NCBI GenBank assembly: GCA_964517975.1
Contig: CAZFDM010000242.1
Location: 143 to 64,142, forward strand
Source: an uncultured Syntrophaceae bacterium
GTDB taxonomy: Bacteria > Desulfobacterota > BSN033 > UBA1163
DNA: 64,000 nucleotides
Reading direction: 5' to 3'
Shown: positions 1 to 64,000 of the stretch, one piece after another
How positions within the stretch are numbered: position 1 is the stretch's first letter
How the letters are laid out: every line of letters begins with the position of its first letter
Notes under the pieces: model-generated
Database searches by the model: none
Seen by the model: the letters and a program-made list of their open reading frames with translations, nothing else
Told to the model about the DNA's origin: nothing
Made by a program: the position numbers and the translations under genes

Positions 1-12
1 CCATAGTGGTTC

Positions 13-35
13 AAGACCATAATCCGTAATCAAAT
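13..35. repeat. Left terminal inverted repeat of the IS element
   Basis: 23-bp exact match to the reverse complement of 1780-1802. Confidence 0.7.
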
Positions 36-278
36 ATTTGAACTCTGGGGATGAAGTTCATTTTAAAGGTAATTGAGTGGGGGTATTAAGATAAAGGGAG
101 GATATTTACACCAGAGAGGCCTGCCTGCGCAGGCAAGGATCTGACTTGGTCAGAAAAAATGGATGAGAAAGTATAAAAAGTTTGCTAAATGTTTTTCTTT
201 TGAAATTTTTAAGGACACTTTTCCTTTCGACTGTAGTAGGCAGAATTTGTATGGGATGGGTTTGGATGAAAAAGGCAC

Positions 279-1721
279 TCAGGCGGAAGAGAAGAGGAGG
301 AGTTTTTGTCGAGCTTCCTTATAGATCAGGAAATGGGGATGATTCTGGGTGATCTTGAGAAAGAGTTTTCGGGCGTGTTCAACGACTCTTCCTGCAAGGT
401 TGAGGAGGTGGAATCTCAGGGCCTTGAGGCGCAGAGGCCACCAGCTCTGGGGCAAGGCTTCTCTTTTGAGGATCGAAAGGAGGTTGTAGGCCAGGGTATT
501 GAGTCTCCACCAGGCCGCATTGACAAAGAAGTATTTCGAGGGCAATACTCCCGCAGCCAGATCATTCTTCATCACATCATGGATCTTTTCAATGGTTCCA
601 CAGCGTTCTCTCTGCCACCGAAGCAATCTCTCCCCATCCCAACTCCACATGTTGGTGACGACCGAAAAATAATGATAAGGATTGCCATCCCGGAAGAGTT
701 CCCCCTGGGAAGGGCGGATTCGGATGGCGAGGTAGCGATCCGGTTTCATCGTCTTTTTCCTGGAAGGTTTGCTGGGAACAAACTCTACCTCTGCCCACTC
801 TTTTCGTCCTTCGATCAACCCTTGATCCGTGATCTTTCGCAGAGGTTTCCAGGCCTCCTCAGGAAGGGCTTCAATGGCTGCCCTAAGCTCCTCAGTCATC
901 TCAGCACTAATGGCATATTCGATTCGGGGCCTTTCAGAAATCTCTTGACGACACCAATCCAGAAACTCATGGACATAGGCTGCGGAGTCCGAACGAAATC
1001 TGACCAGACGAACAGTGGGAGGAAGAGCAGCAATGGCCTCCTTGGCTACTCTCAAGATATCCATCCGAGCCGGAACATTGCCATCCCGAAACTCATCAGC
1101 CACAATCAAATCCTGCTCCACCCAATAAGCGGTCATAGGCTGATAACCCTTCTCTCCAAGATAAGTGAAAAAGGCCTCCTCCTTCTGGGATGGGATGATC
1201 ACCGCATCCAGATCAATCGTGGCCTTCCAGGGGCCTTCCTTTCGAGTCGCCTTCCGAATCAAATCCTTTTGAACCTCTCTAAGCCCCTTCAACTCTGCCG
1301 TCTCCTCAGGAATAAAGGCCTTCTCAGGAAGTCTCCCCGAAAGGAGCTTCTCATCATGAAAGGCATGGAGAAACCAACGGGCAGCCTCTGGAGAGGGAAC
1401 GTGCAACCCCAACTTCTTCAACCCCTCATCTTCTCTGAGAAGATCCAAATCCTCCACACACTCTCCTCCCGAAGCAAAAAGGGAGATAAAAGATTCAATA
1501 TAGTCAGCTTCCTGATATTTTCCTTCCTTCTGAAGAATACAGAGATGCTTCTTTATCGATTGAGGAAGGCCCAAAGCCCGAAAAGTCTCCATCACCAATG
1601 GAAGACCCGCAAAGGAGGTAAGAAGTGATTTGGATGAATTCTCAATTAACTGGAAAGGAAGAATCCCTTGTGCTATACTCATCTTACACCTCCTGGGTGA
1701 AAAGCCGGTTGTTGCACCCAA
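279..1721 (-). CDS. DDE-type transposase (IS4/IS1380-like family)
   Basis: 480-aa ORF flanked by terminal inverted repeats; the overlapping 440-aa plus-strand ORF is an antisense shadow. Confidence 0.75.
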   Translation of the reverse strand: MGATTGFSPRRCKMSIAQGILPFQLIENSSKSLLTSFAGLPLVMETFRALGLPQSIKKHLCILQKEGKYQEADYIESFISLFASGGECVEDLDLLREDEGLKKLGLHVPSPEAARWFLHAFHDEKLLSGRLPEKAFIPEETAELKGLREVQKDLIRKATRKEGPWKATIDLDAVIIPSQKEEAFFTYLGEKGYQPMTAYWVEQDLIVADEFRDGNVPARMDILRVAKEAIAALPPTVRLVRFRSDSAAYVHEFLDWCRQEISERPRIEYAISAEMTEELRAAIEALPEEAWKPLRKITDQGLIEGRKEWAEVEFVPSKPSRKKTMKPDRYLAIRIRPSQGELFRDGNPYHYFSVVTNMWSWDGERLLRWQRERCGTIEKIHDVMKNDLAAGVLPSKYFFVNAAWWRLNTLAYNLLSILKREALPQSWWPLRLKALRFHLLNLAGRVVEHARKLFLKITQNHPHFLIYKEARQKLLLFSSA

Positions 1722-1779
1722 CCGCTCTTCACGTAGTATTTATGCTAATCCTAGGAGGTGTTTTTGTTTTTTTCAAGAG

Positions 1780-1802
1780 ATTTGATTACGGATTATGGTC
1801 TT
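1780..1802. repeat. Right terminal inverted repeat of the IS element
   Basis: Reverse complement of 13-35. Confidence 0.7.
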
Positions 1803-1944
1803 TTCTTCTCAAGTTCCCTTCCTTGCTCCTCCGATCCATCTCTTTTCCCATTCCAAAATAGATTTTTTCCCATCTTCTGGAATTACTTTTCAGATATTAA
1901 GGTAAAGGGTTAAATAAACTCCTTTAGAGTAAATCCACTCAAGA

Positions 1945-2355
1945 TTAATAACAGGGCCTAAATTTTGGTAAACTAAACTCCTCGGTGATGTCCTCCCATG
2001 TTACCTCTACGGGCATCTCACATGTGACCTCATCAGGCTGGCAACCCACGATGTTTGTGAGAAGGCGGGGTCCTTCTTCCAATTTCACAATGGCCACCAC
2101 ATAGGGAAGCTCATTCTCAAATCCGGGGTGATAGGCAACATGATACACTGCATAGGTATAAACACGGCCTTTTCCTTCTGAGACGATCCATTCCGTCTCC
2201 CTCGAAAAACATAGAGGGCAAAAGAGAGAAGCGGGCCAGCGGACATGGCCGCACGATTGACATCTCTGAAATCTCAATTGATGGACTTTGCAGCCAGCCC
2301 AAAAATCTTTATTGTCATCATTTACATTGGGAAGCGGTTTGTTATATTTACTCAT
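1945..2355 (-). CDS. DUF35 family Zn-ribbon/OB-fold protein, the usual partner of SCP2-type thiolases
   Basis: CxxC...CxxC zinc-ribbon (RCQSCGHVRWPASLFCPLC) followed by an OB-fold-like C-terminus; immediately downstream of the thiolase gene. Confidence 0.75.
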   Translation of the reverse strand: MSKYNKPLPNVNDDNKDFWAGCKVHQLRFQRCQSCGHVRWPASLFCPLCFSRETEWIVSEGKGRVYTYAVYHVAYHPGFENELPYVVAIVKLEEGPRLLTNIVGCQPDEVTCEMPVEVTWEDITEEFSLPKFRPCY

Positions 2356-3519
2356 TTACGACCTCCTGAGGATAATACAGCTATGGGTTTGAAGGATTCC
2401 CCCATTATCACTGCAAAGAATGATCTCTGGAGTCTTTGTTTTTGTGGGTGGTCCAAGTTGTCTCTCGCCACATCGACCCATTAACTGCATCGCTCCTTCG
2501 GATAGTGGAGTAAGACCCATATAGTAGGCTTCGGAGAGTAGACCCCCAGAGGTATTGACCGGCATTCTTCCGCCAGGTTCGATGGTGCCGTTTTTGAACC
2601 AATCTTCACCCTCGCCCGGCTCAAAAAAACCATAATCCTGCAACGTGATTTCAACGGTGTAAGTAAAGCAGTCATAGATCTCACAGGCATCGATATCCTT
2701 TAAGGTAATGCCCGCCATCTTTAATGCCATCTCCCCTGCCTTTTTAGCTCCTGTTGGACCAGCCAGGTAGGTGGCCTGGTGGACTTCAGAGGATGGGTTA
2801 TGTTGTCCCATCCCCATGATTAAAACAGGAGGATGTCTCAAATCGCGTGCCCTTTCAGCGGAAGTGATGATGATTGCCCTTCCCCCATCCGTGATCAAAC
2901 AATTATCAAGAAGACGAAAGGGTTCAACAATCCACCTGGCCTTGTAGTACTCTTCAAAGTTCAACGGGCGGTTATACATGGTGGCGGCGGGGTTAAGATT
3001 AGCCCATTTTCTCTGTCCCACAGCGATATGTTTCCAAGTCTCTGGACCTGTTTGGAAGGTATGCATGGCTCTTCGCGCAGCCAATGCATAACCCCCAACG
3101 GCTCCGAAATGGCCAAATACCGCATCATCGGCAGTCATTTCCAAAAGCATCCGCTTCATGCTATCACTCGAAGAGGCATTATGGCCATAGGATAAAAGGA
3201 CATACTTGCAAAGACCTGCCTCGAGCACGCCAACTGCGTGCTGAAGGTGGCTTCTGGATCAATTAGCATCCTGGCTCATATAGGTCGGAGAAAGTCCCAG
3301 ATACTGAGCCACCAAATAAGGAGTGACAAGGGCCTCATTGGATCCAGGGGGAAACACCCGATAGCAGATGAGCCCGTCAATCTCTTCTCTTCGGAGACCC
3401 GCATCAGCGATGGCATTGACGCACGCCTCCAGATGAAAACTCAGCGAGGTTCGACCGGGAACATGCCCCTGAGGGGTATAGCCTATTCCGACAATGGCAT
3501 ACTTATCCCTTAAGCTCAT
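2356..3519 (-). CDS. SCP2/archaeal-type thiolase with an in-frame TGA (3259-3261) at the catalytic nucleophile position; putative selenocysteine thiolase
   Basis: ORFs 3259..3561 and 2356..3228 are in the same frame, separated only by TGA. The context N-[TGA]-SRSHLQHAVGVLEAGLCKYVLL aligns with the thiolase C-x-S-G...A-I...G..DVVL active-site block. Start at M(SLRDKY) 3519 has a GGAGGAG RBS. Total 387 aa with U87. Confidence 0.6.
3224..3242 (-). promoter_or_regulatory. Candidate bacterial SECIS hairpin 16 nt downstream of the thiolase UGA
   Basis: mRNA AGCACGC-AGUUG-GCGUGCU: 7-bp stem with GUU in the apical loop. Similar GGU/GUU-loop hairpins follow the UGA of grdB (61342-61356) and prx. Confidence 0.45.
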
Positions 3520-3554
3520 TGAAACTCCTCCATTAACATAATAAGTATTACCTT

Positions 3555-4844
3555 TTAACATCGCGAATGTTTAACAACAAATTCAAGGGTCCCAGCTCGT
3601 TCCATCAGGGTGGGGATATGAACAAAGGTTGAACAATTATCCCTAAATGTTTCAAATTGAACCTCCTTACCATGGACAATGGTGCTTTTGATCGTAGTCT
3701 GTCGCATCCGCAAGCAAAGAGCAAATTCCATAGGAAGGTCCCACCCAAAATATCGAACTCTTGCGATGGTTGTTTCAGGATCCAACATTTCACGTTGGGG
3801 AAGATTAAAATTATTTCTTTCATTCCATATTCTGATTCTTGACGCCCGACGTTCCTTTATATTTATCCCTAAGGGTCTGATAGAAATGCGGAAATCGCCA
3901 TGAAGGATATTGGTAGGATAACCTTTATCTTTCTCCCAGGGTAATCGGGTGCATCCTATTTTTAAAAGAGCTTTGCAAGGTGCCAAACCACTCAAAGCAA
4001 TATCATCAGCCCGTGATAATACATAGTGATTAGTCTCGATCCCAAAGACCAATGTATGCCACTTCAGGTAAGCAGGCCCACATGTATAATTCGTATAATG
4101 ATCTTCTTCAGGAATATAATAATGATCATAGAAATCCTGCATGTGGAGCAAGAACACCTTCTCTTTTAAATATGTCCAGGGCATATGTCCTATCTCTGTG
4201 TCACCGAAGTAATAGGTAGCCAAATCCTCAAGCGTATGAATTTCATAAGGCCAACCTTCCAACTCTGCAGCCTTCTGTATTTCTCGTGCAACACATTGAT
4301 GAATCTGTTCATCTACGGCCCACTTAGCGGGATTGGCCGGGATGATCACCTCCATATCCCCTCGATCATATTTTGAGCCTGAAGTTTTGCCGAGGCTGTG
4401 AAAATCTATCATCATATCGGGCGGGAATGATTTAAAAAGTCCTCCCAAAACGAGACGTTCAGTCTTTGTAAGACTCGTCATCGAAGATCGAAACTCATTC
4501 GAAACAAATCCTTCCGGATTCACGACAGGTATGATGATGACAAGTTGTGTCTTTCTTATCTCCTCTGCATCATCCTTAGATAAGTATTGAATGACCTCAG
4601 GTCCCACCACACGGGTTCCTAACTCCTGGCCGTGCCTTCCTAAAGTAATCACAGCAATCTGCTTATCATCATTGGAAATGTCCTTATCTGTGATAAAGAC
4701 CGCTCGAATCTCCCAACCATCAGGAGACCGACCAATGACTTCTTTGTGCGCAATATTTCTATTTTGGGCAACCCAATCATCCAACCACTGATAGATTTCT
4801 CTCAACCCTTCTTCTCCCATTGGAATATGATCAAATGCTGCCAT
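3555..4844 (-). CDS. M14-family zinc carboxypeptidase-like protein
   Basis: HGQE (HxxE) zinc motif, VVNPEGF motif, ~430 aa. Confidence 0.5.
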   Translation of the reverse strand: MAAFDHIPMGEEGLREIYQWLDDWVAQNRNIAHKEVIGRSPDGWEIRAVFITDKDISNDDKQIAVITLGRHGQELGTRVVGPEVIQYLSKDDAEEIRKTQLVIIIPVVNPEGFVSNEFRSSMTSLTKTERLVLGGLFKSFPPDMMIDFHSLGKTSGSKYDRGDMEVIIPANPAKWAVDEQIHQCVAREIQKAAELEGWPYEIHTLEDLATYYFGDTEIGHMPWTYLKEKVFLLHMQDFYDHYYIPEEDHYTNYTCGPAYLKWHTLVFGIETNHYVLSRADDIALSGLAPCKALLKIGCTRLPWEKDKGYPTNILHGDFRISIRPLGINIKERRASRIRIWNERNNFNLPQREMLDPETTIARVRYFGWDLPMEFALCLRMRQTTIKSTIVHGKEVQFETFRDNCSTFVHIPTLMERAGTLEFVVKHSRC

Positions 4845-4899
4845 TTCTATCCTCTCTTTCTAAAATGGCTATTCTTTTGTTTAATGGCTTCGTCACTAT

Positions 4900-5676
4900 C
4901 TATTTCCCTTTCCAAATGGGTTTTCTTTTTTCCATAAAGGCATGGATCCCTTCGTGGGCGTCCTCACTAGTGGACAACCTGGTCATAATCTCACTATTGA
5001 GAATAAATCTCTGACGGAAGGGCATATCGATCATCTGGTAATAGAAATTCTTCCCCATCCGGATGGCCACAGGGCTTTTATCAATTAGTTTTTGAGCAAA
5101 GGCGATGGTTTCCTCCTCTAACTTTTCTGCCGGAACCACTTTATTAACCAGACCCAATCGCTCCGCTTCTTTCGCATCAATCATATCACCACTCAAAAGC
5201 ATCTCCAGAGTCTTTTTCTTGCCAAGGCCATAACTTATCGGGATGATAGGCCCCGTGCAGAGCAATCCAACGTTAATAGCCGTTGTCCCAAGTTTAGCGT
5301 CTTCAGCCATAATGGCAAAGTCCGCAGCGGCCACCAGTCCCGCGCCATTTGCCACTGCATATCCATGGACCATAGCAATCACCGGTTTCTCCATAGAAGC
5401 AATGGTAAAGTGCATCTGGTCCATAAGGGTAAACCATCGATGGTACTCTAACGATGTCTTTCCGTGAAACTCACTTACATCGATCCCCGTTGAAAAGACC
5501 TTACCTGCTCCTTTGATAATGACGACTCGAACCTCTCCGTCTTCATCCAATTGGCGCAATCCAGTATTCAGTTCCTCGGCCAATCGAGTATTGAAGGTAT
5601 TAAACTTTTGTGGTCGATTTAATGTAATGATCCCGATCTTTTCTTTTTTATCTACTAAAATGGTCTCAAAAGACAT
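4900..5676 (-). CDS. Enoyl-CoA hydratase/isomerase (crotonase family)
   Basis: Crotonase-fold motifs (IIKGAGKVFSTGIDV, oxyanion-hole Gly residues), 258 aa. Confidence 0.85.
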   Translation of the reverse strand: MSFETILVDKKEKIGIITLNRPQKFNTFNTRLAEELNTGLRQLDEDGEVRVVIIKGAGKVFSTGIDVSEFHGKTSLEYHRWFTLMDQMHFTIASMEKPVIAMVHGYAVANGAGLVAAADFAIMAEDAKLGTTAINVGLLCTGPIIPISYGLGKKKTLEMLLSGDMIDAKEAERLGLVNKVVPAEKLEEETIAFAQKLIDKSPVAIRMGKNFYYQMIDMPFRQRFILNSEIMTRLSTSEDAHEGIHAFMEKRKPIWKGK

Positions 5677-5804
5677 ATAAACCTCCTTTCCGATTCTCGA
5701 TTAGAAATTGCTTAACTTTTTTGCCTTTTCCTTTTGACATCCTCTTTTTTTTTTGCTAACTTTAATATTGAAGAAATCCTCAAACATGAAAGGGGAGAAA
5801 TATT

Positions 5805-6008
5805 ATGCACAAGATTATCGAAGCAATATATGAAAATGGTGTTTTAAAGCCATTAACAGCACTGGAATTAAAGGAGCATGAAAAAGTTGAAATCATCATT
5901 AAAGAAAAAACCAGTCCGGCAAAGATGAGCCAGGGAATTGTTAAAGGAAATCCTAAAGTCATCGAGGATGTTGCCCTAAACCCCCAATACAGTTGTCTGG
6001 AGGAATAA
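5805..6008 (+). CDS. DUF104-type antitoxin
   Basis: 67 aa, MHKIIEAIYENGVLKPL N-terminus typical of AF2212/DUF104 antitoxins; directly upstream of the PIN gene. Confidence 0.5.
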   Translation: MHKIIEAIYENGVLKPLTALELKEHEKVEIIIKEKTSPAKMSQGIVKGNPKVIEDVALNPQYSCLEE

Positions 6009-6509
6009 TTGATTTTGTCAGAGATCGTAGATAATGCAGAAGTATTTATAGATTCAAATATTTTCATTTATCATTTCTCAAGATTTGAAAAGTTTGCAGA
6101 TGCTTGCTTTCATTTTTTTCAAAGAATCGAAGAGGGTAGCATCAGCGGTTATACCTCCGTACTTGTTCTCGCTGAAGTCCTCCACCGGTTAATGATAATT
6201 GAAGCTTCAGAAAAGTTTGGGTTTTTACCTAAAGAGGTTACAAAATATCTTAAAGCGAATCCTGACAAAATAGCCTCTCTCACTGACCATCTTGATTCAA
6301 TTTCTTATATTGATAAACTTGGCATCTCCATCCTAACAGTGAGCCTCAAAGACATTAAGTTGAGTTCTGAATTTAAAAGGAAATTTATGCTATTTACTAA
6401 TGATGCCATAAATCTTGCTATAATGAAAAATAACAACATTGCTCATCTTGCCTCTAATGACAGTGACTTTGAGAAGGTTGACTTCCTAACCCTATATAAA
6501 CCGCAATAA
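6009..6509 (+). CDS. PIN-domain toxin (VapC-like)
   Basis: FIDSNIFIY acidic-residue PIN signature, 166 aa, directly follows the antitoxin; the only plus-strand gene pair in the window. Confidence 0.65.
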   Translation: MILSEIVDNAEVFIDSNIFIYHFSRFEKFADACFHFFQRIEEGSISGYTSVLVLAEVLHRLMIIEASEKFGFLPKEVTKYLKANPDKIASLTDHLDSISYIDKLGISILTVSLKDIKLSSEFKRKFMLFTNDAINLAIMKNNNIAHLASNDSDFEKVDFLTLYKPQ

Positions 6510-6522
6510 AAACTCATCCTGT

Positions 6523-7545
6523 TTATCCCTTCCCAAAAGGACACACTGGAAAATGACAGGGGTCACAATTTTGGCAAAATCCTCCATGGCCCAGTAGACC
6601 AATTTCTTTTCGAGTGGGCATTTCACCAGCCAATATTCTTGGGAAGATTATATCAAATAATGTCGTCTTATGATGAAATACACAGGCCGGAAGACCCAAT
6701 ATTGGTTTACCCTCAAAGATTCCATAAAGAAACATTGCCCCTGGAAGAACTGGGGTGCCATAAAAAATTATCTTTACACCTGCTTTTTTGATTCCTGCCC
6801 GGGTCACATCATCAGGGTCAACAGAGAGCCCTCCTGTGACCAAGGCGAGATCGATAGTGGAATCTTTGAATTTCAATAGGGCTTGTGAAATCTTATAGAT
6901 GTCATCTGGGACTACGATTTTTTTCACCACCTTTGAGCCATAATTTGAGATCTTTTTGCCGATATTATCGTCAAATCCGTTTTTGATTCTACCATAAAAG
7001 ATTTCATTTCCTGTGATGATCACTCCAACATTGAGTCTCCGATAAGGAAGAACTTCAATGACAGGCCCATATTTTTCACACCAATTTTCAACCTTTTCAA
7101 TCTCAACTTCTGGAGCAGTAAGAGAAATAATTCGGGTTGCCCCAACAGCCATCCCTGAAGAGCAGGGAGTATATCGATGGAGGGTTGAGAGAATGATATT
7201 TTTCGAAAGGTTAATTCGATGAAGAAGCGACAGGTTGATTTTTAAAACTCCGTTGATCTGTGAATAGAAGGTAACTTTCCCTTCAGAAGGTCCAGTGATT
7301 GTGATGTTCCTTCCAGAGAAAGCCTTCCCCAATCGAATCGCTGCATCATCCTCGTGGAGGGTTCCTGGTTTGAGATCCATCACATAGATATGTTCTTTGC
7401 CAACCTTTAAGAATTCAGGGATATCTTCTTTTTTTATTCTGTGGCCTCTTTTGAATCGAGCCCCCTTATATTTCCCAGGAATAATCTGGGTCACATCGTG
7501 ACCAAGGACCATGCCAATAGCATCTTCTATTTTGATCTTTTTCAT
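6523..7545 (-). CDS. Molybdopterin-binding (MoCF-biosynthesis, MogA/MoeA-like) domain protein with a Cys-rich C-terminus
   Basis: LVTGGLSVDPDDVT matches the GGTG..D.T motif; C-terminal CQNCDPCHFPVCPFG. Confidence 0.45.
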   Translation of the reverse strand: MKKIKIEDAIGMVLGHDVTQIIPGKYKGARFKRGHRIKKEDIPEFLKVGKEHIYVMDLKPGTLHEDDAAIRLGKAFSGRNITITGPSEGKVTFYSQINGVLKINLSLLHRINLSKNIILSTLHRYTPCSSGMAVGATRIISLTAPEVEIEKVENWCEKYGPVIEVLPYRRLNVGVIITGNEIFYGRIKNGFDDNIGKKISNYGSKVVKKIVVPDDIYKISQALLKFKDSTIDLALVTGGLSVDPDDVTRAGIKKAGVKIIFYGTPVLPGAMFLYGIFEGKPILGLPACVFHHKTTLFDIIFPRILAGEMPTRKEIGLLGHGGFCQNCDPCHFPVCPFGKG

Positions 7546-7601
7546 TTAATATCCCTTCATTTTTACCTTCTCCCCAAGGAATGAATATAAAATGAGGAGG
7601 G

Positions 7602-7904
7602 TTAAATATCTGTGGCAACTAAATCAGTTAAATCTCTTTCCTTTAAAATGCTCCTCTTCCATTTTTCAATCGATGGGATGATATAAGGCAAAAGCCTCAT
7701 GGAATAGTAAGGAGGGAGCAAGGGTAATCCCACGAGATCCCCAAACACTACCAGCATAAAAAGGTGGTCTAAACTGGCTCTCTCCTTTCTCAATTCGAGA
7801 TCCATCTCGTGGACCGTCATTCCGTAGAGAATCTCCCTTAAAATTTTTGGAGATCTTTTCAACCGATCCATTAGAAATAAAAGAAATCCTTTTCGATAAA
7901 TCAT
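7602..7904 (-). CDS. Hypothetical protein downstream of feoB
   Basis: 100-aa ORF, no recognisable motif. Confidence 0.25.
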   Translation of the reverse strand: MIYRKGFLLFLMDRLKRSPKILREILYGMTVHEMDLELRKERASLDHLFMLVVFGDLVGLPLLPPYYSMRLLPYIIPSIEKWKRSILKERDLTDLVATDI

Positions 7905-7910
7905 TTCTAA

Positions 7911-9824
7911 TCACCAAATAAATACCCCTAAAAAGAGTCGAGTGATGAAGGCTAAGAGAATGGCCACAGAAAGAGTAAAAAGGATTGCCAGAAAAGCACC
8001 TTTCTTCCCGATCTCTTTCCAAAGGGCTGCAATCGTAGCCAAACAGGGAATATAGAAAGTAACAAAGATAGTAAAGACCATGATTTGAGTTTTTGTCATT
8101 ACTGTAAGAACCTGGGTGGTTCCTAAAGCCTGGGTCAGCATGATCATGGACAGTTCTTTTCTTAAGAGACCAAAGATGAGGGTCGTCCCCACAGAAACCG
8201 GCAGGCCAAGAATGCGGGTAAGAGGAGATAAAAACCAGTTAATATTTTTTTCAACGCCTCCATACTCCATCAGGGCAAGCAGAGCACTTCCGATAATCAG
8301 GAGAGGCCAAGCGATAACGATAAATTCTCTTATTCGATACCAGGATTTCTTTAATATATTTTGAAAAGGGGGGAATTGGTAAACAGGGATTTCGAGAATC
8401 AATCCAAGACTCCCGGGTTCTGGATAGAGAGAAGAGAGAATCTTCCCAGAAATAGCCACCACAAGGAGGTTAAGAGCAAATATTGTCAGAGCAGCATTAG
8501 GGTTGATAAAAAATGCAACCAGGCCGAAGATGATGGTAATTCGAGCAGAACATGGAATCATCGTGGAGAGAATAGAAACAATAAATCTGTGTTGGGGAAA
8601 TTCAAGGATTCGCGTGGCCATCACTGCAGGAACACTGCATCCATATCCGAGAATAAAAGGAATGACCGACTTGCCATGAAGACCGATCCGGTGCATGAAG
8701 ATATCCATCAGAAAAGCCACCCTTGGGAGATATCCAATGTCTTCAAGAATGGAGAGTCCAATGAGGAACGGAACAAGGTAAGGAAGGACGATAGCGATTC
8801 CTCCTGCAATTCCTTGAAGGACTCCCTTTAAGAGGAAGAAAGATAAACTTCCTTTTCCCCAAAAAATCTCGAGCCCTTCTATCCATCGCTCAAAGAACTC
8901 CATCAGGGGCTTTTCTATGTAACCTCCTATTCCAAAGATGAAGTTGAAGAAACCATAAAAAACCAAAGCCAGAATTACATATCCAAAGAATTTATGCATC
9001 ACTATCTGATCAACATTGCTGCGGATATCTCTTTTAGGAGGGTGGAGAATCGTTGTGACTTGCTCAAAAAGGTTCATAGAGAGGGCATGACGTTCAGAAG
9101 AAATGACCTGGTCAGAAGGAACCCCATGGGCCTGTTCTAATTTCTCCTGAAACGGCCTAATCTGGTCAAAAGAATTTCTGACTTCCTTGATGAAAATGGG
9201 ATCATTTTCGAGAAGTCGAAGGACAAGAAAGCGAGAAGGGACCTTTTCTCGAATTTTTTGTTGATCCGAAATGACGACCAGTTGATCAATGATGTCTTCA
9301 ATGTCTTTGCTGAATTTCAGATTTTTACCTACTCTCTTTTTTTCAAAAACCTCTATCGCCCCATTAAACAACTCTTTGAGCCCCTTTCCCGTTTTTGCAA
9401 TCGTGGGGATCACGGGGATTCCAAGAATTTCTGAAAGTTTCTTCTCATTAATCTGAATTCCCTTTCTCCGAGCCTCATCCATCATATTCAGGCAAAGAAC
9501 CATCGGGACTTCGAGCTCAAGAAGTTGAAGCGTCAGTTCCAAACTTCGACCTAATAGCGAAGCATCGATGACATTAATAATCACATCAACTTCTCCCGAT
9601 AGGAGATGATTTCGAGCCTCCGATTCAGCTGGATCCCCAGAGGTGAGAGAGTAGGTGCCTGGAAGATCGATACAATGGCATGTATGCCCGTTGATATGAA
9701 TATTAGTCTCTGTATATTTTACAGTGGTTCCAGGGAAGTTGGAGGTAATGGCCTGATAACCTGCAATATGATTGAAAATCGTACTTTTCCCACAATTTGG
9801 CTGGCCACCAAGAGCAATTCTCAT
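7911..9824 (-). CDS. feoB: Ferrous iron transporter FeoB
   Basis: N-terminal G-domain GGQPNCGKST, polytopic membrane C-terminus, 637 aa. Confidence 0.9.
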   Translation of the reverse strand: MRIALGGQPNCGKSTIFNHIAGYQAITSNFPGTTVKYTETNIHINGHTCHCIDLPGTYSLTSGDPAESEARNHLLSGEVDVIINVIDASLLGRSLELTLQLLELEVPMVLCLNMMDEARRKGIQINEKKLSEILGIPVIPTIAKTGKGLKELFNGAIEVFEKKRVGKNLKFSKDIEDIIDQLVVISDQQKIREKVPSRFLVLRLLENDPIFIKEVRNSFDQIRPFQEKLEQAHGVPSDQVISSERHALSMNLFEQVTTILHPPKRDIRSNVDQIVMHKFFGYVILALVFYGFFNFIFGIGGYIEKPLMEFFERWIEGLEIFWGKGSLSFFLLKGVLQGIAGGIAIVLPYLVPFLIGLSILEDIGYLPRVAFLMDIFMHRIGLHGKSVIPFILGYGCSVPAVMATRILEFPQHRFIVSILSTMIPCSARITIIFGLVAFFINPNAALTIFALNLLVVAISGKILSSLYPEPGSLGLILEIPVYQFPPFQNILKKSWYRIREFIVIAWPLLIIGSALLALMEYGGVEKNINWFLSPLTRILGLPVSVGTTLIFGLLRKELSMIMLTQALGTTQVLTVMTKTQIMVFTIFVTFYIPCLATIAALWKEIGKKGAFLAILFTLSVAILLAFITRLFLGVFIW

Positions 9825-10051
9825 TCGATCTTCTCTACCACGATTCGAGAGGCAATCCCTCTACCAAGGGCCACTTGGCTTCCATGAACTTCAATCAGAA
9901 TGGGACCCCGGAGGACCCCAAACCTTAATATAGTAATGATATCGCCTGGGTGGATACCCATTTGACCGAGACGCTGTCTTATCCCTTGCCCTCCCTGGAT
10001 ATCGATTACCTTCGCTTTTTTATTTTCAAAAATCTTATCCAGAGTGGTCAT
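9821..10051 (-). CDS. feoA: Ferrous iron transport protein FeoA
   Basis: 76-aa SH3-like protein overlapping the feoB start. Confidence 0.8.
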   Translation of the reverse strand: MTTLDKIFENKKAKVIDIQGGQGIRQRLGQMGIHPGDIITILRFGVLRGPILIEVHGSQVALGRGIASRIVVEKIE

Positions 10052-10476
10052 GGTTCTTCCTTCCCCCTAAGTATTGCCCTGATTCCTTTGATGATTCTTT
10101 GGCATAGAGCAACGTCCTTATCTGGCAATTCGCTACATACCCCTATTGCCCCAATCACATGGCCATCAAGCCAGATAGGAGCCCCTCCAGGGATAGGGGT
10201 CAACCGGTCATTCCAATTCTGAGTATTAAAGCCAAACCCAGGCGCCTTGGGATTACCAAAGACAGAGATTTCAGAGCTGGGGCGACGAAAAACAGCGGCA
10301 GTCCATGCTTTATCCCTTGCTATTTCTGCAGTGGGGATAGGAGCCTCGTCCATACGGTGAAGCGCCACCAGCCAGCCGTTTTCGTCAACAATGGCAATGC
10401 TGCAACCTATACCTTTCCCTTTCGCTATCTTGATTCCTGTTTGAAGTAATTTTTTGGCCATCTCTAAATTCATCAT
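10048..10476 (-). CDS. GlcG/HbpS-like (DUF336) heme-binding family protein
   Basis: DUF336 pattern (IAIVDENGWLVALHRMDEA...AWTA); paralog of 10665..11111. Confidence 0.7.
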   Translation of the reverse strand: MMNLEMAKKLLQTGIKIAKGKGIGCSIAIVDENGWLVALHRMDEAPIPTAEIARDKAWTAAVFRRPSSEISVFGNPKAPGFGFNTQNWNDRLTPIPGGAPIWLDGHVIGAIGVCSELPDKDVALCQRIIKGIRAILRGKEEP

Positions 10477-10664
10477 CGTGGGTAATCTCCTCTTTAAGAT
10501 TTACCTAAGACCGTAAGGGTTTGTTCTAACGGCAACGGTAACGATGCCTGTATCGTCTATATAAAGCTATGGTTATCGTGTTTAATTATTTTAAACATAA
10601 CTGTTACCGAATGACGAAACTGGCTTCGTAACCTTAAACAATAATCCTCTACCAATTTTCATTA

Positions 10665-11111
10665 TCATTCATAAAGTGCGGTCACACCAGCCTGGCTGAC
10701 GGTCGTGTCGCTGATGTCTCCTGTCCCTGCTGGAACTCCGCTACAACCAATGGCGCCAATAATCTCATTTTCATCGTTTGTGATTGGAATTCCTCCAGGG
10801 ATGAAACAAAGTCGTCCCTTCCCCCTGCCGATCATTCCCATGGCATGGTCACCCAAAAGTCTCCCGATGTTACGAGGGTCGAGCCATCGAGACCCCATCA
10901 GGGTAGGCATTTTAAAAGCCACGGAGGTCCATGCTTTCTCAATCGCAATATCTGTGGTAGCCATGCCAGCTCCGTCCATCCGATGGACAGCGATGACGGT
11001 GCCAGACTTATCTACCACAGCGATGCTGCATGGGAACCCTGCGATCTCTCTGGCCCACCTCTCGGCTGCCTCAAGCATCTTCAATGCCATCTCCAGAGTT
11101 AATTCTTTCAT
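10665..11111 (-). CDS. GlcG/HbpS-like (DUF336) family protein
   Basis: CSIAVVDKSGTVIAVHRMDGAG...AWTSVAF. Confidence 0.7.
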   Translation of the reverse strand: MKELTLEMALKMLEAAERWAREIAGFPCSIAVVDKSGTVIAVHRMDGAGMATTDIAIEKAWTSVAFKMPTLMGSRWLDPRNIGRLLGDHAMGMIGRGKGRLCFIPGGIPITNDENEIIGAIGCSGVPAGTGDISDTTVSQAGVTALYE

Positions 11112-11187
11112 ATATCACCCTCCTCCTACCTTCTACCCTGCCCTTCCGCTTTGCTCAGCTGAGGTATAGGGTATAAATTGGAATGAC

Positions 11188-11556
11188 CTATTTATCCAAA
11201 AGATCATCAGTGGCTATGACGTCAGCACCCGTGTTGAGTAAATTTTTAAAAATGACCTGGCCTCCTTTTATGGGCGGTTTCACCCTCAGATGGGTGAGGG
11301 CTTTTGCCGCCTCCTTCATTTTTGTTTTAAGGATAGGTCTGTTTGACCTTACAGGAAGAAGTGGCCGAGGGGTATTTTCGGTAAGAAGAGTGGTAGTAAA
11401 AACCCTGACTGGGTTTTGGTACTCTTCCATCACAAACTGACGCCCTTCTTTACATCTATAGGCTTCAATTTTAGTGACCCTTCCCCGAGTATCCACATGG
11501 AGAGTAGTCTCACAGCCCATAGGGCAACCCACACAGATAATCTTTTCCTTATTCAT
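11188..11556 (-). CDS. DUF1667 domain protein, partner of GlpA-like oxidoreductases
   Basis: CVGCPMGCE...YRCKEGRQF motif; third gene of the conserved trio. Confidence 0.65.
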   Translation of the reverse strand: MNKEKIICVGCPMGCETTLHVDTRGRVTKIEAYRCKEGRQFVMEEYQNPVRVFTTTLLTENTPRPLLPVRSNRPILKTKMKEAAKALTHLRVKPPIKGGQVIFKNLLNTGADVIATDDLLDK

Positions 11557-12811
11557 GTTTCCCTGCCTTTTCACATCTGATGATCAACTCATTGGTCTTT
11601 CCAACCAATGGCTCCAATTGATTTTTTGAGAGAGTGACCTTGATCATTTCACTGGGTTTTACGATCCTTAGCTTCTGAGAATAAATTTCTCCTACCTTCA
11701 ACTGAACCCCCTCCTTCAACTCCTTGACTCGGATATAAAGGGAGGTATCATCCTGTCCACTGATGATCTGTGGGACAATGGATCGAATGTTCCTCCCAGG
11801 GCGAAGGGTCAATCGGGGTTTCTTTTCAAAGGTTTCCCTTTTGGCATACCTCGCAGCCCAGGTCCCGGCTATCTCGGCCTCCCAAGAAACATGGTCCACC
11901 AAATCATGAACATGAACCACATTTCCTCCTGCGAAGATCCCGGCTACGCTGGTTTCCCTTTGCTCATCGACCACGGGCCCCCCGGTCAACGGATCAAGTT
12001 CTACCCCTGCCATCTTTGAAAGCTCATTTTCAGGAATCAAGCCAACTGAAAGAAGCATCGTATCGCACTCTATGATCTGTTCAGTGGATGGAATGGGGTT
12101 TTTATCTTGATCTACTTTAGCGATCGTAACGGCCTCAATCCGCTCTTCACCGTGGATCTGGGTAACGGTATGCTCCAAAAGCAATGGAATATGAAAATCA
12201 TGGAGACACTGAACCTCGTTTCTGATAAGTCCTCCTACATAGGGAAGGATTTCGACCACTGCTTTCACCTCTGCTCCTTCCAAAGTGAGCCTCCGAGCCA
12301 TGATCAAACCAATATCTCCAGAACCCAAAATGACCACTCTCTTTCCTGGAATGAATCCTTCCACATTGACAAACCTTTGAGCAGTTCCCGCAGTGAAGAT
12401 CCCGGCAGGGCGTGTCCCGGGAATACGTAACTGCCCCCGGGTTCGCTCCCGACAACCCATGGCCAGAACAATAGACTTAGGTTTGAGACCAATGGGCCCT
12501 TCACGCTTATTGATGGCCATCAGCTCTCGGTCTGGAGAGATATGGGTTACCATGGTCTCCAGCAATACTTCAATTCCTAAATCCTTAATCTTCTCAACAA
12601 ATCGACGACCGTATTCGGGCCCTGTGAGGTCCTGGCCGAAGTAGAAGAGGCCAAATCCATTATGAATACACTGGTGAAGAAGGCCGCCGAGCTGTTCTTG
12701 ACGTTCAAAGATGAGGACACGCTCCGCTCCTTCTTCTTTTGCCTTAATCGCAGCAGCCATTCCCGCTGGGCCAGAACCAATCACCGCTATATCAATTTCT
12801 GAAAGTCTCAT
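11549..12811 (-). CDS. NAD(P)/FAD-dependent oxidoreductase (pyridine-nucleotide-disulfide oxidoreductase fold)
   Basis: Two Rossmann GxGxxG motifs (VIGSGPAG, ILGSGDIG). Confidence 0.8.
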   Translation of the reverse strand: MRLSEIDIAVIGSGPAGMAAAIKAKEEGAERVLIFERQEQLGGLLHQCIHNGFGLFYFGQDLTGPEYGRRFVEKIKDLGIEVLLETMVTHISPDRELMAINKREGPIGLKPKSIVLAMGCRERTRGQLRIPGTRPAGIFTAGTAQRFVNVEGFIPGKRVVILGSGDIGLIMARRLTLEGAEVKAVVEILPYVGGLIRNEVQCLHDFHIPLLLEHTVTQIHGEERIEAVTIAKVDQDKNPIPSTEQIIECDTMLLSVGLIPENELSKMAGVELDPLTGGPVVDEQRETSVAGIFAGGNVVHVHDLVDHVSWEAEIAGTWAARYAKRETFEKKPRLTLRPGRNIRSIVPQIISGQDDTSLYIRVKELKEGVQLKVGEIYSQKLRIVKPSEMIKVTLSKNQLEPLVGKTNELIIRCEKAGKHE

Positions 12812-14280
12812 GGCTGTACCTCGATTAATTCTTTGGATTTATAAAGCAATAAACGAGAGTCTCGACCTTTCTTGGTAATCTTTTCCTCAGGAAGGTTAAG
12901 TTCCCCCGCCAATATCTTCATCACACGGGGTGAACAGAATCCCCCCTGACATCTTCCCATTCCAGCCCTAGTTCTGAATTTGACTCCATCGAGGGTCGTT
13001 GCCCCTCTTCGAATCGCCTCAACGATTTCCCCCTCTGTCACCGTCTCACAACGACAAACCACGTGGCCATATCGAGGATCCTTCTCAATCCATTCCCTCT
13101 GTTGAGCCTCAGAAAGTTTAGAAAAGACAAGTGGAGCTTTTCTGAAGGGGTCAAAGGTTGGATTCTTCTCTAATCTTAACCCTTCCTGTTGGAGCAATTC
13201 TACCACTTTCTTTCCCGTTGAAGGAGCAGCGCTTACTCCTGGATAACCCATACAGACGTTAATCAAACGAGGAACTTTACGAGAGGCCTGAACGACACAC
13301 TCATGCCAGCCCAGTTCCCAGTTTCGAAACATAAGGAATCCACTAAAAGAATGGATGATATCCTTTTCAGAGATGTCAGGAATGATGCGACGAACATTTT
13401 TTAAAGCGATCTCCATCACTCTTCTCGTTGTTGAGGTATCCCCCTGAGGAGCCAGTTGCATGGTCGTTCCAAAGAAAATATTCCCGTGCACACTTGGCGT
13501 GATGATATTCATCTGCCCTGGCGCTTCGGGTCGGGTATGGATTTCATGTTGAATCAATCCTCTCAGATTTTTATCCAAAATGCTAACAAATCCTCTAATC
13601 GGGTAGAGAACAAAATCATCGGCTTTGAGTAAACGAGCAACCCGAGCCGTTGAGGTTCCCGAGGCATTCACAATAAATCGGCACTGAATCCTCCCCTGGC
13701 TCGTCTCTACCTCAAAGGAATCGGTCCTCTGGAAGATATTTAAAAGTTCCGTCTCTCTCCGCACCTTCACTCCATTTTGTGCAGCATTCTCGATGAGACC
13801 GAAAGTAAGCCTAACAGGATCGACAATGGCAATATTTGGATCCAAAAGGGCACCGATGGCCTCTCGAGTCACATTCGGTTCCATCCGTCTAAGTGTATCC
13901 CGATCAATGAATTCATGGGGAGGAAGTCCAATTTTTTCTGCCCTCGATTTTAATTTTTGGAATTTGGCGAATTCCTCGTTGTTTCGAATAAGGGCAAGCT
14001 CTCCGACCCGTTCAAAAGGAACATCAAGTTCTTGGCATAGAGGTTCCATTAGAGGAATGCTCTCCCAAACGAGCTTGCTACGGAGATATTCGGGTCGAAA
14101 CTCTAAGGCATCTCCTCCCTGGCAGACAATGCACATATTGGCCTTGGTACTCCCCCAGCCAAAATCAGCCTCCTTCTCGACCAACATTACGTCTGTCTTA
14201 TAACGAGAGAGTTCTCTTGCTACCGCCGCACCTAAAACGCCCCCACCAATGATCAACACTTCAGTTTCTAATCTCTCCAT
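12808..14280 (-). CDS. FAD-dependent oxidoreductase, GlpA-like, with C-terminal BFD-like [2Fe-2S] domain
   Basis: IIGGGVLGAA FAD motif at a likely internal start (MERLETEV); C-terminal CRCETVT...CQGGFC. Confidence 0.8.
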   Translation of the reverse strand: MERLETEVLIIGGGVLGAAVARELSRYKTDVMLVEKEADFGWGSTKANMCIVCQGGDALEFRPEYLRSKLVWESIPLMEPLCQELDVPFERVGELALIRNNEEFAKFQKLKSRAEKIGLPPHEFIDRDTLRRMEPNVTREAIGALLDPNIAIVDPVRLTFGLIENAAQNGVKVRRETELLNIFQRTDSFEVETSQGRIQCRFIVNASGTSTARVARLLKADDFVLYPIRGFVSILDKNLRGLIQHEIHTRPEAPGQMNIITPSVHGNIFFGTTMQLAPQGDTSTTRRVMEIALKNVRRIIPDISEKDIIHSFSGFLMFRNWELGWHECVVQASRKVPRLINVCMGYPGVSAAPSTGKKVVELLQQEGLRLEKNPTFDPFRKAPLVFSKLSEAQQREWIEKDPRYGHVVCRCETVTEGEIVEAIRRGATTLDGVKFRTRAGMGRCQGGFCSPRVMKILAGELNLPEEKITKKGRDSRLLLYKSKELIEVQP

Positions 14281-14360
14281 TTTAGAATTTTCTCCTCTTG
14301 ACCTAAGCTTCTGCTCTTTCCCCAATTTTCCCCATGAAACATCTTTTTTTAAAATTCTTC

Positions 14361-14573
14361 TTATAGCATTCGAATCGCTCCCAGAGGACAAGATTCAGCG
14401 CACTTCCCACACTCCTGACAGAAGCCCTGAATCGGATAAGGGAACTCATACGCTTCCAATTGTTTCCATAAGTTATCAGGACATACCCCGATAACGAGGC
14501 ATATACCCCCCTCACAGTTTTTGGGATTGCATCTCTTATAATCTATTGCCACCTTTAGTTTGACATCTAACAT
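14361..14573 (-). CDS. Small Cys-rich 4Fe-4S ferredoxin-like protein
   Basis: 70 aa with CxxCxxCxxxCP plus an atypical C-x4-C-x4-C-x5-CP block; close paralog at 24433..24645. Confidence 0.45.
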   Translation of the reverse strand: MLDVKLKVAIDYKRCNPKNCEGGICLVIGVCPDNLWKQLEAYEFPYPIQGFCQECGKCAESCPLGAIRML

Positions 14574-14630
14574 TTTTCCAAATCTACCTATTAAATGAAA
14601 CCTACCTTAAAAGCCCCGACACCTAACCTG

Positions 14631-14963
14631 TTATTTAATAGATTCCTCAATCATCGATCTCAATCGAGATTTAGAAACAACCCCTACAATTTGATTAACA
14701 GCCTTACCATCTTTGAAAAGAATGAGTGTTGGGATCCCCCTGATCCCATAGGTAGAGGGGGTCTGGGGGTTTTCGTCCACATTCATTTTTCCTACCTTTA
14801 TTCTCCCGCTGTATTCTTTCGCCAATTCCTCAACAGTGGGTGCAATTGATAGGCAGGGGCCACACCAGGGAGCCCAGAAATCTACCAGAACCGGCAGATC
14901 AGATTGGAGAACTTCTTTGTTGAATTTTCCATCGGTGAAATGATATAGAACGTCTTTATCCAT
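14631..14963 (-). CDS. trxA: Thioredoxin
   Basis: WCGPC active site, 110 aa. Confidence 0.9.
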
Positions 14964-15073
14964 ACTTCCTCCTTATGAAATTTTTTGATTGAAATCCAAA
15001 CGCGTTAAAATATCCAAAAGAATTTCTTCTTAAGAATTATAGCGACACGTTCATTCAGCCTTGAATTATACCC

Positions 15074-15796
15074 TTATGTCTTAATGAATGTTAAAAGTTT
15101 CACTCCAGTAACCTCTTTGAAGGTGGCGCCCTCGCTGATGGAACGAATCAATCGATCTGGATCAATGATCTTTGAACCGCAAACCGCATTGATGCCGTAA
15201 TCAAAAAGAATCGGAGAGAGAGGAGAAGTGGGGCCGATCAAAATCACGTAGGCTTTTTTACAGAGTTTCAAAAGTCCTTCCAGGGTATGGTTAATAAAGG
15301 AGGTTCCTGTAATCCCAACCACATCACAGTCTGGCAAAATTCTATCTGCCTCAATGGCTGGCAAATCTCCTTCTCGGAGCCTTTGTTCAAGAACCCAAAG
15401 ATTTTTGATCTTTTCCCTCAATTTTGGAATCCAGGGAAAGTGTCCTACCACGGCTACTTTTCTCCCCTCTCCTTTCTCAAGAATGAGATCAAAGGCATTC
15501 TTCTCTATACACCTTGATTCATCAACATCTATCAGGGAATTAATGGTAGCCATCCCAATGGAAGCTTCGAGAAGACTATTGGATTTTGCATATTCCGCAA
15601 GTTCGAGGGCCGTCTTCTGGGTCAACCTTCCGACATCTCTAACCCCTTTTTCGTGAGAGGGGCCTTCCTCCCTAAACGTTGAGGAGATACCGCAATGTTT
15701 GCTCACCACAGCGGTCCAGAAGACGCAGGTATGGACACTCCTGACTGGAAAATCCATTCCTTTAAGGTTCTGGATAAGATCGTCGAGTATCCTCAT
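15074..15796 (-). CDS. DUF364/DUF4213-like Rossmann-fold protein
   Basis: 240 aa, weak resemblance only. Confidence 0.35.
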   Translation of the reverse strand: MRILDDLIQNLKGMDFPVRSVHTCVFWTAVVSKHCGISSTFREEGPSHEKGVRDVGRLTQKTALELAEYAKSNSLLEASIGMATINSLIDVDESRCIEKNAFDLILEKGEGRKVAVVGHFPWIPKLREKIKNLWVLEQRLREGDLPAIEADRILPDCDVVGITGTSFINHTLEGLLKLCKKAYVILIGPTSPLSPILFDYGINAVCGSKIIDPDRLIRSISEGATFKEVTGVKLLTFIKT

Positions 15797-16455
15797 ATCT
15801 CATGCTCAATAAGAAACTCCCTTTTCTCACCATAGACCAGTTTCGATTTACCAGTGGGACTCAACTCTCCCAAAATATTTTTGAACTTCTTTCCTAAAAC
15901 AGTCTCTTCCTCCCTAAGGAATTTCTTGGCATCGCTTGAGCCCAGAAAGAGAAGTCGGATATAGAAAAAGAACTTAGCGATGAACTTCTTGGGTATCGCA
16001 TGCTCCATCAAACAAAATCTTCCTCCTTCCTTAAGGACTCTTGCGACCTCCTCAATGGCCATCATCCGTTCTGTCCCTTTCAATTCATAGAAGGCATGAG
16101 AGCACGTCACCCCATGAAAGGATGAGTTCTTAAAAGGTAATTGGCTTGCATTCCCTTGAATGGGGGAGAAATGTTTCAGATGTTGACCAGAGGCCTTTTG
16201 CTTGGCCTTCTCAAGCATTCCCCGAGAAAAATCGAGCCCAACGACCAAGCCCCCTTCTTCAACTCTTTTCCCTAATTCTACTGCTACCGAGCCAGTTCCA
16301 GTGCAGAGGTCTAAAGCCCTATCTCCTTTTGACAGGTTTGCTTTTTCTGCAATATATTTCCTGAGGGAGCCCTCTACATCTTTCGAATGCAATCGAATGA
16401 CCAGATCATAGACCTTCGAAAAAAGATCATAGTATTTTTGTCTCAGCGAACTCAT
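15793..16455 (-). CDS. Class I SAM-dependent methyltransferase
   Basis: LDLCTGTGSVAVEL motif I. Confidence 0.75.
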   Translation of the reverse strand: MSSLRQKYYDLFSKVYDLVIRLHSKDVEGSLRKYIAEKANLSKGDRALDLCTGTGSVAVELGKRVEEGGLVVGLDFSRGMLEKAKQKASGQHLKHFSPIQGNASQLPFKNSSFHGVTCSHAFYELKGTERMMAIEEVARVLKEGGRFCLMEHAIPKKFIAKFFFYIRLLFLGSSDAKKFLREEETVLGKKFKNILGELSPTGKSKLVYGEKREFLIEHEI

Positions 16456-16469
16456 GGTATGTTCTACTG

Positions 16470-17537
16470 CTATCCTGACTTCGATTCTTGGAAGGGGGCC
16501 AAAATGGCCCTGGTAATGTCTTGGGAACCAACACCAGGGGATTGGATTCCTCTCTTCTCGTAAAAGTCCTCCACCTTTTCTTGGAGATGGCTTTCTTCGA
16601 GAGAAGTCTTTTCAAGTGAGTCCTCCAATCCAGTCAATTCCTCTTTTGGAAAGAACGTAAAATCGCCGGAAATACTGATCTCTTCAATCCTATTTTCAAA
16701 GATCTCTTCAGCCGTCCGGATCAACCCCCCTTTGGCCTTATGAAGGCCAAATAGGAGTTCTACCCCTTCCTTAATCTTTACTCCTTTAGAGGTCTTGGGA
16801 GTTTTTTTATAAAGAAATTCCTCAGAGGTCATCCAAGATTCTAATCGTTTCATCTCCGTTACGATTTCCTGAGTTAAGGAGGCAGGCTTCAGAGGACCCA
16901 ACCGCTTCTGAAATTGTTCCTTAAGAACTTTAATGATCTCTTCCCTTGGGGGAATTATTCCCAACTCTCGCTTCATCGTGGTTAAATTTTCTTCCATTGT
17001 TTTAAAAACCTTATCCCTAAATTTTTCGTTCGGAACCTTTAAGATCTTACTCATGACCCTAAAATCAAAATCCAGAAGGATTCCTCCCACAAACACCATA
17101 CACTCTCCAATATTTCCTCCCCCCTCCCCTGCGATCTTTTTCCCCTCTTTGGTCACAATATCGTTTACACTTCGATACTCCGCTGAAATTCCAAAGGCTC
17201 GATAGGTCTCCACAGGGGCTTCCGAAAACCATGGGAATATTTTATGGATGGCCCTGGGAAATTTGGGATTCTCCCTTTTCCAGATGAGTTGGTAAAAGAT
17301 TTGATTCTCATCCAAATAGGTTGCTCCTCCCCCCACCTCTCGACGCATATAGGGAAGACCCATTTCTCGACAGCAAGAAAGGTCTACTTCCTGCTCTGCA
17401 TCTTGGAAATATCCAATGCTTACCAGAGGCGTTTTGGGGGAGACAAGAACAAGGGCTTCGATGCCCATTCGAGCCAAGGCATGAAAGATAAGCATGGATT
17501 GCTGTCCAGGAAGTCTACCTAAATCAAAGAAAAACAT
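16470..17537 (-). CDS. Lipoate--protein ligase family protein (LplA-like)
   Basis: BPL/LplA catalytic-domain pattern, 355 aa. Confidence 0.7.
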   Translation of the reverse strand: MFFFDLGRLPGQQSMLIFHALARMGIEALVLVSPKTPLVSIGYFQDAEQEVDLSCCREMGLPYMRREVGGGATYLDENQIFYQLIWKRENPKFPRAIHKIFPWFSEAPVETYRAFGISAEYRSVNDIVTKEGKKIAGEGGGNIGECMVFVGGILLDFDFRVMSKILKVPNEKFRDKVFKTMEENLTTMKRELGIIPPREEIIKVLKEQFQKRLGPLKPASLTQEIVTEMKRLESWMTSEEFLYKKTPKTSKGVKIKEGVELLFGLHKAKGGLIRTAEEIFENRIEEISISGDFTFFPKEELTGLEDSLEKTSLEESHLQEKVEDFYEKRGIQSPGVGSQDITRAILAPFQESKSG

Positions 17538-17548
17538 CTGGTCTCTCT

Positions 17549-18019
17549 TTATTCGCGCAATGTGGCAATCAATCTTTTGGGTTTCAAGAAAAGATCTATG
17601 GCTTCGGAAACATTCTTTACAATAATATCCGCATTCTTCATTGCAGAGGCTGACAATCCTTCATCCCCTATCACCGCAATTCCCAGGGCAGCCTCTTTCA
17701 GAATGAGGAGATCATTGTTCCCATTTCCAATGGCCACAGTATTCTCAAGGTTTAAATTTTTTATGAATTCAAATTTTCCTTTTCCGCTACTATCATATTC
17801 AACCGTAATGAGGTTGATATTCATTTCCTTGACTTCTTCTTGAGCGGTTTCCTGAGTATCAGCCGTTAAAACGAACACCTTAGCCTCATTAGATAATAAT
17901 TTTATTTTTTCTTTCACTTCAATTGGAATCTTCCCATCAGTAGCAATGGTACCATTAAAATCAAAGACTATATTTTCAATATCTAAATCTCCCCAGCCTG
18001 GAATATTAATGCGGATCAT
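17549..18019 (-). CDS. HAD-family hydrolase
   Basis: FDFNGTI (DxxGT) and GNGNND motifs. Confidence 0.65.
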   Translation of the reverse strand: MIRINIPGWGDLDIENIVFDFNGTIATDGKIPIEVKEKIKLLSNEAKVFVLTADTQETAQEEVKEMNINLITVEYDSSGKGKFEFIKNLNLENTVAIGNGNNDLLILKEAALGIAVIGDEGLSASAMKNADIIVKNVSEAIDLFLKPKRLIATLRE

Positions 18020-18028
18020 CTCTCCCCC

Positions 18029-18868
18029 TCAAACCTCCAGAATACTCCCAACACATCCGTAAAAAAACCTGTCTCCAAATTCCTGATGGAGTCGAAAGGC
18101 CGCCCTCATACCCGTGCAGTGAGACACACCAATCTTATCAATATCTATTTTCTTAAGAAATTTTATCGACTCCTCCAACTGCTCAGAGGTCAAAAAGTCT
18201 AAGTGAGTCCCACCCAGGATAGCATAAAATTTCTCTTTCCTCATTTTATTGATCACGTGGTGAATGATATTGATCATTCCTGAATGGGCACAGCCGAGAA
18301 TCAGAACCATTCCTTTATCTGTATTTAGAATAAGAGATTGATCATCCAAAAAAAGATCCTGAGTGATCTTACCTTCCGTTTCACTGAAGAGTCTTGGGTC
18401 AGGTTTTTCAAAACTTGTTTGCCTTGGCACCTCCCCTGTCAAGAAGAGCCCCCTCTCTAACTCTACAAAATCTGTATTAAAAACAAAATTGGCTCCCAAG
18501 GATTCCAAATATCTCTCTTTATAACGAATGCCTACGAAACGTTTAGTTTCCCTGCCACCTTCTCTGAGGATTGCAATCCTCTCTAAGAATACATGCGGGT
18601 GGGCATGGACATCCACTTGTCCTTTCAATTTGAGTACTTCCGAAAGCCCCCCTGTGTGATCATAATGACCATGGCTTAGAAATATTTTTCTAATACTTCT
18701 CAAATCCTTATCCAGAGTGAGGCTATTTGCTATTATGGAACGGCCACTCCCCGTATCGAAAAGATAATTTCCATTACTTGTTTCAATAAAAGCAGAAAAA
18801 CCATGTTCACCTGTTCCAATCAATTTGCCAATCAGATTTTCACATAGTATGGTTATCCTTATCTTCAT
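18029..18868 (-). CDS. Metallo-beta-lactamase-fold metallo-hydrolase
   Basis: HGHYDHTGG motif. Confidence 0.75.
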   Translation of the reverse strand: MKIRITILCENLIGKLIGTGEHGFSAFIETSNGNYLFDTGSGRSIIANSLTLDKDLRSIRKIFLSHGHYDHTGGLSEVLKLKGQVDVHAHPHVFLERIAILREGGRETKRFVGIRYKERYLESLGANFVFNTDFVELERGLFLTGEVPRQTSFEKPDPRLFSETEGKITQDLFLDDQSLILNTDKGMVLILGCAHSGMINIIHHVINKMRKEKFYAILGGTHLDFLTSEQLEESIKFLKKIDIDKIGVSHCTGMRAAFRLHQEFGDRFFYGCVGSILEV

Positions 18869-18880
18869 TAGAAAGTCTCC

Positions 18881-19315
18881 TTAATCTTCGATTATTTTAA
18901 TCGGGTCTCCTATTTTTACTTCTCCACTTTCTATAACCTTACAAAAAATACCTTCCTTGGGTAGGATAGAATATCCCTGATAATTGTAGGTGTGGGCTTG
19001 AGATGGATCTTTACCAATTTGAATGACTTTAAGTTCTGCATCGCCAATCTTTAGCCTCGAACCAATAGGTAAAGAAATTAAATCTATTCCTTCAGTCGTA
19101 ATGTTCTCGGCAAACGCTCCAGACTCGGCAAAAATTCCTGTTTCTTGATTGAGTCTAAGGATACTTTCAATAGCGAGAAGGCTCACCTCTTTCTCTGTCC
19201 CTGCATGGGAATCTCCCACCAACCCGTATCCTCTCTTTAAGAAACCCCTTCCTACATTTCTCTTGGAATCAATCTTTCTCTGGCTTATACAGACACCTAC
19301 AACTCTACCCACCAT
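18881..19315 (-). CDS. MOSC domain protein
   Basis: MOSC-like beta-barrel pattern; the ORF-track N-terminal extension overlaps the ferredoxin gene, so start taken at MVGRVVGV. Confidence 0.55.
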   Translation of the reverse strand: MVGRVVGVCISQRKIDSKRNVGRGFLKRGYGLVGDSHAGTEKEVSLLAIESILRLNQETGIFAESGAFAENITTEGIDLISLPIGSRLKIGDAELKVIQIGKDPSQAHTYNYQGYSILPKEGIFCKVIESGEVKIGDPIKIIED

Positions 19316-19316
19316 T

Positions 19317-19493
19317 CTAAGCCCCTTCACGAATAGCCTCTTCAGGACATTCTTCAATACAAGTCCCACAATCCACACAGGCCTCTTCATCTACCCTTGC
19401 CTTCCCATCTTCCACTTTAATCGCTTCTACTGGACAACCTTCTTCACATGTCCCACAACCTGTACACTTCTCTTGATCAATTATGACCGCCAT
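19317..19493 (-). CDS. 2x[4Fe-4S] ferredoxin, 58 aa (absent from the ORF track, below the 60-aa cutoff)
   Basis: Hand translation: [58 protein letters not shown]. Confidence 0.7.
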
Positions 19494-19770
19494 ATTCTTC
19501 CTCTTTTTGAATTTTTAATTTTTTATATTCACCAATAATCCCATTGGCACAGAAAATCCCGCCAAAAAATAAAATGGATCCTGCAATCAGAAAAAGCCAT
19601 ACAAAAATCCCAACCCCAATAAAAATAACAGCGAGCAAGGATACAATATAACCGATGATAGGATAAAGAATCCCGTATCTCCTGGGTTGTTTCCAAATGG
19701 GTTCCCAATCAAATTCAATCACCTCATATTTAAAGTGTTTCTGGATTTCCCCAAATATTCTCCGGTCCAT
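19477..19770 (-). CDS. Small predicted membrane protein
   Basis: Two hydrophobic helices. Confidence 0.3.
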
Positions 19771-19778
19771 CCGTCTAA

Positions 19779-21146
19779 CTATCCTTTTATTTTTTTAACA
19801 GCTTGCTCGGCTGCAATTAAAATTGGGTCTAAAGGTGCTGAGAAAGGAGGCGCATAGGCAAAATCGAGTTTCGAAATCTCATCGATCGTCATCTTTTGAT
19901 GTAAGGCTACTGCCAATGCATTGATCCTCCTCGCCACCCCCTCCTGGCCTGCCATCTGAGCTCCTAATAGTCTTCCATTTCTCCGATCAAAGACTAACTT
20001 AATGAGCATTCTTTTTGATCCAGGCATATATCCCACTTTTGATTCAGCCTCAATTGTCTGTGAATCAACATCGAAGCCATATCGTTTGGCAACTTGAAAG
20101 CCTAAACCTGTAAAGGCGACTTCCAATTCAAATACTTTGAAAGCAGCCGACCCCACCACTCCATTAAATGTAACCTTACCCCCCGCAGCATTTTCGCCCG
20201 CAACCCTTCCTTGTTTATTGGCAATATCTCCCAAGGGGGTGTGGACCCAATCTTGACTTATTAGATTAAAGACTTCACAACAATCTCCTGCTGTATAGAT
20301 ATCTTTCAGATTTGTCTCTTGGGAAAAATCTGTTCTTATCGCTCCGGTCTTTCCAAGCTCAACCCCTGCCTCTCGGGCAATTTCAACATTAGGCACTACG
20401 CCGATAGCCATCAGGACCATATCTGTAGGATATTCTCCTTTTGTGGTCTCAATAGAAGTCACCTCTCCCTGGCCATTTAGATGAAAGGCTATGGGTTCTT
20501 GGTTGGGGAGAAAGTGGACTCCATTTTCTTGAAGTTCCTTCAATATCCTTTCTGAGATCTCCCTTTCAAGATTTCCTGCCGGCAAATCCCTGCGACAGAA
20601 TAAAAATGTTTCTATTTCTCTGTATCTAAAGGCTTCACACATCTCAAGGCCAATAAACCCTCCTCCAAGGACGGAAACCCGTTTGGGTCTTTTCTCATCT
20701 ACATAGGTTTTGATACGTATCCCATCCTGAAGATCCTTCAGGGTGAAAATGTTCATGGCATTGCTTCCAGGAAGGTTGAGACGTCTGGATCGGGCACCAG
20801 TGGCAATGATGAGTCTGTCGTAAGAAACCCATTGGGTTTCTGATTTTGATAAATTCACAACTTCGATCTTTTTTACCTCTGGATCAATCTTCGTGACACG
20901 GTGTTCCGTCAGGACATCGATATTCTGCATCTCTTTAAATTGTTGAGGAGTTCGAACCACCAATCTTTTTTGATCTTTTACTACATCTCCGATGTAGTAG
21001 GGGGTCTCTCAGGAACCATAGGAGATGAATCTTCCCTGCTCAAACATAGTAACTTCGAGCTCAGGATTAACTCGTTTTGCCCTTGCTGCTGCGCTCGGAC
21101 CTGCTGCGGAACCACCGATGATAAGGAGTTTCTCTTTCTTTCCCAT
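19779..21146 (-). CDS. CoA-disulfide reductase/NADH oxidase-family flavoprotein with Sec (TGA 21009-21011) replacing the redox-active Cys
   Basis: The ORF track starts at TTG 20963. Hand translation of the upstream sequence gives MGKKEKLLIIGGSAAGPSAAARAKR...FISYGS-U-ETPYYIGDVV, matching the SF(A)NC-ALPYYIG active-site block. ATG at 21146 has an AGGAGA RBS. Perfect 9-bp hairpin 9 nt after the UGA. Confidence 0.65.
20979..20999 (-). promoter_or_regulatory. Candidate SECIS hairpin of the Nox-like selenoprotein gene
   Basis: tactacatc-tcc-gatgtagta perfect palindrome starting 9 nt 3' of the UGA. Confidence 0.4.
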
Positions 21147-21164
21147 CTTCTTTTCTCCTAAAAG

Positions 21165-21611
21165 TCAACTTTTAACTTTAGAGGCTTTCTGACAGGCCTC
21201 GCAAATTCCAAATACGTGAATGGAGATATTATCCGCTTTAAAAACTTTTCCCTTGACCAATTCCGACTTCAAATTTTTAATACTCCCAAATGTAAAATCC
21301 ATGATTTTTCCACAACGTTGGCACACCAGATGACCATGATCTTTTTTACGAGAGGTGGGTTCATAGTAAAAAGAATTTTTCTTTATGTCCAATTTCTCGA
21401 TGAGATGATATTTTTGAAAGAGTTTCAAAGTCCGATAAATCGTGGGCCGGGAGACTTTCGCCCCTTTGCGATTAAGACGCAAGAACAGTTTTTCGGCGTT
21501 GAAATGATCCTGGAGACCCTCAAGTTCTCTAAGAATCGTTTCCCTTTCCTTGGTACTTTTTAGTCCTCTTGATCCTAAAACATCTTTGAGCTGTATAGCT
21601 TGTCTGTCCAT
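21165..21611 (-). CDS. Fur-family transcriptional regulator (PerR-like)
   Basis: Fur fold with CxxC...CxxC and HxH metal sites; sits between the prx and nox-like genes. Confidence 0.85.
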   Translation of the reverse strand: MDRQAIQLKDVLGSRGLKSTKERETILRELEGLQDHFNAEKLFLRLNRKGAKVSRPTIYRTLKLFQKYHLIEKLDIKKNSFYYEPTSRKKDHGHLVCQRCGKIMDFTFGSIKNLKSELVKGKVFKADNISIHVFGICEACQKASKVKS

Positions 21612-21678
21612 GTTACCTCAATCCCCCTCACCCTTCCCCTCTCCCCGGTGGAGAGAGGGAGGGAGTAAGGGGATAGTG

Positions 21679-22281
21679 TTAAAAAGCCATCTCCGGTTTC
21701 CAGACCTTCCACACCTTTCCTACCAGGTCTGGACCAGGTTTTAACGTGGGCTTGCCTGGCTGCCATCCGGAAGGCATGACCTCGCCCGTTGCACGCACAT
21801 GCTGAAAAGCCTTAACCTGCCGGATCAGTTCGGGAACGTTCCTCCCGACCGGCGGAGCGACGGTCTCCATCGCCTGGATGACCCCGTCCGGGTCGATCAA
21901 AAAACGGCCCCGAATATTTACCCCTGCTTCTTCATCGTAGACACCGTAAGCACTTCCGATACGGCCTCCCGCATCTGAGAGCATGGGAAAGGGGACTCCA
22001 CCTTTCACCATCTTCGAGAGTTCTTCCTCCTGCCAGATCTTGTGGGTAAAGCGACTGTCTATGCTGCACGAGAGAACTTCTACCTCAAGCGATTTTAGCT
22101 CTTCGTATTTGGCGGCAACTGCCGACAGTTCTGTGGGTCAAACGAATGTGAAATCACCAGGATAAAAACAGAGGATTACCCACTTTCCTCTGTAATCTGA
22201 AAGTTTGATGTTCTTAAAACCTCCATCCACATAAGCACTTGCCTCAAAATCGGGCGCTGGTTTTCCAACTTGGGCTATCAT
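21679..22281 (-). CDS. Peroxiredoxin (AhpC/Prx) with Sec at the peroxidatic position (TGA 22138-22140)
   Basis: ORFs 22138..22386 and 21679..22011 are in frame. The junction reads [13 protein letters not shown], cf. FTFVCPTE. Start at [12 protein letters not shown] has an AGGAGAGGAGGG RBS. Confidence 0.8.
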
Positions 22282-22744
22282 TTTAAATCCCTCCTCTCCT
22301 ATTGGACTTGTTTTAATGGCTTCTGGGGTTGTTGGTAAAATTGGTCCCTTTGCCGGTTTCACACACCCATCCACTGCTTCGACCATAATGACTCCCTTCC
22401 TTCCTTATTAGAATTTTAGAATTTGAATCTCAATCTCAATAAACTCCCAAACGAAAAATTACCGCTGTAGTTTAACAAACACTTATAACTTAACGAAAAT
22501 GAACCCACTCCCTGGGCTAAAGCTCAGGGTTTCAGACCTGTGGCATGTCTGACATAAACTTCGACCATTCCAGACATGCCGGAAAAGGCTTCCGCTTCGC
22601 TCCGAAAGGATGCCATTCATCCCCAGGCTTAAAAGCCTAGGGTTTTCTGGCATGGTTTATAAATAGACTTCTAAAATCAACAATTTCTATTTTCCTGTGA
22701 ATGCAGGAATCCAGTAAAAGTTCTTTGAAATTAAAAAATTCTGG

Positions 22745-22764
22745 ATGCCTGCTTTCCCAGGCAT
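22745..22764 (-). terminator. Candidate intrinsic terminator after the MBL-hydrolase gene
   Basis: atgcctg-ctttcc-caggcat hairpin followed on the minus transcript by a U-rich run. Confidence 0.35.
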
Positions 22765-22809
22765 AAAAATTTTAAACTACAGTAATTTTAACTTTCAATC
22801 AATTTTTAA

Positions 22810-23829
22810 CTAAAAAACAACCTCATCGCCATTGCCAACATAAAGATCGCTACGACTCCCGTATTTTGCTGTCCCCTTCACTACAGGGATATTCGCCGCG
22901 ATCATCTTTTGAACAGTAATTAACCCGGTACAATGGTTGGCTGCTACCTTCTTCAATTTTATCGCCTCGAGCCCTGTAATCACACCGTCCATTTTTGGAT
23001 CCCACTGTTCAACGGGGGCGATATGAAGGCCTCCATAAAGTCCATAAGGCTTTTCTCCCCCCTTAATATTTTCCATCCCAAATTTCATCAAATTCAAAAC
23101 ACCCATGTGACAACAACCAGTAACCGTAACCAGTCCTTTATCCTTAACATTGAAAAAGAGACAATGTTCTCCTTGAACACGAACCAGGATGGGTATATCG
23201 AAGGTCACTGAGGCACAACCTGGAAAGAGTTTATGGATTTTACCGGGTTCAAGTTCTACAAGTTCTCCTTTGTATCCACATTGTTGGATCAGTACCTTCC
23301 CTTCGGGATAATATCGGTTAGATATCATCATCTTAATATTGGGACGATATTTAACCGTAACAGGCAATCCCCAGAAGTGATCAAAATGCTCATGCGAAAC
23401 ATAAAGGAATTCTATATCCCCTTTTCGGAGCATATCGTCAATCCCTTCTCGCTGAAAGGAATATTCCATCCAAGCAAGGTTCCAACCTGTATCCAATAGA
23501 AATCTTCTCCAAGTCCCATTTAATGCCTCCACCTCGATGAGGGCACTATATCCACCGGAATTTTTAGGGTGCCATGGAATACTATATTGGTTAGCAGATA
23601 CACCTCCAGCGCCCATGATATCTTTCATTAGTTGAGCATTATCGAACCAACTCGTCTCAGTAATACAGCGGATTTTAAGACTTTTACATTCTCCAATATC
23701 TGTTCTTTCTGAAGCCCATCCTCTCGTGATAGAATTGTCTATTAAAGTGGATGCATATAAAGAGGTCCCTCCAATAGCTAACCCTTTCAAAAACTCTCTT
23801 CGATTCATTTCTTTTAACATAACTCCCAC
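22810..23829 (-). CDS. TAT-secreted metallo-beta-lactamase-fold hydrolase
   Basis: RREFLKGLAIGG twin-arginine signal; HEHFDHFWG motif. Confidence 0.7.
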   Translation of the reverse strand: MGVMLKEMNRREFLKGLAIGGTSLYASTLIDNSITRGWASERTDIGECKSLKIRCITETSWFDNAQLMKDIMGAGGVSANQYSIPWHPKNSGGYSALIEVEALNGTWRRFLLDTGWNLAWMEYSFQREGIDDMLRKGDIEFLYVSHEHFDHFWGLPVTVKYRPNIKMMISNRYYPEGKVLIQQCGYKGELVELEPGKIHKLFPGCASVTFDIPILVRVQGEHCLFFNVKDKGLVTVTGCCHMGVLNLMKFGMENIKGGEKPYGLYGGLHIAPVEQWDPKMDGVITGLEAIKLKKVAANHCTGLITVQKMIAANIPVVKGTAKYGSRSDLYVGNGDEVVF

Positions 23830-24117
23830 CTCCTTCGTGAATTAGGTTTGAGGGTTAAGGTTTAAGGCAAAAGACTCACCCCTAAGCCTGCCTATTATAA
23901 CCCATGGCCATACTTGCTTCATAACCTTCACTTGAATACCATTTCAGATGATTCATCTCCTCCTTTCATACACCCTGACGGATTCTTTTCTTAAAAATGA
24001 ATGATGAGAGGGTATAGAGTAAAAAACGAACCCAGTTGAATTCATAAATCCAAGTAAAATTGGATGATATCATTCATCCGCTTCGACCCTAATGACATGG
24101 CATAGACTATTTTTCTT

Positions 24118-24375
24118 CTATCCCTCACCAAGGAGGACAACTTTCTTTAACCCCGGGATTACTTTTTTTGGATGATATTCCAATAGTTCAATGACTATCT
24201 CTTTGGTTATACGGGTTCTATCAACATGGCATGCAGAGGGGTTTGAAAGCGGTGGGTAATACGTAAATGTCACTACTCCCTCATCGATATCCTTTAACAG
24301 AACATCGGCTCCTCCGAGACTCGGCTTTATCATGGGCAATATGTTTCTTATCTTCTCATTCAATTCTTGTCCCAT
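24118..24375 (-). CDS. Small NifU/Nfu-like C-terminal-domain protein
   Basis: Weak Nfu-like pattern (PSLGGADVLLKDIDEGVV...ACH). Confidence 0.3.
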   Translation of the reverse strand: MGQELNEKIRNILPMIKPSLGGADVLLKDIDEGVVTFTYYPPLSNPSACHVDRTRITKEIVIELLEYHPKKVIPGLKKVVLLGEG

Positions 24376-24432
24376 TTAAACTGTCACCAATAAATTTTGC
24401 TAATGTTTTTTTCTCATCTCTTATAAAGGCCT

Positions 24433-24645
24433 TTAAAGCATACTTATCGCCTTCAATAAACAGGCATCCAAACACTTACCACATTCCTGACAAAAACCGG
24501 CAACGGGGTATGGGTAATCATAGGGTTCTATTTGTTTGATGAGTTTAGTGGGGCAGGCCTCAAGAGCAGCACAAATCCCCTTTGCACATTTCCGGGGATC
24601 ACACCTTTTATAATCTATTGCTACTTTTACTTTTCCCTCGGGCAT
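24433..24645 (-). CDS. Small Cys-rich 4Fe-4S ferredoxin-like protein (paralog of 14361..14573)
   Basis: Same VAIDYKRC.P..C...C....CP...FCQECGKC...C layout. Confidence 0.45.
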   Translation of the reverse strand: MPEGKVKVAIDYKRCDPRKCAKGICAALEACPTKLIKQIEPYDYPYPVAGFCQECGKCLDACLLKAISML

Positions 24646-25041
24646 ATTTTTTTATCATTATCTTGATCAAAATATATCTCATCACTTTCAAACGTACTTT
24701 GATTCACCACCGAGATGAGTAAATTTTAAATGTTTTCTTAGATGTCTTCACCTCTTTTTAATAAGGGCCTCCCCCCTTTCAATCGCGAGAGGTGATGGAT
24801 GATCTAAATTCCAATCTGAGGTGCCGCTAACCCTATTCCTTTATTCGCATACATAACTTCTGCCATGCGATCAGCTATATCTTTAATTTTACCATCAATA
24901 TTCTCAATGGTTTTGGCTTTCTTCCTTAAAATTGGATCTGGATAAATCCGAATCTTATCCATTCTTTTTTGTCCTCTGAGTCTTTATCTGATGCGAGATC
25001 ATCGACAAATTGACCCAAATGAATTCTTTCATTCCCCATAT

Positions 25042-25323
25042 TTATTCAATGATTCTCAAACAGTTTAATGTGCCGAATGGGTTTTCGATAAAGGAGGAGC
25101 AATCGGGATCATTTTGCCAATGCCCATCCACAAGGAATCGGTACTCGTATCGACCAGGACCTAATGGAAGTGAAATCTTCCAGACCCCCTCCTTGTCTTG
25201 TTTCAAAGGATGCGAAGACAAATTCCACTGATTGAAATTCCCGGCTATAAATACGCTCTTTGCCTGGGGCGCAAATAAACTGAACTCTGTTTTCATTAAC
25301 TTCGGTTTTCTCTTGGTTACCAT
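25042..25323 (-). CDS. CBM48/glycogen-binding-like domain protein
   Basis: WKISLPLGPGRYEYRFLVDGHW pattern. Confidence 0.45.
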   Translation of the reverse strand: MVTKRKPKLMKTEFSLFAPQAKSVFIAGNFNQWNLSSHPLKQDKEGVWKISLPLGPGRYEYRFLVDGHWQNDPDCSSFIENPFGTLNCLRIIE

Positions 25324-25341
25324 GATCTACCTCCTTTTAAT

Positions 25342-26178
25342 TTACATTGATCCCTCTATCAGAATGATTTTCCCTACACCAGCCTTAATAAAATTTTCTC
25401 TATATTCCCTCTTAAACATCGCCATAGCCCTGTCACCCGTGCAGTGGCAGGGTGCTACCTTTTGGATTCCCATCCTTAGAAACGTATCAATAATTCCTTT
25501 GATCTCCCTTTCCCCTGCTGAAGAGAGATGCCATCCACCTATCGCCATATAAATATTCTCCCTTGTGATCGTCTTTGCTTTTATAATAATCTCGATGATT
25601 CCCGGATGGGCGCAACCTGTTATCAGGATCATCCCTTTCGAAGTTTTGATGATAAGGGACTGCTCTTTTATTCCGTAATCCATCTCGCCGGTCGAATAAA
25701 TCCCTCGATCAATTTCTAAAGAAGCATCGACTCTTACCACTTCGCCTCCATACTTTTTTACCCTCTGTTCAAATTCCTCCGGAAATGATGCCAGAATATA
25801 TACCTTCAAGGGTGACCTTTCTCGTAATAGACTCCAGAGCCCCCCTGTATGGTCTCCATGAATATGGGACAATACGGCCATGTCAATAATTTTGGGGTCT
25901 TTGTTTAAAACCCTCATGTTGTAAAGGAGAATCTCTCCGTCTCCTCCTGTATCGAAAAGGATCGTCTTCTCCCAAAGCTCTATCAAGCACGAGAAGCCCC
26001 ACGATGATTTCAACCGGTAATCATAGGGATTGTTATCGTAAAGGATAGTAAATTTACCCTGAGACCTTTCAGATTCAGGGTAAACAGGGTTTCCCAGACC
26101 CTGGTCGTATAAAAGCAAACCGACCAGCAGGGATAGAAAAGAGAGTTTGATCAAATTTAACAATAAAAACTTAACCAC
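25342..26178 (-). CDS. Secreted metallo-beta-lactamase-fold hydrolase
   Basis: Signal peptide; HIHGDHTGG motif. Confidence 0.7.
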   Translation of the reverse strand: MVKFLLLNLIKLSFLSLLVGLLLYDQGLGNPVYPESERSQGKFTILYDNNPYDYRLKSSWGFSCLIELWEKTILFDTGGDGEILLYNMRVLNKDPKIIDMAVLSHIHGDHTGGLWSLLRERSPLKVYILASFPEEFEQRVKKYGGEVVRVDASLEIDRGIYSTGEMDYGIKEQSLIIKTSKGMILITGCAHPGIIEIIIKAKTITRENIYMAIGGWHLSSAGEREIKGIIDTFLRMGIQKVAPCHCTGDRAMAMFKREYRENFIKAGVGKIILIEGSM

Positions 26179-26179
26179 T

Positions 26180-26608
26180 TTAAATGATCCTCACCCGCAA
26201 TAGGATTTCTTCATCCCTTGATTCATTTAAGACAACTCTTAGTAGGGTTCCTGGTTTTACGCCACGGGGTATTTGGACAAGAAATTTCTTCTGTTCTCCT
26301 ATCGAGTCAATAATAATTTGTTTTTCGGCTCCCCAATAGGCTTCCGTTGGTGTAAGTGGAAGCTCATGAATCTCATCTACTTCTTCTCTTTCCGAAAAAT
26401 CCTTCAGAGATTCTTGAAAGAATGCTCCTCTAAAAAAATTGGCTCTCCTCCGGCCACAACCCCTCCCTCTCCTTCCACAGAAGAACCCACGAAAAGAACG
26501 GTTTTCGAATCCAAACCCGAATTCTCTGAAGAGTTCTTCGAGATTGAGGTCGCTGAAGATATCCTCTGTGGTATATCTACGCTTGAACGCGCTGACCAAA
26601 CTGATCAT
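26180..26608 (-). CDS. G/F-rich continuation of the J-domain gene in a different frame (frameshift or overlap)
   Basis: [23 protein letters not shown]-rich segment; overlaps the J-domain ORF by 32 nt. Confidence 0.35.
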
Positions 26609-26804
26609 ACTCTTTCCTTTTTTCCGGATCGCTCAAAACAGCATGGGCTTCGCCTATTTCCTTAAATCTCTCTTCACTTTTTGGATCACCAGGGTTATGA
26701 TCGGGATGGTACTTCAACGCCAATTTTCTGTAAGCCCTTTTAATCTCATCCTCAGATGCATTTCGATTGAGACCCAAAATCTGGTAATAATCTTTCTGAA
26801 GCAC
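26577..26804 (-). CDS. J-domain (DnaJ-like) protein, N-terminal part
   Basis: YYQILG...HPD J-domain. Confidence 0.7.
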
Positions 26805-26847
26805 TCTTAAACTCCCTCAAGAGGTCCACGACCCCCTAATTGATCCC

Positions 26848-27033
26848 TCAGGTGGATCCGGTTGAACATCCTTCAGAGAATTTGGCAGAGCCTGAGCTAA
26901 AAAGGGATAAAACCCTCTGGGGCCTTTCGGCTTGACACCTGGGACACCGAAGATGACTGCTTTCTTCGTTCATCTTTTGCAATATTTCGAATCTTTCCCC
27001 ACATTTTTGACATTCATACTCATAGATTGGCAT
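26848..27033 (-). CDS. FmdB-family zinc-ribbon protein
   Basis: MPIYEYECQKCG...CPRC. Confidence 0.65.
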   Translation of the reverse strand: MPIYEYECQKCGERFEILQKMNEESSHLRCPRCQAERPQRVLSLFSSGSAKFSEGCSTGST

Positions 27034-27038
27034 TAGGA

Positions 27039-27332
27039 CTATCCCCCCTTTATTTCTTCAAGATCTCCTTTTTCAAATAATGGTTCTTCTATATCTAAAA
27101 CCTTCAAGGGACTTTTGCCGGTAAAGAGTTTGATGATTTTCCCGATGGTGTAAGCATTTCCTCTAAGCATCAGCTTGCAGTTTTTGAAACTGCATCCAGA
27201 AACTTCTGTTTCTCCCTTTTCAAGGATGATGATGCAATTTTCAAAATCGCAGTGAATAAAAGACTTTCCATCCAGTTCAACCTTCTCGTTAAAAAATTTG
27301 GAATTTTTGTATCGAATTTTGTAGTCTTCCAT
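27039..27332 (-). CDS. Hypothetical protein
   Basis: 97-aa ORF. Confidence 0.3.
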   Translation of the reverse strand: MEDYKIRYKNSKFFNEKVELDGKSFIHCDFENCIIILEKGETEVSGCSFKNCKLMLRGNAYTIGKIIKLFTGKSPLKVLDIEEPLFEKGDLEEIKGG

Positions 27333-27381
27333 TATTGTTTAATTCCCTGCTTATCCAGATAGTTTTTTCATCTTTTCAAAA

Positions 27382-27855
27382 TCACTGAACACCCTTTAAC
27401 TTTTTCTCCCTTTTACCATAGACTTTTGAAAAATCCGTCCCTTTTATCCATCCAATCCTGACGTTCGTTTTTGAATCAATTTCTGGCAGATAGGGTTTGA
27501 TATCAATGAGAGGTGTCCCTTCCAATGCATCTAACCCTTTTACCTTCAATTTATTTCCATCTCTATCAATCAATTCAACGACAGAAAAGCCCAAAGCGTT
27601 TGGTCTATTTGGGGACCGGGTGGCAAACACACCATGTTGCTCAGAATCCCAGGGGGTCTTAACCAATAGATCAAAGTCTTTAGACTGGTGCAACCAATAT
27701 AGGATAATTAAATGGGAAAACCCATCGATATCCTTTAAACCCTCTGCATATTGTTCTGATACTTCAATCCAGCAAATTTCCTCTTCCCCTTGAGGTGGAC
27801 ATTCCTTTTTATTTTTATAGGGCGAATGGATGATTCCAATGGGTCTGAAATTCAT
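27382..27855 (-). CDS. TsaA/YaeB (TrmO) family tRNA methyltransferase
   Basis: IGIIHSPY...ATRSPNRPN...DIKPY pattern. Confidence 0.75.
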   Translation of the reverse strand: MNFRPIGIIHSPYKNKKECPPQGEEEICWIEVSEQYAEGLKDIDGFSHLIILYWLHQSKDFDLLVKTPWDSEQHGVFATRSPNRPNALGFSVVELIDRDGNKLKVKGLDALEGTPLIDIKPYLPEIDSKTNVRIGWIKGTDFSKVYGKREKKLKGVQ

Positions 27856-27887
27856 ATCCTCTTTCTCCCTTAAAACAAATCCTCATC

Positions 27888-28130
27888 TCAATCTCTTCTA
27901 CAACTGCCCCCTGTGGAACAGGGTGGGGTGGAACAACGTTCTTCTCTTCCGCAACAGGTACGTCCAGGGTCTCTCTTCTCACCCTTCAGGGAATGAGTGA
28001 CGGAAAGCATTTTTTCTAAATGCGAGCTTCCACACTGTTTACAGGTTAAGGTATCACCTTTCGAACTGATCCCCACTAAAAACTCAGAAATGGTGCCACA
28101 ATTGTTACAACGATATTCATAAATGGGCAT
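27888..28130 (-). CDS. FmdB-family zinc-ribbon protein (paralog)
   Basis: MPIYEYRCNNCG...CKQCG. Confidence 0.65.
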   Translation of the reverse strand: MPIYEYRCNNCGTISEFLVGISSKGDTLTCKQCGSSHLEKMLSVTHSLKGEKRDPGRTCCGREERCSTPPCSTGGSCRRD

Positions 28131-28185
28131 TCTTAATCCTCCTTATATCAAAGAATATTCTATCAAACAATATCTTGTACCCCTC

Positions 28186-28461
28186 TTATCCCTCCACTAC
28201 CATCTTATAACTCACCTTACCTTCTTCTGGATAGATAAGGAATTTAACCTCTTTTCCCTTTATAAGATATCTTTCGTATTGGCTTCGAAGATAACCAAAA
28301 TCAGTTGATTCCAGAAACAGCCTTAACACTTCAAGCCTTTCCCCAAGCTCTTCGTCCAAACTCCCTTTTTTAAGAAGGAGGTTAAGGGCTCGCTCGTATT
28401 CTTTTTTTGACAATGTTTCAATACAATGGGATAAATTGGGTTTTAGTTCAATAAGGACCAT
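28186..28461 (-). CDS. Hypothetical protein
   Basis: 91-aa ORF. Confidence 0.3.
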   Translation of the reverse strand: MVLIELKPNLSHCIETLSKKEYERALNLLLKKGSLDEELGERLEVLRLFLESTDFGYLRSQYERYLIKGKEVKFLIYPEEGKVSYKMVVEG

Positions 28462-28540
28462 TTTTATCCAGTATCTAAATTTTTCAAACCATTGGGCTGG
28501 GCAGGGGTGGAACCTTTATCCTACTTACAGGTGAGATACT

Positions 28541-29263
28541 TTATCTCCTGAGTTCATGTCTCCCAGTTTTGACCTCAAAATACTTATCATTCGGGAGGTG
28601 GGCAAACACCGAAGCACCAATACACGGGACGACATATTTGATTGGCCACTCCGCCCCAATGATATTAAAAAATTCCAGACAAGAAGAGCATACACGCAAA
28701 CTATCCGCAATAGAGTATGGTGCTACTACCCCATTGAGGTTTACAAAAAATTTTGGTTCAAGGAAATTGGCATGATTTGCTGAATGGCTGGTAAAGAGTT
28801 TATTGAAATCAAAAGGTTCATCTGACCGACGGCGCTCAAACCAAGTCTGATAAAAATCCTTTTCTATTGCCTCAACATTTTCCCAAACACTTGGTTTCTT
28901 TTGTTGATATTTCTCTGATTTAATTAATTGAGTGATTTCTTCAGGAGATGGAAGCCGATCTGGTTTAAAATTTGACTCCGTAATAATGATCGGGTTTCCA
29001 ACATCTAAATATTCCAGAGATGTATTGCTGACAATTAGGGACTTCCCTGCCTTTTCGGATTCCCAGTACCAGGATGTTCTCCTTTTACAAAACCCATACC
29101 AGGCTGGAGGAGGTAAATACGTAACTTTCCATGAAGTTCTCAAAACTCGGCATGGAATCCGAGCTTCATCCTTCAGTTCAATCCCTTCCTTTTCACAACT
29201 TTTTTTGACCCTTTCCAGCTCTCCAGAATTCACCCAATAGCAAAATTTTTGGTAAGCCATCAT
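28541..29263 (-). CDS. Hypothetical protein
   Basis: 240-aa ORF, no recognisable family. Confidence 0.35.
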   Translation of the reverse strand: MMAYQKFCYWVNSGELERVKKSCEKEGIELKDEARIPCRVLRTSWKVTYLPPPAWYGFCKRRTSWYWESEKAGKSLIVSNTSLEYLDVGNPIIITESNFKPDRLPSPEEITQLIKSEKYQQKKPSVWENVEAIEKDFYQTWFERRRSDEPFDFNKLFTSHSANHANFLEPKFFVNLNGVVAPYSIADSLRVCSSCLEFFNIIGAEWPIKYVVPCIGASVFAHLPNDKYFEVKTGRHELRR

Positions 29264-29311
29264 CCCTCCATCGTGTCCGTGCCCGTTCTACGTGTCCGTC
29301 AAACTTATAAT

Positions 29312-30190
29312 CTATTGAGTTAAGACAGTTTCCATTTGTTCCCACATTCGCTGAATGATCCTTTGAACCTCATTACAGGGATAATCCATAACAGTCTTCC
29401 TATTTACCAGAGCCTCGACCACTTTAGGTTCGTAGGGGATTTTTCCGAGGAGTTGAGAGCCGTTCTTCTCACAATAGAAAGATATCTTATCAGAGTTTTC
29501 AAGGTTCAAATCGAATTTATTGATGCAGACCATCGAGGGAATTTTGAAATGATCGGAGAGTTTCAAGATTCTCTCCAGATCGTGGATTCCTGAAAGGGTG
29601 GGTTCGGTGACGGCTAAAACCACGTTGACCCCCGTTATGGATGCAGTGACAGGGCATCCGATGCCTGGGGGGCCATCAATCAGGATTAAATTTAGATTCT
29701 TCTCTTTTGCAATCTCTGTAGCCTGCTTTCTCACAACGGTCACGAGTTTTCCTGAGTTCTCTTCCCCAATCCCCAACCGTGCATGGACAAAGGGGCCATA
29801 AGGTGTTTCAGAGACAAACCAATCTCCTGAAAATGCCTCCTCCATCATAATGGCATTTTCGGGACAAACATGTAAACAAAACCCGCAGCCCTCACATGAG
29901 ATATAATTTACCACTCCGTTATCGATCGCATTAAAGCGGCAAACCTCTGTACAGATGCCGCATTGGGTACATTTATCTAAATCTACGTGAGGAGATCTTT
30001 TGCCAAAATATTTTTCCTGTTTCAGTACCCTGGGGCGGAGCAAAAGGTGGAGGTCAGCGGCATCCACATCGCAATCCACCATGACTTTATTTTTTGCTAA
30101 AGCTGCAAAGGCAGCGGCAATGGTGGTTTTCCCTGTTCCACCCTTCCCACTCACGATGGCCAATTGTTTAATCTCTTTGCTCATAACCAA
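29312..30190 (-). CDS. MinD/ParA-type P-loop ATPase with inserted 2x[4Fe-4S] ferredoxin domain
   Basis: GKGGTGKTT Walker A; two CxxCxxCxxxCP motifs. Confidence 0.8.
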   Translation of the reverse strand: MVMSKEIKQLAIVSGKGGTGKTTIAAAFAALAKNKVMVDCDVDAADLHLLLRPRVLKQEKYFGKRSPHVDLDKCTQCGICTEVCRFNAIDNGVVNYISCEGCGFCLHVCPENAIMMEEAFSGDWFVSETPYGPFVHARLGIGEENSGKLVTVVRKQATEIAKEKNLNLILIDGPPGIGCPVTASITGVNVVLAVTEPTLSGIHDLERILKLSDHFKIPSMVCINKFDLNLENSDKISFYCEKNGSQLLGKIPYEPKVVEALVNRKTVMDYPCNEVQRIIQRMWEQMETVLTQ

Positions 30191-30212
30191 GTCTAAACAT
30201 TTGAGTTTAAGA

Positions 30213-30656
30213 TTATAAATTCTTTTTCTCTTTATAATTTGCGATAGCCTGGTGAAGCCCTCTTATCGCCAGCAAAGAACAATGAGCCTTCCTTGCGGGG
30301 ATTCCACCAGCCGCTTTGATCACATCATTATCTGTAAGTTGTAACGCCTCATCCAGTGTCTTCCCGATGGCCAGCTCCGTGGCAATACTGGAGGTGGAAA
30401 TGGCACCAGGACATCCCTGGGTTAAAAATTTAAAAGCAGATATCCTCCCGTCTTCCACTTTGAGATAAACCCTGATGAAATCTCCACAGGAAGGATCTCC
30501 AACTACTGCTACAGCGTCAGGGTTCTCAATTTCTCCCACATTCCTCGGGTGCAGGAAATGATCAATCAATGTATCGTTATAAACGAGATAACCCACATCT
30601 TCGTCCAAACTCTCTTCGGTGGGCAGATAGGGTTCATTTTCTTTGACTTGACTCAT
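30213..30656 (-). CDS. IscU/NifU-N-terminal-type Fe-S cluster scaffold
   Basis: GDPSCGD...GCPGA...HCSLL conserved Cys triad. Confidence 0.85.
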   Translation of the reverse strand: MSQVKENEPYLPTEESLDEDVGYLVYNDTLIDHFLHPRNVGEIENPDAVAVVGDPSCGDFIRVYLKVEDGRISAFKFLTQGCPGAISTSSIATELAIGKTLDEALQLTDNDVIKAAGGIPARKAHCSLLAIRGLHQAIANYKEKKNL

Positions 30657-31488
30657 AGAATTCCTCCACCTTTTTAAAGAGACTTAAAAATTGAGGAATA
30701 TAGGAAGAATTTTCAACAACAATGGGAATCCCCTTTGAATACGACTCCGCTATTTGCCGATCCATTGGAATCTCCATGAGGATGGGAATATGTTTCGATT
30801 GGCAATAATCCCAGACCTCCCGATCTCCAACATTCGCCTTATTAATAACCACTCCCTTTGGAATTCCTAACTTCTCCAGCATCCCCACTGCCAACTCCAG
30901 GTCATTCAGCCCAAAAATTGTTGGTTCGGTAACAAGAATGCAAAAGTCACTTCCCTTTACCGTTTCAATGACCGGACAAGCTGTTCCTGGAGGGGCATCA
31001 AGAATAACGATTTTGTCCCGCTGAATCTTTTCTTTAACCTTTCGAATCAGTGGAGATGCCATAGGTTCTCCCACATTAAGAACTCCATTAACAAAAGGAA
31101 TCCCATCTGAACTTCCTTCCTGGACAATCCCAATTTCCTTCTCCACTTCAAAAATAGCCTTTTCAGGGCATAGATAAGAACAGGCCCCACAACCGTGACA
31201 GAGCTCATCAAAGACCAATACAGTTTTTAGAATGACAGCAATTGCATGATATTCACAGACCTGAGCACATCTGCTACAGGAAGAGCACCTTGTTTCATCA
31301 ATTCGGGGAACTGGAATTCCCATGGAGGTAACCTGGTGGATGGTGGGGGATAGAAACAGGTGGGAATTCGGTTCCTCCACATCGCAGTCAATCAATTGGA
31401 CAGTCCCTTTGGGGAGCGAAAGGGCTAAATTAACAGCGATAGTGGTCTTTCCAGTCCCCCCTTTTCCGCTTGCTATGGAAATGATCAT
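30634..31488 (-). CDS. MinD/ParA-type P-loop ATPase with 4Fe-4S ferredoxin insert (paralog)
   Basis: GKGGTGKTT; CSSCSRCAQVCE and CHGCGACSYLCP. Confidence 0.8.
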   Translation of the reverse strand: MIISIASGKGGTGKTTIAVNLALSLPKGTVQLIDCDVEEPNSHLFLSPTIHQVTSMGIPVPRIDETRCSSCSRCAQVCEYHAIAVILKTVLVFDELCHGCGACSYLCPEKAIFEVEKEIGIVQEGSSDGIPFVNGVLNVGEPMASPLIRKVKEKIQRDKIVILDAPPGTACPVIETVKGSDFCILVTEPTIFGLNDLELAVGMLEKLGIPKGVVINKANVGDREVWDYCQSKHIPILMEIPMDRQIAESYSKGIPIVVENSSYIPQFLSLFKKVEEFYESSQRK

Positions 31489-31521
31489 GGTCTTTATAGG
31501 TTTCTCTCAAGTAGAAATTTC

Positions 31522-32484
31522 TTAATTGATTTTGACATTCTCGTAATAGCAACGATGCTCATATATTCGGTACCGGATTGCCCCTGTTTTTATAAGATGA
31601 CCTAAGTGTTTCACAACCTCATCCATATGGAGTCCAAGAGCCTTAGAAATATCTTCCGTTGTGCAGGGTCTCCTTCTAATCAAATTAAGGATCTCTGTGT
31701 CCTTTACGGAATTAAATTCCTCTCCCAGAGGGGCGGCAAATTCAGTAATAATCTCTGCTTTATCTCCAAGTTTTTCCCCTATCTCTTCAAGTTGAGTGGT
31801 CGTTAAGGGATAAGCAAATTCCTCAGCAGGAGGCCTGATGGGTGTGTTCAATTGAACCCTATCGGGCTGGATCCTCTCGATGACCTTCTTGAGTCTATCA
31901 ATCTCTTCTCCTTCATCATTGATTCCCCTGCAAAAAACCACCTCAAGCCATATCTGACCTCGATACTCTTTTCGAAATTGAATTAGACCCGATATGATTT
32001 CGCTTATTTTTAACGATGGATGTGGCCTATTGATATGTTCAAAAACGGTTGGAGTAATCGCATCCAGAGAAGGAAGAACAACATCCGCCTCAACCAAATC
32101 TTTTCTGACTTCTTCAAAAGAGAGTAAAGATCCATTCGTTAGAACCGCCAAAGGAATGGCAGTCAAATGCTTGATGGTGTGGATGATCTCTCCAATATTT
32201 TGATTGAGCGTGGGCTCCCCTGACCCGGAAAGCGTAATATAATCTGGCTTCTTTTCTGAGGAGGATAAAGTGAGATCCAGTTCCCTCTGGACTTCTTCAG
32301 TTGATACATAAGATTTTCGAAGGGTTGTTTTAAAAGTGGTCCTTTCCAGATCACAATAGATACAATCAAAGGTGCAGGTCTTATATGGGACAAGATCAAC
32401 TCCCAAAGACCTTCCCAGCCTTCTTGAGGGGACAGGGCCAAAGATATATTTTTGATCAGTCAGTTTTTTACCCATGCCTATCAA
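31522..32484 (-). CDS. Radical SAM protein
   Basis: CTFDCIYC (CxxxCxxC) motif, 320 aa. Confidence 0.8.
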   Translation of the reverse strand: MIGMGKKLTDQKYIFGPVPSRRLGRSLGVDLVPYKTCTFDCIYCDLERTTFKTTLRKSYVSTEEVQRELDLTLSSSEKKPDYITLSGSGEPTLNQNIGEIIHTIKHLTAIPLAVLTNGSLLSFEEVRKDLVEADVVLPSLDAITPTVFEHINRPHPSLKISEIISGLIQFRKEYRGQIWLEVVFCRGINDEGEEIDRLKKVIERIQPDRVQLNTPIRPPAEEFAYPLTTTQLEEIGEKLGDKAEIITEFAAPLGEEFNSVKDTEILNLIRRRPCTTEDISKALGLHMDEVVKHLGHLIKTGAIRYRIYEHRCYYENVKIN

Positions 32485-32699
32485 TGCTCGGTTTTCTCAA
32501 ATTCTTGAAGCAATCTCTTCTGATCGACACCAAACAGAATACAAGCCATCCCGAGTGTCTGGATTTTAAAGCCTGCTCTTTTCAGGCAATGCCCCCCAAA
32601 ATATCTTTCCATGACCTTAGACATCTGGGGATATTGCCTTAGAATACCCCCAATCAATTTATTTTCTAAAGAGGAACCCTTAAACGAAAACGATGTCAT
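32481..32699 (-). CDS. DUF1858-like small protein
   Basis: 72 aa, weak resemblance. Confidence 0.4.
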   Translation of the reverse strand: MTSFSFKGSSLENKLIGGILRQYPQMSKVMERYFGGHCLKRAGFKIQTLGMACILFGVDQKRLLQEFEKTEH

Positions 32700-33148
32700 T
32701 TCTCCGCCCCTTGATTAACCATTCTTTTCATGATCCTATATTTTCCTTCTGCACTTGCCACCCTCTTCCCATCCACCAAAGCCTTCCCTTCTAAGAGGAA
32801 CATTTCATGGATTTGGTCAACAATCCTCGCTTCTAACTTCACAACTGTTCCTGTTCGAATGGGAGTGGAATACTTGATCGACAACCTTCCCGTGAGGGCA
32901 GGGATATCCTTCATTAAGAGACAGTGGGTCATCGCAGAATCCAACAGGGTTGCGATGATTCCTCCGTGAATGATGCCTGAATAGCCTTCATACTTCGGGT
33001 CTGCAAAGAAACTTCCGAAGACAGCCCCATCTTCATGTTTGTAAAACTTGAGACCTAAACCCATTCCATCATTTGAGCCACAGGCAAAACAATTCCTATG
33101 GAGATTGGTTTCTACTTCCTCTTTTTCAACGATCAACATTTCATTCAT
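32696..33148 (-). CDS. PaaI-family hotdog-fold thioesterase
   Basis: HGGIIATLLDSAM motif. Confidence 0.75.
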   Translation of the reverse strand: MNEMLIVEKEEVETNLHRNCFACGSNDGMGLGLKFYKHEDGAVFGSFFADPKYEGYSGIIHGGIIATLLDSAMTHCLLMKDIPALTGRLSIKYSTPIRTGTVVKLEARIVDQIHEMFLLEGKALVDGKRVASAEGKYRIMKRMVNQGAEK

Positions 33149-33194
33149 GGAATCCCTAATTTTCTAAACCAGATCCGCTTTCCTATCACATAAG

Positions 33195-33425
33195 CTATTT
33201 TCTCGTCATTGTTGCACCACATTTGGGGCACTTCATAGAGTAGCAGGGTATTCCAGCTTCATGATCAGCAGTCGTTCCGCATTTAGGACAAATGCATTCT
33301 CCACCAGGACCTGCGCCAGCTCTTGAGCCTCCCATCCTTCCCCTACGGGAGCCACCCATTCCTGCACCTCTACCTGTCCCTGGACCACTCCCCCAGGGAG
33401 GACCTGTTCTATCACCTCTTGGCAT
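33195..33425 (-). CDS. DUF5320 family protein
   Basis: [17 protein letters not shown]-terminal signature, Gly/Arg-rich, C-terminal Cys pairs. Confidence 0.55.
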
Positions 33426-33522
33426 ATTAATGACCTCCTTTTTTCATGTAAGGGCTTATGGGGATTGGATGTCCAATCCCCATGGGCTCCATCATCGTCC
33501 CCATGCAACCACTTGCACTTTA

Positions 33523-33786
33523 TTACCACCAACGACGGAACCCGCGCCCGCCACCAAATACCCTTCCACGACCTCCACCCCACGGAAGCCCTCCACGGCC
33601 TGCCCCAAAGACAGGACCATAAAACGGCCGACCATAGAATGGGTACATGCCAGTAGGTGGATAATAAGGTGCCCGGAAGCCATAACCATAAGGTCTGTAT
33701 GGAATCGCACAGAAACCTCTACCTCCACCCGTCATTGGACCCAGACCCATTGGTCCTGTTCCATCAAATCCTGGCATAAAAAACAC
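33523..33786 (-). CDS. DUF5320 family protein
   Basis: MPGFDGTGPMGLGPMTGGGRGFCA signature; Gly/Pro/Tyr/Arg-rich. Confidence 0.55.
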   Translation of the reverse strand: MFFMPGFDGTGPMGLGPMTGGGRGFCAIPYRPYGYGFRAPYYPPTGMYPFYGRPFYGPVFGAGRGGLPWGGGRGRVFGGGRGFRRWW

Positions 33787-33806
33787 CTCCTTTCCATTGG
33801 GGGATA

Positions 33807-33830
33807 CGTGATTCGTGACTCGTGATTCGT
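33807..33830 (-). promoter_or_regulatory. Tandem heptad CACGNNN repeats in the 5' leader of a DUF5320 gene
   Basis: Minus strand GAATCACGAGTCACGAATCACG immediately upstream of the AGGAGG RBS. More GTGA/TCAC half-sites up to 33870, including a partial Rex-like TTGTGAA-N4-.CAC. Confidence 0.35.
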
Positions 33831-33870
33831 TAAATGCATTCTGAGTGACGATTCACAACCAAAGTCACAA

Positions 33871-34119
33871 TTATTTTTTCAACTCTTCGAGCCTCTTTTC
33901 AATCTGATTCAACTCTTCTCGAAGGAAATTGGCTTCTTCTTCAAGAAACCGAATCTCATCTTCCTTTGTAGGAGGTCCCCAAGGAGGAACAGGTGCTCCA
34001 TAGCCCCATGGATTACACCGCCACCCTCTACCAAACCCATAAGGGTAACGTCTCCATCCCATAGGTCCCATACCATATGGCATAATCATCCCTCCTTTCA
34101 ATGCCGTGATTCGTGTCAC
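33871..34119 (-). CDS. DUF5320 family protein with C-terminal coiled-coil
   Basis: PYGMGPMGWRR...EEEANFLREELNQIEKRLEELKK. Confidence 0.55.
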   Translation of the reverse strand: MTRITALKGGMIMPYGMGPMGWRRYPYGFGRGWRCNPWGYGAPVPPWGPPTKEDEIRFLEEEANFLREELNQIEKRLEELKK

Positions 34120-34132
34120 GTGTTTCGTGTCC
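34105..34132 (-). promoter_or_regulatory. Second copy of the CACGNNN heptad repeats in a DUF5320 5' leader
   Basis: Minus strand GACACGAAACACGTGACACGAATCACGG upstream of the GGAGGG RBS. Confidence 0.35.
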
Positions 34133-34137
34133 GACTT

Positions 34138-34536
34138 TCAAGATCCTCTACGACCACCCATGCCCCGGCCACCTCCCATGCCAAAGTGGGGAGGAACCGT
34201 AGCACCACTGGCTTCCTTCAGAGTTCCTGATTTGAAGGCTTCGACCACCTCTTTTATTGTCCCACCAGGAACGAGGTAGACTTTGATTCCGGATGCCGAA
34301 AGAGCAGAAGCAGCATTTGGTCCAAGATTGCCAGTAATCAAAGCCTTTGCCCCTTTCTGCACAATAAGTTGAGCGGCCTGAACCCCAGCCCCTCCCATGG
34401 CCATCAAGCCTTCATTCTCGAGGGCTTCAAATTCCATTGTCTCTGGGTCAACAAAAATAAAATACTGGCATCTTCCAAATCGTGGGTCGATCGGGGAATT
34501 AAGATCTTTCCCTGTAGAACTGACAGCAATCTTCAT
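34138..34536 (-). CDS. NifX/NafY-like dinitrogenase FeMo-cofactor-binding family protein with Gly/Arg-rich tail
   Basis: MKIAVSS...DPRFGRCQYF pattern; start ATG overlaps the upstream stop. Confidence 0.7.
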   Translation of the reverse strand: MKIAVSSTGKDLNSPIDPRFGRCQYFIFVDPETMEFEALENEGLMAMGGAGVQAAQLIVQKGAKALITGNLGPNAASALSASGIKVYLVPGGTIKEVVEAFKSGTLKEASGATVPPHFGMGGGRGMGGRRGS

Positions 34537-34922
34537 CGTCCCTCCTCTCCGCATCCGTGCTCATGTCCATGGTGCTCACAAGCAACCACTCCTTGAATTT
34601 CTCCTTTAAGATAAGCCTCGACAACGTCCTTCACTTTTCCTTGGACTCCTGTCGCCACATCAATCCCAAATTGCGTGAAAAAGTCTATAGCCCTTGGTCC
34701 CATTCCACCCGCAATCATCACATTCGCCTTTTTTGAATGGATAAACTGGGGAATGACTCCAGGTTGATGGTTTGGATAGTAAGGGTTCTTTACCACCTCA
34801 AAACTAAGAATTCGGTCTCCCTCTACATTTACAAAGGTATAGAAGGGACACCTACCAAAATGGGCACTGAGGTATCCCTCAAGGCCTGAACCATCTTCAG
34901 AAGCCAATGCAATTCTCTTCAT
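34533..34922 (-). CDS. NifX/NafY-like family protein with His/Cys-rich C-terminus
   Basis: MKRIALASEDGSGLEGYLSAHFGRCPFY; C-terminal CEHHGHEHGCGEEG. Confidence 0.7.
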   Translation of the reverse strand: MKRIALASEDGSGLEGYLSAHFGRCPFYTFVNVEGDRILSFEVVKNPYYPNHQPGVIPQFIHSKKANVMIAGGMGPRAIDFFTQFGIDVATGVQGKVKDVVEAYLKGEIQGVVACEHHGHEHGCGEEGR

Positions 34923-35863
34923 CTCTTTACCTCCCCTTTGAAATGATATGGAAATTTCTCTCTTTCCATTTGTTTCTCTATTTCCTTAAGACCTACATAT
35001 TGTTTACAACGTTGTGCTATCTCCCTAAATGCTTTGGTCACCTCAGATTCAGGATGGGCCATCACAAAGGGCATTCCTCTGTCACAATCGTTGACCATTT
35101 CAGGGTCAATGGGAATTCTTCCCAAGAACGGAACCCTCATATCGTGTGCTGCTTTTTCACCGCCACCTTTCTTAAAAAGAGAAATCTCTTTATGACAGTA
35201 AGGGCAAATCAATCCGCTCATATTCTCCACAATACCAATTACAGGAATACCAAGTATCCCACTAAATGTGACAGCCTTTCTCGAATCAAGTAGCGCCACA
35301 TCCTGAGGAGTAGTTACAATGATGGAGCCATCCACATTCTTAATGAGATGGGCTACGCTGAGCGGTTCATCCCCTGTCCCTGGAGGAAGATCGATGATAA
35401 GGAAATCAAGATATCCCCACTCCACTTCTCCCAGAAATTGACTGATAGCACTATGTTTAAGCGGACCTCTCCAGATCACTGGATGATCCCTATCCCCAAT
35501 AAAAAAGGCCATAGAGATAACTTTTAAATTTGGGAAAACATCTACCGGGGTCATCCCTTTATTCGACCCTTCGACCATTCTGGATTCGATTCCCAACATT
35601 TTAGGGATATTGGGGCCATGAATATCAGCATCAAGAAGTCCAACTTCAAAACCATCTAATGCAAGACTAACGGCTATATTCGTAGCCACCGTGCTTTTCC
35701 CCACTCCTCCTTTCCCACTCATCACCATCATCCGATATTTAATGTAAGAAAGTTTTGACTTCAGTCTTTCCTGAGTATGGGCTTCTTTTTCTTGCTGACT
35801 GCAAGAACTGGACTGATTACAAGTTTCACAGATTGTATCTTTGTCACATTTTTCTTTAGTCAT
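34919..35863 (-). CDS. Mrp/NBP35/ApbC-family Fe-S cluster carrier ATPase with Cys-rich N-terminus
   Basis: GKGGVGKST Walker A, CPYC motif, N-terminal CDKDTICETCNQSSSC. Confidence 0.85.
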   Translation of the reverse strand: MTKEKCDKDTICETCNQSSSCSQQEKEAHTQERLKSKLSYIKYRMMVMSGKGGVGKSTVATNIAVSLALDGFEVGLLDADIHGPNIPKMLGIESRMVEGSNKGMTPVDVFPNLKVISMAFFIGDRDHPVIWRGPLKHSAISQFLGEVEWGYLDFLIIDLPPGTGDEPLSVAHLIKNVDGSIIVTTPQDVALLDSRKAVTFSGILGIPVIGIVENMSGLICPYCHKEISLFKKGGGEKAAHDMRVPFLGRIPIDPEMVNDCDRGMPFVMAHPESEVTKAFREIAQRCKQYVGLKEIEKQMEREKFPYHFKGEVKR

Positions 35864-36247
35864 CTATATTCTCCTCCTTCCACGAAATCCCCTTCTCCAA
35901 CCACAAAGACCTCTCCCTCCCCTCTTCTCACAGCAAAAGCCCGAACGGAGTCTTCCTCTCATGAAGAGATCAAAAGCCACCTCAGCTTCTCCCATCACAT
36001 CATGAACGACGTCAACTCCTTTATTCCCAAGTTGACGCAAAGAGAATTCATCGATTCCCCCACAGATGACCTTATCCACCCCATTTGAAGTGATCTGATC
36101 CAAACGCTGGGTAAGATTTAGATTAGCCGTTGGTATCTTCTCCTTACCTATGACCTCGCCATTCTTTACCTCGATGACCCACACCTCTGGGGAGAAATCA
36201 AACCGGGGTGAAATACGATCTCCAAAAATAGAAATAGCAACCTTCAT
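35864..36247 (-). CDS. NifX/NafY-like family protein with Arg/Gly-rich tail
   Basis: MKVAISIFGDRISPRFDFSPEVWVIEV. Confidence 0.65.
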   Translation of the reverse strand: MKVAISIFGDRISPRFDFSPEVWVIEVKNGEVIGKEKIPTANLNLTQRLDQITSNGVDKVICGGIDEFSLRQLGNKGVDVVHDVMGEAEVAFDLFMRGRLRSGFCCEKRGGRGLCGWRRGFRGRRRI

Positions 36248-36262
36248 TCTATTATCAAGATT

Positions 36263-36278
36263 AGCAAAATGAATGCCA
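36263..36278 (-). promoter_or_regulatory. Candidate sigma-54 (-24/-12) promoter facing the nifX-like/mrp/DUF5320 gene block
   Basis: Minus strand TGGCAT-N5-TTGCT with exact GG-N10-GC spacing. Only about 16 nt from the ATG, so either a near-leaderless transcript or the start codon is misplaced. Confidence 0.4.
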
Positions 36279-36374
36279 GGGAGTAAAAAGGGGGATAAAT
36301 GATAAAAAATTAAGTAGTTTTGAGAAGTTCCATTGTTATGGAATTAAAAGGGATGCTGGATTGGATTAAAAAGA

Positions 36375-36422
36375 AATGTTTCAATTTGAAACATATGAAA
36401 CATATAGTTTCATTATTGAAAC
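36375..36422. promoter_or_regulatory. Cluster of TGTTTCA/TGAAACA palindromes (candidate upstream activator sites)
   Basis: atgtttcaa-tt-tgaaacat (perfect 9-bp IR) followed by atgaaac-atata-gtttcat and a further tgaaact; lies between the sigma-54 activator gene and the sigma-54 promoter. Confidence 0.4.
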
Positions 36423-36425
36423 TAT

Positions 36426-37763
36426 TTACATTAATCCATATCTTTTTATCTTCCTCCAAAGGGTTGCCCTACTTATACCCAATTCATGGGCTGTTTTTAT
36501 CCGATTGCCTTTGTTTTTTTCTAAAATCTTTTTCACTATTTCTGCCTCAGCCTTTTTAAAAGGAGGGGGTTCTTCTAACGGAGTGGTGGAATCCTTGTTC
36601 TCTTCCTTCATTATCACTTCCTTAGGCAAGCAGTCCACATCAATCTTATTCCCATCACATAGGACGAAGGCATGTTCTATGATGTTTTCGAGTTCCCTGA
36701 CATTTCCAGGAAAGTCATATTTCAAAAGCAATCGGAAAGCCTGATCGGATAACCCTGTGATCTGTTTTCCCATTTTGGCATTAAACTTTTGAATGAATGC
36801 ATCGATCAGCAAAGGAATATCTTCCCTTCTTTGTGAAAGGGGAGGAAGTTCGATTTTTACCACATTAAGGCGATAGAAGAGGTCATCTCTGAATTTTCCT
36901 TCATTAACCAGCCTTGAGAGGTCTTTATTTGTTGCTGCAATGATTCGAACATCAGTTTTTCTTGGACTGTTTGAACCCAAGGGTTCATACTCTTTCTCCT
37001 GGAGAACACGAAGGAGTTTAACTTGAAGCGCAGGGGACATATCCCCCACCTCATCCAAAAAGATTGTCCCTCCATTGGCAATGGCAAATCTTCCAGGCTT
37101 ATCTTTCTTAGCATCGGTAAAGGCTCCCTTAACGTATCCAAAAAGCTCGGATTCGAGCAAGGTGTCGGGAAGGGCACCACAATTGACCTTGATAAAAGGC
37201 TTATCTTTCCTACGACTCAGATGATGAATGGCCTTTGCAAAAAGTTCTTTGCCCGTCCCACTGGCCCCTTGAATTAAGACAGAGCTATCGCTCTCCGCTA
37301 CATTGGGAAGAATGTTAAAAATATCATGAATCAAGTGATTTTTGCTGATGATATCACCAAGTGTATATTTTTGAGAGAGTTCCTTTTTAAGCTCTTCAAT
37401 CGTAGAGAGGTCTCTAAAGGTTTCCACTCCTCCAATAATCTGCCCTTTCTCATTCTTTAATACGGCAGTGCTAATACTGATGGGGACTTTTTGGCCTCCT
37501 TTCTTTAAGATGGTAGCAGGAAGGTTGATAATCTCCTTCTTTGTTTTGAGGGTTTCTTTCAGGGCACACCGGGTTTGGCAAATATCGGCTCTGAAGACAT
37601 CAAAGCAGTATCGGCCGACAGCCTCCCTACTGGAGAACCCAGTGATTTCTTCTCCGGCTTTATTTATAAAAGTAATCTTGCCCTCATTGTCGGTGGTGAA
37701 AACCCCATCTGCAATGCTGTTAAGGATGACATTAAAAAATTGATTAGGCTTCTTTTTTTCCAT
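36426..37763 (-). CDS. Sigma-54-dependent transcriptional activator with PAS sensor, AAA+ and Fis-type HTH domains
   Basis: PAS N-terminus, GESGTGKE Walker A, C-terminal HTH (ELGISRATLWRKIKRYG). Confidence 0.9.
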   Translation of the reverse strand: MEKKKPNQFFNVILNSIADGVFTTDNEGKITFINKAGEEITGFSSREAVGRYCFDVFRADICQTRCALKETLKTKKEIINLPATILKKGGQKVPISISTAVLKNEKGQIIGGVETFRDLSTIEELKKELSQKYTLGDIISKNHLIHDIFNILPNVAESDSSVLIQGASGTGKELFAKAIHHLSRRKDKPFIKVNCGALPDTLLESELFGYVKGAFTDAKKDKPGRFAIANGGTIFLDEVGDMSPALQVKLLRVLQEKEYEPLGSNSPRKTDVRIIAATNKDLSRLVNEGKFRDDLFYRLNVVKIELPPLSQRREDIPLLIDAFIQKFNAKMGKQITGLSDQAFRLLLKYDFPGNVRELENIIEHAFVLCDGNKIDVDCLPKEVIMKEENKDSTTPLEEPPPFKKAEAEIVKKILEKNKGNRIKTAHELGISRATLWRKIKRYGLM

Positions 37764-37882
37764 ATTTAAATTTTAACATAATGTTCATTAAGCATAAAGA
37801 ATAAACTGGATTTCTGTTTTGCCCGGAATGACAAACCCTATTTAGAGTTTTGTAAATGGGGAGATAATTCTTAGAGAAAATC

Positions 37883-38413
37883 TTATCCAAGTGAGGGGAA
37901 ATAATTTTTAAGGAGATCCCGAAGGGGTTTTTCTTCTCGAAAGACTTCTCCAATCAAAATTTCACGGATGATTCCTTGACGATCGATAAGAAAATTCGTA
38001 GGAATAGCATAAACGCCATACTTTTTGGCCACTGCCCCATCCGAATCCAGAGGCACAGGAAAGGTAATATCAAGTTGCGCGGTAAAGGCCAAAGCCACTT
38101 GGGCACTCTGCTTGACATTAAAGGCTAACACTAAAAACCCTTCTTTATTCAATTTACGATAATATTTATCGATAATCGGCATCTCGTACCGGCAGTAAGG
38201 ACACCAGTCTGCCCAGAATCTCAAAAGCACAATTTTCCCTCTGAGTTTATCCAGGGTCCAATGTTTCCCTTCAAGATCCTGGCAATTAAAATCAGGAGCA
38301 GGATTTCCCAATTTTGGAAGAGCAGATTTTTCTGTTTTTTCCTTACAGGCGAAGACTATGAGGGAAAAAAGAAGCCCAATAAAAAGAAACCTCAAGAACT
38401 TTAATTTCACCAT
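37883..38413 (-). CDS. TlpA/ResA-like periplasmic thiol:disulfide oxidoreductase
   Basis: Signal peptide; WADWCPYC redoxin motif. Confidence 0.8.
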   Translation of the reverse strand: MVKLKFLRFLFIGLLFSLIVFACKEKTEKSALPKLGNPAPDFNCQDLEGKHWTLDKLRGKIVLLRFWADWCPYCRYEMPIIDKYYRKLNKEGFLVLAFNVKQSAQVALAFTAQLDITFPVPLDSDGAVAKKYGVYAIPTNFLIDRQGIIREILIGEVFREEKPLRDLLKNYFPSLG

Positions 38414-39222
38414 TTAGGCTTCAAATCCTCTAACTTGGGTGGAACCCAATCCTCGGGGATACAACATCCCAACGGTTTGAGCAATTCTTCATGTAAAACT
38501 ACATGACCTGTTTGTGTATCCACAAAGACAGCCCATCCACCAACGACTGAAGCTGGATGGAGAGCTTCCTGGGGGAAAAAATTAAAGGCATATACTCGAT
38601 AATAGTCAATCGAACTTTTCTTTTTAACAGGATAGATGAGGACACTTTCAGCCAGAAGGATACATCTTAGTTTTTTAAAATCTTTAATTTGTGCCTGGCC
38701 AATCCTCAGTGCTTCCTCATGGCTTACCTTAGAGGTAAGCGGTGCTTTGACATGGGGATAAAGCAAGGCACCAAGAGATTTTATTCGTCCTTGAGAATCT
38801 ATAGAGTATCCAAGTGAAGATTCATAAATAATTATGCCATGAAAGGTTTGCCAGTAACTCACATACCAGGTATCGGATATTTTCTCAGCTCCTTTAAGCC
38901 TTAATTGGTCAGGTTCAATTTGGAGTAAGGATTTATATTTATTGACAAGAAGAGGACCAGTATGGGTAATCTCTTTTCGTGATAATTTTGAAATATTTCT
39001 TATCTCAAGGAGGTTTGATTCTATTGCACGAATGACCAAAGGAGATTTAGTAAGGGAATCCCATTGGATAGATAGTTTTTGGCCTTTAAAATTAAGGAGT
39101 TGATCGCCTGGTCTTCCCTGGCCCCATAATTCAAGAGTTTTAAGAAATATAAGTAGGGAAAGAAAAACTGTTAGGATCAGGGGAAAATACTTGGCTATTT
39201 GTGAAATCCTCGGGATTAACAA
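38407..39222 (-). CDS. Exported hypothetical protein
   Basis: N-terminal signal/anchor; no family recognised. Confidence 0.35.
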   Translation of the reverse strand: MLIPRISQIAKYFPLILTVFLSLLIFLKTLELWGQGRPGDQLLNFKGQKLSIQWDSLTKSPLVIRAIESNLLEIRNISKLSRKEITHTGPLLVNKYKSLLQIEPDQLRLKGAEKISDTWYVSYWQTFHGIIIYESSLGYSIDSQGRIKSLGALLYPHVKAPLTSKVSHEEALRIGQAQIKDFKKLRCILLAESVLIYPVKKKSSIDYYRVYAFNFFPQEALHPASVVGGWAVFVDTQTGHVVLHEELLKPLGCCIPEDWVPPKLEDLKPKW

Positions 39223-39224
39223 AT

Positions 39225-39926
39225 TTATACCTTGACACTTAAATAACGCTCCTGAATATCGATTGCCTTTTCCAGGGCAGAAGGGGTTCCTTCGTAAACA
39301 ACCGACCCTTTTTCCATAATATAGACGTTTTGGCAGATATCCTTAATGGCCTTCAAATTTTGTTCTACCAAGAGAATCGTAGTCCCTTTTTCATTGATTG
39401 ATTTTACGGTTTGGGCAATCAACTTGACCAATAAAGGCATTAACCCCTCCGTGGGTTCATCCATCAACATTAATTTGGGTTTAGTGATCAGAGCCCTTCC
39501 CACCGCAAGCATTTGCTGTTCGCCACCAGAAAGAGTCCCTGCCTTCTGCTTGAGCCTCTCCTTTAGTCTTGGAAAATATTCAAATATTTCCTCAAGGACT
39601 TTTTTATCTATCTCCCCTTTAACCACTGGAATCTTCAGGTTCTCCATGACAGTAAGTTTAGGAAAGAGATGGCGCCCCTGAGGCATGTAGGAAATCCCCA
39701 TACGAGGAATCTGATAAGGTGGCAATTCTGTTAGGTTTATATCATAAAAATGGACCGTGCCACTTTTCCGAGGAACAAGACCCATAATTGATTTCAGAGT
39801 GGTTGTCTTCCCCACACCATTTCTACCAATCAGGCCGACGAGTCTCCCTTCGTCTACCGTAAGGGAAGTATTGTGCAATACCTGACAATCTCCATAACTA
39901 CAATTGAGATCCCTCATCTTCAACAT
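39225..39926 (-). CDS. livF: Branched-chain amino acid ABC transporter ATP-binding protein (LivF-like)
   Basis: Walker A GRNGVGKTT, LSGGEQQ signature; start taken at MLKMRDLN. Confidence 0.85.
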   Translation of the reverse strand: MLKMRDLNCSYGDCQVLHNTSLTVDEGRLVGLIGRNGVGKTTTLKSIMGLVPRKSGTVHFYDINLTELPPYQIPRMGISYMPQGRHLFPKLTVMENLKIPVVKGEIDKKVLEEIFEYFPRLKERLKQKAGTLSGGEQQMLAVGRALITKPKLMLMDEPTEGLMPLLVKLIAQTVKSINEKGTTILLVEQNLKAIKDICQNVYIMEKGSVVYEGTPSALEKAIDIQERYLSVKV

Positions 39927-39927
39927 C

Positions 39928-40677
39928 TTATGTCCCCAAATATACTTTTTTGACCTCTTCGTTTTTTTTAATCTCCTCCGGAGGTCCCTCTGCAATGATG
40001 GAGCCATAATGGAGTACAGAAATATTGTCTGCCAACTCCATCACCACTTCCATATCATGCTCCACCAAAATAATGGATTGCCCAGAAAGCATCTCCCTCA
40101 TCTTCCTGACCAGTGCCAGGGATTCCTGACTGTTAAGACCTGCTGTGGGTTCATCAAGTAAAAGTAGATCTGGATCCGTGCTTAAAGCGATCCCCATCTC
40201 GAGGATGCGCTGTTCACCATAGGACAACTCGGAACAGACCAAATGGGCTTTATCCTTCAGTCCTGTCAATTCCAACATGGACTCTGTCCTCTCTTTCACA
40301 TCCTTCCACTTTAATGCATGGACAAATGGGTTGAAGAATCTCTTTCTTGATTGAACGGCAGTCCATATATTCTCATAAACGGTCAAACCAGAAAATAGAC
40401 TTGTGATCTGAAGTGTTCGAGCAATTCCAATATGAGAGATTCGATGTGGGCTGAGATTGGTAATTTCCTCTCCTTTATAGAAGATGTGTCCACTTGTTAC
40501 GGGAAGTGTCCCATTGATCAGGTTGAGTAATGTCGTCTTCCCTGCTCCATTGGGACCGATCAAAGCACGAAGCTCTCCTTTGCTTACAGAAAGATTGACC
40601 TTATTGACTGCTAATAATCCACCAAAAGATTTATTAACCTCTTTTAACTCAAGAATTACTTCACTTGTCTTAGACAA
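39928..40677 (-). CDS. livG: Branched-chain amino acid ABC transporter ATP-binding protein (LivG-like)
   Basis: GPNGAGKTT, LSYGEQR. Confidence 0.85.
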   Translation of the reverse strand: MSKTSEVILELKEVNKSFGGLLAVNKVNLSVSKGELRALIGPNGAGKTTLLNLINGTLPVTSGHIFYKGEEITNLSPHRISHIGIARTLQITSLFSGLTVYENIWTAVQSRKRFFNPFVHALKWKDVKERTESMLELTGLKDKAHLVCSELSYGEQRILEMGIALSTDPDLLLLDEPTAGLNSQESLALVRKMREMLSGQSIILVEHDMEVVMELADNISVLHYGSIIAEGPPEEIKKNEEVKKVYLGT

Positions 40678-40681
40678 TCGT

Positions 40682-41638
40682 TTATCCCCTCTTAACTCTC
40701 AGTCTGAAAAGTCCTATTAATCCCTTAGGAGCCATCAATACCATGATGACCAATACAATCCCTACCACCAGATCGGTGGCCATCAGAATATCAACCAGAT
40801 AATGTTCTAAGGACATGACAATACCAGCCCCTAAGACAGGGCCTATCAAGGTCCCCATCCCTCCAACAATCGTATAAACCACTGCATGTCCTGAAACCGA
40901 CCAGTGAAGATAACCTGCGCAGGCATATTTGAGGGTAATGCTGTAAAGTCCCCCTGCCAAACCACTTAAACCCCCTGCAATAATAAAGGCAATGAGTTTA
41001 TACCGCTGGACATTGTAACCGATGAGACGAGCCCGCTCCTCATTTTCTCTAATGGAGATAAATATTTTTCCTAATGGAGACTGGACCATCCTTCTCAAAA
41101 ATAGAAAGCAGATGGTGACAATCGCTAATACAAAATAGTAGTTACCCTTAATATCTACTAAGTTTATTTGAAATAATCCAAGGCGGAAAGGACGAGGAGA
41201 GAAGGTCAACCCATCCGACCCACCTGTAAAAGAGGTCCAGGTCTCTCCAATGATATTCCCAATAATCGCAAAGATGACGGTAATGATAACAAAATGGATT
41301 CCCGTCAATCTCACTGAAAAATACCCTACAAACCAGGCAAAAAGTATAGGGATGACAATGGAGAGAAGAAGACTCAATTCAGTATTAAAACCATATTTCC
41401 TCACAAGGATTGTAACGGTATAACTCCCTAAACCAAAAAAGAGGGCCTGACCAAAACTTAAAAGCCCAGTGTAGCCAAAGATCAGGTCAAAAGAGATGGC
41501 AAATAAGATCCAAACAAAAAGTTCTGTTAAAAAGGTTTGGTAGAAGCGACTTGCAAAAAATGGAATAATAGCAAACACCAATAAGACAAGTCCAAAGATT
41601 AAGGGGAAACTGATATTTTTTATTCTGGAAAAGGACAT
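40682..41638 (-). CDS. livM: Branched-chain amino acid ABC transporter permease (LivM-like)
   Basis: 318-aa polytopic permease. Confidence 0.85.
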   Translation of the reverse strand: MSFSRIKNISFPLIFGLVLLVFAIIPFFASRFYQTFLTELFVWILFAISFDLIFGYTGLLSFGQALFFGLGSYTVTILVRKYGFNTELSLLLSIVIPILFAWFVGYFSVRLTGIHFVIITVIFAIIGNIIGETWTSFTGGSDGLTFSPRPFRLGLFQINLVDIKGNYYFVLAIVTICFLFLRRMVQSPLGKIFISIRENEERARLIGYNVQRYKLIAFIIAGGLSGLAGGLYSITLKYACAGYLHWSVSGHAVVYTIVGGMGTLIGPVLGAGIVMSLEHYLVDILMATDLVVGIVLVIMVLMAPKGLIGLFRLRVKRG

Positions 41639-41651
41639 GCTCTATTCTACC

Positions 41652-42503
41652 TTATTCTCCAAATAACCCCTGGGGCTTTACCAATAAGACAATGATCATA
41701 AATGCCATAGCGAAGACTGTAGCAATCGAAGGAGGAACAAAGAGAGCTCCAACCCCCTGGATCAAAGAGATCATAATTGCAGCAAGCACAGAACCTTCGA
41801 GATTCCCCATCCCTCCCACAATGACGATAATAAAGGCCATGATCAGAACCTCACGACCCATCATAAATTCAACAGACACAATGGGAGCTGCCAATATCCC
41901 TGAAAAGGCAGCCAAGGCAGAGCCCAGAACAAAAGTCCACATATAGACTTTATTCACTGGAATTCCTAAGCCCACAGCCATCTCTCGATCTTGGACGACA
42001 GCCCTTATCCAGAGTCCATACTTCGTTTTTCTTAGAAAAAACCATAGACCAATCATCATTGCAATAGAGATTAAAGCAATGACAATTCGTATGGAGGGAT
42101 ATTGTAAATCGAAGATCGGGAAACGATAGGTGATAGGTGGAGAGATCCTTCTCGGTGAACCCCCAAAGATAATCAAGACCAGATGTTGGATGGTAAGCAT
42201 GATCCCAAAAGTGCAGATAATTGTTGTGATGGGTTTATCTTCAATCGTCCTAATCAAACCTCTTTCTATAATTAGACCGATTAGACCAACAAAGAGGGGG
42301 GCGATGATTAAGGCGATCCAAAAACTTCCCGTAAACTCAATTAAATACCAGGCCACTACAGCCCCTAACATATAGAGAGCTCCGTGGGCCATGTTAATGA
42401 TATGAAGGAGGCCGCAGATCATGTTTAACCCCAGGGCGATAAGGGCCATGATCAACCCCCAAACAATTCCATTCAAAATGGCAACTGTCAATTGGGAAAG
42501 CAC
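41652..42503 (-). CDS. livH: Branched-chain amino acid ABC transporter permease (LivH-like)
   Basis: 283-aa polytopic permease. Confidence 0.85.
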   Translation of the reverse strand: MLSQLTVAILNGIVWGLIMALIALGLNMICGLLHIINMAHGALYMLGAVVAWYLIEFTGSFWIALIIAPLFVGLIGLIIERGLIRTIEDKPITTIICTFGIMLTIQHLVLIIFGGSPRRISPPITYRFPIFDLQYPSIRIVIALISIAMMIGLWFFLRKTKYGLWIRAVVQDREMAVGLGIPVNKVYMWTFVLGSALAAFSGILAAPIVSVEFMMGREVLIMAFIIVIVGGMGNLEGSVLAAIMISLIQGVGALFVPPSIATVFAMAFMIIVLLVKPQGLFGE

Positions 42504-42651
42504 AAATCTTATCCTGTTGCAGTGTAGTAAATTTTTGTCATGTCAAACCCGATCTTTAATCGGGATAAACTCCAAAATAGATCCAGACCATACCCCTTTG
42601 CTCTTCCTCTCTCTCCCTAAGGAGAGGGGGTGAGGGATTAATTTTGAAATA

Positions 42652-42677
42652 GATCCCTTCCCCGAAGGGAAGGGATC
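42652..42677 (-). terminator. Strong hairpin just 3' of the substrate-binding-protein gene (intra-operon terminator or attenuator)
   Basis: gatcccttccc-cgaa-gggaagggatc perfect 11-bp stem, followed on the transcript by a U-rich stretch; a second ctctcc/ggagag hairpin at 42611-42626. Confidence 0.45.
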
Positions 42678-42695
42678 TTAGATACAAATATCTTT

Positions 42696-44018
42696 CTAAT
42701 AGGCTGCCTTTCTCAAATCAACTTCTGGTTCGTAGATCACCTTCTCTTTTGGGATACGCTGGAGGACCTTGAGTTTGAGATCAGGCTGTACCTGTGAAAT
42801 ATAAAAGTCTGAGAAACCTTGATGGTCTTCTTCCCTCATTAGTACTCCACCACCCAATGGGCACCATGGTCCTGGTTTTAAATTTAAACTACATATGGCC
42901 TTAATGAGGTCGGCATTCTTTTTCTTGTCCTTCCAACCCGTCTGCTCAATTCCCAACTTTATCATATAAGGATAGATCCACATCGAAAACATGTGGGAGC
43001 CTGCAATGGTCACTTTGGGATTCCCAATTTCTTTTCCATCAGCATCTACGCCACAGGCCTTTCGGTAAGCAATCTCATAAGGGTGTAGTTCTTTAGGAAC
43101 CTGGTCTAAGTGTCGTGGATGATATTCGATATAGTAGGCTCCAATGGATTCCTTTCCAACAACCTCCTGGCCAATTCCCTCTGTGCAGCAGATTACAGTA
43201 TACCTCTGAAGACGTTTATGAAGTCCTATCTCAACGGTCTGCCTCAGAACTCCCAATGCAGCAGAGCCTAAGAAGGCAGTAAATAGCACCTGGGTATCAG
43301 GGTCGACTTTCTGTAAATAGGGAATGAAATCTGCAGTGGCAGGTGGAGCCATAATATTTTGGACCTTTCCACCGGCAGCCACGACCCGGCTACCAAATTC
43401 TTTTGCCAGAGAGTGACCCCAGGCATAATCAGCAACCAGGAAAGTCCATTTCTTCCCGAGATTATCAAAACCAAATTTCCAACCCGCTATGGCTTGAGAT
43501 TTAGCATGGGAATGACAACGGATATAATAGGGAATGGCGTCTTTCCCAGTAAATTCATAAGTCATGGCTCCACCGCTGAAGAACGGGACTTTATACTCCA
43601 CGGCAAGAGGAAAACAGGCTTTATGGACTCCTGAATGGATTGAGCCCATAATAAAATCCACATTGTCTTCAAGGATCATTTTTTTAAACATGCTTGCCGC
43701 CCATTTCGGGTCGCATTTCGTATCATAATCAACCAGTTCAACTTTTCTTCCAGCGATCCCTCCCTCAGCATTTAATTTTGCTATGGCTGCCTTTCCCACC
43801 TTTCCTAACCAGTATCCATATTCGGTAGCAAAGACCGTATATTCGTTAAACATCCCAATCTTAATTGGGGGCTCAGCACCATAGGTAAATGGAACGGTCA
43901 ACCATGAACTGAGGCCCGCCCCTGCTACGCCCAGTGCAGTGGTTTTAATAAAATCACGACGTGAGACTTCTTTGTTTAAAATCCCCTTATTCTTCTTTTT
44001 TGTTTTTTTTGTTTCCAT
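42696..44018 (-). CDS. ABC transporter substrate-binding protein (LivK/amide family) with TAT-type signal
   Basis: RRDFIKTTALGVAGAG twin-arginine signal; type I periplasmic binding fold, 440 aa. Confidence 0.85.
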   Translation of the reverse strand: METKKTKKKNKGILNKEVSRRDFIKTTALGVAGAGLSSWLTVPFTYGAEPPIKIGMFNEYTVFATEYGYWLGKVGKAAIAKLNAEGGIAGRKVELVDYDTKCDPKWAASMFKKMILEDNVDFIMGSIHSGVHKACFPLAVEYKVPFFSGGAMTYEFTGKDAIPYYIRCHSHAKSQAIAGWKFGFDNLGKKWTFLVADYAWGHSLAKEFGSRVVAAGGKVQNIMAPPATADFIPYLQKVDPDTQVLFTAFLGSAALGVLRQTVEIGLHKRLQRYTVICCTEGIGQEVVGKESIGAYYIEYHPRHLDQVPKELHPYEIAYRKACGVDADGKEIGNPKVTIAGSHMFSMWIYPYMIKLGIEQTGWKDKKKNADLIKAICSLNLKPGPWCPLGGGVLMREEDHQGFSDFYISQVQPDLKLKVLQRIPKEKVIYEPEVDLRKAAY

Positions 44019-44132
44019 ATTCCCCTCCCAATTAATGTGATTGGTTAAACGTTAAACCATTAACCTCTCCCACCTTTAAAATCCCTTTTCACCTCCTTTC
44101 AATTAATTTCTTTTCAATTAAGAAACCTTTCC

Positions 44133-45443
44133 CTACAAAACCTTATCGATTAACTCCGTCAGGTCATAAAGTTTCATTTTGCTTCCAATCCCCTGGGATC
44201 CCTGGTTGAGATTGTAATGGCAGAATGGACAGATGGAAACCATATGCTCTGCGCCCGTTTCCATTCCCTCTTGTATTCGGAGGCCAGCATTTCTTTGAGC
44301 CCAGTCACTATATCCGGTCATAACGCCTCCTCCTCCCCCACAACAATATGAATTGGACTTTATCCTTCTCATCTCCCGAAAATCAATCCCTGGAATTGCC
44401 TTCAAAAGTTGCCTTGGAACCTCGTAGAGGCAATCCTTTTCATCCAGATTGATATAAGCCCCTGCCCAAAGTTGAGTCCCATCCTTGTCAATGATAAATT
44501 TGGTCAGGTGCCGGCCAGCGTGACAGGGATCATGATAGGTTACTTTCCAGGGTAAGGATTCTGAGAATTTTAACTGTCCAGTAGTCCATAGTTCGTATAG
44601 AAATTGTACGGTATGGATAACCCGAATCCCTTCCATCATCCTTCCATATTCTTCTGCCATTGGATAATCTTTCATAAATGCCCGATAGCAACCTGCACAA
44701 GAGGTCACAATGGTTTTAACCCCTTTTTCTTCATGTAACTTCCTAAACAATTCTAAGTTTGATTCAGCGACTCTTTTAAAAGCCTCTACATCTCCAAGTC
44801 TCATCGCTGTTGACCCACAACAGATCTCGCTTTCTCCTAAGATACCAAAGTCGAGTCCTAATTTTTGGAAGATGGATGCTGTGGCTTGAGGGACCACCCT
44901 TACCGGAACATTGTATCCCCCCGTACACCCAACGTAATATAAAATTGGAGCGGGTTCTTCCAGGATATTCTTGATGGGTTTGCCCTGTTTTTTGAAGGGT
45001 CTTGTCCAATCTAACCTCACTCGACGTGGCCCCTGATAAGGATTATCGTAACTACTCAGCGATTGAGCAATGACCTTTTGTTTGGGCATGGGACCTACCC
45101 CCTCACTCACTGCTCTTCGCCTCATTGCTTCGATAATCTCAGGAATGAAGGGTTTGTGGTCGAGCTGACACTGGCTTTGGCATCCACCACAGACATTGCA
45201 TTTATAAATTGCATCAAGGAGCGCTTCAGTCCATTTCAACTCCCCATTTAAAATCCCTCGAGCAAAAGCGATCTTTCCTTTCGAAGAGGAAAACCCTTCA
45301 AAACCAAATTCTTCCCCAGCAGGACAGATGGGATTGCTCACAGAGGGGGGACCGTATTCGTATGCCTCTTTGCAGGTCCCACAGGCGGTGCATCTCCAGA
45401 TAGCATCTTCTAATTCTTTAAGGTTGGGAATGTTCCATTTCAT
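44133..45443 (-). CDS. Fe-S oxidoreductase with two 4Fe-4S motifs and two CCG domains (GlcF/LutA/HdrD-like)
   Basis: CTACGTCKEAY, CNVCGGCQSQC, ICCG, YCCGGGGG. Confidence 0.8.
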   Translation of the reverse strand: MKWNIPNLKELEDAIWRCTACGTCKEAYEYGPPSVSNPICPAGEEFGFEGFSSSKGKIAFARGILNGELKWTEALLDAIYKCNVCGGCQSQCQLDHKPFIPEIIEAMRRRAVSEGVGPMPKQKVIAQSLSSYDNPYQGPRRVRLDWTRPFKKQGKPIKNILEEPAPILYYVGCTGGYNVPVRVVPQATASIFQKLGLDFGILGESEICCGSTAMRLGDVEAFKRVAESNLELFRKLHEEKGVKTIVTSCAGCYRAFMKDYPMAEEYGRMMEGIRVIHTVQFLYELWTTGQLKFSESLPWKVTYHDPCHAGRHLTKFIIDKDGTQLWAGAYINLDEKDCLYEVPRQLLKAIPGIDFREMRRIKSNSYCCGGGGGVMTGYSDWAQRNAGLRIQEGMETGAEHMVSICPFCHYNLNQGSQGIGSKMKLYDLTELIDKVL

Positions 45444-45592
45444 ATTAACCTCCTATAACTTAAGTCGCGGAATGATGGAATGATGGAACGGTAGGCTAAC
45501 CTTCCCATACCAGATTTCCATTATTCTGATTTTCCATTTCCGTCTTTTTCATAAATCCATTCTTCCAATGTTCCATTATTCCATTCTTCCTC

Positions 45593-47110
45593 TTAAATAC
45601 CTAACTTTCCAGGATTCATGATATCATTTGGATCTAAAAACTTTTTTAGCCGTCTCATCAGCATCAGGTATCCAGGATGTGCCCGCTTATTAATCTCCAC
45701 TGCAAAGTCAACAGGGGGTTTATAGGGCATCCCACCATTGTCCAAATCTACTTTTAAACACTCGACAATCGCACGCCTTGCATTCTCCGTCTCCTCAGGG
45801 CTCTTTTTGTTGAAAGGGGTCATAGCCCTTAGCATTCCATAATGGACACCCCGGTACATGCTCATTCTCACAGCAGGAGAGAGATTGTGATTGATCATGA
45901 TCTTTTTCCACTCCTTATAAATGGGAGCCCATCGGTTTGCAGGTGTAAAGGTCCCTGGCCAGGAGATTCCCGCCCCTGCCATTTTACAATAGTTTTTGGT
46001 CGAACCCACGATCTGACTTGGCAATTCTGTTCGAGCCCTGAGGGCCTCTTCGGGATAATGGGTCACCTTGATGCTTGTTCCCTTATTTTTCTCTTCATCC
46101 ACCACCTTTTCCCAGATCTCCTGCCTTGCCTCCTTCTCCTTTTCTGTAAAGGAGAAAGTGGTGGCATAACTGAACCATTCCGGTGCGTCATCGGGCTTGG
46201 GCTTGTAAGGATAGGGAATGGGAACCTGAGACAGCCACCAGGATACAGCGGTGAGATCATCACAGATCTCATAATTACTGAGGTTGAGCATATAGGAATA
46301 CATATCATCCACATTATCACAGGAAACTGTGAAGATTTTTAGGATCGGTGGGATATGATGAACAGCAATTCCAAGTTTGGTCACAACGCCTGTTGTTCCC
46401 AACCAGCCCTTAAAGAGACCATCCATCTGAGGCATTGGCAAACAACTATGCCAGGCCTCTGGGTTAATAGCGCAGGAACCAACGCGAACCAGCTCACCAG
46501 TTGGCAAGACCACCTCCATACTTGTGATCTCCTGGCTATTGAGTCCATATCGGGCATTCATATGTCCGATTCCATGGCATATCGCACATGAAGCCACCGA
46601 GGCAGAGGGTGGGCCTACTGGCCAACCGAATCGGAGTTTATACCTGTATAAAGCATCAGCGAGTTGACCATGGGAAACACCCGGTTCAATTACCGCATAT
46701 AAGGCCTCGGGATCGATCTTGATGATCTTATTCATCCTTTTTAAATCTAAGATTATTCCACCTCGTTCAGGGATGCAAAGCCCACCAATGTTCGTCCCTG
46801 CGGTATATGGTACCACTGGAATCTTCTCCTTATTAGCAAATCGGAGTAGTTTCTGAATCTCTTCCACGGTATGTGCCATGACCACATAATCGGGGAGTTT
46901 GGGTGTGACAAAGGACATATCATAGGAATATGCATAGAGGATGTGCTGATCTGCTGTGGCATTCTTTTCACCAACAATTGACCTCAATTCCTTTAAGATC
47001 CTCTCCTTCTTCTCCGATTTGATCGCTTTTGGCGATTTGACTGTTTTCTTCTTGGCTTTTTTTGTTGCTTTCAATTTAGACCTCCTTTCCAGAGAACCAT
47101 CATAGAACAA
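45593..47110 (-). CDS. FAD-linked oxidase (GlcD/D-lactate dehydrogenase-like) with Lys-rich N-terminal tail
   Basis: FAD_binding_4 pattern (IPVVPYTAGTNIGG). Confidence 0.8.
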   Translation of the reverse strand: MFYDGSLERRSKLKATKKAKKKTVKSPKAIKSEKKERILKELRSIVGEKNATADQHILYAYSYDMSFVTPKLPDYVVMAHTVEEIQKLLRFANKEKIPVVPYTAGTNIGGLCIPERGGIILDLKRMNKIIKIDPEALYAVIEPGVSHGQLADALYRYKLRFGWPVGPPSASVASCAICHGIGHMNARYGLNSQEITSMEVVLPTGELVRVGSCAINPEAWHSCLPMPQMDGLFKGWLGTTGVVTKLGIAVHHIPPILKIFTVSCDNVDDMYSYMLNLSNYEICDDLTAVSWWLSQVPIPYPYKPKPDDAPEWFSYATTFSFTEKEKEARQEIWEKVVDEEKNKGTSIKVTHYPEEALRARTELPSQIVGSTKNYCKMAGAGISWPGTFTPANRWAPIYKEWKKIMINHNLSPAVRMSMYRGVHYGMLRAMTPFNKKSPEETENARRAIVECLKVDLDNGGMPYKPPVDFAVEINKRAHPGYLMLMRRLKKFLDPNDIMNPGKLGI

Positions 47111-47176
47111 CAGGATTTAAAAATCAATTTTTAAGGTTCCCCAGTTTTTTAAAAATTCATTTTCAAAAAAATCCCT

Positions 47177-48214
47177 TTAGTTAAGTTTTCCATATTTTTG
47201 GGCAGCCTTTATCAAGGTTTCCATATTTTCCTTTGGTACGACGGGCCAGAGGTCACATCCTGGCCAGATGGCATTGACACCTCCCTCCACTGCCTCTTTC
47301 ACTGCCCTTTCTACATCTTGGGGCTTACCTTGGGTTAACACACCAAAGGGATCGATTTCTCCAAAGATCAATACCTCTGGACCCAATTTTTCCCTACTCT
47401 CGGCCACTCTGTTCTTCTTCTCCACACTGATCGCATCTGCTCCGCATAGGGCCATCTGGTCGATGATTGCATTGGTATCGCCACAGATATGCAGGATCTT
47501 AGGGGATTCGATTTCATCAAAGATTCGTTTCAGATGGGGTCGGACAAGGGACTCAAACATGCGCGGACTCAGAATATCAGGTCCAGCACCCATCTCTCGG
47601 ACAGTGATATAGTCCGCTCCGGCCTTTTTATAAATCTTTACAATTTGAACAAGAACTTCCGCCAGTTGACCAAGTTTTTGACTCACCAACTCCCTCTTTT
47701 TAAAGGCTGATTTCGCAAGGTTTGAAAGATCGACCAACTGTCCTGCCAAGGTATAAGGTCCCAGAACCCAAGAACCAATGACTATCTGATCGCCAACCTC
47801 CTCCTTCAACAAGCGAATCGCTTCTGTGACTATTGGAAGCCTTCCAGCCTTCTCCAAATCAGGTGGGATTTGGATCTCGAGCCCTTCTATTGTCTCTGAA
47901 GGATGCTCCATAATGGTCGGATAGAGGATATCGGATTGGTGGGCATAGTAATTGACTTTACTCCCCAGGACTTCGGCCTCAACACCCATATCGAAGGGAA
48001 CGACTGCACAGGGAAACCCAAACAGTTGATAGGTTGAGGCAGCCATCTTTGCCATCTTTTGGGCATCCATATGAATCTCTGGAAATTTCCACCCATATTT
48101 TTCCAGGCCATGAATGGTAATATTTCCCATGCCACTGAAGAGGGGAATCATATCTAACTTTTCTTTCCCTAAGAGTTTAAGGACCTGCTGTCTTGGACTT
48201 AAATCGGTTGCCAT
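47177..48214 (-). CDS. Uroporphyrinogen-decarboxylase-like methyltransferase (MtaA/CmuA family)
   Basis: URO-D-fold pattern; C-terminal WPGCDLWPVVPKENMETLIKAA zinc-ligand block; start taken at MATDLSPRQQ. Confidence 0.7.
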   Translation of the reverse strand: MATDLSPRQQVLKLLGKEKLDMIPLFSGMGNITIHGLEKYGWKFPEIHMDAQKMAKMAASTYQLFGFPCAVVPFDMGVEAEVLGSKVNYYAHQSDILYPTIMEHPSETIEGLEIQIPPDLEKAGRLPIVTEAIRLLKEEVGDQIVIGSWVLGPYTLAGQLVDLSNLAKSAFKKRELVSQKLGQLAEVLVQIVKIYKKAGADYITVREMGAGPDILSPRMFESLVRPHLKRIFDEIESPKILHICGDTNAIIDQMALCGADAISVEKKNRVAESREKLGPEVLIFGEIDPFGVLTQGKPQDVERAVKEAVEGGVNAIWPGCDLWPVVPKENMETLIKAAQKYGKLN

Positions 48215-48215
48215 G

Positions 48216-49163
48216 TCATCTTTCTCCTTTTTCTTTTTCAAATTGTTTAACCACATCAGGGAAGAGAAGGTTTAACGGGTGATTCTCATGGGGTAAAACC
48301 CCCGCTTCCCCATAAGCTAGGGCGGCCATCATGCTGCTTGCTGCAGCCACGGCTGAAAAAACCCTAGTTGTACCTGTTAAAGGCCCATAGAAAAGGAAAT
48401 CGCTTGCCAGTGCTGAGATGGCATGGACCCCTGCATCGATCGCTGGGAATTTATTTCTCTCCTTCTCACCTGCTGACTTCCTCCACATATAAGTCCCATT
48501 GGAAGGAGCGAATCCAACTGGAAGACCAAATTCCTTTTTGATAAGATAATTAGCCATTAAAGAAAAGGTAGTGGCAGGTAGATTCATCACAGCAGTATCA
48601 ACGAGTATGCTCTCAAAATTCCCTTTCTCCACAAGAGGAAGCAAGGCCTTCAGGGACTTGACCCTACCAGTGGGCGTCTTATCCTCTATATCGAAGACCT
48701 GAACGACCACATGCTTGATGCCAAGTTCTTTGAGTTCAGAGACCTGACCATTAATATCCTCATCCCAGGGGGTAATGCTATTATAAAGAGCCCTGTTTTG
48801 TAACCCTTTCTTTGCAATATAGCGGGCTCCTGCCAGCCTTGTCTTCTGCTGCCAGATATCAATGGCAAAGGGTATCTCCGTAACGCTAACAAAAAAATCG
48901 ATATAATTTTTTATCTCCTCCTCAGAATTGGCCACCAATGCAATTAGACCAGGAATCCCTGTCTGACGAGAAATCTCTTCCAGTTCATGGATTCGTTCTT
49001 CAGCCACCTTTCGGTTAAACTTTCCAGATTTTCTGTCTTCTAAGATGAGATCTCCTTTTTGAAACATATTTCCAATCAAAAGCGGAGGGTTCTCTCCCAA
49101 CTGACCACCCACTTTTGCTCCACCAATATTGAATACCTTTTGCTCCAAAGAATATCTTAACAT
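48216..49163 (-). CDS. MtrH-like pterin-binding methyltransferase (corrinoid:tetrahydrofolate type)
   Basis: 315-aa TIM-barrel-like MtrH/DHPS family resemblance. Confidence 0.55.
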   Translation of the reverse strand: MLRYSLEQKVFNIGGAKVGGQLGENPPLLIGNMFQKGDLILEDRKSGKFNRKVAEERIHELEEISRQTGIPGLIALVANSEEEIKNYIDFFVSVTEIPFAIDIWQQKTRLAGARYIAKKGLQNRALYNSITPWDEDINGQVSELKELGIKHVVVQVFDIEDKTPTGRVKSLKALLPLVEKGNFESILVDTAVMNLPATTFSLMANYLIKKEFGLPVGFAPSNGTYMWRKSAGEKERNKFPAIDAGVHAISALASDFLFYGPLTGTTRVFSAVAAASSMMAALAYGEAGVLPHENHPLNLLFPDVVKQFEKEKGER

Positions 49164-49224
49164 TAAAAAACCCCTTTCTTCCCATCCTCCCTTCCCCCTT
49201 CAAAAGAGGAGGGAGGATGTATCT

Positions 49225-52200
49225 TTATTTCTTTTCAGGAAGCAGATGCTCGAGATGTGGAAACTTATCCTTCATATGAGGAATCCACATGGCCTGGGCA
49301 AAAATTTTATCGAATCCTGGCTCCAGGGTGAGTTCTAAATATTCTACCCTCCGTGCAATCCAATCCGCCTCTTTCCTCTTGTCCACATTGAGAAGGGCCA
49401 TACGGGCTCCATCGCCAGCCGCATTTCCTACAGAATAGACATTCTTCGGATCACAGTCAGGGAAAAGCCCTAAAAGTGCGGCTGATGTCTTATCAATATA
49501 ACTTCCAAATGCCCCTGCTAAGATGACTTTGTCTATCTTTTCTACACCCAGAGCCCGCATCATAATCTTGGCCCCTGCATACATGGCTCCTTTGGCCAGT
49601 TGAATCGCCCTGATATCATCCTGACATATCACAATATCCTGCCCAATCGATGTTTCGTTGGCCCAGGCAATGACAAATTCGGGTTGACCATTGACCTCAC
49701 GATATCGAGGAGTGTTAAGATTCTTATTAAAACGGCCCGTCTTATCGATAATCCCTGCAAGGAAAAGTTGAGGGACGATATCAATAATCCCTGAACCACA
49801 GATGCCTTTCGCGCCCACCTCTTCTAATTCTGTATTCCACCCCTCCTTATCGATCACCTTGAAGCGGACTTCTTTGGTCTCAGGATCGATCTCAATCTTC
49901 TCAATCGCCCCAGGAGCAGCCCGCATACCGAATCTAATCTCCGCTCCCTCAAAGGCAGGACCTGTGGCACAGGAAGAGGAGATAAGTTTTTGTCTATTCC
50001 CAAGGACAAGTTCTCCATTGGTGCCGATGTCAATGATCAATTCAATGCTATCCTGGTTGTAAGGTTCCTCAGCAATCAGGACCCCCACATTGTCTGCTCC
50101 GACAAAACCTGCCTCAATGGGAAGCACATGGACATAGGCCCCTGGTGCAATTTTAATCCCAATATCCCTTGATATCTTTGCCTCTGGCCTTCCCTTCTCA
50201 GCATAAACACTGCAGTTAAGACATCTCTTTGATTCTTCGATGGCAATCTCCACCCGATCGGCAAACCCCAATTCGACTTCCTCAAAACCCGTTCTTTTTT
50301 CAGGCTCAATAAGAAATAGGGGTTTACGCTCCTCTTTTTCAATTCCCTCCTTTGGAACGTCTTCAATCTTCTTCTTCTTGGCAGGCCTCCCTTTGACCAG
50401 ATCCACTCCTGAGAGATAGAGTTCAATTGAGATGGCCCCCTCTTGCCCAGCACTTACAGCAGAAATCACATCGGCTGGACCTAAGACCGCATCCCCTCCA
50501 GCAAATACCCCATCTATATTTGTCTTCAACGTAATTGGATCTACTAAAATAGTCCCAGATTTCGTGTACTGAAGTTCATTGACAAACATCCTTTGGTCTA
50601 TAGCCTGACCTACAGCAATGATGAGTTGGTCCACATCGATATGAAAATCTGACCCTTGGATGGGGATAGGAGTGGGTCGACCACTTTCATCGGGCTCTCC
50701 AAGTTCCATCCGGATACATTGAATCCCGTTGAGTTTCCCATCATTGGCCAGGGCCATGATCGGAGATGCCAGGAAATGAAACTTCACCCCTTCCTTTTCA
50801 GCCTCTGAAATCTCGGTTCTGATGGCAGGCATCTCATTTTGGGAACGACGATAGATAATCAAAACTTCCTCTGCTCCAAGACGTCTGGCCACTCGGGCAG
50901 CGTCGATGGCAGCGTTACCGCCACCCACTACAGCCACCCTTCTACCCACCTCAACCTTCTCCCCAGAATTTACCTTTTTCAAAAATTCAAGCCCATGGAT
51001 CACTCCTTTTGACTCTTCATTGGGAATACCCATCCTCTGGCTCTTCCAAGCGCCGGTTGCTAAAAAGATTGCCTTATATCCCTGATCGAAAACCTCTTTG
51101 AGGCTTTGCACAGGATGATTGGTCTTTATCTCCACACCCAACTCTTCTATGTAACCAATCTCCTCGTCCAGAACCTCCTTCGGAAGCCTGTAGTCGGGGA
51201 TGCCATACCGAAGCATTCCTCCAGGCTTAGGAGCGGACTCAAAGACTGTAACAGGATAGCCCCTTCTCACGAGTTCATAGGCGCAGGAGAGCCCTGCTGG
51301 TCCTGAACCGATAATGGCAATTCTTTCTTCCTTCGTCTTCTCAATGGGCGCTGCCCTCTTTCTACCATTTCTTAATTCATGGTCTGCTACAAACCGATGA
51401 AGTGCTCGAATGGAAAGAGGCTGATCTACCTTTCCTCTCTCGCATTCAACCTCGCATGGATGAGTGCAGACACGACCGCATACTCCAGGGAAAGGCATTG
51501 CCCTTCTAATCTCTTCAAGGGCTTCCTCAAACTTTCCCTGAGCAATGTAATATAAAAAGTCTTGGCCACTGATTCCTGCAGGGCAGGCGACTTGACAGGG
51601 GGGGTATCCTCCAATTTCAACCGTTACTGCTTCAGGAAGTAGTTTGAGTCCCCAATCACGGGCTTTAATATCTAAGGAATGATGGAGTGAGGGGGCGAAA
51701 GGTGCACGTCCAATATTTCGAGGATCGATGTTGAGAAAGAGATGGTGCATACAGGTATTGCCAACAATGGTCATATCCAGAATGTCTGTCCTTTTTATTC
51801 CCGCAATAGCAGTGGCCTCCTCAACAATTCCATTCAACCCATCCAGAATGGCCTGGTTCATATGCTCAAGACCATCAGGGTTTGTCATGGTATAACTGAT
51901 TCGGGACATTACATCCTCGCCATAAATGACTTGAGGATTCATCATGGAGGCAGTAGCTACCAACTTCCCATTGGTGAGATCGCAGAGATAACCGGCAACT
52001 GTTGTCGTTCCTACATCCACAGCCAAACCAAAAGCCCTTTTAACATTCCCAGGTTCAACTTTGATCACCTCTCGGTCATGCCAGACAGAAACCGTAACCT
52101 TCCAATCGCCTTGACGCACAACCTCCTGGAGGGTGACCAAAACCTGATAGTCGATGGTTAGGTTTTTCAGTCCATATTGCTTTTCAAGTTCTGTCGTCAA

Positions 52201-52674
52201 ACGTTCCCAATCTCCCCTTGTATCTTCTAAGGTTGCCTTTGGTAATTCTACATAATATTTTTTGACTGCAGGTTTGAGTTCGATATTAATCTCTTTGGCT
52301 GCCTTTCGAACCACCTGTTTTCCCATTCGGCTCTCTTCAGGGACAAAGACGATGATATCATCCAAGATCTGAGCCTGACAGGCTAATCGGTAGCCCCCGC
52401 GTTCTTGCTGAAGGCTGAAAAATTTTCTCTCTGTTTGGCTCATGGGAGAGAGGTGATCGAGACTTGATTCCACCCCATACTTTTCAAAGATTCCCTGCTC
52501 TACCCTCACCTTACACTTCCCACAGATGGCCTTCTCACCACATATCCCCTCAATATCCACTCCAAGTGCAATCGAAGCCTCTTTAAGGGTCTTCCCCTTA
52601 GGGATAAAACCTCTTCGACCTGAAGGTTGAAAGATGACCATGCATTTTTCAGAGGTCTCTTTCTTGCCTGCCAT
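49225..52674 (-). CDS. Reductive activator of corrinoid proteins (RACo-like: 2Fe-2S ferredoxin plus ASKHA/DUF4445) with an inserted GltD-like NAD(P)H/FAD/Fe-S oxidoreductase module
   Basis: N-terminal plant-type ferredoxin (CGEKAICGKCKV). ASKHA start LAVDVGTTTVAGYL. Inserted CPAGISGQD...CGRVCTHPCEVEC, IIGSGPAGLSCAYEL and VAVVGGGNAAIDAA Rossmann motifs. ASKHA resumes at IDIGTNGELVLGN...ICGSGIIDIV. Single 1149-aa ORF with no internal stops. Confidence 0.7.
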   Translation of the reverse strand: MAGKKETSEKCMVIFQPSGRRGFIPKGKTLKEASIALGVDIEGICGEKAICGKCKVRVEQGIFEKYGVESSLDHLSPMSQTERKFFSLQQERGGYRLACQAQILDDIIVFVPEESRMGKQVVRKAAKEINIELKPAVKKYYVELPKATLEDTRGDWERLTTELEKQYGLKNLTIDYQVLVTLQEVVRQGDWKVTVSVWHDREVIKVEPGNVKRAFGLAVDVGTTTVAGYLCDLTNGKLVATASMMNPQVIYGEDVMSRISYTMTNPDGLEHMNQAILDGLNGIVEEATAIAGIKRTDILDMTIVGNTCMHHLFLNIDPRNIGRAPFAPSLHHSLDIKARDWGLKLLPEAVTVEIGGYPPCQVACPAGISGQDFLYYIAQGKFEEALEEIRRAMPFPGVCGRVCTHPCEVECERGKVDQPLSIRALHRFVADHELRNGRKRAAPIEKTKEERIAIIGSGPAGLSCAYELVRRGYPVTVFESAPKPGGMLRYGIPDYRLPKEVLDEEIGYIEELGVEIKTNHPVQSLKEVFDQGYKAIFLATGAWKSQRMGIPNEESKGVIHGLEFLKKVNSGEKVEVGRRVAVVGGGNAAIDAARVARRLGAEEVLIIYRRSQNEMPAIRTEISEAEKEGVKFHFLASPIMALANDGKLNGIQCIRMELGEPDESGRPTPIPIQGSDFHIDVDQLIIAVGQAIDQRMFVNELQYTKSGTILVDPITLKTNIDGVFAGGDAVLGPADVISAVSAGQEGAISIELYLSGVDLVKGRPAKKKKIEDVPKEGIEKEERKPLFLIEPEKRTGFEEVELGFADRVEIAIEESKRCLNCSVYAEKGRPEAKISRDIGIKIAPGAYVHVLPIEAGFVGADNVGVLIAEEPYNQDSIELIIDIGTNGELVLGNRQKLISSSCATGPAFEGAEIRFGMRAAPGAIEKIEIDPETKEVRFKVIDKEGWNTELEEVGAKGICGSGIIDIVPQLFLAGIIDKTGRFNKNLNTPRYREVNGQPEFVIAWANETSIGQDIVICQDDIRAIQLAKGAMYAGAKIMMRALGVEKIDKVILAGAFGSYIDKTSAALLGLFPDCDPKNVYSVGNAAGDGARMALLNVDKRKEADWIARRVEYLELTLEPGFDKIFAQAMWIPHMKDKFPHLEHLLPEKK

Positions 52675-52693
52675 AAATTACTTCCCTTCTATT

Positions 52694-53527
52694 CTATGGG
52701 TTAGATTCAACTTCTTTCGGCTCTAATTCATCTCGCTTAAGAGCTCCATCCATTAGTTTATCTTGAGAGATGGTAGATTGGACTGCTTGATGAGAGGAAT
52801 CCTTCCTCTCCATCATGCTTGGATCAAACGGCTTGGTTCCACTTAGTTTTGCCAATTCATAACCCACTTCTATCAGATCGTTGGTCACTTCACGTCTTGC
52901 CCCATCGGCATCCCCCTGTTTTAGACATTCAAGGATGGCCCTGTGTGCCTTTTCAACTTTGAGGTAAAATTCTGGTCCTAATTTCAATTGGAATTTTATA
53001 TCATTTAAGATGTTATCAATAAAGTCCATGATGAGAATCAGGATTGGGTTCTCTGTCATTCGGGCAAGGAATCGATGAAACCCAATCTCTCTCGAAATAA
53101 CTGTTTGTTGGGAGCCGATATCTTCAGAAATCATCTTCTCCAATTTTTCAATATCCTCAGGTTTGATTCGTGAGGCTGCGAGTTGTGCAATGTGAGGCTC
53201 AAGGAAGTAGCGAATCATCGTAATGTCTTTGACAGAAACAGTCTTAAAATGAAGAAAGTTGATTATGCTGTGGATGGTGGTCTTCATATCGACTTCTGCA
53301 ATGAAGACCCCACCTGACATCCCTTTCCGTATCTCCACTAATCCCATCCCTTCAAGCACCCTTAATGCCTCCCGGAGGGTTGCCTTGCTCACAGCAAACT
53401 CACTCATGAGTTCTTTCTCGGAGGCTACCCTGTCCCCAGGTTTAAACTGGCCTGAAAGAACAGCATTTCTGATCTGTTCAACAATCTGGTCAGAAATCTT
53501 CTGGACTTTGTTAGCAGTCTGAAACAA
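52694..53527 (-). CDS. GntR/FadR-family transcriptional regulator
   Basis: N-terminal GntR wHTH (SEKELMSEFAVSKATLREALRVLEGMGLV) plus FCD-like C-terminus. Confidence 0.85.
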   Translation of the reverse strand: MFQTANKVQKISDQIVEQIRNAVLSGQFKPGDRVASEKELMSEFAVSKATLREALRVLEGMGLVEIRKGMSGGVFIAEVDMKTTIHSIINFLHFKTVSVKDITMIRYFLEPHIAQLAASRIKPEDIEKLEKMISEDIGSQQTVISREIGFHRFLARMTENPILILIMDFIDNILNDIKFQLKLGPEFYLKVEKAHRAILECLKQGDADGARREVTNDLIEVGYELAKLSGTKPFDPSMMERKDSSHQAVQSTISQDKLMDGALKRDELEPKEVESNP

Positions 53528-53714
53528 GGATGAATCTCACTATTTTGTAATTATTTAGGAGGTAGCGAAGTTATATTAAACAAAGTTAGAGGGAGATGTC
53601 AAGAAAAATGTCATAAATATTATAATAATATATAAAAAATAAATTACCTTTTAAAATCAAACAATTAGGTTATATTGAGTCCAACCATTTATTTCTTTAA
53701 AAATTACCTCTTTC

Positions 53715-54395
53715 TTATTTTTTCATCTCTTCTTCTTTTAGCATTTTTAAAAGTCTTATTGCTTCATCTACTGCAGTGCCTGCATTTTTGGCATATCCGT
53801 CTGCACCATATTTTTCTGCAATCTCGGGATTGAGAGGAGCCCCTCCCAACATGATCCTGACCTTTGGATTCTTAGCCCTTAACTTCTTTATAACCTCTGG
53901 CATGGAAAGCATACTGGTTGTCATCAATGCTGATATTCCAACGATATCGGAGTCTGTCCTAATCTGCTCCTCCACAAATTTATCTAAAGGAACATCTTTC
54001 CCCAAATCGTATACATTCCATCCTGCAACCTCAAACATCATCTTCACTAAGTTCTTCCCAATGTCGTGCACATCGCCCTCTACCACACCAAGGACAATCG
54101 AACCTTTGACCTCTGACTTTCTACCCGAGGCCTCAATGGCTGGTTTTAAAATATCTAAACCCGCATAGAGGGCATCTGCACACATCAGAAGTTCTGGAAC
54201 AAAATACTCTTTATTATTATACTTCTCCCCTGCCTCCATCATCCCCTCAGCCAGACCTTCCATTGTGGCCACAAATGGGTCTACACCCTCTTCCAACGCA
54301 ATCTTGGCCCACTTCTTAGCCTCCTCCTCTTCGAAATAGGCCACTGCATCATGTAACCCCTTAAGAATCTCCTTCGTCCTTTCTTCGGTTGCCAT
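53715..54395 (-). CDS. Corrinoid (B12-binding) protein of a methyltransferase system
   Basis: B12-binding DxHxxG motif (EGDVHDIGKN), 4-helix cap plus Rossmann; start taken at MATEERTKEIL. Confidence 0.85.
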   Translation of the reverse strand: MATEERTKEILKGLHDAVAYFEEEEAKKWAKIALEEGVDPFVATMEGLAEGMMEAGEKYNNKEYFVPELLMCADALYAGLDILKPAIEASGRKSEVKGSIVLGVVEGDVHDIGKNLVKMMFEVAGWNVYDLGKDVPLDKFVEEQIRTDSDIVGISALMTTSMLSMPEVIKKLRAKNPKVRIMLGGAPLNPEIAEKYGADGYAKNAGTAVDEAIRLLKMLKEEEMKK

Positions 54396-54436
54396 AAAGT
54401 TACTCCTCCTATCTCTGGATTGTAAACTTGATAGAA

Positions 54437-54763
54437 TCAAATGACAAAATCTCGAGCTGCTTTAATCATGGCCCTCATGTTCTCCGCCGGAGTCATCCCA
54501 GGAATGTTTCAACCGCCACGAAGAAGAAGACATCCATCCTTCCCTGCTTTCTGCAAGGTCTCTTTGGATTTTTCTTCAACCTCCTTGGGTTCACCCATTG
54601 CTAATAAGGTTGTATCAATATTTCCCATCAAACAAAATTTTGGCCCTAATATCTTTCTGGCCTCTTCAAAATCAACCTTACTGTCGAGACTTAAACCATC
54701 CACCCCTGTTTGAGCCATCAATTCAAGTCGGTCAGTAATATTTCCACCCTCAACACTCTCCAA
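54437..54763 (-). pseudogene. C-terminal remnant of an MtaA/URO-D-family methyltransferase paralog with in-frame TGA at the zinc-ligand Cys position
   Basis: Reads ...GPKFCLMGNIDT...KDGCLLLRGG-[TGA]-NIPGMTPAENMRAMIKAARDFVI, cf. WPGCDLWPVVPKENMETLIKAA in 47177..48214. A stop lies immediately upstream of the first codon, so about 250 aa of N-terminus are missing. Confidence 0.5.
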
Positions 54764-54875
54764 CTATTCAAAAAACTCTTATTATCTTCAATCTGTTGGA
54801 TATCCATCATTTCATACGACATATCAATTTGTCAAGAGGCCATCACGAGAGTTCTGAAAAAGCTCATTTTTTTAT

Positions 54876-55175
54876 GGTAGGGTAAGGTTTAAAACCCTTT
54901 GAATGCGGTCATTTATAATTTTAATTTTCTCACAATTTCTTTTAAATAAAATAAGTCTTTTCAGGGAATTAGATGTTATTGCTTAATCTTTATCGGTATT
55001 CGCACGCCCGATACGGACGGCCGGATACCGATAATAACTATATTTGTAGGGTAAGGGCTTGACCCTTACCTAAATTAATCCGTAGGGTAAGGGTTTATCC
55101 CTTACCGAGAAGTGGTAAGCCACAAGGACTTACCCTACAAAAAACCAACCCATAAAGGATTACCCTACAAATTTT
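54876..55175. repeat. Dense cluster of a 12-bp GTAGGGTAAGGG motif in both orientations, plus nested palindromes
   Basis: Direct copies at 54876, 55046, 55082; reverse copies (CCCTTACC, CTTACCCTAC, ATTACCCTAC) at 55058-55175; 9-bp inverted repeat tatcggtat/ataccgata at 54991-55033. Confidence 0.5.
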
Positions 55176-55309
55176 CTTAAAACGATTGTAAGCCAATAAA
55201 AAAGGCCCTATGGGGGTCGCTCATTCCCCCATAAAGTCTTAGAGATATCTTTAACGTGTAACCCTTCAAGGTAAATTCTCAATACGTTAAGGTACTGAGT
55301 ATCCCTAAA

Positions 55310-56764
55310 TTAGGCATGGGCAGAAGAATGGGAGTTGGCTTCAAGAATAAAAGATAGCCCATCCGAGAGTTGGGACATCCTTCCTAAAAACAGGCTACCT
55401 TTTCCAACGAACATCGCCCTCTTTATCTTCCCTTGCCTCATTGCTCGAATTGCATGGCCTATGTATGGCACCGCAGAGGGGATGTGGCCTTGTGTCGGAC
55501 AATATCCTAACATTCCCTTCTCTCTAACCCACTTATCGAGCTCCGTCTTATCAATCTCTTTGTTCATAGCCGCAAGAGAAGCCATGATTTTATAATTGGT
55601 TGCAGGAGTATCTCCAGCGCCAGCGGGAAGAGTAATTTCTGGATTATGTAACTCTGTGGAAAACTTATCAATATCCTTCATCTTCATTCCGAGTCTTTTT
55701 AGAGGTTTCAAAATTAGGGAACTCAGGATGGCTTGTTGAGGTGAACCCGCACCCACATCATGTTTACCTATAGAATCCAGACGAATCCGTGGACTTATAC
55801 CGTCATCCTTCGTAATCAATATGGCCATTCCAGCAAGAATATCCTCCAGAATCGGCATGTTATGTTTCAAATGGGCTGCAGACTTCATGCCTGCCTTAGC
55901 CAGACATCCTCCACCAGCCACGATTACATTTTTAAAGATTCCAGATTCAACTAAGGCCGCTCCATCCATGATTGCGTGATTGGGACCCACGCAGAATGCC
56001 CGAACATCATGACCTGTGGCATTGACACAACCTGCCATCTCAGCATAGGCTTTTGCTAAACTTCCACCTCCTCGATTGTACCTGTCTCCAACAGCAGTCT
56101 CTGTACAATCGAGAACAAATTCTACTTCGGTTGGATCCATATTCGCTAATTTTAAAAGATGTAGGATAGCCAAGACCCCAGAAGCCTTCGCGGTCAAGTT
56201 CTCCAGTAGAACTTGTGCCTTTAATGTATCGTCTCTTTCATGATCGCGTCTAAATGAGCCAATAAGCTTCCCATCATAAAAAATTGGTAGGGCATCTCCT
56301 TTTTCAATAATCTCCGTTATTTTCTCAATCGATTTCCCCTGACCCAGTTTCTTGATCCATGCCTCGCTTACAAAAGGATGAGAGGAAAACTTATCCTTGA
56401 TCTGCTCAATAAATTGAGGTTCCAGCCAGAACAGGTCAAAGTCATCGGCCGCTTTCATCCAACCATAAAATTCATCTTCTGGCATGATCTCCCCAAAGGG
56501 TCCATTCCGCTTTCCTTCTGGAAGCAGATGTTCATACCAGGGCTTGGGCACATTGTACAAAACCTCTGGCTCCATATTCCCAATATATACCTGATGGGGA
56601 ACATATCTGAGGGCTTCATCGTAACTCCTTAAATGATTGTATAATTGTTCTTTGACCTGAGGGTTGTCCTCAATATCTCGAGTAGGTTTGGATCCATATT
56701 GAACTAAGTCAGGGACATGGACAATGATATAACTGGCTTCTGGAATTACTACAGACATGATCAA
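55310..56764 (-). CDS. Glycine/betaine/sarcosine reductase component C subunit (GrdC-like)
   Basis: Recalled similarity to GrdC (VYIGN..PE.L...P.PWY, FGEIMP.DEF, FDLFWLE); operon context with grdA and thioredoxin. Confidence 0.55.
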   Translation of the reverse strand: MIMSVVIPEASYIIVHVPDLVQYGSKPTRDIEDNPQVKEQLYNHLRSYDEALRYVPHQVYIGNMEPEVLYNVPKPWYEHLLPEGKRNGPFGEIMPEDEFYGWMKAADDFDLFWLEPQFIEQIKDKFSSHPFVSEAWIKKLGQGKSIEKITEIIEKGDALPIFYDGKLIGSFRRDHERDDTLKAQVLLENLTAKASGVLAILHLLKLANMDPTEVEFVLDCTETAVGDRYNRGGGSLAKAYAEMAGCVNATGHDVRAFCVGPNHAIMDGAALVESGIFKNVIVAGGGCLAKAGMKSAAHLKHNMPILEDILAGMAILITKDDGISPRIRLDSIGKHDVGAGSPQQAILSSLILKPLKRLGMKMKDIDKFSTELHNPEITLPAGAGDTPATNYKIMASLAAMNKEIDKTELDKWVREKGMLGYCPTQGHIPSAVPYIGHAIRAMRQGKIKRAMFVGKGSLFLGRMSQLSDGLSFILEANSHSSAHA

Positions 56765-56782
56765 AAAATCTCCTTTCTCTAT

Positions 56783-57106
56783 TTAATCAACGATCTTCTT
56801 TACCGCCTCTTCAATTTCTTCAATTTTAAGGTTGTTTCCACTCAAACGATCCACCTCTTTCCCACCTTTATAGAGGAGAAATGTAGGTAATCCTAAAACT
56901 TTTAGGGTTAAACAGAGCCGTCTGTTTTTTGAAGCATCGACCTTTGTAATCTTCAATCTTTTTCCAAATTTTTCTTCTAACTTCTCTACCTGAGGTATTA
57001 GGGCCAAACAAGGAGCACATTGAGGCCCCCAAAAATCGACCAAAACAGGAATTTCTGACTCCACGACCTCTTTTTCAAAATTATCTGCATTAACCTCGCT
57101 CACCAT
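56783..57106 (-). CDS. Grd-associated thioredoxin with atypical CAPC active site
   Basis: WGPQCAPC motif; thioredoxin fold; located between grdA and grdC-like. Confidence 0.8.
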   Translation of the reverse strand: MVSEVNADNFEKEVVESEIPVLVDFWGPQCAPCLALIPQVEKLEEKFGKRLKITKVDASKNRRLCLTLKVLGLPTFLLYKGGKEVDRLSGNNLKIEEIEEAVKKIVD

Positions 57107-57255
57107 TGAATCCTCCTCTTTGGTAAAAATATTAACTTCCCTCTGAAAGTTGAATTCAGTGGTCAATAGACCTTTGAAGAGTTTTGATCACCCTATGGAG
57201 ACACTTTCATTGAAAAGTGCTCAAAAACAGCCTATTTCCTTCTAATAAAGGATTT

Positions 57256-57756
57256 TTAAGCATTCGATAAACACTTCTTTCGAAGTGCCTTGAGTTCTTG
57301 ACTTATTTTCTCAATCTTTTCCGGCTCAATTGCCATCGCCCAAATGCCTACTTGTTCTTCATAGACATCCTCAGGGATTGCGTCTCGAACCTCAGGCTCC
57401 AGGATATGATAAACAGGGAGTCCCAACGAGACTCCTGCCAATGGTCCAGAAAAAGAAGGATCTCCAGTAGTCACGGTTTCTGCTGTAATCATCACTCCAT
57501 CCAGATCGCTTGCACCAAGGACTACAATGATATCATCCTTAGGGATATTATCCTTTTGGGCTCTTTCCGCAATACTCTTCACCTGACCTTGATTTTCTGG
57601 ATCCATTGTTCCTGCAGCCGTTCAGACAAAACACTCTGTTACCTTAAAGGCGACATTGGCACCTGCTGCTTCAAGACATGTAGCAATGGCAGGACCTTGA
57701 ACTCCATCCCGCTCACCAATGATGATGGCTGTTTTGCCTTTGAGCCAATTATCCAT
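57256..57756 (-). CDS. grdA: Glycine reductase complex selenoprotein A (GrdA), Sec at TGA 57622-57624
   Basis: Hand translation upstream of the ORF-track start gives [56 protein letters not shown], the canonical CFVUTAAG motif. C-terminal half matches GrdA ([26 protein letters not shown]). GGGAGG RBS. Confidence 0.85.
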
Positions 57757-57797
57757 ATCTTCACACCTCCCTTTCTTCTACTTCTTAAATTTATTTT

Positions 57798-59765
57798 CTA
57801 AACTAACAACCTAAATTTTGTATGAGGAAAAGAAGACATCTTCAGGAATATTAATAACGCAATGAAGACAATAATGGCCCCTACAGTAGCTTGCCATTTG
57901 GGATACAATAATAGGACCCCAATGGCAAAAACTAAAATTCTCTGGTAAATTGACAATCTCCCGTAGAAAAAAAGCCATCCTTCCATCGATGATCCCAAAA
58001 AGACAGCACCTGGGATGGCTGTAATCACTGCTAATACGACATCCCATAATGGCCCTATCATAATTAAAGCAGGATTGATAGCGAAGAAGAAAGGTACGAT
58101 ATATTTGGCTGACCCCAACTTCATCGATTGATATCCTGTAGCCATTGGATTTCCTCCAGCAATGGCTGCAGCTGTAATTGATCCCAAGGCCACAGGTGGA
58201 GTGATGTAGGAAAGAGCACCCCAATAGAGTACAAATAGATGACAGGCCATTGGATTCAATCCTATTTTAACGAGAGCAGGAACCATGACAATTGCCAAAA
58301 AGACATAACATGCAGTGACAGTCATCCCCATCCCTAAGATAAAACTGGTGAGGGCTCCTAAGAAGAGGAGAAGTAGATAATTATCTCCCGCTAAGATGAC
58401 AAGCTCTCTTGAGAAGGAGTTGGCCACACCAGTCCCAGAAAGGGATCCAACGATCAAACCGACCCCTGCCAAAATGGCAGTTATCTGGGCCATGAGTTTG
58501 CCTGATTCGAAAAGGAAGTCCACTATTTTCCTCCAAGTAAGCCGTGTACTCTTACGGATCATAGCACAGCCAAAGAGGAATACCATGGTGTAGAAGGGGG
58601 CCCACGATTCCATCCTCACATAGAAGAGGATAAAGGTTAATAGGATAATTGAGCCGAAAAAGAACCATCCCTCTTTTAATGTCTTCCAGAAATTGGGTAA
58701 ATCTTTTCTTGGTAATCCTACCAAATTTGATTTGGCTGCATAGGCATCTACCTGGGTATAAAGAGTGATATAGTAAAGAACAGCAGGAAAGAATGCTGAG
58801 AGGATTACCTTAGAATATGGTACAGCTAAAAATGAAGCGATCAAGAACCCCGCCGCTCCCATAATGGGTGGTGTAATCGTCCCTCCTGTAGAAGCACAGG
58901 CTTCCACCGCACCAGCAAAGTTTGGGGTATAGCCTGTCTTCTTCATTGCAGGGATGGTGACCGAACCGGTAGTGACAACATTGGAAATCACACTTCCACT
59001 GAGCATGGCCATAAAAGCGCTCGATAGGACTGCGACCTTTGCTGCCCCTCCTCTGGTATGGCCTAAAACCGAGAGGGCGAAGTCCATGAAGAATTTACCT
59101 CCCCCAGAGGTCACAAGGGCTACACCAAAAATGATGAAACCTGCCAACAGTTCACCTACGACTTTAGTCGGAATACCAATGATACTCTCTACCCCCATTG
59201 CATGGTAACGGGCGGCCTGCGAAAAGGTAAAGGGATTTCCCCAAAATAATCCAGGAAGAAACTCACCATAAAGAGGATAAAAAGAAAAGATGGCACAGAT
59301 GACGAAAAGAATATTTCCTCCTGCTCGTCTGACCCCCTCGAGCGCAATAAACCATAAGATAAAACTCGCGACGGTTGGAATCAGGGGTGCTTGGAACTCC
59401 CATCCTTTTGTTAAGATGTCGTAGGCATGAAAGGCAAGGTAAAGATTAGTCATTACACAGAGGATAAAGAGTAACCAATCGTACCAAATTACCCGACCTT
59501 TGCTTTTTTCAGTTGAAGGATAAAGAAGAAAGGTCAAGGATAAGAAGGTGGCTAATAGATAGTAAAAGTAGGCAGTCCCGATAGGCATAAAACCTGCTAA
59601 TTGCAAATGAAATAGTTGGTTGATAATAATGATTAGTCCAATCCCGGATAAGGCTACACAAATAGTATAGATAAAGGTTCCTACTCGGGATTTTTCATCT
59701 ATTATTTTCCTCTCTTGGGGAAGGGCCAAATTTTCATGCATATCAGGTTTTCTCCTAATAAACAA
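57798..59765 (-). CDS. TRAP transporter fused permease (TAXI-associated)
   Basis: 655-aa polytopic membrane protein adjacent to the TAXI receptor gene. Confidence 0.8.
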   Translation of the reverse strand: MFIRRKPDMHENLALPQERKIIDEKSRVGTFIYTICVALSGIGLIIIINQLFHLQLAGFMPIGTAYFYYLLATFLSLTFLLYPSTEKSKGRVIWYDWLLFILCVMTNLYLAFHAYDILTKGWEFQAPLIPTVASFILWFIALEGVRRAGGNILFVICAIFSFYPLYGEFLPGLFWGNPFTFSQAARYHAMGVESIIGIPTKVVGELLAGFIIFGVALVTSGGGKFFMDFALSVLGHTRGGAAKVAVLSSAFMAMLSGSVISNVVTTGSVTIPAMKKTGYTPNFAGAVEACASTGGTITPPIMGAAGFLIASFLAVPYSKVILSAFFPAVLYYITLYTQVDAYAAKSNLVGLPRKDLPNFWKTLKEGWFFFGSIILLTFILFYVRMESWAPFYTMVFLFGCAMIRKSTRLTWRKIVDFLFESGKLMAQITAILAGVGLIVGSLSGTGVANSFSRELVILAGDNYLLLLFLGALTSFILGMGMTVTACYVFLAIVMVPALVKIGLNPMACHLFVLYWGALSYITPPVALGSITAAAIAGGNPMATGYQSMKLGSAKYIVPFFFAINPALIMIGPLWDVVLAVITAIPGAVFLGSSMEGWLFFYGRLSIYQRILVFAIGVLLLYPKWQATVGAIIVFIALLIFLKMSSFPHTKFRLLV

Positions 59766-59825
59766 GAGGTGGGTCCCCTCTTTATTTTGAAGGGGACCCT
59801 ATCATTTAATTTTTCATCTCACTGA

Positions 59826-60980
59826 CTAATCCTGTGGGACCTCTTCCCTTATTTTCATCCATAGGGCTTCAAAATCTTTTGATTCCAATTTTTGAGCCCT
59901 TCCCATGGCAATAGCCTTTGCCCATGCCTTTTCTAAATTCTTTATACGTTTTACATACTTATCGTTCCAGGCCTGGTATTCTGGGGTCCATATCCCTTTC
60001 TCTTTAAAATATTTTATTGCTCCTTCATGAAAAGGGGCATCGACAGGTGGTACTCCAGCCTGGTCGATACGCCACCAAGGCATGGTTGGGTGCGCTTTTT
60101 CATAGAGTGGGAAGGTTTCATCCAAAGCCTTTGTTAAATTATAGACATAATCAAAAGAGGTATCTGCATAGACCGTTCCGATAGGATATCGGTATTGAAC
60201 CAGTTGGGCTGGATTATCCTTTGAGAGTCCTGCCCCAACTGTTTCTGTGAAAGGTTTTAAATAGGGTGCTATTTTCAACATTCTCTTCCAACCCTCTTTG
60301 TCCTCAGGAGGAAAGGGGGGATAATGAACACCTTTTGGAGTACTTGCCAATTCATAAATAAGACTTGCAGTGGTCGTCCCGCAGATCGCATCGACTTGTC
60401 CAGCGATCAAACCCTTTGCAGTGGCGGCATAACTTGGAAATTCTACCTTCTTCACATCATCCCAAGTCAGATTGGCAAAAGCCAGATAAGCCTCCATCTT
60501 TACATTTAGAGATGGATTTCCAGGAATCCAAGAAACCCTTTTCCCCTTGAGGTCTCTTAATGTTTTAATCCCACTTTCTTTGGTGGTAATAACAGCGTGG
60601 GCAGTGGGAAGGGCGAGTATAACTCTCAGATCTTGGGGACCCCATTCGTAAGTAGCGAAGTCATAAACCCCCTCGGCGGCAAAGTGTGCTTCTGTGGCTA
60701 ACCATGCCACCTCAACCCTTTTTGTTTTTAGGGGCATGATTCTTCCAATTGAGGTTCCTGAAGGCATCAACCGAACCCTGATTCCATACTTCTTAAGCAA
60801 GGCATCAGCCATTGCCGAGGCATGAACGTAACCAGTGGAACCTACATCATAGCAACTCCACAAGAGAGTTTCTGGGAGTTTGACTGAGCTCACGGTCTGG
60901 GCCGAACCATTGATACTTAGAAATACAAGAGCAAAGATTAGGATAATAAAGATTAAACATTTTTTAATTATAAACCTCAT
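59826..60980 (-). CDS. TAXI-family TRAP transporter solute receptor
   Basis: Signal peptide plus periplasmic binding fold, 384 aa. Confidence 0.75.
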   Translation of the reverse strand: MRFIIKKCLIFIILIFALVFLSINGSAQTVSSVKLPETLLWSCYDVGSTGYVHASAMADALLKKYGIRVRLMPSGTSIGRIMPLKTKRVEVAWLATEAHFAAEGVYDFATYEWGPQDLRVILALPTAHAVITTKESGIKTLRDLKGKRVSWIPGNPSLNVKMEAYLAFANLTWDDVKKVEFPSYAATAKGLIAGQVDAICGTTTASLIYELASTPKGVHYPPFPPEDKEGWKRMLKIAPYLKPFTETVGAGLSKDNPAQLVQYRYPIGTVYADTSFDYVYNLTKALDETFPLYEKAHPTMPWWRIDQAGVPPVDAPFHEGAIKYFKEKGIWTPEYQAWNDKYVKRIKNLEKAWAKAIAMGRAQKLESKDFEALWMKIREEVPQD

Positions 60981-61134
60981 ATGACCCTCCTTTCAGATAA
61001 TATTTGGTTTTTCATCCAAAATTATGAAAAATTAAATCACCTCCTTTCTCATAAAGTTGAAGATCCCATTTCTTTAATTAAGTGATGGATAAAGATTACT
61101 GCATTCCTTCTAAGGTAAAGATGGTTGGTCTACT

Positions 61135-62460
61135 TACCTCTGTTTGGAGTATTTCTAAAGCCCGCAATACATACTTTCGGCGCAAGGCCTTTTCTTGATC
61201 TTTAGTTAAAACGGAATTTCCAACCACGCAGGTAATACTTTGCCCCTGCAAGATTCGATTAACTCCAACCATTTGGGCTACATTCGGAACTGCAGTAATT
61301 TGAACAACAGGGATACCTCTCTTCTCAATTCTTGATGCGATCGTTGCACCGCAACGAGTGCTGGAGCCTCAGGTTGAGGTGAGAATAACAGCATTAATTC
61401 CTCCCCGCCTCTTGATCTCCTCTCCCATCTCCTCCCCCATTTCAGCACATCTTCTCGAGATGGTGGCATTGCCGGAGGTAGAGAAAAACGATGGATGGAG
61501 TTTTCCGATCTTCCCCTCTTTCATAAGTTCACGCATCACATCTACTGGAACCAGTCGATTTGGATCTCTCAAGACATGCACTGGGAAATAACCTGTATGG
61601 GCGATCTCGTAATTAGAGGAGTCGTAATTCTCTGGGAGAAAAGTATCTATATCATAAATAGCCCAACGGAGATTTCCCCTCCCACTCAATCCATGAGGGT
61701 TCCCTCTGGGGACCAATCCCCCATCACTAATCAGGACAATTTCACAGGTGCGAAGATCCTTGAGGGGTGGAGGAGGCTCCACTCTTTCAAACTTTGGAAG
61801 AATGACCTCGCTCTCAAAGGGGTCTCCCTTAATCTTGGCCAGTAGCTTATCGACACTTCTTCGGGCAGCTGTTTTATCCGTATACTCATTTCTAAGAAGG
61901 TATCGAGTAAAATAATGAAATTCCTCAGGTTTCGGGAGATTCTCCCTGGAGACCAGATAAACTCCTTTCTCTCCAGATATTAGTTGAAAGGCAAGTTTAA
62001 CCATTCGCTCTATGCTGATTGCCATATCCCTTGCGCTGTTTCCAGTCTTACAGATATAGGCATATTTTCGATACATCTCCACGCCAGGATTTTCTTCATG
62101 CATCCCTGTAATCGCTGGGATGCCAAGTTTTTCACCGACTATCTTACAAATCGCGCCACAGGCCACTCCATACCTTCCCGCTGCAAAGGCTGGGCCTGCA
62201 AAAAAGAGGTCAGGTTGATAGGGCTCAATCAATTTCAGGCCTTCTTCTGAAACGAGTTCAGGATTTTTTGAAAAGGTGTTATCCCCGCAGATGAGCGTCG
62301 CTATTACATTGGCTTTATCCCCCAATACTTTTTGTAAAACAGCCCCAGGACCTATTGGGCCTGCCATTACTATAAAACCAATATCTGCTTTTTCCTCACC
62401 CCCCACTTGACCAAAAAATTGATTTAGGTAATGGACCACTTTCAATTTTTTTTGTACCAT
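61135..62460 (-). CDS. grdB: Glycine/sarcosine/betaine reductase component B beta-type selenoprotein (GrdB/GrdF/GrdH family), Sec at TGA 61369-61371
   Basis: MVQKKLKVVHYLNQFFGQ N-terminus. ORF-track stop after ...GINAVILTST is followed in frame by U-GSSTRCGATIASRIEKRGIPVV...ALEILQTR, cf. GrdB ILTSTUGTCTRCGAT. cgttgc-acc-gcaacg hairpin 12 nt after the UGA. Confidence 0.85.
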
Positions 62461-62485
62461 CTAAACCCTCCAATAGAGCTTCGCC

Positions 62486-63778
62486 CTAATATTCTTTCAC
62501 AATGATATTGGCTCCTCCAAGGTGATCATGCACTCCAGCGATTAAAAATTGTTCAACATCAATGACAGGGTCACCAGCATGTTGCTCAATGGGATCTGGA
62601 CAATAGATTTTCGTATCGGCGGTCCCTCCTAAAAATCTCACTGCGTCTAAAGGAACCTTAATCCTTTCCATGGTGGCTCCAACAGTAATAATCAGGTCCA
62701 CTGCTTCTGTGTTGAAGAGTAAGGTTTCTGCAAGTGTTCCATAACTAATCAAGGGCTGGATAAAGATGGCAGTTTTGACTCCAAGCTTCTCACACTCTTC
62801 TGCCACCATTGCCAAATCAACATGGGGCAATCCTCCATGAATTTTTGTGAGAACCACACCATCTGCACCTAATACATTTTTTATCAGATTAGAAGCCATT
62901 ACTGCCTGCCTTTTTCTGGGGATGGGCTCCATATTGGCCACTCCACACACAACCCCAGCAAAGATCAGATCTTTGCCATGCCGGCTGTAAAGTTCTTTAA
63001 TAACTCCATGGTTTTGGATCGTATAAGTGTCGAGGGCTCGAATGGTATGAGCCCCAACTACCCCTCCATCCAAGACCTCATTGGGATGAAGAATGGTGGG
63101 TGTCAGGTTTCGGACATCTGATCCATAAAAACAGGGATCAGATACTCCGAGATGATCGTGCTGAGGGCTATAAAGTTGGTAGTAATAAGCGATTCGGGGA
63201 AGGTCCGATTTTGTAAAGAGTTTTGGGATATCCAACTCATATATCTCCACTTCATCCACTGGATGTCCTTCTGCACATCGGGCAAGATAGACCGCTGTCT
63301 TTAAACCCGCGATCTTTACAGCATCTTCAAAATCGCGATCCTCTATATCTTCTGAAATAGTTGGGGAGATGTGGACATGGTGCATCTTTCCATATCGACT
63401 TATTTCTGGAATAAGACCCGACATATCCAGAAGGGCCGAGTATTTCCGATTCGTAAATGGATTCGAAACCAGCACGCTGACTCCTCGTAAGGACCTGGTA
63501 CGTCCACTCCCGGCAACTTGCAATCTGCCAATGAAACCCGGAAAGTCCGCCTCGACCTTATCGATCTTACAACGAGGTTGAACCACATCCATGAGATTGA
63601 CAATACGCACCCTTTCCCCAGGATGAATTAGATTGATATCAACCGATTTAATTCGCCTATCCTGGAGGAGAATTTCTTTTAACTCTTTAAGATGGACGTA
63701 TAAAACTCTATCCTTTGCGTAGGTCTTAGACCCTGGATGGACATCTTTAATATCAATCGATTCAATCTCAAGTCTCAT
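62486..63778 (-). CDS. grdE: Glycine/sarcosine/betaine reductase component B alpha-type proprotein (GrdE/GrdG/GrdI family)
   Basis: MRLEIESIDIKDVHPGSKTYAKDRVLYVHLKEL N-terminus typical of GrdE-type proproteins; directly upstream of grdB. Confidence 0.7.
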   Translation of the reverse strand: MRLEIESIDIKDVHPGSKTYAKDRVLYVHLKELKEILLQDRRIKSVDINLIHPGERVRIVNLMDVVQPRCKIDKVEADFPGFIGRLQVAGSGRTRSLRGVSVLVSNPFTNRKYSALLDMSGLIPEISRYGKMHHVHISPTISEDIEDRDFEDAVKIAGLKTAVYLARCAEGHPVDEVEIYELDIPKLFTKSDLPRIAYYYQLYSPQHDHLGVSDPCFYGSDVRNLTPTILHPNEVLDGGVVGAHTIRALDTYTIQNHGVIKELYSRHGKDLIFAGVVCGVANMEPIPRKRQAVMASNLIKNVLGADGVVLTKIHGGLPHVDLAMVAEECEKLGVKTAIFIQPLISYGTLAETLLFNTEAVDLIITVGATMERIKVPLDAVRFLGGTADTKIYCPDPIEQHAGDPVIDVEQFLIAGVHDHLGGANIIVKEY

Positions 63779-63885
63779 ATCAACCTCTTTTTCTTTGAGA
63801 GAAAGAATTGGTATAACGCTTGTTTAAGCCCTTTTGCGAATGGGTTCAAATTCTTTTCTTTCTGAGTGATTATCCAAATCGTCAT

Positions 63886-64000
63886 TTATGAAGAGCCTCC
63901 CATGATAAAGGGAGATTCCATCTTTAAAAGGGCATCAGAGATCTCCCTTCCGGTTTGGATGAGGATGGGAGCTATATTTTTCTCCAACTCACTCCGGCTA
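63886..64000 (-). CDS. 3' end of an unidentified gene running off the window edge
   Basis: Open frame ...ELEKNIAPILIQTGREISDALLKMESPFIMGGSS ending at TAA 63886-63888. Confidence 0.3.
   Translation of the reverse strand, partial: SRSELEKNIAPILIQTGREISDALLKMESPFIMGGSS

Follow-up and report, generated by a model that had tools for sequence, protein, structure and literature searches.

A Grd-type selenoprotein operon with its own TAXI-TRAP transporter and an uncharacterised protein B pair in an uncultured Syntrophaceae bacterium

In the established Grd mechanism, a group derived from the substrate is transferred to GrdA, an acyl thioester is formed on GrdC, and GrdA is re-reduced by thioredoxin. 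Betaine reductase, one of the closest described systems to the locus reported here, consists of GrdHI together with GrdA, GrdCD, TrxA and TrxB (Peptoclostridium acidaminophilum; a cluster annotated in Enterococcus gilvus pCR1A, L099), and a BCCT transporter is part of the betaine reductase clusters known so far. Activation of primary and secondary amines requires a pyruvoyl group, and there is precedent in GrdI and FarE for alpha subunits that are not proproteins and act with substrates that cannot form a Schiff base (PMC10838667). FarACEB, the fluoroacetate reductase of Cloacibacillus porcorum, acts on a non-amine alpha-substituted acetate and has its own transporter in the operon (PMC10838667). 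By 2006, GrdA and GrdB had been listed for both Syntrophus aciditrophicus and Desulfuromonas acetoxidans (PMC1794560), and a 2026 study analysed the glycine reductase complex across Desulfobacterota (PMC12827605); that study cites Sanchez-Andrea et al. 2020, on autotrophic growth of Desulfovibrio desulfuricans, for a role in the reductive glycine pathway.

The locus described here lies at one end of a window of 64,000 nucleotides, the whole stretch of DNA that was analysed, and is a real seven-gene operon encoding a Grd-type selenium enzyme system and a dedicated transporter for uptake. A sequence-only reading had described the seven genes on the minus strand, and all were recovered where it placed them, in the operon structure that it gave; they are listed here with their flanking features.

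63886..63999, minus strand: 3' end of an IclR-family regulator gene, 37 codons plus stop, cut by the window end
62486..63778, minus strand: alpha subunit of substrate-specific protein B, GrdE/GrdI-like, 430 aa (PF09338, 288 bits)
61096..62460, minus strand: beta subunit, selenoprotein B-like, 454 aa, Sec at codon 364 (TIGR01918, PF07355)
61340..61361, minus strand: SECIS-like hairpin just 3' of the beta Sec codon (Rfam RF01990, SECIS_4)
59826..60980, minus strand: TAXI-family TRAP solute-binding protein, 384 aa (TIGR02122, 198 bits against a cut-off of 84)
57798..59765, minus strand: fused TRAP permease of DctQM type, 655 aa (TIGR02123, 601 bits against 321; PF06808, 320 bits)
57256..57756, minus strand: selenoprotein A (GrdA), 166 aa, Sec at codon 45 (NF040748, 189 bits against 130)
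56783..57166, minus strand: Grd-type thioredoxin with a WGPQ-CAPC active site (PF00085, 83 bits)
55310..56764, minus strand: GrdC (protein C beta subunit) of 'solo' type, about 482 aa (NF040746, 665 bits against 450)
55195..55240, minus strand: terminator-like hairpin and T-run at the operon end (inverted repeat I8, 15-nt arms)

The hairpin at 55195..55240 is followed by TTTTTTATT in the sequence; a consensus terminator scan made no call there. Neither grdD nor trxB was found by tblastn of the 64 kb window, as had been noticed earlier, and the 107-bp gap upstream of alpha, which was the place examined for grdX, holds no ORF. The region upstream of the operon showed no sigma-54 promoter. The earlier suggestion, made in view of sigma-54 usage, of a Grd system outside the classical clostridial context is correct, but such systems are not new: they have been known in Deltaproteobacteria since 2006. 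Within the window the operon adjoins corrinoid methyltransferase genes, with a repeat cluster and a truncated gene in between.

Our main reading, to which we give a probability of about 0.7, is that the whole is an IclR-controlled, thioredoxin-driven, Sec-dependent reductive cleavage operon of the Grd type built on an uncharacterised protein B clade. Both selenocysteine codons are well supported. In-frame TGA codons lie at 61369-61371 in beta (...AVILTST-U-GSSTRCGAT on read-through) and at 57622-57624 in grdA (CFV-U-TAAG), and both are kept, with conserved sequence on either side, in all of the loci checked (20/20 for beta, 13/13 for grdA); an ORF list truncates the two genes at these codons, into pieces of 363 and 58 aa and of 44 and 116 aa, respectively. 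A SECIS_4 match lies 8 nt beyond the beta TGA on the downstream side, at the expected position, with 29.4 bits (E=0.0056), below the gathering score of 38, and the sequence folds into a SECIS-like hairpin with a CGTTGC/GCAACG stem.

The alpha subunit had been taken for a GrdE-like proprotein, a description that does not hold. The loop carrying the pyruvoyl-forming Asn-Cys site is deleted, with no Cys at the site (canonical GrdE and GrdG ..SGNCV(S/A)(A/P)CDK.., window ..GAHT------IRALD..), and loop and Cys pair are missing from every alpha of the clade that was examined; with the self-cleavage site gone, alpha is unable to form a pyruvoyl group. Alpha is 30-33% identical to annotated GrdI, GrdG and GrdE (30% for GrdI), which share 39-56% among themselves, and its best NCBIfam matches are GrdG (223 bits, cut-off 780) and FarE (196 bits, cut-off 675). 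It is therefore very unlikely that the operon encodes an ordinary glycine (or sarcosine) reductase serving either the fermentation of amino acids or the reductive glycine pathway, the pyruvoyl group being what activates primary and secondary amines (PMC10838667). The source annotations do name members of the clade "glycine reductase" or "sarcosine reductase", GrdA, GrdC and the thioredoxin are canonical, and a glycine-reductase route is cited for D. desulfuricans in the 2026 study (PMC12827605); however, scores lie far below the cut-offs of TIGR01917, GrdF and GrdG, GrdD is absent, and a dedicated importer and IclR regulator are at odds with a role in CO2 fixation. With GrdBE and GrdFG the window pair does share the fold families PF09338 and PF07355, the Sec position, and the dependence on GrdA, thioredoxin and GrdC, but it lacks the Asn-Cys site, its beta is 43-44% identical to theirs, it scores below all curated cut-offs, and neither GrdD nor (at the 107-bp gap) GrdX accompanies it.

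The beta subunit is clearly a member of the broad family (PF07355, 403 bits; TIGR01918, 441 bits, cut-off 65). It scores 392 bits on the GrdB model (cut-off 602), 434 on GrdF (cut-off 800) and 403 on GrdH (cut-off 775), whereas a genuine GrdB reaches 688, 700 and 576 bits on the same three. Its Sec motif is ST-U-GSS(T/S)RCG in all clade loci checked, that is, U-xx-S-xx-C, in place of the ST-U-GTCTRCGATM (U-xx-C-xx-C) of the references. These features bear on the possibility that the operon is a divergent GrdHI-type betaine reductase that cleaves glycine betaine, or a similar onium compound, taken up through TAXI-TRAP, which we consider unlikely. The likenesses are real: an uncleaved alpha without pyruvoyl, as in GrdI, a Sec-containing beta, GrdA, a Grd-type thioredoxin, GrdC, and a dedicated importer and a regulator in the cluster; the adjoining methyltransferases could also in principle handle methylated products. 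On the GrdH model, however, beta scores below the true glycine-type GrdB; against the E. gilvus enzyme beta is 39% and alpha 30% identical, GrdI retains the loop that is deleted here, and the window beta has a 9-residue insertion besides its altered motif. The importers of the clade are of TAXI-TRAP, Tct, MFS or ABC type and not BCCT, with no BCCT- or MttB-like family in a general tally of the families recurring in at least 3 of 78 clade loci; the methyltransferase neighbourhood is not conserved; GrdC is shortened and GrdD absent; and the host belongs to Desulfobacterota, not Bacillota.

The resemblance to FarACEB lies in a paralogous protein B pair whose alpha is not a proprotein and which feeds shared GrdA/protein C machinery, and in a transporter encoded in the operon. 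The window alpha falls well short of the FarE cut-off (a comparison by NCBIfam model, the other reference pairs being compared as sequences), the window beta retains the second Cys whereas FarB is reported without the whole CxxC (PMC10838667), and there is neither a radical-SAM FarC nor an oxalate/formate-type MFS FarA. By curated HMM cut-offs and annotated references, then, alpha and beta fall outside GrdBE, GrdFG, GrdHI and FarBE. The reference sequences (GrdH/I of E. gilvus, GrdF/G of P. acidaminophilum, and for GrdB/E a pair that passes the TIGR01917 cut-off) are 39-61% identical among themselves, and the window beta is 39-44% identical to them. A neighbour-joining tree, drawn from a 115-sequence sample and without support values, places the clade inside a loop-deleted, Cys-less supergroup far from GrdE, GrdG and P0207 (71% identical to annotated GrdI). 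On these comparisons the pair represents an uncharacterised clade widespread in Desulfobacterota and relatives of sulfate reducers, comprising more than 120 protein clusters (68-100% identity) and 78 loci with alpha of at least 65% identity, mostly from Syntrophaceae and Desulfobacterales MAGs; the locus survey covered flanks of up to 10 kb together with this window. In several clade loci (L003, L016, L017) grdA, trx and grdC lie away from the alpha/beta genes, as a grdD gene might. Glycine, sarcosine or betaine, the choice initially offered, is probably a false trichotomy given the model scores of beta and the low identity of alpha, and the clade probably acts on something else.

The receptor, which has a signal-like hydrophobic segment at its N-terminus, and the fused permease exceed the curated family cut-offs and form a two-component TAXI system; no account linking TAXI-TRAP to a Grd-type reductase turned up in the searchable literature. 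The earlier proposal that the embedded transporter belongs with the reductase gains support from orthologous genes in the same cluster elsewhere. TAXI and TRAP orthologues (67-91% identity) occur in the cluster at L004, L007, L009, L023, L024 and L076, those of the receptor in other loci are 70-91% identical, and linkage extends to at least nine loci with identities that follow those of alpha and beta. The reading in which TAXI-TRAP is an unrelated insertion that splits the operon and says nothing of the substrate is extremely unlikely. Most relatives have the order grdA-alpha-beta-trx-grdC, with transporter genes after grdC or absent, so that the window order is a rearrangement; but this order recurs in L023 (99% identity) and is retained in L024 at 88%, and different importers (TctCBA, MFS or ABC) take the same place in other clade loci. 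The compositional break that could have marked a recent insertion was sought and not seen, GC3 being 0.397 for TAXI and 0.431 for TRAP against 0.399, 0.409 and 0.404 for alpha, beta and GrdC, with GC likewise indistinguishable from the flanking grd genes. Composition, linkage and shared order thus already contradict an insertion. The clade is linked to interchangeable carboxylate importers, and the conserved linkage supports a functional tie between transporter and reductase. The best match of the receptor to solved TAXI proteins is distant (E=1e-12; e.g. 9oz4, 8s4j, 1us4), so its ligand cannot be transferred from them.

The translation of 63886..63999, SRSELEKNIAPILIQTGREISDALLKMESPFIMGGSS*, matches the C-terminus of the IclR regulator encoded upstream of alpha in other loci, L001-L004 among them. 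The pair is usually found behind such a regulator (47/78 clade loci), and the complete L004 protein reaches 235.7 bits with the PcaR/PcaU/PobR model, under the cut-off of 284.75.

For the IclR-controlled reductive cleavage operon that we favour, the conserved linkage suggests that the TAXI receptor and fused permease would import the substrate; by homology to GrdB, GrdH and FarB, alpha/beta would bind it and Sec364 of beta would attack the carbon adjacent to the carboxylate and displace the leaving group. With no pyruvoyl on alpha, the substrate probably does not need Schiff-base activation, which speaks against glycine and sarcosine and in favour of a compound whose alpha leaving group is good in itself, and the transporter types and PcaR-like regulator suggest a net anionic carboxylate. 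Taking the missing pyruvoyl site with the transporter and regulator families, we infer that the imported substrate is an anionic carboxylate bearing a good leaving group at the alpha position. Its carboxymethyl (or carboxyalkyl) group would move to Sec45 of GrdA, whose Cys-x-x-Sec pair would release an acyl thioester on GrdC and become oxidised, and the CAPC thioredoxin would re-reduce GrdA.

No grdD lies next to grdC in any of the 17 loci with enough downstream sequence, and GrdD is missing, within flanks of up to 10 kb, from every locus with this type of GrdC. The solo GrdC lacks a C-terminal tail of ~27-30 aa that is present in 7/7 GrdD-partnered GrdCs examined. Absence of GrdD and loss of the tail make release by a GrdCD pair improbable, and we speculate that the acyl group is probably not released as acetyl phosphate in this way; its final acceptor may be CoA, water, or an unlinked phosphotransacylase. 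In L075 (69% alpha) a canonical grdCD pair adjoins the alpha/beta genes, which suggests that this protein B clade can work with a classical protein C. The thioredoxin scores 126.6 bits on the model for clostridial Grd-type TrxA (cut-off 140), and the CAPC site is found in 19/28 clade thioredoxins; since homologues are 107 aa long, its true start is probably an ATG about 60 nt further in.

The operon at 55310-63778 encodes a Grd-type selenoenzyme in which a protein B of a non-pyruvoyl clade outside the named types is combined with a putative carboxylate importer of an exchangeable, modular kind and a protein C with no GrdD encoded at the locus. The seven genes picked out by the sequence-only reading (alpha, beta, TAXI receptor, TRAP permease, grdA, thioredoxin and grdC) are all borne out on the minus strand, separated by intergenic gaps of 18-115 bp; the original observation is confirmed and its interpretation is supported in part. 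Alpha and beta are confirmed at family level (alpha, PF09338, 288 bits; beta, PF07355, 403 bits, and TIGR01918, 441 bits against a cut-off of 65), and the TAXI receptor (TIGR02122, 198 bits vs 84), the fused DctQM TRAP permease (TIGR02123, 601 vs 321), GrdA (NF040748, 189 vs 130) and GrdC (NF040746, 665 vs 450) all lie above curated cut-offs; a Grd-type thioredoxin with a CAPC site is also part of the operon. Both predicted selenocysteine codons hold, as read-through of the TGA at 61369-61371 yields a beta protein of 454 aa containing AVILTST-U-GSSTRCGAT, and read-through of the TGA at 57622-57624 yields a GrdA of 166 aa containing CFV-U-TAAG, whose C-x-x-U redox motif is CFVU. The beta TGA is kept in 20 loci and the grdA TGA in 13, with the protein sequence conserved on each side, and an Rfam SECIS_4 match lies 8 nt 3' of the beta TGA.

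The window ends directly upstream of the operon within an IclR regulator gene, of which it covers the 3' end, and a hairpin followed by a T-run, recognized by eye and by an inverted-repeat search, lies after grdC; a consensus promoter and terminator scan gave counts at background and did not call this terminator. Neither grdD nor trxB, both reported as not visible in the first reading, was found in the window, and there is no ORF at the position upstream of alpha where grdX would be sought.

The choice between glycine, sarcosine and betaine, which the sequence-only reading had left to a phylogeny of the B subunits, probably does not include the true substrate; curated cut-offs and pairwise identities place the pair, and a tree places alpha, outside GrdBE, GrdFG and GrdHI. 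The beta protein scores 392 bits on the GrdB model (TIGR01917, cut-off 602), 434 on GrdF (NF040794, cut-off 800) and 403 on GrdH (NF040795, cut-off 775), and alpha scores 223 bits on GrdG (NF040793, cut-off 780). As a calibration, a genuine GrdB from a Clostridia MAG (L013) scores 688, 700 and 576 bits on the GrdB, GrdF and GrdH models, so that even a glycine-type GrdB comes closer to GrdH than the beta of the window does. Reference clusters were recovered from the plasmid collection, namely the betaine reductase of E. gilvus pCR1A (trxB-trx-grdA-grdC-grdD-grdI-grdH-BCCT-GntR) and grdX-grdG-grdF of P. acidaminophilum, and the Clostridia MAG, in which beta exceeds the TIGR01917 cut-off, supplied the canonical GrdE. 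Alpha is 30% identical to GrdI, 33% to GrdG and 30% to GrdE, whereas these references share 39-56% with one another; beta is 39% identical to GrdH, 44% to GrdF and 43% to GrdB, against 49-61% among the references. The active site reads ST-U-GTCTRCGATM in GrdH, GrdF and GrdB (UGTCTRC in 3/3 references) but ST-U-GSS(T/S)RCG in the window and clade betas (UGSSTRC in the window), such that the first cysteine of the U-xx-C-xx-C motif is replaced by serine, and the window beta also carries a 9-residue insertion.

An exhaustive search (E at or below 0.001) resolves the alpha family into 949 clusters at 50% identity, and in a neighbor-joining tree of 115 sequences sampled from these clusters the window clade falls within a large supergroup lacking both the cleavage loop and its cysteines, with GrdE and GrdG grouped together elsewhere. 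Orthology with betaine reductase was considered and rejected, since the GrdH cut-off is missed and GrdI groups with P0207, an alpha-family protein 71% identical to annotated GrdI that also lies outside the window supergroup, next to the canonical clade. Fluoroacetate reductase (FarBE) was likewise rejected, on the FarE model and the gene content of the operon: alpha scores 196 bits on NF053623 against a cut-off of 675, and the operon contains neither FarA (an oxalate/formate-type MFS antiporter) nor FarC (a radical SAM protein). D-proline reductase, which the first reading had named as a family whose recovery would overturn it, is also excluded, the pair scoring 19.6 bits against 700 for PrdA and 71.7 against 300 for PrdB.

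Alpha had been described as a GrdE-like proprotein, a description that fails at the cleavage site itself. Canonical GrdE and P. acidaminophilum GrdG carry DGAI(V/T)SGNCV(S/A)(A/P)CDK, whereas the window alpha reads DGGVVGAHT------IRALD where GrdE has SGNCVSACDK and GrdG has SGNCVAPCDK; the loop is deleted with both cysteines, as in every clade member examined. FarE and GrdI likewise lack both cysteines and are not proproteins (PMC10838667). A Schiff base on the carbonyl polarizes the C-N bond of glycine and sarcosine (PMC10838667), and with no pyruvoyl site in alpha both of these compounds are unlikely substrates. The SGNC..C pyruvoyl site is kept only in a small clade of the 115-sequence sample, and most of the diversity of the family, which has no assigned substrate, is thus probably not amine-activating; the pyruvoyl-type enzymes form one small branch of a family of ~950 clusters. 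A search of solved structures by sequence returned none for alpha or beta, and for GrdC a weak resemblance to KAS III.

Related pairs occur in other settings. The Clostridia MAG contig L013 carries, besides a canonical grdE-grdB-trxB-trx-grdA-grdC-grdD operon, an orphan alpha/beta pair (9992-12640) that is loop-deleted, has a U-xx-S-xx-C motif and is 39% and 46% identical to the window proteins, and the non-pyruvoyl supergroup is therefore also present in Bacillota, beside a classical protein C. In L018 (153-11708), a member of a sister clade with an alpha 59% identical, the operon of the pair also encodes a GntR regulator, ABC permeases and ATPases and a Liv-type binding protein, together with an Fe-dependent alcohol dehydrogenase and a UxaA/GarD-like dehydratase split in two (98+392 aa). 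The split dehydratase may resemble SuyAB and, with the alcohol dehydrogenase, enzymes of sulfolactate and DHPS metabolism, a tentative organosulfonate reading of L018 that was confirmed by no curated model.

Protein C of the generic Grd system consists of GrdC and GrdD, whereas the window encodes GrdC alone, and without the C-terminal tail. Searches with tblastn found no GrdD in the window or in any locus with a clade-type GrdC (63-99% identical to that of the window), and the gene following grdC is never grdD in the 17 clade-type loci with at least 900 bp downstream. A grdD gene was found only in L075 and L080, where it adjoins a canonical GrdC (47% identity). Among GrdCs with a GrdD partner, each of the seven examined (L013, L075, L080, two Enterococcus plasmids, Photobacterium and Acetoanaerobium) is extended at the C terminus by ~27-30 residues, and the seven aligned solo GrdCs, which have no GrdD partner, end right behind SF(I/L)(L/V)E(A/T/R)N; the median clade length is 480 aa (n=27) vs 499-513 aa for the partnered proteins. 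The absence of GrdD together with the missing tail suggests that solo GrdC represents a real GrdD-independent lineage, in which the acyl-enzyme might be resolved by CoA, by water or by an unlinked phosphotransacylase.

The arrangement of the cluster varies among the 78 loci of the clade (alpha at least 65% identical), in which IclR is present 47 times, Trx 28, GrdC 27, GrdA 27, TctA 19, MFS 13 and TRAP 10. The typical order in relatives is IclR, grdA, alpha, beta, trx, grdC; a TAXI receptor, a TRAP permease and trxB follow grdC in L004, L007, L009 and L076, with trxB behind the TRAP genes in L007 and L009. The order of the window, in which the TAXI and TRAP genes lie between beta and grdA, is also present in L023 (99% identity) and L024 (88%). 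Many other loci instead place TctCBA and an MFS gene after IclR, alpha and beta; these often have another Tct set upstream and keep grdA, trx and grdC elsewhere. We read the cluster as two modules, one substrate-specific (regulator, protein B and an exchangeable importer) and one generic (grdA, trx and grdC).

That the TRAP genes are tied to the reductase, as the sequence-only reading had proposed, is upheld by their recurrence in the cluster at other loci, by TAXI and TRAP identities of 67-91% that track those of alpha and beta, and by GC3 values matching those of the grd genes, and we accordingly regard the transporter as part of the system. A recent insertion, the alternative raised at the time, finds no GC3 break in its favor and is rejected. 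The solved TAXI proteins are too distant from the receptor for ligand transfer. The nearest group for the clade IclR regulator is PcaR/PcaU/PobR (236 bits, below the cut-off of 285), and this affinity, with the importer families, points to an anionic carboxylate as the imported substrate. Betaine reductase clusters carry a BCCT transporter, and no BCCT-like family was present among the gene families recurring in at least three clade loci in a general, untargeted neighbor clustering. In the same unbiased clustering of the 78 loci, no catabolic enzyme recurred that would identify the substrate. The candidates that did recur were limited to an acyl-CoA ligase (7 loci, by eye), an MmgE/PrpD-like protein (5 loci, by eye; no NCBIfam model matched) and an SDR (4 loci); in L003, L012 and L038 the MmgE/PrpD-like or SDR genes are followed by a Liv-type ABC system.

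We tentatively propose, with a probability of about 0.3, that the clade is a reductase for a non-amine (or tertiary or quaternary onium) anionic carboxylate, and that its GrdD-independent GrdC passes the acyl group on by a route other than acetyl phosphate, such as directly to CoA. Candidate substrates, proposed by inference only, may include onium compounds, haloacetate or other alpha-halo acids, sulfoacetate or other alpha-sulfo acids, aryloxy- and acyloxy-acids, and tertiary aminopolycarboxylates; sulfate reducers and syntrophs would draw energy or carbon from the reduction. Few soluble systems are known to conserve energy at substrate level by cleaving a bond reductively, and Grd-type selenoenzymes belong to these few; we know of only five assigned substrates: glycine, sarcosine, betaine, D-proline and fluoroacetate. 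If true, the proposal would give Grd-type selenoenzymes a new class of substrate as well as a new terminal step, both common in the sediments of freshwaters and wetlands; the identity of the substrate would add a new anaerobic carboxylate sink in sediments, and a GrdC working without GrdD, once explained, would revise the last step of the textbook mechanism. The clade is well suited to follow-up, being abundant in sediment, wetland and digester metagenomes, hosted by sulfate reducers and syntrophs, and packaged with a regulator and an importer that are both open to ligand screening.

More than 120 protein clusters match alpha at 68-100% identity, every one of them derived from metagenomes or MAGs, and a metagenome scan added 76 further loci. 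Matches in genome collections come from Syntrophaceae, Syntrophobacterales, Desulfobacteraceae, Desulfobacula and unclassified "delta proteobacterium" MAGs, and these relatives assign the window to a Desulfobacterota rather than a clostridial genome. The non-clostridial context inferred earlier therefore holds, but it is not new: Syntrophus aciditrophicus and Desulfuromonas acetoxidans were already listed with GrdA and GrdB in 2006 (PMC1794560), and the glycine reductase complex was analysed across Desulfobacterota in a 2026 study (PMC12827605), which for the role of the complex in the reductive glycine pathway refers to the work of Sanchez-Andrea et al. (2020) with Desulfovibrio desulfuricans. 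The searchable literature yielded no account of the clade, and none of a linkage between Grd and TAXI or Tct genes. The sigma-54 usage invoked in the same context was not borne out at the operon: no convincing promoter lies upstream of alpha, no -24/-12 promoter is detectable at the grd operon, and shuffled sequence contains the pattern at least as often as the window does. An ORF at 36426-37763 (minus strand), by eye a PAS-domain, sigma-54-dependent activator 25 kb from the operon, was probably the basis of the remark.

Downstream of the grd operon lie the following features:

44133-49163 and 53715-54440, minus strand: corrinoid methyltransferase set
49225-52674, minus strand: RamA/AcsV-type corrinoid reductive activase, 1149 aa
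54441-54763, minus strand: remnant of an MtaA/CmuA-family methyltransferase gene, 3' part of ~107 codons, with the N-terminal ~250 codons missing
54871-55179: cluster of GTAGGGTAAG(G)-type palindromic repeats, between the grd terminator and the MtaA remnant

The methyltransferase set comprises an MtaA/CmuA-family methyltransferase, an MtrH/MtgA-like methyl-THF transferase, a corrinoid protein, a GntR regulator, a GlcD-like FAD oxidase, an HdrD/GlcF-like Fe-S protein and a Tat-signal Liv-type ABC system. A conserved link between this set and the grd operon was considered and rejected, as the arrangement is not kept in relatives, where only a RamA-like gene recurs (L010 and L012); because of this, and because the repeat cluster and the truncated MtaA gene occupy the junction, the adjacency is probably accidental. 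The RamA-like proteins of L010 and L012 are 517-521 aa long, without the ~480-aa insertion (residues ~351-830) of the window activase; this insertion resembles an NAD(P)H flavoprotein, the small subunit of glutamate synthase, and such a fusion could make the activase self-sufficient for electrons. The in-frame TGA of the MtaA remnant aligns exactly with the zinc-ligand cysteine of the intact paralogue at 47177-48256 (RGG-TGA-NIPG vs WPG-C-DLWP), and the remnant may be a relic of a selenocysteine-containing MtaA, or the alignment may be coincidental. The GTAGGGTAAG(G)-type repeat has 4 matches against 0.07 expected, with several nested inverted repeats, and the near-identical metagenome contigs L001 and L002 stop a few hundred bases past grdC, as would be expected if a multi-copy element interrupted their assembly.
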